Shown: positions 1 through 64,000 of the stretch, in pieces
How positions within the stretch are numbered: position 1 is the first letter of the stretch
Layout of the letters: every line of letters begins with the position of its first letter
Origin: Tubulanus polymorphus
Taxonomy: Eukaryota > Animalia > Nemertea
Reading direction: 5' to 3'
NCBI RefSeq assembly: GCF_964204645.1
Contig: NC_134034.1
Span: 4,624,914-4,688,913 of the forward strand
DNA: 64,000 nt
Notes under the pieces: generated by a model
Database searches by the model: none
What the model was told of the DNA's origin: nothing
Seen by the model: only the letters and a program-made list of their open reading frames with translations
Position numbers and translations under genes: made by a program

Positions 1-65
1 TGTTTTAATGTTTGTAAGTCATTTGTTATGTCATTTGTCTTGATTTTTAGTATGTACGCAACCGT

Positions 66-1131
66 ATTGACTGCTATTAATGGAAATCCACAGTTAAATT
101 GTACCATCTTCAGTTGATAAATCATAAACATAAACTGATGGTTTGTATATTTTAAATAAATCCTTAACTTCTTCTGTTTACTCATTTTCTACATGACTTA
201 AATTAAAACAATTTGGTTTAGATTTAATCAATCCAATATTCATATTAAAACCTAATGAATTGCATAATATATTCAATCCTGATATAGCAATATTTCCTTT
301 TTGAGCTAAAGATATCGTTTTGCGGTTTTTGAAACTTTTTGAACCATCTGCAGCATAGAACCCAATGAAGAACCATTTTCTTAAATTATTTTTTGCATTT
401 AATACATAATCTGGAACTATCTTTTCTTTTGTTGAAGTATTACTTTTCACTATTGCATGAATATAGAATTCATCATTATATTTTATTGCAAAATCTTTAG
501 GATTATTTACAAGTATTCTATAAACTGCTGATGATTTCATAACATCCATGATTCTAAATGTTTTATGTGAATAAACTTCTTCACAGAATTTCTTAATTCT
601 TTCTAATAATTTTAAGTCTTGATTGCATAAATACCAACAATATTTATTACCCAAATCATAATTATACACACCTGCTGAACCATCACCCATGAAAAATCCT
701 TTGATAAAATATTCTTTTTCTTCTAATGTTTCGGGTTCTATATTATAAATATTATTAATAATTTCATCAAATGACATATGATTCATTCTTTGGAAAGATC
801 TTTTATGTAATAATTCATCTCAAATTTTTATATCAGTTGGTTTTATTTCATCGCCATTTCGTTTAATGAAACTATGATCTTCTGTAACATCTACAAACCC
901 TAATTTAGTTCTAACTCTATAGATTTTCTTATTTGTTTTATGCCTAATAATATTCTTTAATTTTTTCCATCCATTTCTTGTCCAAACATCCATTAATCCA
1001 TTTATTTGTATTAATTCTTTTTCACCATATGAAATATAACATTCATTTTGTTTTGGAATTATATCTGAAATTCTTCTTACCAATACTTTATCATTACATT
1101 TTAATAATATTGGGGTGTCAGCTGTAACAGA
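66..1131 (-). mobile_element. Intein with LAGLIDADG homing endonuclease in pPolB motif C (pol-c site), decayed
   Basis: Starts immediately after YFD with block A SVTADTPILL (1131). Block B is VDVTEDHSF, followed by KPTDIKI*DELL. LAGLIDADG blocks are FIKGFFMGDGS and FFIGFYAADGS. Block F is YVYDLSTEDGT-FNCG and block G is LIAVN (Asn codon 68-66), followed by +1 Thr and the polymerase continuation. Length 1066 nt = 355 codons + 1 inserted base; two in-frame stops (820-822, 178-180). Confidence 0.93.
178..786 (-). CDS. LAGLIDADG (DOD) homing endonuclease domain of the intein, in frame with the upstream intein N-terminal part
   Basis: Two dodecapeptide motifs (YFIKGFFMGDGS, FFIGFYAADGS), block D-like KIVPDYVL and block H-like GLNILCNSLGFN. 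Same frame as ORF 820-1587, separated only by one TGA. Confidence 0.88.
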   Translation of the reverse strand: MNHMSFDEIINNIYNIEPETLEEKEYFIKGFFMGDGSAGVYNYDLGNKYCWYLCNQDLKLLERIKKFCEEVYSHKTFRIMDVMKSSAVYRILVNNPKDFAIKYNDEFYIHAIVKSNTSTKEKIVPDYVLNAKNNLRKWFFIGFYAADGSKSFKNRKTISLAQKGNIAISGLNILCNSLGFNMNIGLIKSKPNCFNLSHVENE

Positions 1132-4100
1132 ATCAAAATATGATATTTCAATATGCTTTTCCCCAAAAAGTGGTTGTAAAACATTATAATAAAAATCATA
1201 CATTAATAATTTTGATACTTCTAAAACAGTTGAACCAATGAATATAGGTTTATTAAATTTCATTGACGTTCTTTTTAATTTAACTGCGGTTAAATAATCT
1301 TCAAATCTTTTATTTCCTAAATGCCTAGGACTTGATTGTAGGTGTCTTAATCTTTCAGAATTATTTTCTAATTCAATATCATTTCTATTTCTAATATTTT
1401 CACATGTTTTACCACAAAAACTATTGTTCATTAATTTGAAGAAATCTTTTTCAAAATCCGTTTTTGATATGGTTCTCTGTTGAGTATTAAAATCTATATA
1501 TTTTTCTAACCACTTCGATTGATTAAATTCAATATATCTATGTACTTTCTTTAATTTCATTCCTTGTTTTAGATAAAATTTTAACATTCTATAATGAACA
1601 ATATAATTGTAGTATAAATAAGTATTAATTTTTCTGTAAAAACATGATTTTTCGGTTTTATTTTCTTCTGGTATTCACTTAAATAACTATCATCTACAGT
1701 TAAATGTTCTGGGCAATAAGGTAAGTTTCTTGTTTTAAACTTTATATTTTCAGGATATTCTAAATCAACTACAAAGAAATAACCAATTGGTGCTTCATCT
1801 TCTAAACTCATAATTGCGCTTTCCCAATTAGTTTTATCATCATTTTCAACTTCTGTTAATATAAAATTTTTATATGGTTGAGGTTGCATCATTGCCCAAC
1901 CATATAAATTATTGGCATCAATATATAATAATTTATATTCATCATTTGCTTTAAAATACCTCCCATAACACCACTCATTCCACCTCTAATTGATTTTTCA
2001 AATAATAAAACCATATCTGGTTCTTTTAATAAATCTAATTCTACATTTGTATATTTTAAACCACATTGCCAGGTTAAACCAGGACTAGAGTAGCAATAAC
2101 AAGGATCAACATTAAAATGATTCAAATTAACTTCTCTAAATTTTTCAAATATGTCAGCCAATATCATAACATCTGATTTTAAATATGAATCAACTAATTC
2201 ACCATGATTTTTCATCTTAAAATGGTTCCAAATATTTAATGTTCTATTAAACACTTCGTCTTTCACATACTCCTCTTTTAATTGATCATAAAATTGATCT
2301 TTTAATAATTCTGTTACATTAAAATCATTGTGTGTTTTATAAAATGAATAAGGAATTGCGCCTTTATATCTCAATAATTTAAAATCTTGGTCATTTGGAT
2401 AATAATATCGAGTTATAACAAAATCATTATCAACTAAACTTTTTGATAAATTATCTAATGAACTTGCTAGAAATCTATAAGAATCTAAAAATCTAATGCA
2501 ACCAAATTGAAATGAAATATAATTTTCAGATATTTTAGCTAATAGTTTAAAATCATATTTTCTTACATTTACACCATGCATAGCATTATATTCTTCTATT
2601 TCTTGATTAATTGAACCCAATTTTCCTGATAATTGTTTTATAGATAGATGGGTATCATAGCCTGATAAATTATGAAATAATATTGGTACGAAATTAACTT
2701 TCTTAGCTTGTAAATTACAATCTTCATGAGCAGCTCCACGATATTTTGAATTTAAATGATCATGATCTCTAACTTTTTTATCAAATGAATAAAAACGTTT
2801 TTCACAATAACAACAATGAGTTGCATAATTAAAATCAATTTCATTTTGATTTGTCATAACTATTCTTTTATTTTTGTTTAATAATTTTGCAAAATCACTT
2901 TCTAATTCAATCATTTTGTTACAAAAATCATTAACTACATCTTCACCTCTAAAAGAAATATATTGACTTTCATATAATTCAGGATAATTTGACTTTATAT
3001 AAATTCCATAAGCAGCAGCTCTTTGATGAACTTTTTTAATTGTATTTATAATTGGTGGGTCTTGTATTGTGTCTTCATTTAATTCATTTCCTTTATCCAT
3101 TGATTTTAAAAATTGCTTTTGTTATATATTTCTTTTCTATCTTGATCAGTTAATTCTTTATTCAACGATTCAAAATCCCCATAAATTACAAATGGAACAA
3201 TATTCTTAAATTTATGATTAGTAAATTTCAATTTATAATCTTTTTCTGTTGGCATTATTAATTTACAAAAATCTTTATTATCACATAATTCTTTATGTTT
3301 TAATAATGTATTCTCAGTCATAAATTTAGATAAACATTTTCTAAATAGATAAATTTTACGATGATGATCACTTTCTGTTCTAAAGAATAAAGCAATTTGT
3401 TTTAACCACATATAATGTTCATTTTCATCTTTTTTTGTAATATAACAAATCTATAGCATTTTCATCATCATAATATTCTGTTTAATATAAAGCTTCCAAT
3501 GTATAATCTTTGATATTTTCACCTTTTGTCTTTGGTAATTGCATTAATTCGAATACATTTATTTTTAAATTATTAACTTTTTCTATTTTAGAAATCATTT
3601 TTATAGTTACTGGATATTGATCAATTTTATATAATGTTTCATATTTCCGGTAATTTGTTATTCTAAAACTATGTGTAATATCTTCCTTTGGATGTAAGCA
3701 ACTAATAATTGCCCACAGAAAACATTTATTATCTTCATTTTGAACATTTATTACTGCTTTTGTTGTAAATGGTAATTTAATATAAGATGATCCTTTAATA
3801 TCCTCCTTCTCTGTTGTAAAGTTTGAATCATTTTTAAACATTTTATTACTTTTTGATGTTTTATTTCTTTTTGTATTATAAACATTTAAATCTAAAAATA
3901 TAATTTCATTTAATGATAAACCAGAACCCTCAAAATATCTTTCTTCAATATGACGTTTAAAGTCATTAAATATTTTTTCTAACTTCTCTTTTATTTGCGT
4001 TTTTGAAATTATTTCTTCAGAGAGTGTTTGAATATTATAATCTATTTTCTCTTCTGACTTTAAAAAACTTACTTTCCCAGAGATACTAATTTTTGGATAT

Positions 4101-4689
4101 TCAACATCTGTTATCAAATCTAGTATTTTTTCTATTATTTCATTAAATTTACTATAATCTTCTATGATTGTACCTTTAAAAAATCTAAATATAATAGCTG
4201 CAGGACAAATTTTACTACGTAATGTTTCTAATATTTCAATTGTATCTTTTATTTCTAGTGAATCAATATAATTTCTAACATTTTCCATGTAAGGTTTATT
4301 TGAAATGGATTTAGTTTTTGAAGTTGGTTTTTTTACTTTTTGAGGTTTATCATCGAAATAATCTTTTCCAAAAACATTACTACTCAAATTTTGATGGTGT
4401 TTTTGTGATTCGAGATGTCTATTATAATTCCTTTTTACTATAAATTCATTACAAACTTCACATTTTATTTCATCCACATTCATATTTTCTGATCGTTCTT
4501 TTCTTTCATTGGAATTTTCTGAAGTTTCAAAATCTATAACATTTTTTATATGATTTGAAGATTTTTCATGACGCGATTTTTGAGATTTATCAATGTATTT
4601 TTTACAATATGGACAATAATATTGATTTTCATTAACATCAATTTGTTCTGTTTTATTCTCTCCCATTTATAAGGAAAAAAAATTACTTG

Positions 4690-4955
4690 TGGTGATGAGT
4701 GGGGTAACTTCCCCTTGTATATAACAAGCACGCTATTAACCGTTCTCACCCAAGCCTCACAGCATCTATTTATCCGGGTACAGTTGACACGCAATCACTG
4801 TACTACAGTAATAGCACACGCGTTAATAACCGTTCTCAGTAGCACCTCGCTGTATCGATCTATCCACGCGCAGTTGTTGTTAAGCGCACTCACTGTATAT
4901 GTGTATCACAGAGCAATCGTCCGTTCTCACTAGAGCCTAGCTGTGATGAGTGGTG
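4690..4955. repeat. Degenerate subterminal direct repeats of Polinton copy A
   Basis: CCGTTCTCA recurs at ~4740, ~4830 and ~4921; CAGTTG at ~4781 and ~4870; GTGATGAGTGG at ~4692 and ~4944. GC is higher than in the flanking element DNA. Confidence 0.55.
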
Positions 4956-5529
4956 TCTCGACCTCTCGACCTCTGGTATGAAACCCACATCTTCCAATTA
5001 CTAGTAGGGACAGACCAAATAAGCTGAGCACCAAGTTTTCTTTCAGATGACTAAATTGCATTGCAGTATTATCAGCAATAAATGAAGACGAATACGAATT
5101 AATCATAGGGGTCCCATATAAACCAATGTTATGAATTCATTTGATTGTGCAAAATTACATCCTTGCATGAGCTCTCCACATTTCAGGAAACATACGAGAA
5201 TAAGAACAATAACAAAATCAATTAGAAAGAACACTATTCTTTTAATTGTAAACTTAACAGGTATCAATTAACAGCCTTTTAAAATCAGCCTTATTCCCAA
5301 TAAAAACTGTACAGCATAAGATAACAAAGATAAATGTATTTTAAAAATCAACAAATGCTTAGAATTACATCCAAGTTGCTGCTGCAAAAGGTAGGGATAA
5401 TAACTTTCTGCTAAATTGATGGTTGAACCGCTTTCACTTTTAATATAAAGAATCTTACCCAATCCGCGAAACAGCAAGGCTCACACAGCGAGAATAACAG
5501 TAAAAACTTTTTTTTTTCTTTGTCTCGCA

Positions 5530-5762
5530 ATGTAGTCAAATTTTCTACACACGCAATCATGACTTGTTTGAAAGGTTCATAAGTTGTATGACACGTAGGC
5601 AGATATAACATATTTGCACAGGTACTGGCTGTCGGAAAGAAGGCACTGTACTCAGATGTGTCTTAAACAAGCTTAAATGCAATTAACAGTTCAGGTTCAA
5701 ATCCTAAAATTGGTACTTCCATCCTACCTGTGATAAATATTAGAAGTGATTCCCAGGAATTT
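5530..5762 (-). pseudogene. HECT E3 ubiquitin ligase C-lobe exon (G2E3-like) with one in-frame stop
   Basis: After a ttttacag acceptor it translates NSWESLLIFITGRMEVPILGFEPELLIAFKLV*DTSEYSAFFPTASTCANMLYLPTCHTTYEPFKQVM, with the HECT FITG..VP..GF motif and the catalytic PxxxTC motif. Confidence 0.7.
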
Positions 5763-6089
5763 CTGTAAAAATAAAGAAAATGTATTATTTTACGTGTCAG
5801 ATCAGTTGATATAGTCAGTTACAAGGTTTCTTAAATGTCCGTCCACCTTGGAATTTTGTGTTTGTATCACAACTGTACGATTATTGTGATTCGAAATGGT
5901 AAATAAAATTATCATTAATGCCCAGCTACCAATATAAATAGACAAATTGTTTACAAATCAAATATAAATCAACCCACTAGCGGTGAGAACAATAAAAAAC
6001 TGGGTAACCCCAATTCCACGTGAGGCAAATACTATTAGAATCTGCATGATATGTTTAAGATATCTTCCCAAAGAATACTCATGAATTTC

Positions 6090-7045
6090 AATGACAAATG
6101 GCAGGTACTGATCTTAGAATTAATGGCAAAAATGGCCACAAGTCGGCCATTCTAAGTCTAATTGACTCAATTCTTATTATTATGCTGATGGGCCATTGGG
6201 GGATACAAACATATGTATAAAATCAAGATAATTTATTCAATGAAGCCTCCTCAAAAATTCCCTTGAAAACCTCAATAAAGGACCATGGATCCAGTAGGAT
6301 CAACAGAGTACATTTTAGTTTTGAGCACAAAAATCGATTTGTTCTTGGATTTGCAATAACGAACTGCTGATGAAATCATGGTGCACTTTGTAGCAAGCAT
6401 GTTCAACTTAGATGATATACATGGTAATGGGTTTTCCCTATGAGTCACAAGTTCATGGTAGAAAACAGTTCTTGATAATGTCACTGGGAAAGCCCTACTA
6501 GAGGGATATTTCCAAGTGATGCCCTAACTGTGAATGGCTTTCTCCGTGATGTCATGAAACTAGGTCAAGCATCGATTATTAGAATGGGGGATTCATTGAA
6601 ATTGTGCTCATTTTTTTCCAGCACATCCAAATGGCTTTGAGCTGATGGACGAAACTTTCCATATTCAATTCCACCCTTTATTTCCCTCCATATGACAAAA
6701 TGTCAGCTGTTTATATCCAGTGGTTACACTTTGTGCCACCAAGAGCTAACAGAAAGTTACTCTCAGAACCATTCTATAATGATCAACACAGCTGATCCTA
6801 CAAACGTGTTAAAAGTGGCCTGTGGTTAAAATGGCCACCGGTCGGCCATCTTGATTCTGACCTAGCCAGGTTTTGGAGGGAAGAATAGCATAAGGTAGAT
6901 ATACGTATAAACCAATCATCAAGACAAGCCAATGAAGCGCCTTCAAGTTCCCCAAAGTATCTGGATTCCGTCTACGGGCGGACGGACGAAAAGCGAATGC
7001 AATAGCCCGCTGGGATTGAAGTCCCAGAAAGTGGGCTATAGCGAA
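6090..7045. repeat. Non-autonomous interspersed repeat (Helentron/HINE-like)
   Basis: Repeated AAAATGGCCAC..GTCGGCCAT cores (~6128, ~6827), a GGAC microsatellite (~6980) and a terminal stem-loop (ATAGCCCGCT...AGTGGGCTAT, ~7002-7039). Confidence 0.4.
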
Positions 7046-8573
7046 ATGGTTACTAAATTCAGTTAACCCTGTCTAATTTGATTCTGACCACCTTGGCAAA
7101 TCACCATATTCAGTCAATTTAACAGTGGTTTTGTTTGTGTTTCTTCATTTGGTATGCTTGTTTTCTGTTCAACTCAGTAAAATATGTGGTCCGAACGCTC
7201 CCAATAATAAGATGAGTATACACATGTATACTGTAGGCCTATGTGGAAGATACTCGCCGTTCAATAGCTGCACTGACACGTCCAAAAAAGAGCCATCTTG
7301 TCACTGCTCTCACAGAACGTTATTTTGACAGATCTATGTACATCCAGATAGAGACATAATATCTTCAACCTCACTGAAGTTGTCCGATGACATGGATTCA
7401 AACTGGAAAAAGAACTCAACATGCAGTATTTCATTTCTGAAGAACCATTCAATTTAGAACTATTAAAATGGTTATGTCTGTTGAATAAGGGCAGGGGAAG
7501 AACTCGGCGCCCTGCTCTCATCTTAATTGATTCATATACTAAAATCCTCAATATAAAAAACTCTCCACATGAATTAGTGGGACTATAATGGACCATTTGT
7601 TGACACTAACCTTAATTAAACTTAGTATGAATACAATCAAGATAATTCCACCCTATAATTCCACTTTCCAACGATCGACGCGCAGCTTAAACATAACGCC
7701 GCCGCCATTCATTGCGCTAGTCATAATATATCACAACGCACATCAAAATCACACTTGAATTACAAGTGTTGACTAGAACGATCGTAATTTAGCAATTTAA
7801 TTGGGAAGATAGCAACACAATAGTTCAAAAAAGTTGATAAACCACCTCCGACTGTCTAGTCATCTAAAAACTTTGCACTCATACGGAACTATTTCCGCCT
7901 TATCACAGGTGCACTCTGCCACCGTGATTTGCCCAATCAACGATAGAAACTTTCACACGGTCTTACTATCGACATTTTCCAATAATTTAGGGAAATATTT
8001 AAACGAAATCAATCGAAAACTGCATTGATAAAATTAAAGTAATATTCGTTTGACAAATCTTCATCTGAACTCCCAACAACAAGTTATTAGTGGTGACACG
8101 AAAATGACGTCATCGACTTACTACCATCTTATAACGAAGGTAAATAAGGAAACATCATATACGAATAATGTGATTGCATACGCATTTTCCAGAACCTTCA
8201 TTCTTCTGCTGTACATGGAAATAGTAATCTACCGATCAGGATAAGGTGAACATATTTCCAAAACGTAGATTGGGTTTTTATCGTCCTTCTCGCGGGGCTT
8301 ATACATCAATATACTACAATTCTATATGGTTATCGATTTATCTAAGGTTCACGTTTCAACACTTATTTCCACTTCAATTTCATACTCGATGAACAATACT
8401 CGGAGTGTCGGGAATTTGTGAAGGATTACTCCTATTACAGATCAATGGGTCTTCTGTTCAAATTTGAAAGGAAAATATGCGTTATCGATTTGATGAATAT
8501 ATCGCTAAATTGGTGATCAGCGCACTAAGCATAATCGTCCGACACAAGAGCTTTGGAACTCAACACTACAAAC

Positions 8574-9238
8574 ATGAAGGTATATACCACGAATATCAAC
8601 ACGAATCAGACTACACATAACTGTTGTACATCTTTGTATTATTTCAGATCTTAATTCTGTGTGTCGCAATCGCGTTACTTATTTCAGGTGTGGTTTCTAT
8701 TGAAGGTAAGTGAATTTGATCTTATTCGGGTGTCTCTCAATCCAGTTCCACAGTTACGACCTCGGTCCGATCAGCATGAATGATTAAGTGAAATACGTAG
8801 TTACCATTTTGGTTGATAAAATCTAATCCAAGGGTTGGTACTTCAAAATCTTTTGCCCATAACAGAATTTTGTCATATATGTTATTTAAAGTAACTGTTT
8901 GTTTATGACGCAGAAAATACGCAGAAACAAATCTTACATCGCAAAACAGATTTAAAATTCGTTTTTGGGCGCTTAGTAATTGTTTTTGTGCCGGGTAAAA
9001 CTAGCCTAATTTTTTTGCGATTTTTGAAAAAAAATCTTTTGATATGTCCCGACTCGGCAACTTAACGATACCGATTTTTTCTCATGCAGAACTATCGCCG
9101 GATAGATACAGACGAGGTATTCCGTGTATGTGCGCTGACGGAAAAATAGGTGTGAAGTTCATCGTGTTTGGTTGCTTCAATGGACAAGTATGTGCCCCAA
9201 GACGATGGTATAGCTTTGTAACGTGTTGCTACAAATAA
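8574..9238 (+). CDS. Secreted six-cysteine beta-defensin-fold / sea-anemone-toxin-like prepropeptide, 70 aa; exons 8574-8579, 8648-8705, 9090-9238
   Basis: Canonical GT-AG introns with polypyrimidine tracts join in frame to give MKILILCVAIALLISGVVSIEELSPDRYRR-GIPCMCADGKIGVKFIVFGCFNGQVCAPRRWYSFVTCCYK*. This has a signal peptide, short propeptide, furin-type RYRR site and a 40-aa mature peptide with CxC...C...C...CC. Confidence 0.82.
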
Positions 9239-9859
9239 TTATCCGTAATGAACGAATATTTCGACGAATGTTTTGAAGATTTAGACGAGTAAAGAATATC
9301 TATTCGTGTAATCAAATCAGGTTTTTGCGTCATTGAAATGTTGTAAAGGCTCGATGCTGTCGTTCAAGGTTTGCCACGTCACACTTCACTTTAGGACAAG
9401 CAGAAACGCAATATTAGTATAAGATGAATACGGAGACTGTAATAATGATTGAGGCCCCGGGATATATTTGGGATGTCCCAGGGGATTTAGACATCTCAGA
9501 AGGCCGATCAAGTTCCACTAAAATAACGAGTGAGAACCTCAAAGGACTTGCCTGGAAAATGCTTTATTAAACATAGAGGACGAACGTTTGCACTAAGAGA
9601 CGTATTCCGGACCCACTTACCAGGGGGAACTCGACACACCTCTCCCCTCAAATTTTGTTGGCAAATAACAACAGTATCTTAAAATGCATGAGAAGTACCG
9701 TATACATATGTTCGCAACGGATAATTCACTTTAAACCCTCGCAAAATTCAGTTCGGCACAAGTTAAATTAATGTTCGCTAAGCTAATTATTTACACGGTG
9801 ACGACTGGAACCATTGGTAGGTACCCAAGACATATACAGTGAGTCTTTTGAATATCATC

Positions 9860-10200
9860 CTCCATCGGCAGGGGTTCGAACCTGATGGGATCGCTACACT
9901 CAGCCACAGCACGAACCCCAGTCACAATAGACCGGGTGCGCAGGTACATGTGCAGCTTTGCCACGCGATAACTTGCGATACCAATCAGATTGCTCGTTGT
10001 ATAATTACTGAAGATAATTTCACGGAGGAACTATAAATGGGAAAACCCGGGCCAAAGAAAACGGGATATCTGATTGGCTAATATTGATATCATCTAAGCT
10101 TCGCTTGTAGATGCGCACTCGGTCTTGTGTGGCAGGGTTTCGTTCGTACCATGGCATTCTCAATGCCATCAGGTTCGAATCCATGCCGGGGGAGGATGGC
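9860..10200. repeat. Dispersed repeat with internal inverted halves, CCAAT box and B-box-like motif; second copy at ~42685-42970
   Basis: CTGATTGGCTAATA.TGA.ATCATCTAAGCT.CGC.TGTAG and ATGCCATC.GGTTC.AATCC occur at 10070-10185 and 42852-42960. A degenerate reverse-complement copy lies at 9860-9990. Confidence 0.55.
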
Positions 10201-10396
10201 TGAACACCTGCAGCATATTTACTATCAGGGCATCCGAAGCTTTGACATGGAAATTGCTGAGAAAAGAGAGAAGGAATTCACCACCGCTGTCAGCCAAGGA
10301 GGACCATCGCCGTCGTCGTCGCGGCGAGGAAGAGCGCGCGGAAAAAGAAATCTAAGATTGGTTCGACGCCGCATACGTGAATAAATAAATCCAACC

Positions 10397-10860
10397 AACG
10401 AATTTTACATGGTCATTCCGAGCAACGTTCGCTCGGCAAATAGTTCGCTTGATAATACGACGAATCATTATAAAACGGGAGTTGATGAAACCGTCAGAAT
10501 TGGATAAACAAACGTGGAAAGTCTGGCTATCAGAGATCACGTTTCCGTTTCGTGGAACGAGGTGATACTCACGAAAAGATGCGAATACAAGGTGGCGGTA
10601 GCGAACACGGATGGACTCTATGCAGCCAGCCAAGGTAGGAGAAGGATGGTTACCGGAAAGGTTTACAACAAAATGCTACGCCAATATAGAAGTGTTGATC
10701 GAGGAATTGAATAAGAAAAAAAAACGCAAATCTTATGCCGGAAATCCAAGCTGGTGAAAGGGAAGACCGTCATCGTATTTCGAGAGGGGGAGATGATCGA
10801 ATTGAACGAGTACTCGGCCGATTTACTCGGGTTTCGGAAAAATGAATTAGCTGTCGCGTA
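10397..10860 (+). pseudogene. Decayed minor capsid (penton) gene of a second, canonical Maverick/Polinton lineage
   Basis: Across frameshifts it reads NEFYMVIPSN...NTTNHYKT-ELMKPSELDKQTWKVWLSEITFP-SWN...ADLLGF. This matches the FYxxLPSN..N....F.T.L..P..L...W.V.L.EI.YP..W.N...LLGF pattern of Maverick pentons. GC is higher than in copies A-D. Confidence 0.6.
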
Positions 10861-11922
10861 CTAGTTGTATATGTATACTGGTCACACAATAACGTATGGC
10901 CCTTGACTTCGTCACTTCTGTATTGACTGGCCAAGCCACACATATCCAAGTCCGCACTGATTAAAAATATTCTCGACGTTTATAATCCACTTCGAATTGA
11001 ATTGATTTTGGAGCTTTAGGTGAAGGAGGATTTACTAGAGTATTGTGCTGATCTTGGTGTTGTTATAGTCGTTTACGAGTCTAGTCCAATAGCTAACAAT
11101 GCAGGTTATCACTTCGATGTCCATCGGATAGCGGTGAAGCTCTGTATCACAGCGCCACCTACCAGAACTTTAGGATACTAAAACTTTAGGTTCCCCTATC
11201 TATTGTTAATTAACTTTCCTCTCCTATACCCCATGGCACCTTAACAACTGAAACTAAGACCACAACAAACGTACACGACTTAAAAATACGCTCATAAACC
11301 AGCTAACGCTTCAGCTCACCCGTGAAAAAGGTTAAAATAGAATAAAGACAAATGAGAAGAATGTCTCCTACATGGCTTTCGAAAGACACATGGGAAGCAC
11401 TTCCGGTTTCCACGTAGCACTACCAAACAGAGCCACAAATAAAAGATTATAAATCTACGAAATCTCACTAGAACACTATAGTTTCGCTTTATGTGTCCAA
11501 AACGGCCACGATTGTGGCATGAAAGACCTCTGTTTCCTGATAAATACGTATATTTATAAAAATATATATCTAATAACACGATCAATTTCGCTGCCAGCCT
11601 CATCAGGAACAATTAGATATTGTTTTTGTTCTTGTGATTCTGCAGTAGTTTCAGAGATTATTTGACTCTCTATCGTAAGTTACAAAAGAAAGGTCACATG
11701 TGTCAATGAACTTATCGCTATTGGACGTAATGGCCGTGTTGTGAAAGCACTTTTAATTTTGCATCGGTCAAAAGCCAAATTTGAATTTGAAATATTAAGC
11801 CGATCCATTCTCATACCTGGTCATATAACAATTCAATCAGCACTTAGTTTGTACTTAAGAATAAACTAAATTACATCGATCGATAACATACAAAACAAAT
11901 AAAAACTAAATGAACAATTACC

Positions 11923-12445
11923 CGGTAGGGGAAAGGGGGCACATTGAACCGGCCTTGAAAAAATCGACGTTCATGCCCATCACAGTTTCCTCATTGGAGA
12001 TACAACTTAATCGCGTATCACCAATATGAGTTTGAATGGCCCTCTAACTCCCATAGTTATCATAGGTACCGTATCTGACACGAATGCCACATTGCAATTT
12101 ACAAAATTGGGCTTTTTTGGTTCAATGTACCCATCGATACGGGGTACATTGAACCAAGTTCAAAAATACTAAAAACAGAGGGAATTGCAAGAATGTATAG
12201 CAGAAAATATAATTTTTTTAGAATACTTCCTTGAAGTTTTAAAAATGTCAAATTATATATTTACCGAGAAAATGTCTTTGCTGTGAATATCCAAACGTTT
12301 TACTGGCATCTATATTTTGACGGATTAACTGCTTCTGAGATTATCTTCTTTGTTCACAATGTTGCTCCGATTGAAGGCTGAGCAAGAGTCTTGACAACGT
12401 CATCCATGTCAACTGCAGAAATGTCAGCGGTGTCTGGTTTTATGA
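11923..12445. mobile_element. Possible cut-and-paste DNA transposon end (class uncertain)
   Basis: Repeated and inverted subterminal motif (G/T)ACATTGAACC at ~11940, 12119 (reverse complement) and 12145. Confidence 0.3.
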
Positions 12446-12447
12446 AA

Positions 12448-12525
12448 TGACTTTTTAAACTCGAAAAGTCGACTTTTTAAAGTCGAAAAGTCGACTTATT
12501 AACTCGAAAAGTCGAATTTTTTTAA
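12448..12525. repeat. ~22-bp tandem repeat (GACTTTTTAAACTCGAAAAGTC)
   Basis: Three to four visible units. Confidence 0.7.
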
Positions 12526-14329
12526 ACTGAAAATAAACTGCTGTTGGCCGCATTGCTCTTCCGTAAATACATCCGTCATACACACTGAATTAAATTTGAT
12601 TAATAACTAGTAAATGCAATCTTATGAAATCTGTTCGTCGAGATTTAATACTAGGAGAATTGCGAATGTTATCATTATGGTTTTGCCAAACAATTGGGAC
12701 TTGTTGGGCGAAATTAGATTTATGGAAGAGGGTGGACTTGTGATCACAAACGAGCACGTAATCATTTTGAGATGCACATTGAACATTTCCTTCACTCTTA
12801 GAGACCGTATCGAATAATACTGTCTAGCTACTTTTAGAATTGGCATCACTCATTTCTTCACGTTTTCTTTGTGTCAATTTCAATACCCTCCTGATTAGTG
12901 TACATACTAAATGGATGGTCGCCAAAGTTGAGTCACTTACCTCCAATCGATCTATTACTGTACTGTTACCACAGTCCTACAATGAAAGAATTGAATGTAC
13001 TTGTATTCTAGCAGAATTCAAAACTTTGTGCCCAAGCAGATACATCAAAAGTAAGTAGAGTTCTAGTTAAAGTTCTAGGTAGAGGCGGCATTATGTTGAT
13101 CTGAAGCCATGACAGTGCAACCAGCCCCAAGAGATGATAAACTGATATAAACTGAAGTAGGACATCAATACTAAAGAAATATCAATACAGCACAGGACAA
13201 ACCCTTTAAGTGGCTCTATATTTTGGCTGTTGGTTGGACAGACAGCGAAGACTTTATTTCATAGTTTCGCTGACCGTCAGTCGACGGAGGAGCTTTAAAA
13301 AAGAAATAAAAATGATAATAAAATACCTGATTCTCAGCTATATCATCGCCGATGACATCTGAAAAATCTGGTCCAGAAATTCTTAGAAATTGGCATACAG
13401 CTTAAAATCCAAAATCGGTGGGGGTCGACCAGTCGACTCAAATATTGACTAGAAAACATTTATGTTTTCTAAGTAGCTTGAACTTTTCATATATGAAAAG
13501 TTTAAGGAGAATCAACCTTTCATAATATAGCCCTATATAAGAAGCCATCCTGAAAAACTAACTTCGTCTCCTTCCCTTCTGCTCAGTATGGAATTCCTCA
13601 AGGGTCATACAACTTATGAGTTACTTGCATATTGCTAGCCTATAACGTCAAAATAGCAGTTGCTCTAGTAACTCAAAAAAAGTTTAGTCGTAACTCGTAA
13701 AAAGTAAACTCTTAAATCGTAAAAAGTTCAGTCGTATAACTCGTAAAAAGTAAAAAATTTTTTAGAGCAATTGTCATCAGCATTCCTGAATTTTTAGTGA
13801 ATACGTAGGCCTAGACACAAACTTACCTGGATAGGCGATTATTTTGACCTCATATGCTTTCCAGTCTTCCCGTCTTTTCCATTCTGGCCACAAAACCATT
13901 CTCACGTCATCTCGTATTCCATTTTCTGAACTAATTTCTCCACTTTCGTCAGCCGCAGGCAAACACAATTATTAGATAAGAGTAACCATGACAATCTACC
14001 ATTCACAGCTAGGGTGGTAGGAAATGCTCCCTTAAACAATATATGAATGGCAATACCCTATACAGTATCCTTTCTATCTTCTGCAAGAAAACTGTCATGA
14101 TACTAACTTCAAATAACTTTCAAATACCTCTTCCGCCTGGTCAATCCCTCTGAGACGGGCATATTATCTCAAAAGCCTAAAAATGATCAATAAAGCTATA
14201 ACTCAGAGCTAAAACAAGCCAAAGGCAATAACGGTTCTTGGGCTAGATATTACCAGCCGCCAGTTCCATTGCATTTAGGATATGTTGTATCAAGAACCAA
14301 AATATCTTACGCAACACATGTAAAAATGT

Positions 14330-15600
14330 TACTTACCGCTAACTGTGCATTTCTCCAGGCCGATGTTTGCTAAAAGTTACAAGACGTGCCAAAACCAATG
14401 CTTGAATTCTACGATATTCCATTGGAGTTATCTCTTTGTCAAGCCTTAGGTTGGATATTTCCGTCAACAAATATTCAGCTATCTCCCTGGAGTCTTCGGC
14501 ATGGGGCAGTTCAACTTGCTTTTCGAAATTATGGCGATTAAGAACAATTTTTACTTGTTTTTTTTTTTACTTTCGTGAACCACTGAAGTTTTAACAACTC
14601 CTAAAAATCATTAGATGCTTGTCTCATACACGCGTCGCTAAATGGGATTGAAAAGGCGAGTTTCAATCCATCCTTGCGTGATAAATCATCACTAATCATC
14701 AAGGCTACACTGGGCTGTTTGAAATCAATGCATACATCATCATGAGGTTGACGGGCTTCAATTGCTGCCTCACAAAATACTTCAAAGTTTTTTTGGTATA
14801 ATTGCGTTAATCATCGTCAAAATTGGCATATTAAGTTTTTTGCACACACTGGCCAATAATCTAGCAGCTAATCTCATCCTTAATGACGCGTAGTTCTTAC
14901 TTTTCAGAGGATTATCTGATGATTTGGATAGCCAGACATCACCGAGACAGAGAATCAGTCGATCCCTTTGTGCAATTTTTGCCGTGTCATTTGCTCGCAT
15001 GGATGGGAAAACCACTTCTCGAACGCGACGGGAAGCCTTATCAGAAATCCTTCCGAGCAATACATTGGATGTCATCATTGCTTTGCCTTTACCGTGACTA
15101 ATGGCATCTTTATTGTCAGCATAGCAAGATGTTATGTGTGTTGACATTTTCCTATTCACGTTAATCCATTCAAAGCAAGAGGGACAAGGCCCATACGTGC
15201 GTGCGGTAAATTCCATCTAGCAATGAGGAGTTTTCCTTTTCCCTCCTTTGTTACTGCAAGGTTATGTAAATGATCCCCTTTATATCTCAATAAGGTTTGC
15301 TTCTTTAGTAAAAGTAACTTTTTCTCTTTTGAGGTTTCTCCAGTTATGATTTCAGCCTTCAATGTAGTAATTCTGCGAACATCCAGCTCCAATGCATGCT
15401 TATTGATTAAATGGTCTTGAATACGAGATATCAGATGGCCACAATAAGCACATGCATGTACAGTATCATACGGACGTTCAGATTTTTTTTCCACATTTGT
15501 CAATTTCAGTTTTTTTTGAAAGCTTTCATGTAAATTGCTGGAATATCTTTTGCTCTAATTTTTTCCGAATTACATAAATTACTACTGCTTACCATAGGGT
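14330..15600 (-). pseudogene. Fragmented gene of a widespread metazoan transposon-like family usually fused to a tyrosine recombinase (Crypton-like)
   Basis: ORFs 15156-15503 and 14782-15216 give HACAYC..I..HL..KH, LLRYKGDHLHN, YGPCPSC..H..C, MRAND..IA..D.LI..G, Y..RMR..ARLL, then F..PS.AL. The recombinase catalytic residues are not visible, so the family call is from memory. Confidence 0.5.
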
Positions 15601-17847
15601 CATTTTGTTTACCAATATTTTTCGCGCTGTTGAGTTTATTAGTCCGGTTAATTATCTGCAGCAATTTCTCTGAGTTCTTCATGGATCAACATCTTCATAT
15701 TCTTCGGTTGTATCGGAGGGGATATAACTAGAGTCATCGTCATCATCACTGATGAGACTTTCACCATCATCCTTGAGCATAACAGAAGTGAGAAATAAAA
15801 TCGTTGTCTTTCCTATTCAAAAACGATGTTAGAGATAGCACAACAATGTATATCAATGGTGCCCCCAGTTTTCATAACTCAAAATTCTATCAGTTTATCA
15901 TTGCCTGTATTGATTTAAAGGCACATTTTGGGAAACACTTTTCAGCGTTGTTCATCGGCAATTCATCGCTCATTCTTAAAGAAGATGCTTATCGAATGCT
16001 GTATCGAAAAGAAAAGCAAATATCTTGGATGTGAAATGCCGTTCTCAATTGTATCCAAAAAGTATCCATTACATGAGGGACACTGACTGAAATAAGTGGT
16101 TTTTGATAAAACAGGTACAAATGTCATTTTTAGGGAATGAAGGATGGTATATTTTTGGATGTTATGGAAAATATTAACGCGGCCCTTGAGAATAAGTATA
16201 ACATTTTAATGGCCCCACTTCAACATTTCTCATGAAGACATTGAGGGCCAGACCATTTGTAGGGACTCATGTTGAGGGCCACCTCATTTGGATTGGATGG
16301 AATATCCCACTGTCTCCAGCTCAGGAGTCAATACCTATAATTTACACAATACAATCGTCTTTTCATAAGTAGCACAGACAGCGACTGGAGCTGGCAGGTA
16401 CAAATACCTCAGATATATCTTTTCCATTGGTCTTATCGATTTGAATGCGGAATAGAATTGAATTTTCTGAAATTTGCTCGATAAAACAAAATTGAATTGG
16501 ATTTGATGTTTCATCTGTGCAATAAAGTAAAATTGAATTGAATTTTTTTCCAGAATAAAATTTGATTGAATTTGCAGTTTGAGTGCATGGCTAAGTAGCA
16601 TATCAAGGTAATCCATCCGATTTTAGAGAAAGGTATTTTCCCAGACTTTGCATAAATGTCAATGATATATTCTGTAGTGCAAATAAAAAGTCTCCAAAAA
16701 AGTCAACCAAAGATTTCAAAGAAATCGATTTTTAAATACAATTTTAGATCATAAAATAAAACCCGGAAATAAAACGGTAGACGATACCGCGTTCAGATTT
16801 TTGCAATAAATCTCGTATAAATTTCAACGAAGCCCTTTTTCAAATGTCAGCTTCATAGGGGTTGGAGAATGGATAATACTCTAATGAATGGTTTGTATGA
16901 ATATATGCTCAGTTGCACAGTCAAAGAGCCTTAGCTCTGGTAACCATGTCATTTGAATTCGCTTCATTTGTATAGCAATAGGCTCAGCCTACCGCTGGCC
17001 TAACAACTACACTAACAGTGTAGTAGTAGTCAGGTGTGATTCTGGGGAAATAAGAAAATTATACATACCATGGCTTCATTTGTATTTTTCTGGTTTTGCA
17101 AACGGGGTCGTTTGCGATTCTCCATTTTGGCACTGGTAACGCTTTCCGGTTACACCCTTTCCGATTCACCGACTTCTACGTTCGAACATGAAACATGAGG
17201 CTGTGTTAATCTGGTTGTACTTTCGATTACTTCACAAGCGACATCATTGGGATTTTCCAATTGACCAGCAGCTTCGCCGATGAAAGACGACGAAACAGTA
17301 GCTACATTGTGAGCTTGCAGCAACACCTAAAATATGTGAATTGAAGAAAATCTGATAAGTTTTAAGAGCGTGTAATTCGATGATGGTTTCATAAGAACAT
17401 CTTAAAATTCATATTGTTTAAGATGCCATGTTGGTTTCCCCTTTGTTTAACTGCCAGAAAGAGTTAAATCTATTCTACTCGTATGGATACTTGTTGAAGG
17501 CCACCCGCGTTTAGGATGGATAGAAGGGTGTACAGGGTATCCCAAAAGAAAAGCCACAAATTAATGCAAATGAGAGGCAAGACACAGACGTGACTTGAGA
17601 TCAGTGGTTTTTCATAAAATATGAACAATTATTATTTGAAGGAACCATATATCTTATTGGTTGCAATATAAAATATTTATACAGGACCCTTAAGCATAAG
17701 TATGACATTTTAAAGACCTCACTTATCCATTTCTCAAGTCTTTAACCGACCCGGGCAATGTCAACACGTTTATGAAAAAGATCAAATTACATTTCATCCT
17801 AGAATTTTGGTCGTCTGTTCGATGAGATCAGTGACAAACTGTAGAAA

Positions 17848-19217
17848 ATGGCCACGTCTAAACTTCTAATTCTCGTAGTTGCGATATTACTGTGTCGCTG
17901 TGTTGCCATATCGGCAATTATTGATGAGATCGAACGAACGCCGTTGAGTTCAGAAAGTAATTTACTGGATTATCAGAAATACCGGTTACTTGGCGGTAGT
18001 TAGGTGCCGCATTCTGATTTCGTCGGCGACAAGCGGCGTCCAAACCGACGCGATTTAACTGTCAGACCCTTTTACTACGGCTGCAGGTCAGTGTCTCGCT
18101 GCGCTATTATAAACGCGGGTACGTCGAAATCCATTTTGATCCCTATTGCTGGGGCGGATTGATATTCTTATTCGCAGAAATGTAAAGCTCATGGGGCATC
18201 GTGTTAGTATACTGATAGAGTTTAGACTATCTTGTAGCGTTATTGAATCAGTTCACCATAAATCGCCTTGTAGCAGCGGTTTACGAACCGAGGAGAGAAA
18301 TTTCAATTTTAAAAAGGACATAACGAAACTGCGGAAGTTAAATCACTTAGTGATCTTATCTACGAGTCGTTTTCTTGTGCCTGAAGTCTTTCGATCTGTT
18401 ACCCAAATCTATGCTTGTTATCGGGATACGCAATCTCACAGGTGGTGCATTTAATATATATTTCGGCAGTAGGGCGTTTTACAAACTGTCTAGGCTGCGC
18501 CTTGTTGGGTTGATTGTTAGATTCTGCCCAAGTGATGTACTCCATCATATCCTGAGTAGAGTCCCTTCACTAGAATTACTAGATCTCTCACGAAATGGGA
18601 TAAGACATTTGGATAGAAACACGTTTGAAGCAACCCCTAACTTAAAGTTTTTGAGGATGCATTACACCATACTGTCCGTAATTCAACCAGGTCTTATAAA
18701 ACCACTGATAGATCTACACGTTTTTAATTTAGCATCGAATCAACTAAATACGATCGATCCGACTGAAATCTTGAATTTGAAACATTTTCGATACATTTTT
18801 CTTCTTGATAATATATTTGAATGCGATTGTCAACTTAGAAAGTTACAAAATTGGCTTAAAGAGTTAGAGTTAGATATTCATCGAACTAAAAAGCAATACT
18901 ATTACGACTTTGAGGCAGAAGCCCAACACGATTGGACCACGCTCAAACTTATATGTGCTTCACCAAAAAACTATCCGGTGTTCGTATCGCAAACTTTTAG
19001 TTATCTTGAATCGAATGTGACAATCAAAAAGATGTAATCATTTCTCTTTCGACTATATGCGTCACTTATAATTATCATTATGGCTATTGGGCGAATTGTT
19101 GCCAAAAAACGATGGTCAATTTATTAATGGTGGATGGTAAAAATCAATCGATTCCTACCGAAACTGTTATGTATAACAATGGAAAAACGTTCTGATAATA
19201 TGAAGTTTGACGGATTT
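17848..19217 (+). pseudogene. Toll-like receptor / LRR transmembrane receptor pseudogene, truncated at the start of the TIR
   Basis: Signal peptide MATSKLLILVVAILLCRCVA; LRRs (LELLDLSRNGIRHL, LHVFNLASNQLNTI); LRRCT (NIFECDCQL..LQNWL..CASP); hydrophobic TM then KKRW; KFDGF resembling TIR box 1. Several stops and frameshifts. Confidence 0.7.
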
Positions 19218-19219
19218 TA

Positions 19220-20859
19220 AGCCATAGCATAGCAGACCTCCAATTCGTCTATTCGGATTTTTACTCGAAATAGATTTGAGATAGATTTGTCTGCCCTAAT
19301 AGCGGGTGGTCCATTACTCTCTGGCTCACAAGTGCTTTGTTCACAGCTTAACTCGTTTCTTAAGGGCTGAAGAGTTTTAGACTGCAAGTTACTTTTGATA
19401 AAGGTGTGATGCCTTTTCTTACACACCCTGCAAGAAATATTCGAAGGACTAATTTACTTGATTATCAGAATACATACAGTTAAACATTATCCCTTAGACC
19501 TAGCAAACTCAAACCTATCTTTAACTGTCTTATCCATAAACTCCTTACACCTATATGCACAATGCATTCTGAACAAATCAAGCAAACCAAATTTCGATGC
19601 TAACTATTATCTTTAGTCATATCACCACAAGCTTTTTTTCCCATTTCCAGAATATGCTATTTGGATTTGAGTAGGCTGTTGTACAACTTTATAGGGATAC
19701 TTACAGCAAATGGACCGCATTGGGCCTCCAAACGAGATTTCAACCAAATCTGACGGATTTCGCTCTCTGTTACGAGCAACATTGCTAACAAATTCGTTCC
19801 ATTTTAAATGTTTATCTTTTGGCAGTCGTTTTGCCGCTCTGCCATAATTCTACACTAGATAATTCATGTACATAATTCAATTGACCAAGAACAATTATAC
19901 TGTCTCTAATAAATGTAGAAATCTCTCAGGCTATTTGAATTTCCGGATGTAACAACTGGGCCTGAAGTCACACTATTTAAATGTGCCCTGGCTACAAGAA
20001 CCTTGTTACCAAACATAGATTTGTGCTCACTCAACGCCTTAGCATAAATGCGGACAGTGAAACCTAGACCCCGTATCACCATTTTCGCCACACCACGAAC
20101 GTGAGATTGCAGGAGATCCATCTTCCTATCGTCAGTCAAACCAGGTCTAGTGCGAACCTGAACATTGAACTGCTCCACGAACCTGAGCCATTTTGATGGT
20201 GATCCATCGAAAATATCGGCAAATCGACGGACGGCAAGTCCTGATCAACGATCAATTTCGCAAGAACTGAAACAACACCGGTTTCCCAGTTACTGTCGTG
20301 ACTTGACCAGACGTTAAATTGTCAATCAACGCGTCTACTGGTAGCTGTACTATATACTGATGATCGAATTCAACGGCGTTAGGATTCAACCCCTAATGAT
20401 TTAACCACGCTTCGACGCCTTCGTTGTTGCTCATATCTTCTGCAGATAACGTTGGGTTGTGAGCTTCGTCAACTTGATTCGTAACTTGCGGCACTGACTT
20501 TTTCGATAAAACAGATCGTTTCGCACTAAAAATAGAACTTATTTCATCATAACTTGAATTAAGAGAGTCAAGCAGTTTTGTCATTTTGATTACGGAATCG
20601 CCATACGAATCAAACCAAGTCTCTTCTGTTACAAAAGATTCATCTGACAGGCATTCCATATATCTTAAGTGAACAGATTCGAACTTTTCAAAGGCACACA
20701 TGAGCCTTTGCACAATTTTAGAGCGGACAAACTCTTGGAATCGACATTCTCTTGACATTTAGAGAGGGCACGAATCACCCAGCCAGCTGATCCAGTTCTA
20801 GACAATTTCGAACTCTCCATTATAGCAAGGTCCACGGGTGAATCTTCTTTATCAGACAT
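19220..20859 (-). mobile_element. BEL/Pao LTR retrotransposon gag fragment
   Basis: DUF1759-type motifs FDGSPSKWLRFVEQF...RKMDLLQSHVRGVAKMVIRGL...YAKAL...FGN, with a decayed Cys/His knuckle region downstream. Confidence 0.75.
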
Positions 20860-20924
20860 CTCGTAGTATATCTCGGAGTATATAATTTAATAGGTATATA
20901 TATGGTCAAATTCAGCCAAAAGGA

Positions 20925-22240
20925 AGTTTTCATCGCATCTCCGCAGTGCACGGAGAAAGAGGCACTGAGCGAGACCAATTTAGAGATAGATTTAGCAGTA
21001 ACGAAAAGAAATGGAGATATGCCTCAGCGTTGATCGGTTTACGGTAGACTGAAAAAATCAAATCAGAGTATTTATTGTGAATCAGAACATCTAAAAACGG
21101 AATTTGGTTATTTTGTTCCCATTCAAAAGTGAATTTCAAAGATGGATATTGGGAGTTGATGAAGTCAATAAAAAAGTTAAGATCAAATCATCAGAAACTA
21201 AGCAAAGAATGTCATCAACATATCTAATCCAAAAGTTAGAGCCAGCGTAATTGGAAAGAATTTCGGATTCAAAATGTTCAATGAAAAGATTAGCCAAAAT
21301 GGGGGAAAATGGGTTACCTATAGCGAAACCGAAAATTTGTTCATAGAATTTGTCTTTGAATTGGAAGTATAGATTGATTGTACAGAGATCCAAAAGTTCA
21401 AGTAAGCAATCTACAGGAATCGGGAGATCAAGATTTGGAGTCTGGGAGTTTTCTTCTTAAGAAATCGAGAGTTGGTTCCAATGGTATATTTGTAAACAAG
21501 CATATAGCGTCGAAAAATATAAATTTTTGGCCAGGTTTGAGATTTTTGAGTTTGTCTAAAAGATCCATATTGTGCTGGATGTGAGAATCAGAAAAAGTAC
21601 CAAGAGCTAGGGAGAGTATTTTAGCCAGATATTTAGATAGCCGATATGATGGAGAATTAATATTAGAATCGATCGGTCTTAAAGGTGAATTGGGATTATG
21701 AATTTTAGGAAGACCATACGCACAAGGAAGATTTGGAAGCCGAGAGTTGAATTTGGAGATTAATTCCGAATGATCAGGAAATTTTTTAGATATGTTTTTT
21801 AAACCTAAATTAAAAGCTGATTGCATCTTTTTCAAAGGTTTTTTTATGGATTTTTAGAAATTGGAATAACCGAGAATAGCAAACATATTAGAATTGTATT
21901 TGATGAAATCTTGAACAATTTTGCCGCCTTTATCAGCCTTGAAGATGCGGATGGTTTTGTTGGATTTTAGTTCCTGGAGAGCAATCGAAAATCTCCGAGG
22001 AATGAACCAATTAGACTAATGAAGGGTATTCCAAATGGTGTCCAAATTCATGAATATTAAATTCATGAATATGAAATTGTATTGAAAACAAGCCGGAGGA
22101 AATCTTTCCATACGTTCAACGAAATCCAAAATGTGTTGTTTTTTATGCGGGAGAGAGAAATTTCATCCTAAACCGATAACTTGAATTTGGGTTTTGGTTA
22201 ATTTAGCCGAAGATAGATTGACAACATTATCAGTAGGGCA
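20925..22240 (-). mobile_element. Penelope-like retroelement reverse transcriptase (decayed)
   Basis: YGLPKIH..PLRPI, SYRLSKYL, FD...LFTNIP, FYEQIFG.A.GNP.SPILANLF, WIRYVDD, FTFEWE..IPFLDV, VYRKP. Confidence 0.88.
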
Positions 22241-22251
22241 AAATTTAGTCC

Positions 22252-22287
22252 AAGGGCTGCTGAGTGAGATCGAAACGCCGTGTTCTT
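22252..22287 (+). ncRNA. Degenerate minimal hammerhead ribozyme-like motif in the inverted pseudo-LTR of the Penelope element
   Basis: AAGGG-CTGCTGA-G-TGAGAT-C-GAAAC-GCC-GT-G-TTCTT: stem I AAGGG/TTCTT, a core with two mismatches to CUGANGA...GAAA...UH. Confidence 0.3.
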
Positions 22288-23082
22288 ATATTTTAGATTA
22301 TATCAATACATAAATTGTCGATTATAGAATTCTTTTAATTTGTAAATAGTGGGTTTTTATCTCATCACCTGTTCACCACGTTTAAGTGTGGTAATCGTAC
22401 TATAAGGTACCTTCTTTTATATATTCCAATAGGTGTAACATATAAGCTTCATAAGCTGGAGTTGGGAGGAAATGCATTTGAGAGGGATACGTTTCGTTAA
22501 GCGAAGTGATTGAAAACTCGATAATACAAATGATTGCCAAGAGGAAGGTTCTGGGAAGTTTTGAATTCTCTCTGGTGTTGCCCTCAAAACCCATGGTATG
22601 GTTTTCAGCTGCTTCGGTCCACTCTTACCCTCCGTAACGTACATAGCAAGCTTATTCTTGGTCGGTGAGTACTGGTCCGTTGATACATATGATTTTTCAG
22701 GTTCAGGAATGTGCCACTACCTTGTTTCCTCTGGTGGGAATTTTCGATCTGTTCGGATGTTCTACTACCAGATACTTCAATGAAATTGTTCAGGAATTAT
22801 ATTCATTTTGGTTAGGTCAATGCTATATTTCTTCGGGTATTTTTTTTCTAGTTATTTTTCACAACGTATGATTTTATAATTCGCTGATTCGTGTGTTGTG
22901 TTAGACATATGAGAATCGATCTTTAATTTGTGTCGAACAATAAATCTTATTAATGGATAATACGTAAGTTGTCATAACAAAGACTTTAACGTTATATTGA
23001 TCTTCCAATAATTCTTGTGCAATATTAGTCAGTCAATACACGCGGTGACACTCAGTACATTCTATTTCCAGCCTCATGAATC

Positions 23083-24039
23083 ATGAATTTAACTCAGATG
23101 CAGGTTCTTCGGACTTACAACAGCTATATCGCTCTTATGGCTGTGAAGAATAAGTCGGGAAAATACCGCACGGCGTTGCTGGTTTTTCTGCCTATCTTAT
23201 TTATGTTAGGAGCCTTTGGAAATACGGCCACATTCCTGATAATGATATGTCGCAGATTCCGATGTTTATCCTACGCCAATTATCTTATCGTTTTATCAGT
23301 CAATGATTTAGTGGTCTGTTTGAATTTCACTCTTATGCCTGTTTTACAGTTTGTTCTCTTGGACGTAAACATCGGTCCTATATACATGATGAATTCGCTG
23401 ATCAGTTGTCAAATCTATGAATTGGTAATGTTGTTTGCATCTTGCAACAGTTCGTGGTTAATCATAGCTATAACAGTGGAACGTGCTGCAGTTGTGCTCT
23501 TCCCATTCACTTCTCGATTGATATGTACACCAAAATTTGCTAGATTAGTTATATTGATCATCAATGCCGTGAATGCACTGACCTTATATCTAATACCAAT
23601 AGTGTCGATGCATTTTTCGGACAAGGTTTTTGGATGTTACTATGAGTTACTGAAACACCTTAAACATTTCGCAATATTTGTCGTCTATGTTTACACTGTG
23701 CCTTTGACTTTGATCATTACTTCTAATTCGGTTATAATCGTTCAATTGTTCAGAAGTTCAAAAATGATTTCGTCTGATAAGAAATCTACGAAATCAAAAC
23801 GTACAACAGTAATGCTTGTAACGGTTTCACTCGCATATGCAATTTTCACTCTACCTGCCACTATAATTGTTTACATACCAATCGGTGCGGAACAGAAAGA
23901 ATTTTTTCACGATGTCTTCACTAGGTTCCATGCTTGTAACTATGCTATGAATTTTTACATATATCTTTTATTGGGACGAGAGATACGTGATTTTTTCTGT
24001 ATAGAAATCGGCTGTCAAAATCAGTCGAATGATATATGA
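23083..24039 (+). CDS. Intronless rhodopsin-class GPCR (FMRFamide-receptor-like/putative chemoreceptor)
   Basis: Seven hydrophobic segments; GN in TM1, LSVND in TM2, ITVER..V.FPF (DRY equivalent), TLP in TM6, NYAMNFYIY in TM7. Confidence 0.9.
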   Translation: MNLTQMQVLRTYNSYIALMAVKNKSGKYRTALLVFLPILFMLGAFGNTATFLIMICRRFRCLSYANYLIVLSVNDLVVCLNFTLMPVLQFVLLDVNIGPIYMMNSLISCQIYELVMLFASCNSSWLIIAITVERAAVVLFPFTSRLICTPKFARLVILIINAVNALTLYLIPIVSMHFSDKVFGCYYELLKHLKHFAIFVVYVYTVPLTLIITSNSVIIVQLFRSSKMISSDKKSTKSKRTTVMLVTVSLAYAIFTLPATIIVYIPIGAEQKEFFHDVFTRFHACNYAMNFYIYLLLGREIRDFFCIEIGCQNQSNDI

Positions 24040-24371
24040 TGTTTGATTTACCCATTTGAAGTATAGAACTTATAATCTATGGCCACGCTTTTATTGTTGG
24101 TTTGCAGATTTTTAATAGATTGATGAAGAAATAAAATCAATTCTAAGTTTAAACTTGGAAAATTGAAAACTAATGCCATGGTTGAGGGATGGATGGAAAG
24201 AAGATGAAACTGTTACTCTAAGGTTTGGTTCATTTCTGAAATCAGGGCTCATGGGATTAGAAAATTAATGAGGAAACAGATCTGAAATTTAATTTTCTGC
24301 GAGAAAAAAACTTGAACAATTTCTTAATTGAATATAATAGTCTCTTAATTACCACTGTCTGCCAAAAGAAA

Positions 24372-24514
24372 ACTATCAGGTTTCTGATTGCCGATCGCCG
24401 ATTGTCGATCCGAGAAATGGTCGACTATCGGGTGTCTGATTGCCGATTGCCGATTGTCGACTCGAGAAATGGTCGACTATCAGGTTTCTGATTGCCGATT
24501 GCCGATTGTCGACG
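24372..24514. repeat. ~52-bp tandem repeat, about 3 units
   Basis: ACTATC.GGT.TCTGATTGCCGAT.GCCGATTGTCGA..CGAGAAATGGTCG repeated. Confidence 0.8.
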
Positions 24515-26049
24515 TCTGAAAATTACTTCCCGTGCCTCTTTCTATCGAGCTGCGCGTATTAATACTTTTCTCAGCGAAAATGTTGGAACCAACCCGCAGG
24601 TTTTTACCTGTTCTGGAGTTGAGCCGACCGACCCTTACACCTCGCTTGAGTATAACGCTACCCTGCGTTTGGACTCTTACCGATTGATTAAGGAATTTTC
24701 AGGAAACATTGCTTTTACGTGCAAAGCCTCGTTATACCATTCGCCAAATGCCAGTGAGACCGAAAGACCCTATCCTGTCCGAATTAATGTGGGATAGTCT
24801 ACAACTTTAAATGGGCTAGTGAATCTTCACAAAAATGCGGTCACTCGCACGTTTGCGAAATCGAACGCTCAGTATAGGCACGGTTCATGGAGTAATCAGA
24901 CTGAATCAGACTCAAAGCTCTAATTTCGAGGTATCCCAGCACCGTCACTCAGACTATAAAGAGTACTTGATAGACAATAAATACATTCCCGTAACTCGTC
25001 AGGAGACCAGACTGGTTCAATAGAGGAGTCGGGGAAGCCATAAAGATCATAAAGATCCGCTGTCCCACCCTGAACTGAGATGGCTCTCGATACCAGCTCC
25101 CAACCTTTGGGACAATTTACACGTACGTATGCATGTGCATGCGTACCCGGTACTTAATTGTCAAAGGTCCATGGATTTGGATTGAATGCTCATAGTTAAT
25201 TTTCAACAAGATTGTCTATTGTCAACGTTTAGAAAATCCAACTCGATTGATTCACATACACATCAGATGGATTTATTTTAATTTCCGAGTGTATGTAGGC
25301 CTACTCTCTTTAGTAAAGAATCAGGTCTCTGCCAATCCTGTCTATTCGTATGTGAATTATTTTTGCACGTGTTTAGAGTGGTCTGTGTATGGAAATAAAG
25401 TTATACTCCGCTCGCGAAAACTTCAACACGGGTAGCTCAACCCCATCGTTTAGCTTGATAATTATGGATCCTGGATGAATAACAATAGCTATAATTCAAC
25501 ACCATTTCCTGGCATCATCATAAAGCTATAATTGCCCGCAATTTCCTTGCACCATGCAGTTAAATTCACAAAATCATCCATGTGATGTGTATAGGAAAAT
25601 TTTGAATATTTCAGTGAGCATGGTTTACTCTCAAACTTTATCTAAAATGCCTTGAAAATTTAGAATGACATTTCATTGGTAGGGAGATTTATTTTAGTCG
25701 AATAATTAGGGTTTTCTGACTTTCGTCGAAAGCCCTCTTGTAATTCTGTTGATTATTATTATTATTTACATATTTTCCACTTTTTTTCATCACATAAAAT
25801 TCATCTTCTCTCGGATTTGACAACTAACAGCTACTGTACGGAATGTTGAATTCTGATAGCTAAATATAACAGACTTTCTCTCCGCGTAGATTCTATCAAT
25901 GCACTCTCCATCCTATTTTAAACTTAAAAGTACTTTCAGACAGCTAACACCGGCGGAAATATACTACGCCGGTGATCGGCTATCCGTATGTCCCTTCAGG
26001 TGTTCCGCGCTCCTGCATACGGTATACCTGAATGCGCCGATGAAACAAT

Positions 26050-27805
26050 AAACCATTTTACAGTTGCTAGCCGCCATTTTGTTAGGGTACTTTTGTCCCG
26101 TATTGTTGGGTCGTTTTTTTCTCTTTTTAAAAACTATCCGTGATGTGTGTTGTATCATATTTCATCTGTCCATGGATGGATTTTGACACTTTCAGCAACA
26201 TTCAAACCGCATAAATCTCTAGTTTTCAGTTATGTAAGAATCATTTTTCAAATTTGCAACAATGCGACATGAGAGCGATATAAAAATTGGCAGTCTGTTT
26301 TTTCCGTGCGCATAGAAATCAAGGGTACTGAAATTTGAAGTTCGTTATTTTCAGAAACAATTTTCTAAAAAATCCAAGCATTTCAAGAAATGTGCGCATA
26401 AATGCCCTCTTTCAGGTGAACTTTGAAATGTTAAGATATCTTGCCTAGTTTTTTTCCTATGGTACTTTACCTGCAGCGCATGTATTGTCATTCCGAGATT
26501 CGGCGCTGTTTCCTTTGTGTGTATTTCAGTATATGGGTGTTATTTTTTTCATTTTTACTACACTTGTCTCTACGGAAAATGGTTTTAATTGTTGGTACGA
26601 GTATCAGGTTTAAATATTACGGCATTAATACTGTATTCCGTTTTCTGGCGCTAGTTCGTAATGGCTGTATTGGTAGCCGCTTTTACAGCAGGCAGAGGCT
26701 TACGTACATGCACCCAAGAAAACCCAAAATATCACTCTTTTGTTGTAAATGCAATCCACACACTTCTTGCGTTTTTGTGATGGTAGATGTCACTTTTTAC
26801 TTTTAATCACCTGTGTCTGACATTAGGACTTGATACTTGATATTTCACCACCAAAGCAAGAAAACGTTTTCCTATATATTCTTCCCGAGCTAATCAATCT
26901 TGTGTGTACTTAATAGAAAGTATTCATAGAAAGTAGCTGAATATTTGCCCCACCCCATTTGTCCAGCTTTTTGACCACTTCTCCATCCATCTAATTTCAG
27001 TAGATTTTTATGTAAATTAATTGATAGACTACTGATTTAAATGGTCATCATACTCGATTTTGAGTGTTATATTTCTTTTCTTCTTCCATCTCAATATAGG
27101 CAGTATATATTCTCTTCCCGCGCGCAACTTCGAATACGTGATCTAAATGCCGCACAGTCTCGCTGCTAAAACTGGTCAAAAAAATCCCTTAAACTCCAAC
27201 ATCTCTAATGTCTTCGATCTATTATTGCATAAATGACGTAATATTAAAACCTGATACTCGTACCAACAATTAAAACCATTTTCCGTAGAGACAAGTGTAG
27301 TAAAAATGAAAAATAACACCCATATACTGAAATACACGCAAAGAAAACAGCGCCGAATCTTGGAATGACAATACACGCGCTGCAGTTAAAGAGCCATAGG
27401 AAAAAAACTAGGCAAGATATCTTAAAATTTCAAAATTCACCTGAAAGGAGGCGTTTATGCGCACAGTTCTTGAAATGTTTGGATTTTTTAGAAAATTATT
27501 TCTGAAAATAACGAACTTCAAAGTTCAGTACCCTTGATTTCTATGCGCACGAAAAAAACTGACCGCCAATTTTTATATCGCTCTCATGTCGCATTGTTGC
27601 AAATTTAAAAAATGATTTTTACATAACTGAAAACTAGAGATTTATGCGGTTTGAATGTTGCTGAAACTGTCAAAATCCATCCATGGACAGATGAAATATG
27701 ATACAACACACATCACGGATAGTTTTTAAAAAAGAGAAAAAATGACCCAACAATACGGGACAAAGTACCCTAACAAAATGGCGGCTAGCAACTGTAAAAT
27801 GGTTT
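26050..27805. mobile_element. Non-autonomous fold-back DNA transposon with ~575-bp TIRs, flanked by AT (ISL2EU/Harbinger-type)
   Basis: 26050-~26625 is a near-exact reverse complement of ~27232-27805; AT|AAACC...GGTTT|AT. Confidence 0.85.
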
Positions 27806-28213
27806 ATTATACGTCCGATGAATGCTCCGATATCGGGTCCGAGTCAAAGAGTTTACGAGGCCGGCGTTCGCGAGTCCGACAGGTTTACAGGCATTTGTTT
27901 GTTGTTACATATTTTATATTATTGATTTCCTGTTATTCCGGTTATTTTATTTAAATATATTGCTGATCTGTTCATGTAAACAAAAGCACCAATAAATACA
28001 TTTTGAATTGATCAAGTTTAAATCAACAAGGTCGTTGAGTCGCGGGTGGCTACTAGAATTACGGCAAGTTTTACGTTCGACTACATTCAGAGAGAAAAGG
28101 AACAACAGAAAAGTATCAGATGATTATCGATAGCCTACTAATACGGAACACACAGACTGTTGACAAACAGTGTTAGGCCTGTGTCGGTTGGTGCGTACTG
28201 GGACTAAAATATA

Positions 28214-31200
28214 CACACTGGCTATATTGACGGCGCCGTAAATTGGACTGCTCCGGCTATATTTACGACGTTTTCGGTCGCGCATGCGCAATACACATAA
28301 TCACGACTTGTGTAAATAATGTAAATTCAATTATAAAAATTGTTTCTTATTACAAATGCAAAATATACTTTAAAATACTTAAAACATTTATACATATCTG
28401 CCAAAGTTTTCATGCATATAATATGAGGTAAAAATGTGAAAGGAATGAAGGTAACAAAATTCTTATTTAAAAACTTAAGAATTAAAGTTTCTAATTTTAG
28501 ATGCAATTACACAAGGTACAAAGTTTTTGATTAAAATAGTTTTTTTTTGTATCTAATAACAAATGCAAACAATATTTGATCGGTAGTAATGAAGGTACAA
28601 AATTCAATATTTACTAAGTAACAGCAGCGTGAGAACAGATTGAGGCATTAATCTAGGTGTTTATTCAAATTTCATGAAAAATTGAAGATAAGCTACATAA
28701 AAATTTAAAAAATTCAACAGCAGCGTAACACATGAAGACATTAATCCAGCAATTTATCAATATTTACAGAATATATCTAGAAGTACATTAAGCAATGGAA
28801 GTACAATTGCACAGTTCCGAGTTTAAAACACATCTAATTTTTTAAAATTTTTATTCAAATTTTCATGAAAAATTGAAGGTACGCAAGCTACATAAAGAAA
28901 AAAATTTCAACATCGATATACTTACAATCAAACAATTACAGCAGTGTGACACATGAAGACATTAATCCAGCAGTTTATCAATATTTACAAAAATATCTAA
29001 GTCCATATAATATGAGGTACAAATAATGCAAGGAATACATATAAATACTCGCAAAGTTCTAAGATTAAAATGAAGACACAATATGTGCTTGAGAAATGTC
29101 GCTAATACAAATCTAAATCAACACTGATATAACAACTGCGACAAATCGAGACCTTCGATTTTGGCGCAGTTTTTAAACTGGCACACTTGAAATGGTACCA
29201 TTCTAAAGAAGAATCACATATAATGGAGGAATCATCATCAAATGGACGGCAGCAATTAGAACACGTATACTCTCCCTTTTGAGTAGCAGCTCCCTGCCCT
29301 TGAATGTAAAGAATTTCTGAATCTCATACAAGTTTACAGTTTCGTCTAAACACTTCATAGGTAATTTCTCTAATTGATTGATGTCCGTGAAGTCTATCAG
29401 GAAGTCTTTATCTGCTAAAGCTTTTGGTGCAATTTCAGCTGCAACGCACCAATGCAACATACCTGAAATGATAAAATGAAAAAGCATTTTCAAAGATGTT
29501 AAAACTGAATTTTTCGATTGATATTAGATATACTAAATTCTTACATTTCTCGCGCTGAAAAACTGAACGCTTTTGGAAGGACACTGGTTTGAGAGTTTTT
29601 TTCAGAGCCCTTCTTCCGTGGAATACCGATAGTTATCAAACCAGCACCTTTTGGTCTTCCCCTTTTCAGCATTTTAGGCGGCAGCTTGATGTTACAAGTA
29701 TTAATATCTACAAAAAATAAATAATTGATCCTTTCCAATACATATACAGGAAGTACTGCACCAGTGTAGGCAAAAAGCTTGTACTTAAAAATGCCTGTCA
29801 AAGTTAAAGGCTGGTCAGAACAATTTGAGGTTGCAGCAATAGGCCGTTCAGGACTAATTTCCTCACTCTATTTTTCTTTAGCTGGAAAAGAAAAAAAAGC
29901 AAATTTGTAATACCATTTAAATATGAATAGATCAATTAAAAACTAGAAAGTTAACATACCAAACGAATTTGTCAGGGCATTCATCAAATGCTGTCGCTCT
30001 TTTCTCATATCATGTTTCAAATGGTACCTACCATCTTCCACTGAAATTAAATCATAATGCTAAAATTATAATCATAAAATGTTTTATGGTTAATTCTAAC
30101 AATTTGGCCACTTACCAAGTTTATGTAGTACTACTGAGACGAAGCGACGTTTTTGACTGATCGTAAGTGATAGGGGATGTGCTAAACGAATGATGAGTGT
30201 TTGTAAGACAGCATCTTCTTTATCATCGTCTCCACTGCATACTTGTCCATTGACAGCGTACGCCACTTGCTCAACTTCGTCAACAACTTTGGTTGCCGAG
30301 TGCATTGCTTCATCGACTAATTGTTGAATTCCCCCTTCACCAACATCCGCAATAAGATCTGTAAGGTTAACAGTAAATGTAGCAATAAAACAAAATAATA
30401 TAACGCATAGTTTAAAAAGAGTTAAAAAAATATTTTAATTACCTGATATAGTCTGATAAAAAGATCTTCTTCTGATAATTGCCTAACGGAACAGACTGCT
30501 TTAATGGGGCTGCTTTCTTCGGTGGACATGATTTCTCCTTCATTTATGCTGTTATTGTTCATATCTATCGGAACAGCACCAGTGACACTGGTAGGTGAAT
30601 GGTCAGCATGTACCAATAAATCATCTGAAAAAAGGATATTAATGAAGGTAAAGTTTTAAAGGAATACATACATGCACATACAATCCATGACTAAGAAAAA
30701 AAAAATAGTCTTATATTTACCCGAGCCTGTCGTAACTTCAGTTATAATAACCTTCTTTCCTTGACGCCACAGTTCATTTACAGCCTCAAGCAAACTGAGA
30801 TTGTAATTAAACTCATCATTACCAAATGGGGATAACTGCTGGGCAAGGCGTTTGGCTATTCGAAATCCAGCTTTATATGTGTCTTGTTCTGTGATGATTT
30901 TTTTTTTGCGCCACATGATGGATGCTATCACCTGCATGACGTTCTGTAGTTGGAGTGGTAAGGCCTCAAAAACTCGGTGATGGGTGGTGAAATATTTCAC
31001 GGTCCACCGGTGACTACACAAACTTTCATCAAACAACGCAATTGACAATTGTCTTCTGGCATCAAATACCTGTCCGCATGGCATTTTCATTCTCACTTGA
31101 AATCCGCAAGGACACGTATCTTTCGTCACTAGAATGTTTCCGGACCGCCTTTCAATTTCTAGGGTAGTTTCATCTGTGCGCGACACAGCATATTTCTTGC

Positions 31201-32999
31201 TTAACGCCATCTCTTCTTTTATTAGGTTGAATCCAAATGGAGTTAGTAGCTCACTATATAAATATTCATGTGATTCTGGAGGATCATTGCACTTATTGAT
31301 AGGCACTTTAGTCAAGACAGCCATTGCCCTGTGATTACGTTCCGACTCCAAGCAAGCAATGCACTTCATCAGATCTTGAAAAAACTGCCTCATTCCTGAG
31401 TATCTGGACACAACCTGCTTAATCTTCTGGTTGATCGATTCCAGTCTGTTGTTAGTTCTATTCCCAAAATTACACGCTGTAGATTTCCATCCATCGAACC
31501 ATTCTGAACGAATCTCATGCCAATTTTTCTTAATTTATTCTAATTTTTCGTAATAGTCAATCACCGGACGAGGACATGTATCAACAAGCTGCTGGTGCAG
31601 ATTCTCATACTCTTGATTTGACTGAGCATAGGCTATGTTTTGCAGGATCTCGAGAGCAGTACTCCTTTCAGCTTGAGTTATATTCAGCTTTTCAGCATTT
31701 ACCTCCCGATGAAGACTGCGTAAAACGTGAAACAGACAAATTCCAATTCAGCATTTTTAAACGAATTCTTTAAGATGCTCATCTCAGTCATGTCCTTATC
31801 AGTCATCAGCACCTCGACTTTCTCAGAAGCTTGTGGATTGTTTTTGACAGTTATTGCAGTCAATTTTCGAGGGTTGTCCTGTCCTCATTCGCAACAATCC
31901 ACATACACACAATTTCTGTCTCTCCATTTCCATCTTCAACAACCAGAATGTAGAGAGGCATTCGCAAATCATTCAACTTATACGAATCATTCAGCCTAAG
32001 ACATTTTGCAGTCGATTGCTCCAAATGGTCCAACAACATCTTTTTATTTGATTTTAGTCCCAGCATTTTCTCTGTTATTTTCATTGTATCGGAATCGAGA
32101 CGTCTTTGTTAAGTCATAATAATAAACGCAGCCTGAAAAAATGTGATGAAAATAGAGAGCGGTGAAAAGAACATCACACAGCTAGTGCACAGATTAGCAT
32201 TGTAATGTAATTGTTAGTAGAAGAATCATACCTTGGTGTTCTCATGATTATGTACATCATTCACATTTTTAACGACAAATTTTTCACCATCAGCAATTGG
32301 CCGAACAGTGACGGAAAATGGACAATTAATTACATACGTACTGCAAGAAATGAACACACAGGTTTTAGAATGAAGCATATTGAAAATGGAAAACAACATA
32401 CGCATAGTATACTATGGTGAACAGGGTATGAACTAAACTTTTAGTATCTTCAGTCAGACTACACCGTCACCGGCCATTATCATGACATGTTAATTTGTCA
32501 CAGCCAGAAGGACTCCAAAAATCAACAAATAGGATTCAAAACACAGCCATAAGGAGACAAGAATATAAGGAGACAAGAATATGACCCAAGAATAGTGTGG
32601 TCTTACCTCAAATTATTACGGACACCGGTTGAATGAGAAACTGTTTTTCTTCCACCTAGTTTACGGGCATAGTCGATGTCGCTGTACTTCATTTCATCCT
32701 TAAATTTTCGTTTTGGAGCGCGTTTACGCCCAGCTTCGATCGATCGGCTACTTCTTATATAGACGTTGCAAAAATTTGCGTGTTCAAATCTTCTACAGCT
32801 CGCTGAAGTTCCTCATAAGAGGAGAAATCTTCAACGACTTTGGCAAAGACAGCCATCATTCGCCATTTGCAAATTACAATGAGTAGTGTTTGCGCGTGCG
32901 TGCGCAATCACTAATTATGTATTGCGCATGCGCGACCGGAAACGTCGTAAATATAGCCGGAGCAGTCCAATTTACGGCGCCGTAAATATAGCCAGTGTG
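28214..32999 (-). mobile_element. MULE/Mutator DNA transposon, full length
   Basis: ~85-bp TIRs (CACACTGGCTATATT.ACGGCGCCGTAAATTGGACTGCTCCGG...) and a perfect 9-bp TSD TAAAATATA at 28205-28213 and 33000-33008. Confidence 0.93.
29115..32859 (-). pseudogene. MULE transposase (ZSWIM3-like) with SWIM and C-terminal PHD finger; spliced and frameshifted
   Basis: FSSYEEL; D.YKLNDLRMPLY..VEDGNGE; MTDKD; NRTNNRLESINQKIK; SWIM-like CPC..MKMPC; PHD CSNC...ICDSSLEWYHFKC...ICRSC. Confidence 0.85.
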
Positions 33000-33118
33000 T
33001 AAAATATACTAGTTGGTCAGAGTTGGTTCGGTTATGAGAAGTGTGGAAACTAAGAAACCTACTGGTATTTATTTGGCTTATAGGCTTATTATAGTAGCCA
33101 ATTCCATTTTAACGAAGA

Positions 33119-33446
33119 TGTTACCCATACATGATTGTACGGTGATCTCCACAGGTTAGCCGTACGTGAGTTCCCTCTGCGCGTGCGTCAATGATCTACG
33201 TGTAACCGCATGCATCAAATAATAGGGATAGGGTAGGGTTAGGTGAGGATATATGTAGATTAATTTATCAACCCTGCACTTGATAAATGTGGCTTAGTGG
33301 GTAAATCGCTGGACTACCGTCGGATTTTTTTTTCATGGTTTCGAATCCCAATATTACAAGTCAGAATTCTACTGCATTGCGCATGCATCAATATACTTAT
33401 ATAGGCTAATCTGTGAAAATCATTGTACATTCATGTAGTGGTAACA
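33119..33446. mobile_element. Small MITE-like inverted-repeat element enclosing a tRNA-derived SINE-like head
   Basis: 33119-33160 and ~33403-33446 are imperfect inverted repeats; A-box-like TGGCTTAGTGG (33290) and B-box-like GGTTTCGAATCC (33337) lie between them. Confidence 0.4.
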
Positions 33447-33635
33447 ACAGCATTTTAAGTATTGAGTGAGCTACCATGTACTACAAACACAACTTTTTTC
33501 GCTCTCGTTGGCCCTTCACTGATGTTACTATACTGGTGTCATTACAACATGGATAGGATTGGGTCAGGACTAGCCTAAAATCTAATTCAGTATTTTCACT
33601 TTTCACTCGATATTATTAAAACAATGCAGTATGCC

Positions 33636-34020
33636 TAGGGGAAGGGGCACGCGTATTTTTTTCGCCCGATCGCGGCGAATTTATAAATCGCCCGAAAAAT
33701 TCGCTCGTGTGGCCACTCACGGCGACGACTATTTCGTCGGCCGACTCGATCGCCCGTATCATACATGTTTAATATATTCGGCCGATTATTTACGCCAGCG
33801 ATCGGATCGCCCCCAAATTCGCTCGTCTGCCCGCACTCAGCGAATTCCGCAGAGCGATCCATTTTTATCAACAAATAGGATACACTGTTGATATCTAAGT
33901 ACCGGTCGCTGACCGAATTTCGGTTTCATCGCTACGTGTGCCCACTCGTATCGGGCATATAAATTCGGCGAATTTAATCGTCGCGATCCGGCGAAAAAAT
34001 ACGCTCGTGTGTCCCTACCT
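33636..34020. mobile_element. GC-rich MITE (Harbinger-like)
   Basis: Imperfect TIRs GCGTATTTTTTTCGCCCGATCGCG / CGCGATCCGGCGAAAAAATACGC, repeated CGCTCGTGTG motifs, and TAA at the right end. Confidence 0.55.
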
Positions 34021-35214
34021 TAAAGTATTCGCACACAGAAAGGCTGATTGAGCCATCTGATTAAATTTTGCTCAGGCCTTGTCTGCTGACCGGACATTTA
34101 TAGTCAAACCGAGATCCAAAACGTTCATGTGATCACGGCTTGTATACAAGAAAACAAGAAATCATTATGTAGGCCTGTACATTTTGCTATACGTAGGTTC
34201 GGTATACTGATTTCTCCAATCTCGACAGAAGAGTGTACGGTACAGCTGAACGCATTATACCAATGGGAATAGGGCCTATTGATTGGGCTTATTATTTCCT
34301 GCTTTAGAATATTGAAATAAGCCAATGTTCATTCGAATATCCAACATCGGTGAAAGTTTGAATACTGTATACATGTATATAGGTTTTCATGTTCTATGAA
34401 TATTTTGCAGTTCATGGGTATACACTGATGTCAAACACATGAAGATAAATGGTCAAGGGCAGTCAGTCAACACCAGCTCTCTTCCACCGATGTTGCATCA
34501 TACCATATACGGTCTGATTCTTCCAACTCAAGCAAAGCGATTAACACGATGGACATAACACTGGAATAGTTTGCAGTGACTAACAGTTTATTAACTAGTG
34601 GAATAGGTTTGATATTTACGCACGTGTTGCAAGGTTTAAATTGTTTATTAGTATAGAATTAGTAATCCATAAAAGCCAAATTCAACATCGGCCCGATACC
34701 CAGACCAAAGCAATTCATAATCTATCGCTTGAATCTACAATACAATATATGTATTTAATATTCAAATATTTCAATGAAAGGATTAATTCCTTGAAATCTA
34801 TTCTAAATCCTAATACGTTCTTATATCAGTGAATGTATTCAACACCTATTGACTCAGCAGATTCTTAAGATGAGTTTCTTGATAGAACAGATCCATTTTT
34901 TAAGCGTGGTGATACAAAATAAATGCTTGGTCTAATCAATTCATATGTATTGGTTTTACATCCACGTAAGTTCGGTTTCAAAGCTGAATCACATTGAACG
35001 TTTACACAGTGGTTGTATATTAGGTTAGAATCTGTCAATACAATATCAACCTGAATGGCATGGTGCGGATTTGCAGAAAACCCGTTATCGCTGCTTTGCA
35101 GCTATATTTACTGAATATCCTTATTTTTCGCTTTTATCGTACCACATGTAATAGTGCCCACTGTGACTAAACCAATATCGTGTTACAGCCTGCATCACAT
35201 GTCTCTAACATAAT

Positions 35215-35380
35215 ACACTGTCCGTCCGTCCGTCCGTCTGTTTGCCTGTCCTGCCTGCCTGCCTGTCTAGCCGTCTGGATTGCCGTCTATATATCTGTTT
35301 GTCCATGTTACTGTCTGCCTGGGCAACTGTCTAGCTGCTTGTCTGTCTCTATCTCTGTGCCATCTCCGTCTGTCTGCGCA
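35215..35380. repeat. Degenerate tetranucleotide microsatellite (CCGT/CTGC/CTGT)
   Basis: Directly visible. Confidence 0.75.
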
Positions 35381-36624
35381 GTGAATATTCAGATCAACTT
35401 TAGCGAGCCTATTAATTGATCTAATTTCAGAGCCTGAATTAAAACAGCTAGCTTCTGTCATCTGTAGAAAGTCTATTCGTTTTATTCGGTCAGTGTTGAG
35501 AGAAGGGTGTTAATTGAATGATAATCGAATCATTGTATAATCGTTTTACAGAATTTAGAAGAATCGTGGTTTCGTTTGTCTGGATAACAAGATTGCAACT
35601 TGAATTATTGTACTTACATTTACAGCTGTTTCTAAAAATCGAATACATATGAAATGACATGGTTCATGTGTGTAGAATTTATGAAAATGAATATCATATA
35701 TTTCACGTACAAGTATAAGAATAAGTAAAAATTCAGTAGAATTTAACCAATTATGATTATTTTTCTTACGACTTTCACTCGGTGACTTCAAAGATCATTA
35801 ATATCATTATCAATTATACTAATGATGGCCTCTCATTCTCAATGACTTCAACGATTTAGTGAAATTGTTATAAATTACGACGACCTTCTCATTGTCAGTG
35901 ACTTCAATGATTTGAGAATACTGTCACGTTAAAGGAAGGATGAATAAAAACGTCTTAGAAACAGTCAAACTTCATGTATTTGCATTTTTAGCTCAGGGAC
36001 AAACGGAAATTTCTATTCGAGGACTAAGGTTTCAACAGCTGCCTCATTTCAATGTCATGCAATATTATTTGACAGTAATATCCCAAACCGAATTAAGTGC
36101 GTTTGAGTGGTAGAGAATCATCTTCATAATTTCAACATAAGTTTAATCAAATATGATCTATCTTTATCTAAAGCTGCTATCAGCAAATCGAATACTCATA
36201 TTCATACGTGCAGTGAAACACAGTTCATCGAATTCACAAACGCTAGGGATCTGGTGACACAAACAGAATCGGAGAAATATGTTGTCATCAAAGGTAATAA
36301 AACTCTTCAGATGCTTTCGAAGAAAACAATTTTTCTCTTTTCCACATTATTTTCGTTAAAAGTAGGACTGCGTAATCTTTTTTTTTCACTTTGCCGATAT
36401 GTCCAATATAATCTATAAAATATATCTAACATAACTGTTATCTGCAAATCTTTCATGGTTTTTTTGACGAATTAAAACGTTTCTTGTCACCACATAAGCA
36501 GGTATAACATGAACTTATTTACCTCTGACTAAATTTGGCCGGAGCCTTATTTGGCTAGGAACAACTGTTGGCTCAAATCACATCGGACTGGTATTTGAAA
36601 TTAATCCATCATTGAACTGATTCT

Positions 36625-36755
36625 AATCATCGACTGATTGTATGCGTCGACAATATCTACAATCCTAAATGTCGTTCATTTTTACTCCTCGACAATGTCT
36701 ACAATCCTGATTGTCGACTGATCTTAATCGTCGACAATGTCTACAATCCTGATTG
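36625..36755. repeat. ~42-bp tandem repeat
   Basis: TCGACAAT.TCTACAATCCT repeated three times. Confidence 0.7.
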
Positions 36756-38257
36756 CATGAACGCGGCTCATTAATCAAGCTAATCGACTTAGGGCAAAAC
36801 TTTCGTCGGAATTGAAAAACGCTAGTTAAAGATGATATAATGCGTGCTTGAAATCAAATTTCTTTCAGCCGTCTCAACAGCAGCTTAGCAAAATTTCGCG
36901 GTTGGCATTTTATTTTGGTACAAAGGCTTCGCAATTGCCAGCCCTTGCGGAAGGGGGATGTCAGGATGTTAAGATGTTTTTTTACGCCTGCATAAGTGAG
37001 GCCACATGAAACCCCGCTTGCCATGTGTGGAATTATCGCGTGCCCGGGCGCGATCCATTTTTCAATTTCCATAAATCGTAAATTTGTAGAAATAGTGTAT
37101 GTGTGTCCTGATAAAAGTACAGTTCTGTATATACACTCTCTTTTCAGTATCTGGTAGTTTTAGTTCTGATAATGGTCGTTTGTGGCGCTAATTCAAAACG
37201 ACGTGATAAATGTAAAATCTGTTACGACGACTGCTTTAAGAATTGTAATGATTTTCTCTACGATCGTATTAAAATGATGCAATGCGCAGACTGCGCTTAT
37301 AAAAAATGTTCTGCATTGTGTCCGTGGGGCTAACGTATTGATGTCAAATTGCATGAAGTCGTATAAGTTTCTCTGCTGGGGGTCTGAGATGACTTCGAAT
37401 ATAGCACGTGTAACACCTATTCGCTTCTTTGTTTGTTTTTCATTTGACCCTGACTATTAGATCGATACGCCCTGTAGGGCAGATCAGTTGCTTACAATAT
37501 CCGTTTCAACAAATATACGGTACGTTACTTCTATTATATATTTCAATGAAACATTTTCTTTGCCATACCAATTGCATAGACTATTCCGCACATGCATACA
37601 AGTTACATCAATACTCTTATAAGAGTAGATATAAGATGACATAACAGGTTAACAAGTTATGTTATGTCAACCTAACGTCCCTACATTAGCGCACAACAAC
37701 GGGTAAAATTGTTATAGCTAGCCTATAAGAATTGAACTAGAAATATAGTACAGTACATAAATTTCATATTTCATAAACTAGCCTACTATTTCCACAAAAC
37801 TTCAATTTTCAGTGAAAACCTTGTTTGCCATAGTTTAGAAAAGAAGAAAAGAAAACCAAACATAACAACCGGCACAACCAGTACCAGTAATAAAAGCCAG
37901 TAAGCATAAAAGCTAGCGCGAGTAATAAGGGAACGAGGCAATGATCTTCATTCTAAGATGTTTTATTGACACCTCATCATCTACAGGCCAATCACAGAAC
38001 AATTTGTTTTAGTGGCCCGACTGGCATAGCCGCCTTACCAATACCAATTGCTTCACCGATGTATTACGCAAATACATAACATTTTCACTATGTGTTTTCA
38101 ATCTCTCGATACATATAATTAAAAGCGGCCATACTATTACCCGAATGGATTGTGGTCAGTCTGAACACTTTGTCTTATGACACAAATATAACATCACAAA
38201 ACTGTGCGATATCTTTTTGTGGGGTAACTAGCGTGGTGAGAGCGAACAACCTGAGAA

Positions 38258-38593
38258 ACCTGTAATATCCAAGAAGATAGACAAATATATATATTGTATA
38301 TTATTTGATTATGATCTTTATTTGTCGGAGTCCAAAACCAGAGTATACATGATTATAAAATTATTCCAAGCATTTTGAAAATACAACAGATTATTATAGT
38401 TACAAATACGTATTCATATAAAGATATAAATGGCCAAAAGTCGAATTTAATTAATCATTTACTAAAACTGCTAGGTTTGATAAAAAGTAAAAGTATATAT
38501 TGGCTTACCTGTAATATCCAAGAAGATAGACAAATATATATATTGTATATTATTTGATTATGATCTTTATTTGTCGGAGTCCAAAACCAGAGT
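38258..38593. repeat. ~87-bp direct duplication (38258-38344 and 38507-38593)
   Basis: ACCTGTAATATCCAAGAAGATAGACAAAT...GTCGGAGTCCAAAACCAGAGT occurs twice, essentially identical. Confidence 0.85.
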
Positions 38594-39102
38594 GTCCTAG
38601 TATAGCCTGTACTGGACCTCCATGGTTTTGGCTCCGCCTCCTTGGACCAGGTAACCGATTTACATTTTGATTAGTCAGGCATTGTTTTCAACACCGAGTT
38701 TGCCTGTTACTAGGTTCAAACCAAACATGCCAGTAATTGGTGAATTTGTGCTAATTAGCGGTTCTGGCTCAATAGCTATTCTGAGATTTAAAGGCCGAGG
38801 AGTACGGAGGCTAGTTAACCGGGTGGCAAACACTTGAGATTTTCAGTAGTGTAGAGAATAAGCCACTCCCACCACCTCACTATCCAGCTGTTTGTTTTTG
38901 TGTAGTTTATTGAGGTTATTGCTTCAAGCCAGATAAGCTGTCATAGCCAATTAGCTTTATGTCCCAACCAAGAATTAATTCAACAACGATTATATGAAAA
39001 TACTTTAGCAAAGTCATAATAGGCCTATAGAGAAAACTTACCAAGACCATTGATTATCAACGTGAAAGATTTGATTTTAATGTTATTCCGAATAGATATG
39101 AT

Positions 39103-40658
39103 TCACAAAACATAGCCAAATATTAGTCCGATATATAAAAATACATGGTTTATAAACTTTTGTCTTTGCCTAGTCCTTGTACCTCCTGGTTTCGTATACA
39201 CACTGGTGTAGGCTCTGTCAACATTTTCATTCCAGTGACAGACAGCTAAATTCGATCGCATTAGATATTGTTGGTCAGAGAACGATATGCGTTTATCTTG
39301 AAATAAGTTCATCACATTATTGAAGCTTTCCACATAAAAAGAATCTCTGCCCGAGACAAAACATTCAGGGTGTAAATACATATATGTCGACTTGATTAGC
39401 TTATTAAGAAGGTTTTCGGCAACAGGAGAGGTTATCACTACTCTTGATGGTTCATAATTTGCGTCAATTTTGCAACGAGATTGTGGATGACAGGAGTCGT
39501 GTTGATTTTTATAATGACAAATTATATTGTCCAAGTAGTCCAATAGTGTTTTTTCATTTTGGTTGCAATTTCGAACTGCCCATTGAATGTGCGTCCCAAT
39601 TGGTTGAGCCTTATCGTGTAGTTGTTCATGCCAGGTTTTTCCATGATGTTTTTTAGCACCTTTTCCTATTTTATCTAATTTTCTCACTATATTTTTTATC
39701 TCGTGCCAGGTATCGTTTTGGTTGATGGATCCCTGATCTCTAACAAACTTGTTGATCGTGGCACTGTTGTCATGACAGTGGATTCTAATTTCTAAGTCCT
39801 CGTTATCTTCAGTAGATCTCAGATATGAATATATCCGTTCGGTCCCAAGGCGTTCGTGTCGTTGGCTTACATCATCATCAGCCTTGGTGACATGTTCACA
39901 TCTGATAACTTTATGTGATTTTTCACCCACTGCCACAACGCTAGCCTCTTTAGCATTTTTTCGCCAGCCATGCCTTGCATCAGTCATGATGTCTATAGCG
40001 CCCGGCACTTCATAACATGCAATTTCTTCGAGTAGCGCCTGTCTTATACTGTTGTCCTGTTCTTCCTGGACACTCAGCTGGTAGAGGGATTGTAATTAAG
40101 CCAGCCTTTCGCGAGAGAGCTTCCCAATTCCACTACCGTCAACTAATCTGTGGTATGCACTAGCTATAATGCCGGATGAGAAGTACCCGTGAGCAATTCG
40201 GGCATTCACAAGAAATTCCCCATTTGGAAGGTATGATGACGATTTCCATACAAATGAATGAGCTTTCCTCTTCCAATTACAGTTCAAATGTACACGTGCG
40301 ACATGTCCATGGTAATAGACCTTCTTTACGGACACCTTACTTTCACAGAAATGACCACGTTTCCCGGCCATCTCAACCAACTTCGTCAGTGCGGATTCAC
40401 ATGTCACAAATATCTTCTGATTGACGCTACTTTTATCGGTGGACACATAATTAGTAACATTCATCTCGATAGTTTCTGGAGAATTTTTCGTCAACCAACA
40501 ATCCAGAAGATTCTCCATTATCACAGCATTGTTAATTGAAGTCATAGAACTTTTCATCAATGATTCCCGAACTTTTTTGATTTTCTGTAGAATTGACGTT
40601 TTAATACTTTCATCTCCAGGAATCTCAAAAAGGATAAGCGTTTACGTGTCGTGCTCAT
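39103..40658 (-). pseudogene. Kolobok DDE transposase (one in-frame stop at 40096-40098; 5' end frameshifted)
   Basis: ORFs 40096-40560 and 39103-40008 share a frame; MTDARHGW, IHCHDN, NDTWH, H..N.H..C, SFYVESFNN, A..HWNENV.R. Confidence 0.8.
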
Positions 40659-40860
40659 GGTTGTAAGTGTGTTTGCAATAATGTGAGAGAAATGAAATGA
40701 GCTAGTGTCTACATCATATCATCTTTGGGAAATGTTTACACACTATATTAAATGGATATGGTCAATTAACTTTTTAACTCATTAGCCTAGGTTACCCTAA
40801 ATATCCAGAACGGGTTAATATGAATATAGCAACGACAAATGTTCAATATAGGTTCTGAAG

Positions 40861-41414
40861 ATGGCTGAATCAGCAGCAGATGAACATGATTCTGGTAGTC
40901 CAAAAATGATGGAGACAAATGAAAATGAACAAAAACATACCTTATCTATCAGAGTAACCCATGAACAAGAAGAAATCATCAAGGGTTTTATGAGTTTTAA
41001 TGGCTGGAATATTGAAGAAGTGACACAAGAAATTGGATATGATGATGAAAGTCACTTTCAGATTGGACAAAATCCTGAAGCGCCAGAGTTTGAATTGTGT
41101 TACTGTCGACCATGCATAACAGATATGCAAATAAGCAGTTATGGTGGGAGGATGAGCCTGGACAACCGCATGAGTTGAACCACAGACAAAGAAAATCTGT
41201 CTACAAGAAGTTTTGGACTATGTTATTTCATAGGGATGCATTTATGGATAATAGATACAAGACTAAGAAAATGTATTTTCTCCAGAATAGACCGAACAAG
41301 AAAAATTGTGTGTGGCATCGCCGAGACATCTTACCTGAATGTGTAATTAGGTGTGTGCGAGAGTGGTTCCCGAATCCTGAGCATCTGGACTATATGGGCC
41401 ACAGATGGCAATAA
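40861..41414 (+). pseudogene. Kolobok accessory protein resembling the P2X7 C-terminal / His-Me finger-like domain (one frameshift)
   Basis: C..PCIT...RKSVYKKFW....RRDILPECVIRCVREWFPNP...YMG matches the R..AY..F...R..LP.C....IR..FP.P...Y.G pattern. Confidence 0.7.
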
Positions 41415-42684
41415 AAAAACTAACTTACTATGGATAAATATGGAATTAATTCATACATATGCTATAAAACGGAAACATACCTGGATAGAATGAGTAGTGA
41501 TTTTTAATATTATCAATAAATGAGGTAAAATTAAAATAAAATTTCTATCTTCGTCAATTTTCAACCGATTTTTTTGAAATTTGAAAGGTAATCTATATGC
41601 ATTATAAATAGCATTTTCCGTGCTGTGGTTATGAATTAAATGAACTATCTCATAATATATATTTAAAAACTTAGATAGCTAGTTAAAACTCCACGAGCTT
41701 TATGGTGAAATTTGATACCTTGGTTTTTAACACTGAAGTGGTTGCTGATAATGCACAGCTGTGGAGCAAGCGCCAACTATAGACAGTACTAAATCCCGCC
41801 AACTCTGTCAATCACCTATTTAAAATACCCATGAAAACTACCAAAGAAACGGCTGAATTTCATAATTGGCTAGATTTAGCTCAGATTTGACTGTTGGATC
41901 TGCCCAGGCATGGGTTCATACACCTCCTTGACAAAAATAATCAATGAAATTGGCCTAGTTTCAGAGAAACTGTGAAAAATGTGTACTGGAGTGGCAGAGC
42001 TCTATAGTAACGGATTGTATCACGTGATATGGGTAGTCTGACAACTGATTGGGCTTTTATACTGCTCCTCGGCCTTTAAACAATACTTGGCCAGACTGCT
42101 CATCAAAACAATGGTGTCAGCCATACTTAATAAAGAAATAGATATGTTACAAAATAAATGGAATATGTAAACTACAAAATACGAATTCATGAAAATATGT
42201 GGCGCTTTTAGTTGAAGAAACGTGTAGCAATTTAGTATTGGTATAGAAATATATTTATGTAGCTAAAACCCCTTCTTTATCGGGCGGGAAGCTATGCCCC
42301 TCCGTAAGACAAAAGATCAGACAACACTCTATTATAATTTTATAATGCTGATGGTGCCAGTGAATATGGTTCAATAGCCAGATATCCCAGCCATGAGCTA
42401 TACAGCTTGATGGCCAGAAACTCTCAAGACAAATATCTCCCAATTCCTGTCTCAATGACAATGGTTGAGGCGCACAACCTTTTACATATGGCAACCTTTT
42501 TTTACTGTAGTCACAATGGTTCAAGCTGGTCTGAAAAATGTAGGTCGGTCCTCACGCGATATTGATATTACGATATTTTTCTAGCCTAAAAGTCGGCAGC
42601 GTTTTTTTTTCATTAGTTGCCTTACGGATCTGCGGCAGAATAGGTTTCGGTTCTACGTATAAGAAAAGATTTTGACATCACACA

Positions 42685-42970
42685 AAAAACCCTGCCACAC
42701 TAGACCGGTGTGGGGGTACATGCTCGGGTTTACCGCATGAACTCTTGCGGTAATCAGATTGTATTTAAAATAGATGGGGCAAATTTAACGGTAGAATAGA
42801 ATAAAAAAATATATTTTACGGGAAACCCCAACCAAAAATAAAACGGGACATCTGATTGGCTAATAATGACATCATCTAAGCTGCGCGTGTAGTTCCGCAC
42901 TAGGTCTAGTTTGGAGGGGTCTGAACAGTGGCAATGCTGATGCCATCGGGTTCAAATCCCTGGCGTGGTG
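42685..42970. repeat. Second copy of the 9860-10200 dispersed repeat
   Basis: Shared CTGATTGGCTAATA..CATCTAAGCT and GCCATC.GGTTC.AATCC blocks. Confidence 0.55.
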
Positions 42971-43576
42971 CGGAAGGATGTGTTATGATGTTTTCCTACC
43001 TCCGTTATTATCATTAGTCAATCAAATCAGCAATTCAACTTATAATGAAAAAAAAACAGCGGCCTAAAGCTCATAAAATAAAATCGACGGATTGCGTGAC
43101 CCTGAGTGATCTCAAGTAACCTAATTATCCGATGCACCTCGTAAGCTTTCCCCATTCGATTATCAACGCGCTGAAATAGTTTGCACGACGGGCACAGAAG
43201 AAGAAATGTAAGCGCTTGTATATATCCGACAAACATATTCTATATGCTATATTTTCCTTGAATTTCAAATACATATCCAACGATATGACAAATTGAATGT
43301 AGGCATATATAACTCAATTTAGACAATTATCTCAATGGCCGTGTTACACAAAATACGATAAAACTATTATGCGAATTCTCGACGAATCTAATTCAATAAT
43401 AACACATTATTGTATTCACAGAGAACACTGGATTGATTCAGTTATACTTTATAGCTGAGTATACCCAAGATACCATTATTCATCTGCTGTTCATCTACTT
43501 GAACGAAGCCTGTTAGATCAAAACTTTAACAGGAACAAGTCTTTCTTGTACACGAGTCATATACTACTAAACCAAA

Positions 43577-44596
43577 ATGGACGATATGGTAAACGCATCG
43601 ACAGACGTGTATTGTCCACCAATAAAAACTAGTTACAAGTTCGTTCACTACCTGTTTGTATGCGGAATAGGAGTAATTTGCATATGCGGTACGGCTGGTA
43701 ATGTTCTCAATATAATCGTGATCAGCCTCGACAAACAAACGTTGATATCACTCAAAATACTGCAGGCATTAGCGTGTTGCGATTTGGCGTTTTTGAGCAT
43801 TTGTTTCGTATTCTTCTTTGTCAGGCATACTCTACACAGGATCCGATTCGGGGATTTGGTTTTTAGGTACGGGGACTTGAAAATCGGTGCACGAGAAGCC
43901 TACCACTCAGTCGTATTCTTTTTTATCATGCAACAAACCAGGAACTGGATAACCGCTTTTATCTCAGTGTTTCGTTTTCTGAATATTAAATTCCCGTTCT
44001 GGTCCAAACGAGTTTTGACGTGGAAATTTTGCAAAGTTAGTATCCTTTTCATGTTTATAATTTCTATCGCTTGTTACGTTCCTCGTTATGTGCTCCTGAA
44101 GATCGGTTACGAAATTCTTTACGATTGTTTGTTGAATGAAGTAACACCGGTATTAATAAAGGTTGCCCCGGTTGCATTCACACATTATGATGCGACGATA
44201 TATTTTGGATTCCTTGTCGGGCTTCCGATGCTAATTCTCTACACTACTAATCTCAGCTTGCTCGGCTCTGTTTATTCCGCTCGTTCGCGGCGTTCGGAAT
44301 TTCTGGCAAGCTCTCGGCCATTGAAAGTCAGCCGTAGTGAACGGCAAGCCGATAAAATGGTGACGATGATTTTACTGATTTTTACACTTTGTGAAACGCC
44401 CGCTTGCATCGACCGAGTTGCAAATTTAGCAGGTTTTAGATTTAAATCGGACGATTTCAAACAATATACGAGGAAAACTGGACTCTTTTTGGTTGTCCTC
44501 GATTCAGCCTTGAATTTTCTGGTTTATTTGTTGATGAATTCTAAATTCAGACAAAATATTAAAAGGCTTCTTGGGCGCGTGTTTCTATGTCCTTAG
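43577..44596 (+). CDS. Intronless rhodopsin-class GPCR (FMRFamide-receptor-like)
   Basis: GN in TM1, LACCD in TM2, ISVFRF...FPF, CETP in TM6, DSALNFLVY..NSKFR in TM7/helix 8. Confidence 0.9.
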   Translation: MDDMVNASTDVYCPPIKTSYKFVHYLFVCGIGVICICGTAGNVLNIIVISLDKQTLISLKILQALACCDLAFLSICFVFFFVRHTLHRIRFGDLVFRYGDLKIGAREAYHSVVFFFIMQQTRNWITAFISVFRFLNIKFPFWSKRVLTWKFCKVSILFMFIISIACYVPRYVLLKIGYEILYDCLLNEVTPVLIKVAPVAFTHYDATIYFGFLVGLPMLILYTTNLSLLGSVYSARSRRSEFLASSRPLKVSRSERQADKMVTMILLIFTLCETPACIDRVANLAGFRFKSDDFKQYTRKTGLFLVVLDSALNFLVYLLMNSKFRQNIKRLLGRVFLCP

Positions 44597-46940
44597 ATAA
44601 TGCAGACATAAAAACGAATCTAAATGATTTATGTTCTATGTGAAATATGAAATTTTTACAAGCGAATTTGAGGAAAAAAAACATAATGAATTGCATTATC
44701 TACAAAAAGTGTATCACACAGAATATCAGACAATTTGATAAATAAAAAGACAATAATTGATTATTAAAATATTCGGTCTTAGTACTCAACGCCTATTTTA
44801 GAGGAATGTACGTACATTAAAAGAGAAAAGTGGAAGCAAGATACCGTTAATTCACCAATGCTATTCATGAAGCAGCCAGGAAAAAATTTCATCCAATTAT
44901 TAATAACCCTGCGAAATTCGTGAATTTCGAGATATTTTAATGCAAGATATGTGTTGTGGCAATTTCTGTTAAACGGTGCAACATGCATTAAGTCTATCAT
45001 GATCAATATGTGTCGAATTACTGTTTGTCGTTGACTAGGCTTTGATGATTGTTTAAACACGTCAAGGATGTACGGTATACAATATGATAAGAGTGATTGG
45101 TACACATTTTGGGATAGGTTGATTATTCAAGAGCCTCTGGTTACGTTCTGGAGATTATATGGAACAGCTATAGTGGAAGTACAAATCACACGTAAATCAA
45201 TCATTTAAGTGTCGTTTCACACTCAGTCACATATGCACATCGGTGAAGTAACGCTATGTTCTATTGAAAACAAGGCGGATAGCATCCTCGCTTGCCAGGT
45301 TTTGACATAGGTTTTGATATATTGCACACTTGACATACTGATTGTCGCCCGCTGGATTTCACGCCAATACAAACCCCGGCCCAAAACCTTTCATTGATCT
45401 ATTACATCACCCAAAATTTCTTGGGCGGACAGGTTAACGTTCAGCGCCCACCAGTCTACATTTCTAGCTAATCAGATGCATTTTTTACCGGCAAGTTTGC
45501 ACTATGTATACCACGCATCTGATGGGCTAAATATATAGAATCCGTGGTTAACGGTTGAGTTTGACGCTTCAGGTCGTCCAGTAATTTGTGGGCTTTTCGG
45601 GATGTACTTTCATCATATGACGATTCTTTGCGATATCTTGTCCCTGTTTAGACCTGGTAATCACGCGTGATTAATTCATAGAAAATAACTATACGCAAAT
45701 TCGAAACGGTCAGACGCTAAGTTATATTTCTGTCAGAATTGAAAATTACGTTAACAAGTTGAATCTGAGAGGAGTTTAAAAAATTTAGCTGGAAAGTGGA
45801 AAAGAGCGAGAATTACAAAAGGGTTTCTGCAGCACAAACCCTAATCAAATACTTTTTTTCACGTTTCAAATTCATTTTATCAATCAGAAAAATTATTTCT
45901 TCACGGATTCGTAAGGACTAAAAAAAGAGCAAAAGTATATAAAAAAATGACCAACTGAAAAATAATTAAAAATTTAGCTGCATATCAGCGATGACGGGTC
46001 TCTGCCTAACTGGTTCATACGTCGCACTGGAAAGCGTACAAATATTTGATAAAAATAAATCAGTTCATATTGTATGACTATTGCCAAGAAACGCAACCTG
46101 GGTCAACAATATGCTAGATATGTGGAGCCATAATCAGTAGGGCTCCCACGTAAAAAAGTACTGATATACCAAATCAAAATGGCCAAAAATGGTTTAGAGG
46201 ATACCGACGATGTGGTTCCCTGGCGTCAACTTGAAAAAGTCTCGCGTCGAGGCAGGTGGTGGCCAGAAAAAGAAATATTAAAATATTCAAGGCAAACACG
46301 TTTATATTTCACTCTTTTTCCTATCCTAATTTTATGAAATTGAATTATTGTAGTAAACAATTAATTTATGTTTGATGATCAATTAATTTTGTTGTTTTTT
46401 TTTCTTAATTCGCATTTGATTTGGAAGGTCATCTTGCTTAGGAGTCAGTTTGTCAAAGCATCGACGCAGTCAAACTTTGTTTACGTCTCAGTTGCAGCGG
46501 GGCAGGGTGGTCATTTTATTGTTGGCTTATCCAAATTATAGGACAATGAGGAATTGAATTCGGGATTCGACCATGATGTGGCATCCACTGCGTCAACGTT
46601 CGCGGTTAAGAACTGATCCGAAATAATATCAGTCCAATTACGTGATTTGCGAAAACAAAATGGTAGATTTTTTAATCGCTGATGCATGGATCGCAGATAG
46701 CGAGAATTGACGTATCCGGGCTGATGTTTGTCCGAATACGTGATTTACGGTTGAGTTTGACGCTCGAGGTCGTCCGGTAATTTGTAGGCTTTGCTGGATG
46801 TTTGTTGATTCATATGTCAACTACATTTTAAACTCTAGAGAGAATATTGAAGCGGTGATCAAAGGATTAGAATATGTCGAATATCGTCCTGCTTATGGCG
46901 CCATATCTGCGAGTAGCCAATTATGAGTCTGACACCTGTA

Positions 46941-48048
46941 AGTAATAGGGTAAGTGTCTTTTCATACCAGAGGTCGAAAGGTCGAGCTCATAAAAAATAT
47001 ATTCTCACACGCTCGAATTTCACTCAACCTTTCAACCTCTGATATGAAACAGCACACCCTATGACTCTAATAATATTCATATATATGAACATGGATATTA
47101 TATTAATGAAATCACTTTTAATAAAAAATATGTATAATAAATGGAGAATAAACAAATATACTCAGAATTCCCAGCTAGAATTAAAGATACTACAAATGTC
47201 AAATCTGTAGATTATACATTCAAAAAGTTAACAGAATTCACATAACATGAGAAATATTTAACAAATATTGTAACAATTACTAATAGATATGGTAATAAAT
47301 TAGTTATTCACTTAGAATATGAAGGATAAAAAGGAAATAGTTATAAATTTAGAACATATTTACCTGATAAATTTCATAGATTATCTATGAAGATCTAGAA
47401 GAAGTGTGTTCTGGTGATTTATATTTCATATATAAGGGTAAGGATAAAAAAGGATGTCATGATATTGATTTCGAATAATATAAAAAGATATGTAAATAAA
47501 TGGTAGAATTAAAAGAATATAGAATATTTGTTGATTCAAGAAGACTTACAAATTATAAATCTCATAATTCATTGATACAACTAGATAGAGAATTCAGAAA
47601 TTGTGTTGATTTAAATTAGTAAATTTTAGTTTATGTAACTCATTTTACAATATATCGTATAAAACTATTGAACATAGAGCCTTTTGAATTTTTGATAAAA
47701 ATTAAAACGAATGGTTCTATATATATTTAAAACCAGGGTTATATAATTTAGATACATTATCACAACAAATTAATAGAAAAGCCTGGCACAAATTAGGTAG
47801 TGATTCCGGGTTTAATATTAGTTTTTAAAAAAGTGATAGTTCTGATAAAATAAAGATAAGGTTATCTCATAGTGAAAAACATAAATTTATGGCAAAAAAC
47901 CTATAGCTAAACTGTTAGGAATTCCTACAAATCTTTTACAAATATTGATGCTACACCAAACTTAATACCTTACACACATTATTATATCTATTGCAATTTA
48001 ATTGATCCTACAAAAACATTTGAAGCAACTAAAGATACAACTTGTAAT
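46941..48048 (+). mobile_element. Polinton copy C: internally deleted derivative (terminal palindrome joined directly to small-ORF and penton region, no pPolB)
   Basis: Terminus AGTAATAGGG...TTCATACCAGAGGTCGAAAGGTCGAG; palindrome 46941-47066; ~47110-48048 aligns to copy B ~55830-56781. Cut by the ISL2EU insertion. Confidence 0.85.
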
Positions 48049-48203
48049 GGGAGCTGCTAGTACTAATCCGCAAGAGGTCGCTGATAGGCAACTCGGTCTC
48101 CCATATACGCGGCGCTGCGATCGACTCAGGTTATTTTCAATTATTAACGTGGAAATCGATCTCTTCTTAATCGTGTTAAATCATCCGTAAAATCATCGCA
48201 AAA

Positions 48204-51098
48204 ATGTCTGAGCAGCGAGCCATTGCATCAATGACTATCAAAGATCTTCAAGACGAGCTTCGGTCATACGGAGCAAAGATTTCAGGTCGAAAACAAAAGC
48301 TTTGTGAGAGGTCAATATAAACGGACGGTCTTGTTCTTTTACTTCCGGGTTCGAAGATTTTTTTTTGCTTTCGTTTCTTAATGAAGTAGCAATAACACAA
48401 GTGCGTTGAAATTGATTTTGTCCCTTTTCAATCAGAGACTTCTTGCGAATTGAGAGATGAATTTATCTGATGGATGAATAAATCTAGCTTCTAGAACATC
48501 CTGGTCCTAGATTAAACTCAATTCAATGGCAATGCAATTTTATTTCGTAAATCTATGTAATTTATTGAAATATTGGCCCTTACCGAGAGTACAGATAACA
48601 CAATATCGGGTGGTTTTATGCTTTTTTGACAAATACCACATGCCAGACCTGTAGAACAAGGCCATTGTCCCATGAACTTCAGTCACAGCAATTTTACTGA
48701 TACTTGAATTCCTTAAATATATATATATATTCATGAATATGAATATATATTCATATATTACTTCAGAATTCTTTGTGACAATATTTATATATTACTTCAG
48801 AATTCTTTGTGACAATTGAGTGATATATGCTACAGTTATACGGTTTCTGTTTTTCAGGTTATAATTTTATAGAACGAATAAGGTCAACATCACTATAGAG
48901 TCGGAGTACAGCATGGAACTTCCAGACCAGAAATTCTACAAGGATTTACAAGCAGAAATGTATGCAATGGTGCCAAAAGTGATTATGGAGAGGATAAATG
49001 AATACTTAAAACAATATGATACGGTATTTGATGGGAAAATTAAAGATTTATATGAGCAGAGGTAGGTAGGCTTTGCTTACATTTTCTAAATGTAGCCTTA
49101 CATACTAATGTCTATTTCAACCTGATTTGTGAGCATTCCGGGTGGCCTAGCTCGCTAATTTTTTGTAGTACATACCTGATAAAGGTCTTAATAGGACCAG
49201 AGGGGACTGGCAGTCGACCTAAATTATCATTTTTTAATCCATTTGAAACTGTATTGAAGGATATCCAAAAAGTCTTCACTGAAAGGGGTAAATCAAGAGA
49301 AGTGACTCTTCATGATTTGAAAGTTTATCAATATGTTTCCGTGCCTACGCACCAAACTTCAGTTGGTAGGCATGGAGACATATTGTTAAACCATGAAGGC
49401 TTTATTCTCTCAGGAACCCCTCTCAATGCAGCCTTTTTGGATATCCTTCAATACAGTCTTAAGTGGATTAAAAAGGTATGTACTACTGAAACTGACTGAG
49501 CTAGGCCACCCGGAATGCTCTCAAGTCAGGGTGAAATATAAATAAGTAAGTCAACATTGTGTCAGGAAATTTTCTATATGAAACATGGTTATTTCTTATA
49601 ATTTTTTAGATTTCTCCGCTTTTTGCGAATATCCTCATCAAAAAGCGCGTCATCAGTTTATTTGACTTCAGTTATGTGGGCTGAAATGAAGAAATCCGTT
49701 TCGTACAAGGTAGACGTAGTGATTGATAATTGTGGCGTAGTTGTTGAGGTCCAGTGTGAATGCGGAGCCGGTCAGGGCCCGAACGCTCATTGCAAGCATG
49801 TGACAACAGTTCCATATGCTGCATACAAATTTAAAGAGGAAAAGAAAATTATAACAGAAGTGACATGCACCCAGGTAAATATGAGGTTTTTTGCATTCTT
49901 TGTTGGTAACATGTTGCATTTAATTGACAAGCATAATTATCTTCTATTTTTCATTCAGACTCCAGAGATTTCATCGTACGAAACCCCATTTAGGAAGTCC
50001 CGTCAAACTTACTAGTCATAATAAGCTAATGCAACCTATTTCACCTACTAAGAGTATGAACTTCGATCCAAGGAAATCTATGTACAGAAATCGTCAATTA
50101 TGTGAGACAAATTTTAGGAACATGTGTATGAATTATCAGGTATAAAAAATATATTTTGAAAAATTAACTCTATCAGCATTATTTCATGTTATTAAATAAT
50201 CTGATTCTTGTAGGCCATCCATGGAGGTACTATGCCAGTTATGCGTCTTATTCCACCGGTCAATCCTCATGCGTTGTACCTAGACCATGATTATTTGAAA
50301 TTAAACCATGTGGACAAGTTCCTGGCTGATGAAAAGGTGAATGTTTGTGATTCAAGCCTTATGAATTCATGGGTATTAACAAAAACTGGTTATTATCATT
50401 TGCTGTTCTTTTTCAGTTGACTACGATTACAGATGAGGAAATCAAATTAATAGAATTGAATACCAGAGGTCAAACTTCGAACGTCACCTGGAAACGAGAG
50501 AGAGAAATGCGGATAACGGCATCAAAATTTGGAACGATCGCTAAAGCCACAGAAAGGAGAAATAAATTGAAGTTGGCGCAAGAATTAGTAACGGACATTG
50601 CGTTAAAAACTAAGGCCGTACTCCACGGCCAAAAATATGAGAAGGTTGCTGTGGAAAAGTATCATAGTAGAACAGGATCTATAACGAATGAGTGTGGATT
50701 ATTTGTCAGCAAAGATCACCCTGTTTTAGCGGCTTCCCCTGATCGCGTTGGTAATGATACTTTAATTTTGGAAGTCAAATGCCCTTTTTCCGCGAAAGAT
50801 AAAGAAATCAACCCACAAACTGTTCCGTACTTGGAGTGGGACGTTAACAGAAACCTGCAACTTAGAATAAACCATGACTATTTTTTATCAAATACAAGGA
50901 CAGTTATATTGTTCAGGTCGTACAGAGTGTGATATTGTGGTATTTACACTGGAAGACATTAAAATAATTCATATTAAATTTGACTCCGATTTCATTAAAG
51001 CAATGGTAGAAAATTTAATGAAATTTCATTCAGAATTCCACAAAGATACAGTTTTAAATAACTTCTTGTACAGATACTATTATGATTATTCTTTCTAA
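48204..51098 (+). pseudogene. SAP-SWIM-YqaJ (lambda exonuclease-like) accessory gene of ISL2EU, multi-exon
   Basis: Exon 1 (48204-48310) is SAP-like, MTIKDLQDELRSYGAKISGRKQKLCER; SWIM CECGAG..HCKHV; YqaJ RITASKFG, HGQKYE, CGLFV, ASPD, EVKCP, YQIQGQL (frameshift near 50880). Confidence 0.85.
49113..49538. mobile_element. MITE in an intron of the YqaJ gene
   Basis: ~40-bp TIRs TATTTCA.CCTGA.TTG.GAGCATTCCGGGTGGCCTAGCTC and its reverse complement at 49498-49538. Confidence 0.75.
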
Positions 51099-51134
51099 GA
51101 TGTCAACATTAAGAAATAAATCTTATTTAAAAAT

Positions 51135-51316
51135 TTAAGCATTTCTTGAAACGATACATTCTCTAAAGTTACACAGGTAGCAACAGACTGTCATAATTTC
51201 TGTAGGCAGGGGTATTTCATTATTACTCAATGGATGTGTGAGTATTTTGTATGTTTTGGCTAGTCCTATAAGTCGTTCGATGTGCACTCTTTTGCTGGCA
51301 ATTTTCCTGTCACATT
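51135..51316 (-). pseudogene. C-terminus of ISL2EU DDE transposase, truncated by Polinton copy B
   Basis: CDRKIASKRVHIERLIGLAKTYKIL...VCCYLCNFRECIV* (RVHIER carries the catalytic Glu). Not in the ORF track. Confidence 0.8.
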
Positions 51317-51322
51317 AGTAGT

Positions 51323-51716
51323 AGTAATAGGGGTTTAGTTGTTTCAAGCCAAAGGTCGAACGGTCGAGTTCATTAAAAACAAAACATTAAAAGTAATTTA
51401 GAACTATAATATATTTTCATAACCGTGTACATTTTATATTAAAACTAAATATTTATTCTAAGATATCAATAATTTTAAAAGCATATTGTATTAAATCAAT
51501 TGGTCGCTCCACTTCGCTACCGCTCCGCTCCGCGACCAATTGATTTATTTACAATACACACATTCATATAATCAAATATATTCAAATAATAATAATATTC
51601 AACTGAAATACACACGGTTATGAAAATATATTATAGTTTTAAATTACTTTTAATATTTGTTATTAATGAACTCGACCATTCAACCTTTAACCTGAAACAA
51701 CTAAACCCCTATTACT
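51323..51716. repeat. 394-bp imperfect terminal palindrome of copy B
   Basis: AGTAATAGGGGTTTAGTTGTTTCA...CTATAATATATTTTCATAACCGTGT...AAATCAATTGGTCGC / GCGACCAATTGATTT...ACACGGTTATGAAAATATATTATAG...TGAAACAACTAAACCCCTATTACT; centre ~51519. Confidence 0.92.
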
Positions 51717-51797
51717 CTTAAATTATTCATATATATGAATAAAATATAAATGAATAACTTCTAAAATCAATTTAAAAAAAAAAATTTTAGTATTAAA

Positions 51798-54700
51798 ATG
51801 GAAGCAAATAAGTACTATCAATATAGATAAATCCCAAAAAGCAAGACACAATAAAACTAAAACACATTTAGAGAATAAATTGAAACTAGAATATAAAGAT
51901 GATATATTAGAAACTAAATTAGAAGAATTAAAGAATGAAAAAGAAACATATAAATGTGATACATGTAATCAATCATTCAGTGATAAAAGATATTATAATG
52001 AACATTTAAAATCTAAAAGTCATATTAGAAATAAGAATAATGATATTTTAGGTGAAGATTATTTTGATGAAGATAATGATAAGAAACAGAAGACAATTAA
52101 AAACATAAAAAATAAATTAAACAATAAAAGACCATACATGGAAGATGTAAGAAATTATATTAATTCATTAGATAATAAAAAAGATATAGAGATAACCGAA
52201 GCATTTAAAAGTGATATTGGCCCAGCAGCTATCGAGTTTAAATTTCATAAAGGAAAAACATTAGATGAAAATAAAAAACATTTAGAAAATATAAGAAATA
52301 AAGAAATAATAAAGATAATAACTGATGTTGAATACCCTAAAATTAGTATATCAGTTAAAGTAAAGTTTATAAAGTCTGAAGATAAACCAATATATAATAT
52401 AAATTCTCATTCACAACATATCTTATATAAACAACATATAGATGATAAATTAGATAAATGTTATAATGAAGTAAAAACTAAAATAGAAGAGAAATATTTT
52501 GAAGGATCTGGTTTAATATTTGATGAAATAATATTTATGACTTTACATGTTTATAACACAAAATATAATAAGTTAACTAAATCAATACCAATAGATGAAA
52601 ATAATGTATCATATTATAAAGAACCAGATATTGAAGCATCGAGTTATATTAAACTACCATTTAAAACTAATGCTGTAATAAATGTACAAAATGTTGATGA
52701 TAAATGTTTTCTATGGGCTATAATAAGTTGTTTACACCCAGTTGAAGATTATAAACAACATAGTTTTAGATTAACTCATTATAAACCATTTGAAAATAAT
52801 TATAAGATAGATAAGTATCCTGTTATAATTAAAAACGTCCCAAAAATAGAAAGAGATAATAATCTAAAAAATAAATGTATTTGATTTAATCAAATTACCA
52901 AATACAAAAGGTAACAATATAAAACATTATACATTAGAACCTTTATACCTATCAAAAGATTAGGATTCAAACGATGTTATAGATATACTATATTATGAGA
53001 ATCATTATATGTGGATTAAAAGAATTGATTTATTTTTTAAATCAGAAAATGATTTTGATAATAAAATATATCTATGTAGAAAATGTATAACTAAATTCAG
53101 AACTGAAAGTGCATTATTAAATCATAAACAATTATGTGAAAATCATGATTATTGTAAATTAGTTTTACCAAATGAAAAGGATAAAATATTAGAATTCAAA
53201 AAATATGATTATAAAAATAAAGTACCATTTGTAACATATGGAGATTTGGAATCATTAAATAAAGAATTAACTGATCAAGATAGAAAAGAAATATATTATA
53301 AAAGAAAGAAATTAAATTCTAATGAAAATGATTTTTCATATGAACCACCAAAAACAAATACTATTAAAAAGATTCATCAGTCAGCTGCTGCTTTCGGGTT
53401 ATATATAAAATCTGATTATCCAGAACTAATTGAAAGTGAATATTATGATTATAGAAATGAAAATGTTATCAATCATTTTTGTGACTTATTCATTGAATAT
53501 GAAATAAGATTTAGTATATTATTGAATACAAATATAGAAATTATAATGACAGAAGAAGATAAAGAAGAATTTGCGTTTGCAGATAAATGTTATTATTGTG
53601 AAAAGATATTTAATTATAAAGATAAAAAAGTAAGAGACCATGATCATTTGAACGGAAAGTTTAGAGGCGCTGCACATGAGAATTGTAACTTACAAGCTAA
53701 GAAAATTAATTTTGTACCAGTTATATTTCATAATCTATCAGGATATGATGCACATTTATTCATCAAACAGTTATGCCATAAAATAGAAGAAATTAATAAT
53801 GAAATAGAAAGATTAAATTAAAATAGGTCAAAAGATAAAATACCAAATAATAAATTTAGAATGTTAGCTAAAACTTCTGAGAATTATATATCGTTCCAAT
53901 TTGGTTGCCTAAGATTTATAGATTCATATAGATTTTTAAATAGTTCATTAGATAACTTATCAAAATCATTAGTTGATGATGAATTAAAAATATTAAAGCA
54001 ACACTACCCAAATAATGATGATTTTCAATTAATGAGATATAAAGGCGCAATTCCATATTCATTTTATAAATCACATAATGATTTCAAAATAACTGAATTA
54101 TTAAAAGAACAATTCTATGATGAATTAAAAAATGAATATGTTAAAGATGAAATCTATAATAGAACATTGAATATTTGGAATCATTTTGGAATGAAAAATC
54201 ATGGACAATTAGTAGATTTATATTTAAAATCAGATGTATTATTATTAACCGATATATTCGAAAGGTTTAGAGATGTAAACCTAAAATATTTTAATATTGA
54301 TCCTTGTCATTGTTATTCATCACCAGGTTTAACATGGGATTGTGGATTAAAATTTACAGATATAAAAATGGATTTGTTAACAAATATATATCAATTACTA
54401 TTATTTGAAAAATCTATAAGAGGAGGAGTTTCAGGTGTATTAGGTGATAGATATTTCAATGTAAATGATAACCCTGGATATAAGTTATTATATATAGATG
54501 CAAATAATCTATATGGTTGGGCAATGATGGAACCACAACCTTATGGAGTATTTGAATTAACTGAAGTTTTACAGAATGAAAATAATGATAAATTTGATTG
54601 GAAGAAAAGAATCCTAGATATTGCAGATGATTCAGATACTGGTTACTTTTTTGTTGTAGATTTAGAATATCCTGAAGATAAAAAATTTAAATCTAGAAAT

Positions 54701-55831
54701 CTAGCATACTGTCCCGAACATAAAACTGTAACTCATGAAGAACTATCAAATTATCAAAAAAGAATTAAACCCGAAAATCATATTCATACAGAAAAGTTAA
54801 AAGTAACTCAAGAAGATAAATATAATTATGTAGTGCATTATAGAATGTTAAAGTTTTATCTAAAACAAGGGATGGTTCTAAAAAAAGTACATAGATATAT
54901 TTCATTTAGTCAATCTAAGTGGTTAGAAAAATATATAGATTTTAACACCAAACAGAGAACTGAAGCTAAAACTGATTTCGAGAAAGATTTCTTCAAGTTA
55001 ATGAATAATGCATTCTATGGTAAGACTTGTGAAAATATTAGAAATAGAAATGATATTGAGTTAGTCAGTAATGGTAAAAGAATTGGACATTTACAATCAT
55101 ATCCTAAGTTTTTAGGTAACAGAATATTTGATGAAAATTTAGCTGCAGTTGAAATGAGAAGAACATCAATGAAATTTAATAAACCAATCTATGTTGGCGC
55201 TTCAGTTTTAGAAATATCAAAATTACTAATGTATGAATTCTATTATAATGTATTACAACCACTTTTTGGAGAAAAACATATAGAAATACTATATTTTGAT
55301 ACAGATTCTTACATATTAAAGATAAAAACTGATAACATAACAGATGATTTAAAAATATTAAAACATCATTTTGATTTTAGTAACTATCCTAAAGATCATG
55401 AATTGTTTAGCAATGATAATAAAAAAGTTCCTGGTAAATTCAAAGATGAATTAGGCGGTGAAGAAATGATTGAATTCATTGCTATTAGATCTAAAATGTA
55501 TTCATATAAAACTAAAGAACATGAAGCTAAAAAGTTAAAAGGAATAACCAAAAGTGTAGTAGAAAAGAATATTCTTTTCAAAGATTACATCAATTGTATA
55601 TTCAATGAAGAAGTTAGAAAACATAAAATGAGATGTTTAAGATCTGAAGATCATGAAATGTTTATTGAAGAAATTGAAAAGATAAGTCTAAACCCATTTG
55701 ATGATAAAAGATATATTTTAGATGATGGAATTCATACAGTTGCTTATGGATGTAATTTAGATGAATACTTAAAATTTAAAAGAGAAGAAACAAAAGTAAA
55801 CGAGATAATGAAAAGAATTCTAACGTGTTAA
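51798..55831 (+). pseudogene. polB: Intein-free protein-primed DNA polymerase B with zinc fingers and endonuclease VII-like domain (small 5' deletion, +1 frameshift at ~52870, TAA at 53819)
   Basis: ORFs 51880-52884, 53009-53821 and 53861-55831: TYGDLES, RDHDH..RGAAH..CNL, HNLSGYD, YLKSDV, YIDANNLYG (motif A), KLMNNAFYGK (B), YFDTDS (C), PGKFKDE, RSKMY, KGI, DDKR. Confidence 0.95.
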
Positions 55832-55927
55832 TCAAATTTTAATAAAAATATGTTATTAAAATGGAGAGTAAACAAGCGCACAGTGAGAACAACAAATCAT
55901 TTCTAGATAGAATAAAAGATACTTCAA

Positions 55928-56209
55928 ATGTCAATAGATTATAAATTCAAAAAGTTAACAGAATTAACAATCCATAAGAAATATCTAATTACAGATATTG
56001 TTACAGTTACTAATAACTATGGAGATAAATTAGTTATACACTTAGAATATGAAGGATTAAAAGGAAATACATATAAATTCAGAACATATTTACCAGATAG
56101 ATTTCATAGATTATCAAGTGAAGACTTAGAAGAATTATGTTCTGGAGATTTCTATTTCGTATACAAAGGTAAGAATGAAAAGGGGCACCATGAAATAGAT
56201 TTCGAATAA
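55928..56209 (+). CDS. Small conserved Polinton protein (possible OB-fold ssDNA-binding protein); homolog in copy C ~47200-47478
   Basis: Open 93-aa ORF conserved between copies (FKKLTE..Y.I..YG.KLVIHLEYEG..FRTYLPD.F..Y.G). The fold is inferred only. Confidence 0.6.
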   Translation: MSIDYKFKKLTELTIHKKYLITDIVTVTNNYGDKLVIHLEYEGLKGNTYKFRTYLPDRFHRLSSEDLEELCSGDFYFVYKGKNEKGHHEIDFE

Positions 56210-56226
56210 GAAAATATGTAAAATAA

Positions 56227-56985
56227 ATGGTGGAATTAAAAGAATACAGAATATTTGTTGATTCAAGAAAACTTACTAATTATAAATCTCATAATTTATT
56301 AGTACAATTAGATAGAGAATATAAAAATTGCGTAAATTTAAAATTAGTTAATATAAGTTTATGTAATTCTTTTTACAATATATCGAATAAAACTATTGAA
56401 CATAATACTTTTTTAATTCATATCAGAAATATAAATAAATGGTTTCATCTATTTTTAAAACCAGGATTATATAATTTAGAAACATTAGCACAAGAAATTA
56501 ACAGAAGAGCACGGTTGAAAATTAGAAAAGATGATAAATTTTTAATATGATTTATAAAAAGTGATAGCACAAATAAAATTAAAATAAAGGTATATGATGA
56601 AAGTCAACATGCATTTATAGTAAAAAAACCATTAGCTAAATTGCTAGGAATTGCACCAGATGTTGTTACAGTAAACGTAGAAGGCATTTCAAATATAATA
56701 CCTTTTACGCACTTTTATATTTATTGCAATTTAATTGATCCTACAAAAACATTTGAAGCAACTAAAGATACAATTTGTAATTCTAGTATATTAAATATTT
56801 TACCATTAAAGAATGTTAAACAATTTGGAACTCAAATAAATTATAATTTAACAGAATGTGATTTCAAACCTTGCATTCCTCAATTTAATAATTTTAAATT
56901 AGAAATAAGAAATCATAATGGATATTTAATTGATTTGAATAACTTTCCTGTGATATATGAATTAGTTATAAGATGTAGAGAGTAA
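56227..56985 (+). pseudogene. Minor capsid (penton-like single jelly-roll) protein, one in-frame TGA at 56548-56550
   Basis: ORFs 56227-56550 and 56641-56985 share a frame with no other stop; IFVDSR, NSFYNI, PGLYN..L, LLGI, YIYCNLI, ILNILPL..FG, LEIRN..LIDLNN. Confidence 0.75.
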
Positions 56986-57001
56986 TTTTTTCATTATATA
57001 A

Positions 57002-57358
57002 ATGAATATAACTGTTGGACCGAGTATATGTTTTGGGTTTGATTTTAAACGTGAGAAAGAAATGAAATTTAACGTTAATGATGTAATTACACATATTAAA
57101 AATATTGCATTTTCTAATGAAACAACATTTGAGTATGAAACAACAATAGATAAAGAAACTTTAAATGTAGAAAAGATTACTAATTTAATTAGAGAATCTT
57201 TAAGATTTTATGAATTAGATGAAGATTTCATTATTGATGATATTAAAAGAATAATAACTGAAATATATGAAAATGAAACTAATAATACCATAAATGTTGA
57301 AATAATTATAACTAAGATAAATGAATATTTTGAAGATAGTAATTTTTTTGATAAATAA
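57002..57358 (+). CDS. Hypothetical acidic protein of copy B
   Basis: Open 118-aa ORF tightly packed between neighbours, with the element's TAAATG start context. Confidence 0.55.
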   Translation: MNITVGPSICFGFDFKREKEMKFNVNDVITHIKNIAFSNETTFEYETTIDKETLNVEKITNLIRESLRFYELDEDFIIDDIKRIITEIYENETNNTINVEIIITKINEYFEDSNFFDK

Positions 57359-57580
57359 ATGAGTGATAATAAGTGGATGATAACTGGATTATATAATGGA
57401 GCATTACTATCAGTTGGAACTGTTGGTTATTCAATGGAATTAAAAAAAGTATTTAAAATGGGAAGTGTTAATGTTGATAGATTTGATATAAATGATATTT
57501 TAAAGTTAACATTAGCAGTTACTTTATCTAATTTAACTATTGATTATTTGGAAAAACAAAAATATATTCCTCCCATATAA
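57359..57580 (+). CDS. Small hydrophobic Polinton protein
   Basis: 73 aa with two hydrophobic segments and a DYLEKQKYIP end; abuts the previous stop. Confidence 0.65.
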   Translation: MSDNKWMITGLYNGALLSVGTVGYSMELKKVFKMGSVNVDRFDINDILKLTLAVTLSNLTIDYLEKQKYIPPI

Positions 57581-57604
57581 ATGCATAATTATTTTGCTAA
57601 ATAA

Positions 57605-57855
57605 ATGGCTTCTGCAATTATAACTATTATAGGATCGGCATTTGTTAACGCTTTGGCATTTACTGGTGGTGGTAATTTATTTAAGCATATTGATAAAAAT
57701 AGTTCATTAGGGAAACAAAGAAGACATAACTTATCGTTAGAAAAATATAATAAAGCAGCAGAAGAATATAGAGAAAAGAGACAAAATTATATGGATTATA
57801 TTAATAAGGAATTATATAATTAGAACATTTCACACCGAGATTTTCAATCAGTCGA
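57605..57855 (+). CDS. Small Polinton protein with a Gly/Ala-rich hydrophobic N-terminus plus coiled coil (premature TAG at 57821-57823 likely)
   Basis: MASAIITIIGSAFVNALAFTGG..LF...RRHN..LEKY...EKRQ..DYIN resembles a recurrent small gene of invertebrate Polintons (recognised from memory). Confidence 0.6.
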
Positions 57856-57859
57856 ATTT

Positions 57860-58970
57860 AGCATTCACGCTGAAATCATACAAGCCAGTTACTCACACAT
57901 ACATTTGAGTTAGTAGGTTAGGTAACAAAATTACTGATTGTAGGAACCATTTTAGCTGTTGTGATGTACTATTGATATTTTCAACATTGACAAAGAAATT
58001 AATGTGTCATGATACAGACATGGGTACTTCTAATGTATTGAAGCAGCTTAGGTATTCAATAGTGAACAAAGACATCATCAGCAAAAAAGAGTAAAGTAAC
58101 TCAATAGAAATAGACGAATAGTGGACGAATATTTGTTCAGCAAAAGTAGAGTAAAGTAACTCAACAGGAATAGTTTGAATAAGGTAATACTCCCCGAGTT
58201 AATGTACAGAGCATTCGTTGTTTGACAATTCTGGAAATATGCAACCATTAAAATTATTGAAGGGATATCATATAGTCACTAACATTAATGCTTGCCTGTA
58301 AACTCGATCAGGACTCATATAAGTTACTCACTTCTTCGAGCTGTGACATTGTACTTTGACCTACACTACTCAAAATTGAATCAGTTAGGCCTACTTATAG
58401 TCACAAGATTAATTCATTAATTATTTTACATAGTAATCGTAAACAATCAATGAATTAGAGCCCGGAAATGAAAATTTCAAAACAACTTCTGCTGACCCTG
58501 ACCTTTGACCTACAGGAACCAACATATAATCAGTTATCTATTTGCTCTAGGACAATCCATCAATTTAATTTCACCAAGTTATCTTTAACCATTTATCTGT
58601 TATAGCCCGGAAATGAAAATAGCAAAATACCTTCTGGTGACCTTGACCTTAGACCTACGGGACCCGATATCTAAGCAGTCACTGAAGGTCTCTAGGGTAA
58701 CCTATCCGTAAAATTTCAGCAAGTAATCTTAAATCATTCATGAGTAAGAGCCCGGAAATTAGAAATACAAAACAGCTCCTGGTGACCTCGACTTTTGACC
58801 CACAGGTTCCAAAATCTAATCAGTTACTAACCTCATCTAGTACAACACAGATATTAAATTTCAGGAAAATCTGTCAAAGGGTTTGGGTGCTAGGGCACGG
58901 AAACCACTGCGGACGGACGGACGACGAAGTGAATATAGTATGCCCCCCACAACGCGTTGAGGGGGCATAA
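57860..58970. repeat. Foreign insert in copy B, including a non-autonomous Helentron/HINE-like repeat (~58450-58970)
   Basis: ~150-bp tandem cores with GCCCGGAAAT and GACC(T)TGACCTTTGACC, a GGAC microsatellite, and a terminal hairpin TATGCCCCC...GGGGGCATAA. Confidence 0.6.
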
Positions 58971-59558
58971 CAATCAATTATTAAGATTGGACCATAAACA
59001 GTTTTTTCATCAGATGATTATAATTTATTTACGCATTATAAAGATTTATGGTTAACAAAAGAAAATAGAAATAATATGATATTTCAAGGCATCCAATCAG
59101 AAAACCAAAATAAATTAAGATCTGAAGCACATAATGCAGTAGTAACTAATGACGTAGATAATTTAATAAAAAAGATTTATGGAAGCAAATATAAAATTCC
59201 ATTAGACTTTGAATTGATCAATAATAATGCACCTTTATTAAAATATGCAATACAAGAAGATATTATATTCGAAATAACATTTGCTCCTGTTAATGAAATT
59301 GTATTATCTAGCGTTGTCAAAGATATGGATTACCAAATATATGTTTAGAATATGACACAGTAACTGATGGAAATATTGCTAACACAAACTAAAATACAAT
59401 CAAAATACAATAACACAAAACACAAAATACAATCAAGGATTTTAATTATCATATGATTATATTGATAAATAAAAAACTTTAACTATTAATGCACATGATG
59501 AAATAATTAATGAGAATATTAACTTCCCAAGAAAATATATTAAAGGTATATTAATACT
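58971..59558 (+). pseudogene. Major capsid protein (double jelly-roll) fragment of copy B
   Basis: DDYNLFTHYKDLWLTKENRNNMIFQGIQSEN..KLRS...YGSKYKIPLDF...P......I.FEITFAP...CLEYDTVTD...NINFPRK.IKGILIL resembles invertebrate Polinton MCPs. Same composition as copy B. Confidence 0.7.
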
Positions 59559-59739
59559 TCTACCATTGCGACATATTCTAAACTAGCTGTGAGATCACAT
59601 GCATAACCTATATACACCATACAACAAAGGTCATGCCACACCTAACCTGCACCTGAAGTCGTGTGTAACATTTGGCATACATCATCACCATCTAACGTGA
59701 TCAGTGTAAACTGTGTGTAAACCATGCTCATTTGTTGTA

Positions 59740-60190
59740 TATGACCTGAACATGTCTCGGGGCGCTTCGATTTTTCAATCGGACAGTACATCCTGTCGTT
59801 TGTCACATTTAAGATAAGTTTATCTTAAAGTCAAGTCCGTATGGGACCATCATAACGAAGCCTACGAGTCAACCATGAGATAGCTCAATCCTGCCAATTT
59901 AGGCGCTTTCGGCAGATTTAATAAAACGTACGAGCAACATGGTAATTTACGAATTTCTTCTCTTATTTCAGCACCCGTCGCGACGTAAAGAACAAAGTTC
60001 ATGCCGTAATAGGCAACGTCGCCGATCAGTGTTAACTTGTGTGTAGACCATAAAACCTGAACATCGCTCGGGGCGCTTCGGTTTTTCAATCGGACAGTAT
60101 CCTATCGTTTGCCACATTTAATTTTAGACTATTATAAAATTAGGTCCGAATGGGACCATCATAACAAAGCCTACGGGTCAATCATCGAGC
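59740..60190 (-). repeat. Local duplications, including a copy of the GPCR 3' end (59928-60020)
   Basis: 59745-59880 matches 60056-60190; 59928-60020 matches 60281-60373 (TM7-helix 8 coding sequence). Confidence 0.75.
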
Positions 60191-60263
60191 TGAAAACGCC
60201 GATAATGTTCCAATACAGCAGTTAGAAAAAGCTTTGTTTCTTTCTTTTTTTGTGTATTACATA

Positions 60264-61346
60264 TCAATTCTGCCAATTGCCGTACGAGCAACATGGTAAT
60301 TTACGAAGTTCTCTTCTTATTTCAGCACCCGTCGCGATGTAAAGAAAAAAGTTAATGCCGTAATTAGCAACGTAAACCAAGACAAACAAATCACTGAGAA
60401 CCTTTACATACGGTATATTCGATTTATATACTTCTGTACTTTGCATTATCCAATGAGGCGCGCATAGCAATAAAAACGAGAATGTTACAACTAAAGTCAT
60501 TAGAATAATAACTCTATTTGTTTTCGTCCCTTTTTTCTCCGCTTGTTCACTTCTACGACCAGTAAATTTTCTAAACCGAAGAACAACGAGCAAAAGCATG
60601 TTAACTATCAGGATGATAGTCGCCGGTACGTAAAATATCGTGAAAGAATAAGCAAGTGTCAATATGCCACTCAGATACTCATAATTCATCAAAACACATA
60701 GATTTTGAGATGGCGAGAACCTTACACTAAAGAACTGTATAAACCCAGAAGGCATACAACCCAACGTTGTTAATAATGCTATGATTCTGGCGGTTTTTAC
60801 TTTGTTTAAACGTCTAGTTAAAAATGGATAAGACACACAAGCGAGGCGCTCGATAGATACCACAGCAATAAACCAAGAAGACATATTCTGAAAAACGTGC
60901 ATTGCATAATTCATTACTATACAAGCGGCCGTCGAGCGAAATTTGACGATGATGTTAAAGCCCATACATTTAAACAAGAAGTTCACCCAAAATATAAGTC
61001 TACCGACAAGCACAAACGAATCAGTTATAGCGAGAACAGAAAAATACACTGAATACGTTCGGCTACGCAGTTTTATTTGCATCATTAATAATGTCATTAT
61101 ATTTCCGAGAAGCCCAACGAATACAATGAGAGGTAAAACGACTAATGTAAACCAGTACTGCGTTGGTCTCATATCGCCAACACTGGTCGTAAATCTATTT
61201 TCGATTTCTGCCGTCCAGTAAGCGAAATCATAGTACGTAATATTTTCCATTGATACGCAGTTACGCAGCTTTGATATGTTTCCACGCAGACTTATGTTAC
61301 AACAATTCTCGCATTTAGACCATGTCGTATCATTTATATCATTCAC
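60264..61346 (-). CDS. Intronless rhodopsin-class GPCR (FMRFamide-receptor-like)
   Basis: GLLGN, LAITDS, VSIERL.CVSYPF, CAP in TM6, NYGINFFLY...EIRREL..CC. The start codon is uncertain (GTG in the track). Confidence 0.9.
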   Translation of the reverse strand: MNDINDTTWSKCENCCNISLRGNISKLRNCVSMENITYYDFAYWTAEIENRFTTSVGDMRPTQYWFTLVVLPLIVFVGLLGNIMTLLMMQIKLRSRTYSVYFSVLAITDSFVLVGRLIFWVNFLFKCMGFNIIVKFRSTAACIVMNYAMHVFQNMSSWFIAVVSIERLACVSYPFLTRRLNKVKTARIIALLTTLGCMPSGFIQFFSVRFSPSQNLCVLMNYEYLSGILTLAYSFTIFYVPATIILIVNMLLLVVLRFRKFTGRRSEQAEKKGTKTNRVIILMTLVVTFSFLLLCAPHWIMQSTEVYKSNIPYVKVLSDLFVLVYVANYGINFFLYIATGAEIRRELRKLPCCSYGNWQN

Positions 61347-62639
61347 CCACCTTTCCTATTCAGTGTAAAAAAATCAATCAAGCCTTTTGTTAATCTTAAT
61401 TTTTTATTATGAATGCTGATCGCAAGAGAGGAGAAAATTGATGAATGCCTTGAATAGAATCGTTTTAGTGAGAGGAAAATATCAGGTACAAAATAATCGA
61501 CTTACGTGTGCATAGCCAGCATGAGCATGAAGCTTTTCTAATGTCTTCAAATTAATTCCCAGGTCATGGGAATAGCTGTAAAACAACTAGCAATACCAAC
61601 AAGTAAAACGCCAAAATTCGAATTATCGGTTTTACAGAGACTTATGTAACGCACTTCCTGATGGTATTGGCAACGTGCGTGCGTGTGAACGAACTGAAAT
61701 TATAACGAACTAAAAATAAAATACAATATATACTGTTAATCAAGACGTGACAGATGATTATATAGCAATGATATGTTACTACGAACCAAACCTAACCGAT
61801 TATCACCCAAGTTTTACCAATTCCAATTATATTATGAACCAAATACCAACTCAAAAATTAACAATACTAGTTACAAAATATGAACTTTTATAGGTGCATT
61901 GTTTTCTGAATAATCTTATCTAACAACTTTGGTTGAAAGATAATCAACAGAGTCCAAATAACAAATCGCGCTGTCGTACTCCAACACCTCGCTCCTCGAA
62001 TAATTACGAAAACATCAAGATTCTGTTCTAATCACCAACGCCAGAAAAATACACGGATTTAGTATGACAAATCAATAGTCTCTGGTAGTAGAAGACAAAT
62101 CACAACGATCACGAATCAGCCTTTAGGTGAATCATATTTCACACATCATTCCTCCGCAATAATGATGAACGCGAAATTCCAATCACTACTCCGAGCGTAA
62201 TAAAATCTGTACACATGGCAAATACAATGTATCTACACAAAGTCGTAGAAATCGCGGTTTAAATCTTACGAAACTGCTAGTTGCTCTGAAATTCTGCTTT
62301 ATACACTTCTGGTACGTATGCAATCCAACTAGCAATTACTTCTCTACTGTATAATGATGAAAGTACTATATCCAACAATCCAGCTTCACGGATGTGAATA
62401 AAATCCGTTAAATAATCCATGACGGATCAAATTAAACTTGATAAAACAGCGATAAAATAACTATTCATTCTTTGACAGGGAAAAACTAAAATTAACAGAG
62501 CTGTGTGGCAACCCGTGATACTATTGAAACCAAATCAAATCTGGCTCACCGAAACGGCTCAACCCCAGTATCCGGTTAAGTAGTCACAAGACTTTTCAAC
62601 GATAAACGAATTGCTACGCGGTGCAGTAAGTCAAAAATA

Positions 62640-63165
62640 TTTGAACAACATCGCCAACATCGTTACAACGTCAACATCGTCAACAGCGTGAACAACGTCA
62701 ACATCGTCAGCATCGTCAACGCCATCACTATCGTCAACATCGTAAACAACATCAACATTGCCAACACAGTCAACAACGTCAACATCCCCAACATCGTCAG
62801 TATCGTTAGTTTGACAAAATTTGGAAAATGTTAAACGATTTTTACACTTCAATCCCCATGGTCATCGATTACGAATAATTCACGAAATACGTACTACGAG
62901 TGAACGCTATTAAAGATTTGGTTTCAATATTCCCATCTACAGAGTTGTCTGGGTTTAGTGTGACCTATAGTGTTTCAAACATTCCCCTCTATAGAGTTTT
63001 CTGGGATAGTGGGGTGTGTATTGAGTCAATATTCCCCTCTATAGGGATGTTAGCGATGTTGACGTTGTTGACGATTGACGATGTTGGCGATGTTGACGGT
63101 GTTGACGATGCTGGCGATGTTGACGATGTTAACAATGTTGACGAGGTTTTGACGATGTTTACGAT
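62640..63165. repeat. Inverted arrays of a 9-bp unit (AACATCGTC)n ... (GACGATGTT)n; foldback-like
   Basis: 62645-62805 and 63047-63165 are complementary arrays flanking ~240 bp. Confidence 0.75.
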
Positions 63166-63539
63166 AGGATAAAATCCAGGGCCGAATTACTGCTTTTATG
63201 ATGTTGTACGTTTCCACCTTAAGAACTATTTTACCGGATACTCGAGTTGAAGAGTTCACAGGATGTAACATGCCCTTGAAAGTAATTCGGAGAAATCTAA
63301 GTAGCACTCAGCAATAGAGTAAAATAGTTCATACTCAAAATAATATAAAATGTACTACCAAGTGTGGATTTTTGTGATGAAAAGATAAAGGTAACTATGA
63401 GTCATACCTCGATTTAACGCCCCTCCCCCCATTCACCACCAACCTCGCCTACCGCCTGGATTTCATGGAAAACAAAACATTCGTATCTAAAATGTACCGG
63501 AAAAACACCGCCACCGCCAACGTAATCTCCTAGTACAAT

Positions 63540-63897
63540 CCTAACCCAGCAACGCTATCCTGTGGAAGTGAACCTGGTAAATTGTATGGCTAATGTAAAG
63601 TTCATAAAGAAAGCTTCCCTTTCAGACCTGTAGTTTCGATGATCGGCACTGCTGAATACAATCTGGCTAAGTATCTGGACAAAATTATCAAACCACAAAT
63701 TTCTACCAAATTTATGCTTAACAGTACCTGGGAATTTCTGGAAAGCTAAAGGTTTTCATTTTTCACCCTTCTGATATACTCATTAATTTTGGTGTCGAAT
63801 CTCTGTTTACAAACGTACCGCTCAAAGAAACTATAGACCTGATTTCAGATTATATCTACAAATCAGATTCCAAAACCTCGTACGATAAGGCTACGTT
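63540..63897 (+). mobile_element. Penelope-like RT fragment, cut by Polinton copy D
   Basis: GSEPGKLYG*CKVHKESFPFRPVVSMIGTAEYNLAKYLDKII...VESLFTNVPLKETI. Not in the ORF track. Confidence 0.75.
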
Positions 63898-64000
63898 GGT
63901 AATAGGGGTTTAGTTGTTTCATACCAAAGGTCGAACGGTCGAGTGAGTAAAAAATAAAAAATAAATTCTCGCACACTCGAATTTATGTTTTATTTTTTAC
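63898..64000 (+). mobile_element. Polinton copy D left terminus with terminal palindrome, continuing beyond the window
   Basis: GTAATAGGGGTTTAGTTGTTTCATACCAAAGGTCGAACGGTCGAG, then GTAAAAAATAAAAAATAAATTC-TCGCACACTC-GAATTTATGTTTTATTTTTTAC (hairpin centre like copy C). Confidence 0.85.

Follow-up and report, generated by a model that had tools for sequence, protein, structure and literature searches.

In the available text of published surveys, the inteins recorded for eukaryotes are those of fungi, algae, and protists and of large DNA viruses, with animals contributing only intein-like Hint domains; PMC5784728 lists fungal nuclei, algal plastids, and large DNA viruses. Among the viral cases is the Mimivirus PolB intein (R322), which, in the accessible part of its report, has 351 aa, Ser1, a terminal Asn, and a +1 Thr (PMC549080). 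Viral-like polymerase inteins have also been reported from nuclear scaffolds of the green algae Klebsormidium and Tetrabaena and of one labyrinthulomycete, together with inteins of Anaeramoeba, in the sections available of a paper whose main text does not contain the words Polinton, Maverick, animal, or metazoa (PMC10710043). In Polinton/Maverick elements, the accessible text of a survey of about 22,000 protein-primed PolBs (pPolBs) describes inserted HNH or VSR nuclease domains (10.1101/2023.08.22.554363), and a paper citing that survey suggests, in its available part, that nuclease inserts in pPolBs result from intein invasions (PMC11071308). Neither "intein" nor "Hint" occurs in the survey, "intein" does not occur in PMC8502044, PMC11131425, or 10.64898/2026.10.13.758929, and the parts available of PMC12220804 and PMC13768754 mention inteins only in general terms. 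Our searches of the main texts of the open-access literature yielded no account of an intein with a Hint domain in any pPolB or any animal DNA, and the first-pass annotation of this DNA likewise knew of none.

Here, we describe an insert in a polymerase gene in a 64,000-nucleotide stretch of Tubulanus polymorphus DNA (the window). We consider it roughly 80% probable that it is an intein in motif C of a Polinton-type pPolB, present in tens of animal-genome copies, whose intact copies are predicted to self-splice and have likely spread by cutting empty polymerase genes. Like the motif-C PolB inteins of Nucleocytoviricota, it is about 350 aa long, with Ser1, the block B Thr/His, two LAGLIDADG motifs, a terminal Asn, a +1 Thr, and the D/TD position; unlike them, it has a protein-primed PF03175 host, belongs to an integrated, multi-copy element of an animal genome, and forms its own intein branch. 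The closest precedent, from the accessible sections of PMC10710043, shares virus-borne polymerase inteins in a eukaryotic nucleus with viruses as the proposed carriers, but its hosts are algae and protists. The HNH and VSR inserts share the element class and polymerase family, but the available survey text describes them as nuclease domains, whereas the window insert carries a full splicing domain and splits a catalytic motif. With the fungal nuclear homing inteins (VMA1/PI-SceI, PRP8), as far as the accessible accounts of these go, the window intein shares the Hint and LAGLIDADG architecture and fold and the nuclear location; those occupy single-copy host genes, whereas this one sits in a multi-copy mobile element. 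The intein class is thus a known one, the host protein class and host kingdom are ones for which we found no report, and relatives carry apparent signs of homing.

Table 1. Coordinates of the intein, its host gene and element end, and the intein-free element in the window.
Feature	Position	Strand	Description
C-extein start	1..65	minus	+1 Thr, YILKIKT; polymerase gene continues beyond window edge
Intein	66..1131	minus	Two-motif LAGLIDADG endonuclease flanked by the two parts of a Hint splicing domain; two stops and one frameshift in this copy
C-terminal Hint part	66..177	minus	Block F (VYDLST), frameshift near 95-100, block G with final Asn
Open stretch with both LAGLIDADG motifs	181..819	minus	FIKGFFMGDG and FFIGFYAADG, Asp in each; PF14528 30.5 bits
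N-terminal Hint part	823..1131	minus	Ser1 (SVTADTP) and block B (TEDH); TIGR01445 at residues 2-89
N-extein	1132..4666	minus	Protein-primed PolB: N-terminal zinc finger, Endonuclease_7-like insert (below cut-off), PF03175
Element end	4667..5005		Subterminal, high-depth, short repeats; depth drops to host level near 4983-5002
Second Polinton-type element, intein-free	51316..57850	plus	Palindromic left end; approximate boundaries

The insert is 1,066 nt long, that is, the 355 codons at YFD/T claimed in the first-pass annotation plus one base. In minus-strand translation, ...HIEISYFD in the polymerase frame is followed by SVTADTP starting at base 1131. In-frame stops lie at 820-822 and 178-180 and, past the frameshift, the other frame reads NCGFPLIAVN to base 66, followed by Thr and YILKIKT. 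Six-frame translation recovered the intein blocks and the two LAGLIDADG motifs noted at first pass, and the C-terminal region is broken by a stop and a frameshift (178-180; near 95-100), as had been proposed. The return of the polymerase at YILKIKT had been placed in register with an intein-free paralog, and this too is borne out: the motif-C region of the paralog reads HIEILYFDTDSYILKIKT, without the insert, so the junctions of the window insert are in register, and the C-extein in the window shares 50 of 65 bases with the paralog.

The insert carries Ser1, the block B TxxH, the block F Asp, the terminal Asn, and the +1 Thr. For profile searches, it was translated with X at the stops. The profile check proposed at first pass gave a mixed outcome: LAGLIDADG_3 scored above its threshold (28.4 bits; cut-off 22.5), whereas Pfam Intein_splicing reached 29.5 bits (E 7.7e-7), under its 35.8 cut-off. 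TIGR01445 intein_Nterm scored 30.8 bits (cut-off 24.5), and the archaeal split intein half NEQ068, from the motif-C site, was a weak profile match (E 6.4e-4). At the level of sequence, the insert is confirmed as a class 1 intein with a LAGLIDADG endonuclease in motif C (YFD/T) of a pPolB. Its position after the first Asp of the D-T-D motif, together with its kinship to same-site inteins, makes it a PolB motif-C allelic intein, at the site named pol-c. The penultimate residue is Val in the window copy, compared with His in 10, Lys in two, and Ser in one of 13 relatives; penultimate His is common in inteins and not obligatory, and Lys or Ser occurs in many viral-type relatives. The residue following the +1 Thr differs in the window copy from the usual Asp. 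Because of the two stops, the frameshift, and the broken polymerase gene, the window copy is dead: no precursor can be made from it.

Upstream of the intein, the polymerase gene of the window copy is in at least five frame pieces. PF03175 scores 37.9 bits in this copy and 49.0 bits in the paralog (cut-off 25.8), and the N-extein shares 73% DNA identity with the paralog across 3.3 kb. The paralog gene (51754-55831) also contains stops and has its empty site, YFD/TDS, at 55300/55301; the second element to which it belongs has a 400-bp palindrome at its left end (51323-51716). Terminal inverted repeats and a 6-bp target duplication characterize Polinton/Maverick elements; the other end of the intein-bearing copy lies outside the window, and AGT-repeat-like ends at about 5003 and 51316 would fit a Polinton/Maverick end motif. 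The host of the intein is a Polinton-type, protein-primed PF03175 polymerase in a multi-copy element with a defined end. The integrating virus suggested at first pass rests on the pPolB type and by multi-site integration (see below), but the part of the intein-bearing copy inside the window yielded no capsid, integrase, or packaging gene; a Pfam scan of the 21 window ORFs found no integrase, packaging ATPase, or major or minor capsid protein, and the copy exceeds the window. By its motifs, ORF 56227-56982 is a candidate for a minor capsid protein, and other ORFs downstream of the paralog pPolB may likewise encode small virion-module proteins. A third, internally deleted piece on the plus strand (47022-48048) consists of ~100 bp like 51670-51764 fused to ~930 bp like 55837-56781, with 74-79% identity to the second element.

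With the X-read insert as query, we obtained 283 matches; the best five among the 120 listed are pPolB-type proteins (45-59% identity), followed by PF00136 PolBs at 29-39% identity to the window insert, the range also found for relatives at YGD/S...N/TDS. The window insert is 59% identical to that of the open-frame pPolB precursor P0002 (343 aa, E 6e-129). The search for intact copies recommended at first pass succeeded in public assemblies, the source of seven open-frame precursors of 1,085-1,693 aa that join a pPolB to an intein (P0002, P0003, P0005, P0139, P0167, P0168, and P0378), whereas this species gave only read differences at single breaks. Further pPolB inteins were found by profile searches. 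Both LAGLIDADG Asp residues and block F are present in 14/14 pPolB inteins examined, the N/T terminus is present in 13/13 relatives, and full length together with both Asp is retained in 14/14 members, down to about 40% identity. The residues before the site are YFD, YGD, YMD, YLD, YSD, ASD, or SSD. Pfam Intein_splicing scored above cut-off for P0003 only, below it for the window, P0002, P0005, and P0167, and did not match P0139. The predicted structure of the P0002 insert (mean pLDDT 77.4; a model of this relative and not of the window's own sequence) best matches 7qsu (E 1.8e-15) and also matches 7qst, 7qss, PI-PkoII, PI-PfuI, and PI-SceI. For this relative, the model predicts that a Hint fold surrounds a LAGLIDADG endonuclease of two domains, in which both catalytic Asp are present.

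Searches of viral and metagenomic data added more distant loci. The window endonuclease stretch found no related loci on viral contigs. With the P0002 insert as query, 37 loci were found in viral contigs and 80 in metagenomes; full-length identity did not exceed 42%, and the contig of P0002 itself was absent from these. In the 50%-representative search, pPolB extein matches were 0 of 121 new among the 150 listed of 3,326, and filled (intein-bearing) alleles were probably hidden behind empty representatives; a 190-aa fragment 59% like the P0003 intein (P0424) was among the 150 listed. Members of the P0003 family were found on contigs between 57 kb and 1 Mb in length, and several other relatives on contigs of 2.5-13 kb. 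One intein-bearing pPolB, P0166, comes from a 2.5-kb contig that NCBI files in the MAG of a clam symbiont; it gave no match in GTDB genomes, and its place in that bin is likely to be host carry-over. A search of phage records also gave no match.

The pPolB inteins form one side of an SH-aLRT 100 branch in three trees, of which they make up 12 of 60 rows, 9 of 40 (mixture model), and 9 of 62. These trees are quick searches with SH-aLRT support only, on a set composed without archaeal or named Mimivirus inteins; the 60-row tree holds inteins of 320-375 aa, with near-duplicates removed and viral-type rows thinned at 62% identity (60 of 139). When the tree is rooted on inteins of another PolB site, a group with support of 99 unites the pPolB inteins with 17 viral-type motif-C inteins, and the former lie within it. 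The midpoint root of the mixture-model tree lies between the pPolB and viral groups, so the direction of transfer depends on the outgroup. Related IMG/VR loci are largely labelled GVMAG, and the viral-contig loci checked all read YGD/SV (11/11). Altogether, relatives and trees support the kinship of the pPolB intein to giant-virus-type PolB motif-C inteins that the first-pass annotation had proposed.

The separate intein and extein trees recommended there were also built. The extein tree broadly mirrors the deep intein branches, apart from P0005, with empty alleles intermixed. P0003 groups with P0004/P0155/P0156, P0006 groups with P0166-P0168, and the window groups with P0002, the last in the intein tree and left unsettled by the extein tree. 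Mirrored trees with intermixed empty alleles suggest long residence with loss and re-invasion. Long residence had been argued at first pass from AT-richness, which is a weak argument; the matching deep branches speak for it instead. The window insert has 25.1% GC and the extein 23.4%, but values range over 20-36% among 11 related inteins from viral contigs, and we rejected GC content as a sign of long residence. In P0005 (PF03175, 110.9 bits), the intein is 45% identical and lies inside the pPolB intein clade, but the extein is unalignable to other pPolBs (best stretch 21%), from which we infer one jump between pPolB classes. P0005 also has an insert that we take to be VSR-like, for which a Pfam scan gave no match.

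The first-pass annotation had placed the element in animal germline DNA; residence in an animal genome is supported by GPCR ORFs, read depth, and unlike flanks. Three intronless 7tm_1 (rhodopsin-family) GPCR ORFs score above cut-off in the window (23080-24039, 43571-44596, and 60264-61355), and one of them has ten listed Atlas clusters, every one of which is commonest in animal phyla; these genes indicate an animal host. Four contig runs of "organism A" contain 44-48% of the words sampled from the element, and one of them may be its source; no RNA run was among the holders listed. In X6, a raw-read DNA run of another study that carries this species label (about 12% of reads used), summed depth is 111-262 over the intein (82% likeness) versus 3-6 in the host flank at 5209-5859 (88% likeness). 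Depth over the element is 20-85 times flank depth, so this species holds tens of intein-bearing copies. The element end near 5000 is passed by 503 reads into mutually unlike flanks (agreement 0.36), as many integration sites would produce. Among the read and contig rows listed, none bridged the window copy's own junction by at least 31 bases on each side, and the overlap of one flank contig with the element is only 29 bases long.

Most reads differ from the window at its breaks (235/247 and 159/161 at the stops, 90/111 at the frameshift), so the breaks are largely private to the window copy, although short reads cover single breaks and not the whole frame of any one copy. Of the reads at the N-side junction, 256 span base 1126, which belongs to the intein, and 118 depart from the window sequence exactly at 1132; by eye, 29 of 30 bases of their continuation equal the empty site of the paralog. 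The T. polymorphus genome therefore holds filled and empty sites, the empty ones seen being those of the paralogous subfamily. The joints listed for X6 included none in which reads of the window's own subfamily skip the intein.

The intein is wider than one relic: it occurs in several pPolB families, with filled and empty alleles. Two polymerase families hold both kinds in near-identical backgrounds. Between the filled P0139 and the empty P0142, the N-exteins agree at 571 of 577 residues and the C-exteins at all 169; the pair would reflect precise insertion or loss. In the P0003 cluster (15 members listed of 136), 13 span the site, seven filled and six empty. When three filled alleles of this family are compared with three empty ones, 51-53 of 55 upstream residues and 43-46 of 50 downstream residues agree, but in the patch around the site only 9 of 15 do. 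The same three filled alleles share 15 of 15 residues around the site with the sister-family P0156, and only 45 of 55 and 34-35 of 50 outside this patch. The flank swap of ~15 residues fits import with flank co-conversion, the pattern that homing would leave; as an alternative or additional reading, it also fits escape from cleavage by the empty alleles. The empty alleles of this family comprise three types, mutually different in the same patch, which are possibly homing-resistant alleles. Three empty-site types, one of them with Cys at +1, are seen in P0128, P0130, P0131, P0132, P0134, and P0135, in backgrounds ~97% identical.

By the standard chemistry of class 1 inteins (acyl shift, +1 attack, and Asn cyclization), Ser1 and the block B Thr/His would drive an N-O acyl shift, the +1 Thr would attack, and the terminal Asn would cyclize, which would restore the D-T-D motif. 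An unspliced polymerase, missing its active site, would be unable to work, and therefore every self-replicating filled copy would select for splicing. The freed endonuclease would then cut sister elements at their empty site, and a filled copy, used as the repair template, would pass on the intein with a short flank. Splicing and DNA cleavage are predicted from sequence for all members. We envisage that the lineage was derived once from a Nucleocytoviricota PolB intein, whose YGD/TDS site resembles the pPolB site, and that it persisted over a long time in pPolBs of the Endonuclease_7-type clade, where it was gained and lost repeatedly, and jumped at least once to another pPolB class; the window copy, a dead insertion, would have been in decay ever since. 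The further proposal that the giant-virus-derived intein acts as a homing gene drive on germline Polintons, converting empty copies, being escaped through patch swaps, and having crossed two deep pPolB classes, is tentative, and we give it a little under an even chance.

The identity of the insert faces two challenges. A chimeric or contaminated assembly, with the element coming from a protist, alga, or giant virus, might seem favored by the GC content of the element (23-25%, versus 37.6% in host DNA), by nearest non-pPolB relatives on viral contigs, and by the window copy's junction not being formally bridged by reads. It is nonetheless very improbable: reads from another study under this species label cover the element at a depth 20-85 times that of the flank, 503 of them enter unlike flanks, the window contains, among its host genes, a related element as well as a deleted fragment, and the extein is PF03175 and not a giant-virus PolB. 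Still less credible is a non-splicing insert, either a Hint-like or domesticated domain or a nuclease insert such as HNH or VSR, retained in the mature polymerase. Inserted nuclease domains do occur in pPolBs, according to the available survey text (10.1101/2023.08.22.554363), and the penultimate residue of the window copy is Val; but here motif C is split between catalytic residues, Ser1, blocks B and F, the terminal Asn, and the +1 Thr are all present, the P0002 model has a fold like full inteins, and the insert is precisely absent from empty alleles.

Two other readings concern homing and leave the intein in place. Splicing may have been kept and homing lost in this species, with vertical inheritance in one subfamily and an empty subfamily that is resistant or merely has an unrelated target site. 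The empty-site reads match the 73%-identical paralog and not the window's own subfamily, and the deep intein and extein branches agree, both in favor of this reading. Homing endonucleases without selection are expected to decay, however, and both endonuclease Asp and full length are kept in 14/14 members; near-identical filled and empty backgrounds in two other families also speak against loss, which we regard as possible but doubtful. Alternatively, homing may take place between free, replicating linear genomes (a virus stage, in co-infection), with chromosomal copies merely recording it. Jumps from giant-virus-type PolB and into the P0005 class require shared cells, and several relatives sit on 2.5-13 kb contigs. 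On the other hand, the filled and empty P0003-family alleles lie on 57 kb-1 Mb contigs, consistent with integrated copies, and no virion genes were found for the window copy, which exceeds the window. We think this reading unlikely; it would change the site of the mechanism and not the identity of the insert. Fungal nuclear inteins home at meiosis, and the germline homing drive proposed above would, if true, make these the first splicing-competent, mobile inteins in animal nuclear DNA.

The preferred reading of a motif-C intein in multi-copy Polinton-type elements supplies a route into animal nuclear DNA, in which an integrating element carries the intein. A classic intein site is thereby extended to protein-primed polymerases, and past contact of giant viruses with Polintons has left a trace in the sequence. 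Since filled, empty, and flank-swapped alleles occur in one family, homing and resistance can be tested by copy comparison, without crosses. For annotation, a 350-residue motif-C insert splits or inflates pPolB alignments and ORF calls.

Related inteins were also seen in other proteins. Residues 267-620 of P0020/P0150 are a motif-C-type intein at GGD/TDT in an ADP-ribosylglycohydrolase (PF03747), a similar D/TD site, and this intein groups with the viral-type PolB inteins. Type II topoisomerase-like proteins carry related inteins at DQD/TDG or DAD/TDG (P0091, P0104, P0110, P0111, P0119, P0120, and P0157), which form their own branch in the tree. The window itself further contains YqaJ/alkaline exonuclease-like, weak Mutator-like, and LRR ORFs (50351-50932, 39103-40095, and 18354-19037, respectively) and a 580-bp inverted repeat pair with 95% identity at 26047-27808.

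Follow-up and report, generated by a model that had tools for sequence, protein, structure and literature searches.

Two genes for a protein-primed DNA polymerase (pPolB) lie in the 64,000-nucleotide stretch of Tubulanus polymorphus DNA analysed here (the window). One of them, in copy A of a Polinton-like element, is interrupted by an intein at a site that is empty in the other, in copy B. An earlier note on this DNA took the two copies for both alleles of one homing system. The locus raises the question of whether they are donor and target of such a system, and how an intein persists in this kind of host. The elements correspond to low-GC stretches at 1-5000 and 51300-57800, and their features are collected in Table 1. 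The terminal motif AGTAAT..GG...GGTCGA..GGTCGAG opens copies A, B, C and D alike; the claim that both elements have terminal motifs in common was thus borne out, and two more fragments carry the same motif.

Table 1. Positions of the element copies, polymerase genes and intein in the window.
Feature	Position	Strand	Remarks
Copy A pPolB	1..4666	-	PF03175, 37.9 bits; several stops and frameshifts; runs off window start
Intein, Hint and two-motif LAGLIDADG endonuclease	66..1131	-	in motif C of copy A pPolB; 1,066 bp
LAGLIDADG endonuclease domain	196..726	-	residues about 136-312; motifs GFFMGDG and GFYAADG
Copy A left terminus	4950..5002	-	AGTAAT...GGTCGA..GGTCGAG motif
Copy C	46941..48048	+	common terminus joined to genes downstream of pPolB; polymerase deleted
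Copy B left terminus	51317..51716	+	starts AGTAGTAG; 400-bp inverted repeat
Copy B pPolB, intein-free	51754..55831	+	PF03175, 49 bits; frameshift near 52900, stop 53819-53821
Empty intein site, copy B	55286..55321	+	junction 55300/55301, YFD|TDS
Short downstream genes of copy B	55842..57823	+	element truncated near 57830
Copy B probable minor capsid (penton) gene	56227..56985	+	split by stop
Double-jelly-roll major capsid gene remnant	58998..59560	+	ESM Atlas top matches Capsid_N / DJR-like, 0.95-0.96; recognition below threshold, lead only
Copy D	63898..64000	+	further left terminus; runs off window end

The junctions of copy A read ...ATATCATATTTTGAT|insert 1131..66|ACGGTTGCGTACATACTAAAA, which gives YFD|S...N|TVA in the protein. 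With X at its two stops, the insert scored 30.7 bits against the intein N-terminal model TIGR01445 (cutoff 24.5) and 28.4 bits against PF14528 (LAGLIDADG_3, cutoff 22.5). Its score against PF14890 was 29.8, below the cutoff of 35.8; the intein of the relative P0003 was above this cutoff. An AlphaFold model of the copy A intein had a pLDDT of 93, and its top Foldseek matches were TliVMA, PI-PkoII, PhoVMA, PI-PfuI and PI-SceI. The insertion lies at a conserved site and is absent from homologs; it is in frame in the intact relatives P0002-P0006 and frameshifted in copy A. Judged from its sequence and predicted fold, the insert carries the marks of a class 1 intein, namely the site, the splicing residues, the Hint fold and two LAGLIDADG motifs. 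The earlier claim of a LAGLIDADG intein inside the copy A polymerase is thus confirmed. The intein is broken by stops at about 820 and 178 and by a net frameshift towards the C-terminus (1,066 bp = 3n+1), motif C of copy A is TVA, and the polymerase has further breaks outside the intein. Because of the two intein stops, the frameshift and the TVA motif C, copy A cannot be active. Both polymerases also contain a weak match to PF02945 (Endonuclease VII-like), with 24.8 bits in B (about 53550-53695), above cutoff, and 17.1 bits in A (about 2710-2855, minus strand); the same match is precomputed for many pPolB relatives of B.

The site in copy B reads ...ATACTATATTTTGAT|ACAGATTCTTACATATTAAAG at 55300/55301, so that the uninterrupted site and its interrupted counterpart in copy A, as first described, were found base for base. 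Self-BLASTN aligned B 51985-55300 with A 4435-1132 at 73.4% over 3,367 columns (E=0), and a second segment, B 55299-55365 with A 67-1, at 77.6% (E 3e-7). The alignment stops exactly at B 55300 / A 1132 and restarts at B 55301 / A 65; 50 of the 65 bases downstream of the site are identical. The match on either side of the insertion site is far beyond chance. The earlier statement that the two polymerases align closely along their length is to be qualified by an identity of 73% at both the nucleotide and the amino acid level. Copies A and B belong to different, broken families that are 73% identical. Three intein-free environmental pPolBs are 81-85% identical to B in amino acids and, with a fourth, are closer to it than A is (73%); in the polymerase trees, A is sister to the group of B and these environmental sequences at 71-73%. 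Raised identity near the site, looked for as a sign of homing between A and B, was absent: the last 150 nt before it had an identity of 0.83, and three others of the 24 alignment windows had 0.82-0.85. Synonymous differences were found in 6 of 23 codons adjoining the site and in 31 of 106 in a far block (p=1.0), with no conversion tract. With exteins only 73% identical and no local excess of identity, A and B do not stand as two alleles of one homing system. They are decayed members of two families without sign of having exchanged the intein.

Read depth in the host was obtained from raw reads of run X5, which carries the same species label (1,934 Mb read, 80% likeness). The intein had a depth of 196-249 at seven positions (mean 227-fold), and extein positions common to A-type and B-type reads had a mean of 530. 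Where B-type reads fall off, extein depth was 239, 241 and 156, at three positions picked after the table was seen. These depths suggest that the intein is fixed in A-type copies and missing from B-type copies, and they fit a host in which roughly half of the copies are A-type with the intein and half are B-type without it. The strongest loose read ends look, by eye, like copy B. Assuming a genome of 0.3-2 Gb, and with no single-copy control, the depth corresponds to about 35-235 intein copies. At the three intein breaks of copy A, 235 of 247, 164 of 166 and 98 of 120 reads (82-99%) are unlike copy A, and the breaks are therefore private to it. No read joint skipping the intein was seen among 15 of the 24 joints listed, a count made uninformative by a right flank of only 65 bases. 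Spread of the intein from A-type to B-type elements is not visible in the depth, although the B site is intact. At several positions at 300-1100 and at about 1616 of the window, the reads of this run split about 70:30, which suggests that the intein-bearing A-type elements of the host fall into two subfamilies.

The wider family of this intein was examined with protein searches. There were 285 long matches. Of the 120 listed, the six best include five pPolBs with an intein at D|S...N|TDS (46-59% identity), and nearly all others are giant-virus-type PolBs (28-41%). A search at 189-604 aa gave 30 matches, and additional pPolB fragments sharing this junction are among the 19 best (43-72%). A profile-free search of 50% representatives added P0160 and P0165 among the best 150 of 1,960; the other top matches examined there were giant-virus-type PolBs. 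For the intein tree, 84 inteins were extracted from 153 proteins and 8 near-duplicates were dropped, which left 76 rows for a quick tree with a midpoint root. The seven pPolB rows formed one clade (SH-aLRT 99), joined at support 91 to 14 PolB inteins and nested among giant-virus PolB inteins. This nesting suggests that the intein was captured from a giant virus via the common motif C, a direction that we infer. The residues S1, T83, H86 and D337 are present in all six pPolB intein lineages, as are both catalytic LAGLIDADG aspartates. The terminal Asn and the Thr at +1 are also present in pPolB inteins; the penultimate His is found only in P0003/P0004 and is replaced by Lys, Ser or Val in the others. 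Conservation is 0.50 in the endonuclease domain and 0.53 in the N-terminal splicing domain. An endonuclease as conserved as the splicing domain, with its aspartates kept, argues for selection on cutting.

Viral and metagenome contigs scanned with the intein yielded 136 loci, none of which matched either pPolB probe (tblastn, E<=1e-8). A search of viral contigs with P0002 gave no match, and one with the copy B polymerase gave three loci, with no intein match and no downstream gene in common with B or C. Related inteins also occur outside pPolB. P0411, P0424 and P0415 are near free-standing intein ORFs, flanked by an N-extein of 11 residues and a C-extein of 4-7 residues; this free-standing intein is 90% identical to that of P0004. 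The 55 members of the P0411 cluster are found on contigs 19-825 kb long. By its sequence, this form looks like an intein that has multiplied outside pPolB, in a copy of its target site. A related intein in an ADP-ribosylglycohydrolase (P0020) lies at GGD|TDT, and those in type II topoisomerases (P0092, P0106, P0111, P0112 and P0121) lie at xD|TDG, both sites mimicking motif C.

The distribution of the intein on the polymerase tree was then considered. Among the best 120 of 4,924 pPolB relatives of B, 118 were new; 117 of these have the site without an intein, and in one the site is missing. On a 135-row FastTree, intein-bearing polymerases occupy eight places. In a 25-row subset, chosen by hand to include the nearest intein-free neighbours and with P0005 left out, seven changes were needed, six of them forced by starred branches, and a single clade of intein-bearing polymerases was rejected (AU p=4e-54). 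The patchy presence on the extein tree that had been named as a check of homing was thus found. For most pairs, intein and extein values run parallel (0.59/0.58, 0.66/0.66, 0.49/0.46), and this parallel divergence also fits long vertical descent. P0005 is a clear exception, with an intein 46-49% identical to the others and an extein only 24-33% identical, which points to a probable jump of the intein to a pPolB far removed from the others. In these lineages the intein appears to be of long standing, maintained by transfer between close relatives, while jumps over long distances are rare. P0364 from a lacewing was rejected as an intein carrier, since in this gene model pPolB is duplicated and the site is missing.

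In two families, the clusters of P0003 and P0006, copies with and without the intein reach about 99% identity. The 90% cluster of P0003 has 136 members, of which 40 were read and 15 listed, on contigs of 57 kb to 1 Mb. The 15 listed comprise seven copies with the intein, six without it and two that are short of the site. Compared with an intein-bearing copy, all six empty copies differ at 4-5 of 10 residues before the site, at 4 of 10 after it and at 4-11 more up to +50. Further upstream, five of them differ at only 2-10 of 745-1,031 aligned residues and the sixth at 45. None of the six has the TDS motif C. Over the 13 residues that follow the site, the intein-bearing copies agree with distant polymerases of the TDS type or with an intein at 11-13 positions, and with their own sisters at 8-9. 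This pattern could mean either that the intein arrived with its flanks or that the surviving empty copies acquired a resistant tract. The empty copies have at least three flank haplotypes resembling other lineages, which shows recombination. In the P0006 cluster, 15 listed of 121 comprise five copies with the intein, one without it and nine short of the site; the lone empty copy has identical flanks, with no differences in 169 C-extein residues. Long contigs with many copies suggest that both clusters may lie on eukaryotic chromosomes.

An altered motif C (CDS, TDA or TDG) was found in 38 of 46 intein-free rows of the P0003/P0004/P0060/P0067 clade, the one most heavily invaded by the intein, and in 2 of 77 rows elsewhere, after two rows with CGS and TGS had been dropped before the tree. 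The rows are related, and the Fisher test on these states (p=2e-21) was therefore not used as evidence; the excess of altered motifs is that of a single clade, whose hosts may be few. On the polymerase tree the different states are mixed with one another. As a lead, CDS, TDA and TDG are possible escape alleles. P0160 carries the intein before TDA, so TDA alone does not block it.

Taken from sequence comparison, the most probable account is that a giant-virus-type intein, predicted to be self-splicing, sits in motif C of the polymerases of Polintons integrated in an animal genome and likely persists by homing into close intein-free Polintons, with A and B showing no sign of an exchange; we hold this with fair confidence. 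The intein would have been captured from a giant-virus PolB through the common YxD|TDS motif. Splicing would restore the polymerase via Ser1, the block-B Thr/His, the block-F Asp, the terminal Asn and Thr+1, residues that have these roles in the class 1 splicing mechanism. Close relatives may meet in one cell while they replicate together or as integrated copies; the endonuclease would then cut the one with the empty site, and the intein would be copied into it by repair. Spread would be mostly within lineages with rare long jumps, and the CDS, TDA and TDG variants may escape cutting. The homing idea of the earlier note is accordingly kept for Polinton polymerases outside the window, where it is well supported by patchiness, the pairs of about 99% identity, the differences at the site and P0005, but not for A and B.

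That A-type and B-type elements are nevertheless two alleles of a working homing system, with the B site as its current target, is highly improbable. In its favour, B has an intact site, with the same base as A at 13 of 15 positions before it and 15 of 21 after it, 92% of the last 25 residues before it are the same, and both types are abundant in the reads. However, over those residues A also agrees with B's outside relatives at 84-88%, overall identity is 73%, the last 150 nt are equalled by three other alignment windows, the synonymous sites show no excess of identity, and the depth makes more than a few B-type copies with the intein unlikely. A single ancient acquisition, followed by vertical descent in Polinton lineages and repeated loss with an endonuclease that no longer drives spread, would account for the one clade of pPolB inteins, for the parallel intein and extein identities of most pairs and for the split between A-type and B-type elements in this host. 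It is unlikely, since it requires many precise losses (117 of the 118 new matches among the best 120 of 4,924 are cleanly intein-free), leaves P0005 unexplained, and predicts that an endonuclease no longer in use would have eroded more quickly than the splicing domain, which is not seen.

Ordinary recombination of co-resident Polintons could also produce copies with and without the intein, with no role for the endonuclease and with the motif-C variants as neutral features of a clade. The flank haplotypes of the empty P0003 copies and the limitation of the variant enrichment to one clade agree with this, but the residues that differ cluster around the insertion site, with very few along the roughly 1,000 residues upstream, and the catalytic residues are conserved; we regard it as quite unlikely. 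In the other direction, homing may be taken further than in our preferred account. Animal germlines would then harbour inteins, tens to hundreds of Polinton-borne copies each, as an active gene drive among viral copies that remodels the otherwise fixed motif C (DTDS to DCDS, DTDA and DTDG) into escape alleles and has given rise to a multicopy extra-polymerase form with 11- and 4-7-residue exteins. This wider claim is possible but somewhat doubtful. The existence of a family of homing-type inteins in the polymerases of Polintons, and thereby in the chromosomes of animals, is well supported by the sequences.

The intein is of a known kind in a new kind of host. The inteins at YGD|TDS in motif C of giant-virus (Nucleocytoviricota) PolBs, 28-41% identical to that of copy A, have the same site, the same Ser1...Asn|Thr ends and the same Hint and LAGLIDADG domains, whereas the host protein here is the protein-primed polymerase (PF03175) of a small integrating element. 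In the available text of Green et al. 2018 on DdDP inteins, viral inteins are listed for four giant-virus families plus unclassified viruses (PMC5784728). Gallot-Lavallee et al. 2023 described, in the text accessible to us, inteins in endogenized giant-virus polymerases and in Chloropicon and Anaeramoeba nuclear polymerases (PMC10710043). Those cases are similar in that virus-borne polymerase inteins lie on nuclear scaffolds, with homing between paralogs there, and the Chloropicon Pol delta intein matches that of copy A at 30%; their hosts in that text are algae and protists, as against an animal in the present case, where the intein is carried by a multicopy Polinton family polymorphic for its presence. 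The archaeal and yeast homing inteins PI-PkoII, PI-PfuI, TliVMA and PI-SceI have the same two-domain fold (Foldseek E 1e-14 to 8e-10), but only 10-17% identity and cellular hosts.

HNH and VSR insertions in Polinton pPolB2 have been reported in the available texts of Jeong et al. 2023 (PMC10748475) and Krupovic et al. 2024 (PMC11071308), and the latter suggested that endonuclease insertions in Polinton polymerases result from intein invasions. There too an endonuclease lies inside a Polinton polymerase, but no Hint or LAGLIDADG domain is described (the text available for PMC10748475 has no mention of either), whereas the copy A insert is a complete intein in the catalytic motif. We found no Polinton polymerase with a Hint-domain intein described in the full-text literature as far as available, including PMC3671162, PMC12220804, 10.64898/2026.10.13.758929, PMC11131425, PMC5718144 and PMC8502044; survey supplements, Repbase and subscription papers might hold one. 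A 2019 paper called the absence of inteins from metazoan genomes, in the portion available, "a puzzle yet to be explained" (PMC6805012). The present locus holds a homing-type intein of complete architecture in animal nuclear DNA, as passenger of a Polinton, copy A itself being broken. It gives concrete form to the guess of intein invasion expressed in the available text of PMC11071308, and would record DNA-level contact between giant viruses and Polintons. With families in which intein-bearing and empty copies are about 99% identical, homing, co-conversion and the escape of target sites can be tested directly in a multicopy element of eukaryotes.

We use the label Polinton because of the polymerase (PF03175), the termini and the capsid-like remnants. 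Polintons are marked by terminal inverted repeats starting with AG(T) and by a target-site duplication. The left termini of the four copies begin AGTA or GGTA, with no right end in the window to pair with them. For the probable penton gene of copy B, the nearest named ESM Atlas cluster was Sputnik minor capsid V18/19 (0.93), a lead only, with recognition below threshold and no Pfam match; none of the six ORFs in the downstream stretch of copy B had a Pfam match. Retroviral-type integrase, packaging ATPase and protease were absent from 29 scanned ORFs of the 44 listed, all four copies being truncated or off-window. Copy C matches 55837-56781 of copy B at 78.7% over 962 columns and is an internally deleted derivative, with its terminus fused straight to the genes that follow pPolB. 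A second, inverted terminal motif is present in the left ends of B (400 bp apart) and C (46941-47075, about 130 bp apart), and these motif pairs are possibly a hairpin end or fold-back.

Elsewhere in the window, three single-exon ORFs (23080-24039, 43571-44596 and 60264-61355) matched rhodopsin-class (class A) GPCRs above the Pfam cutoff, and for one GPCR ORF all 15 of 15 PDB matches were mammalian-type GPCR structures; these genes mark the window as nuclear DNA of an animal. An LRR ORF of the host lies at 18354-19037. A YqaJ-like exonuclease ORF (50351-50932) and a Mutator-like ORF (39103-40641), the latter with a below-cutoff match to an ADP-ribosyltransferase domain, are probably transposon remnants. 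A long inverted repeat at 26047-27808 has arms of 584 bp with 94.7% identity.
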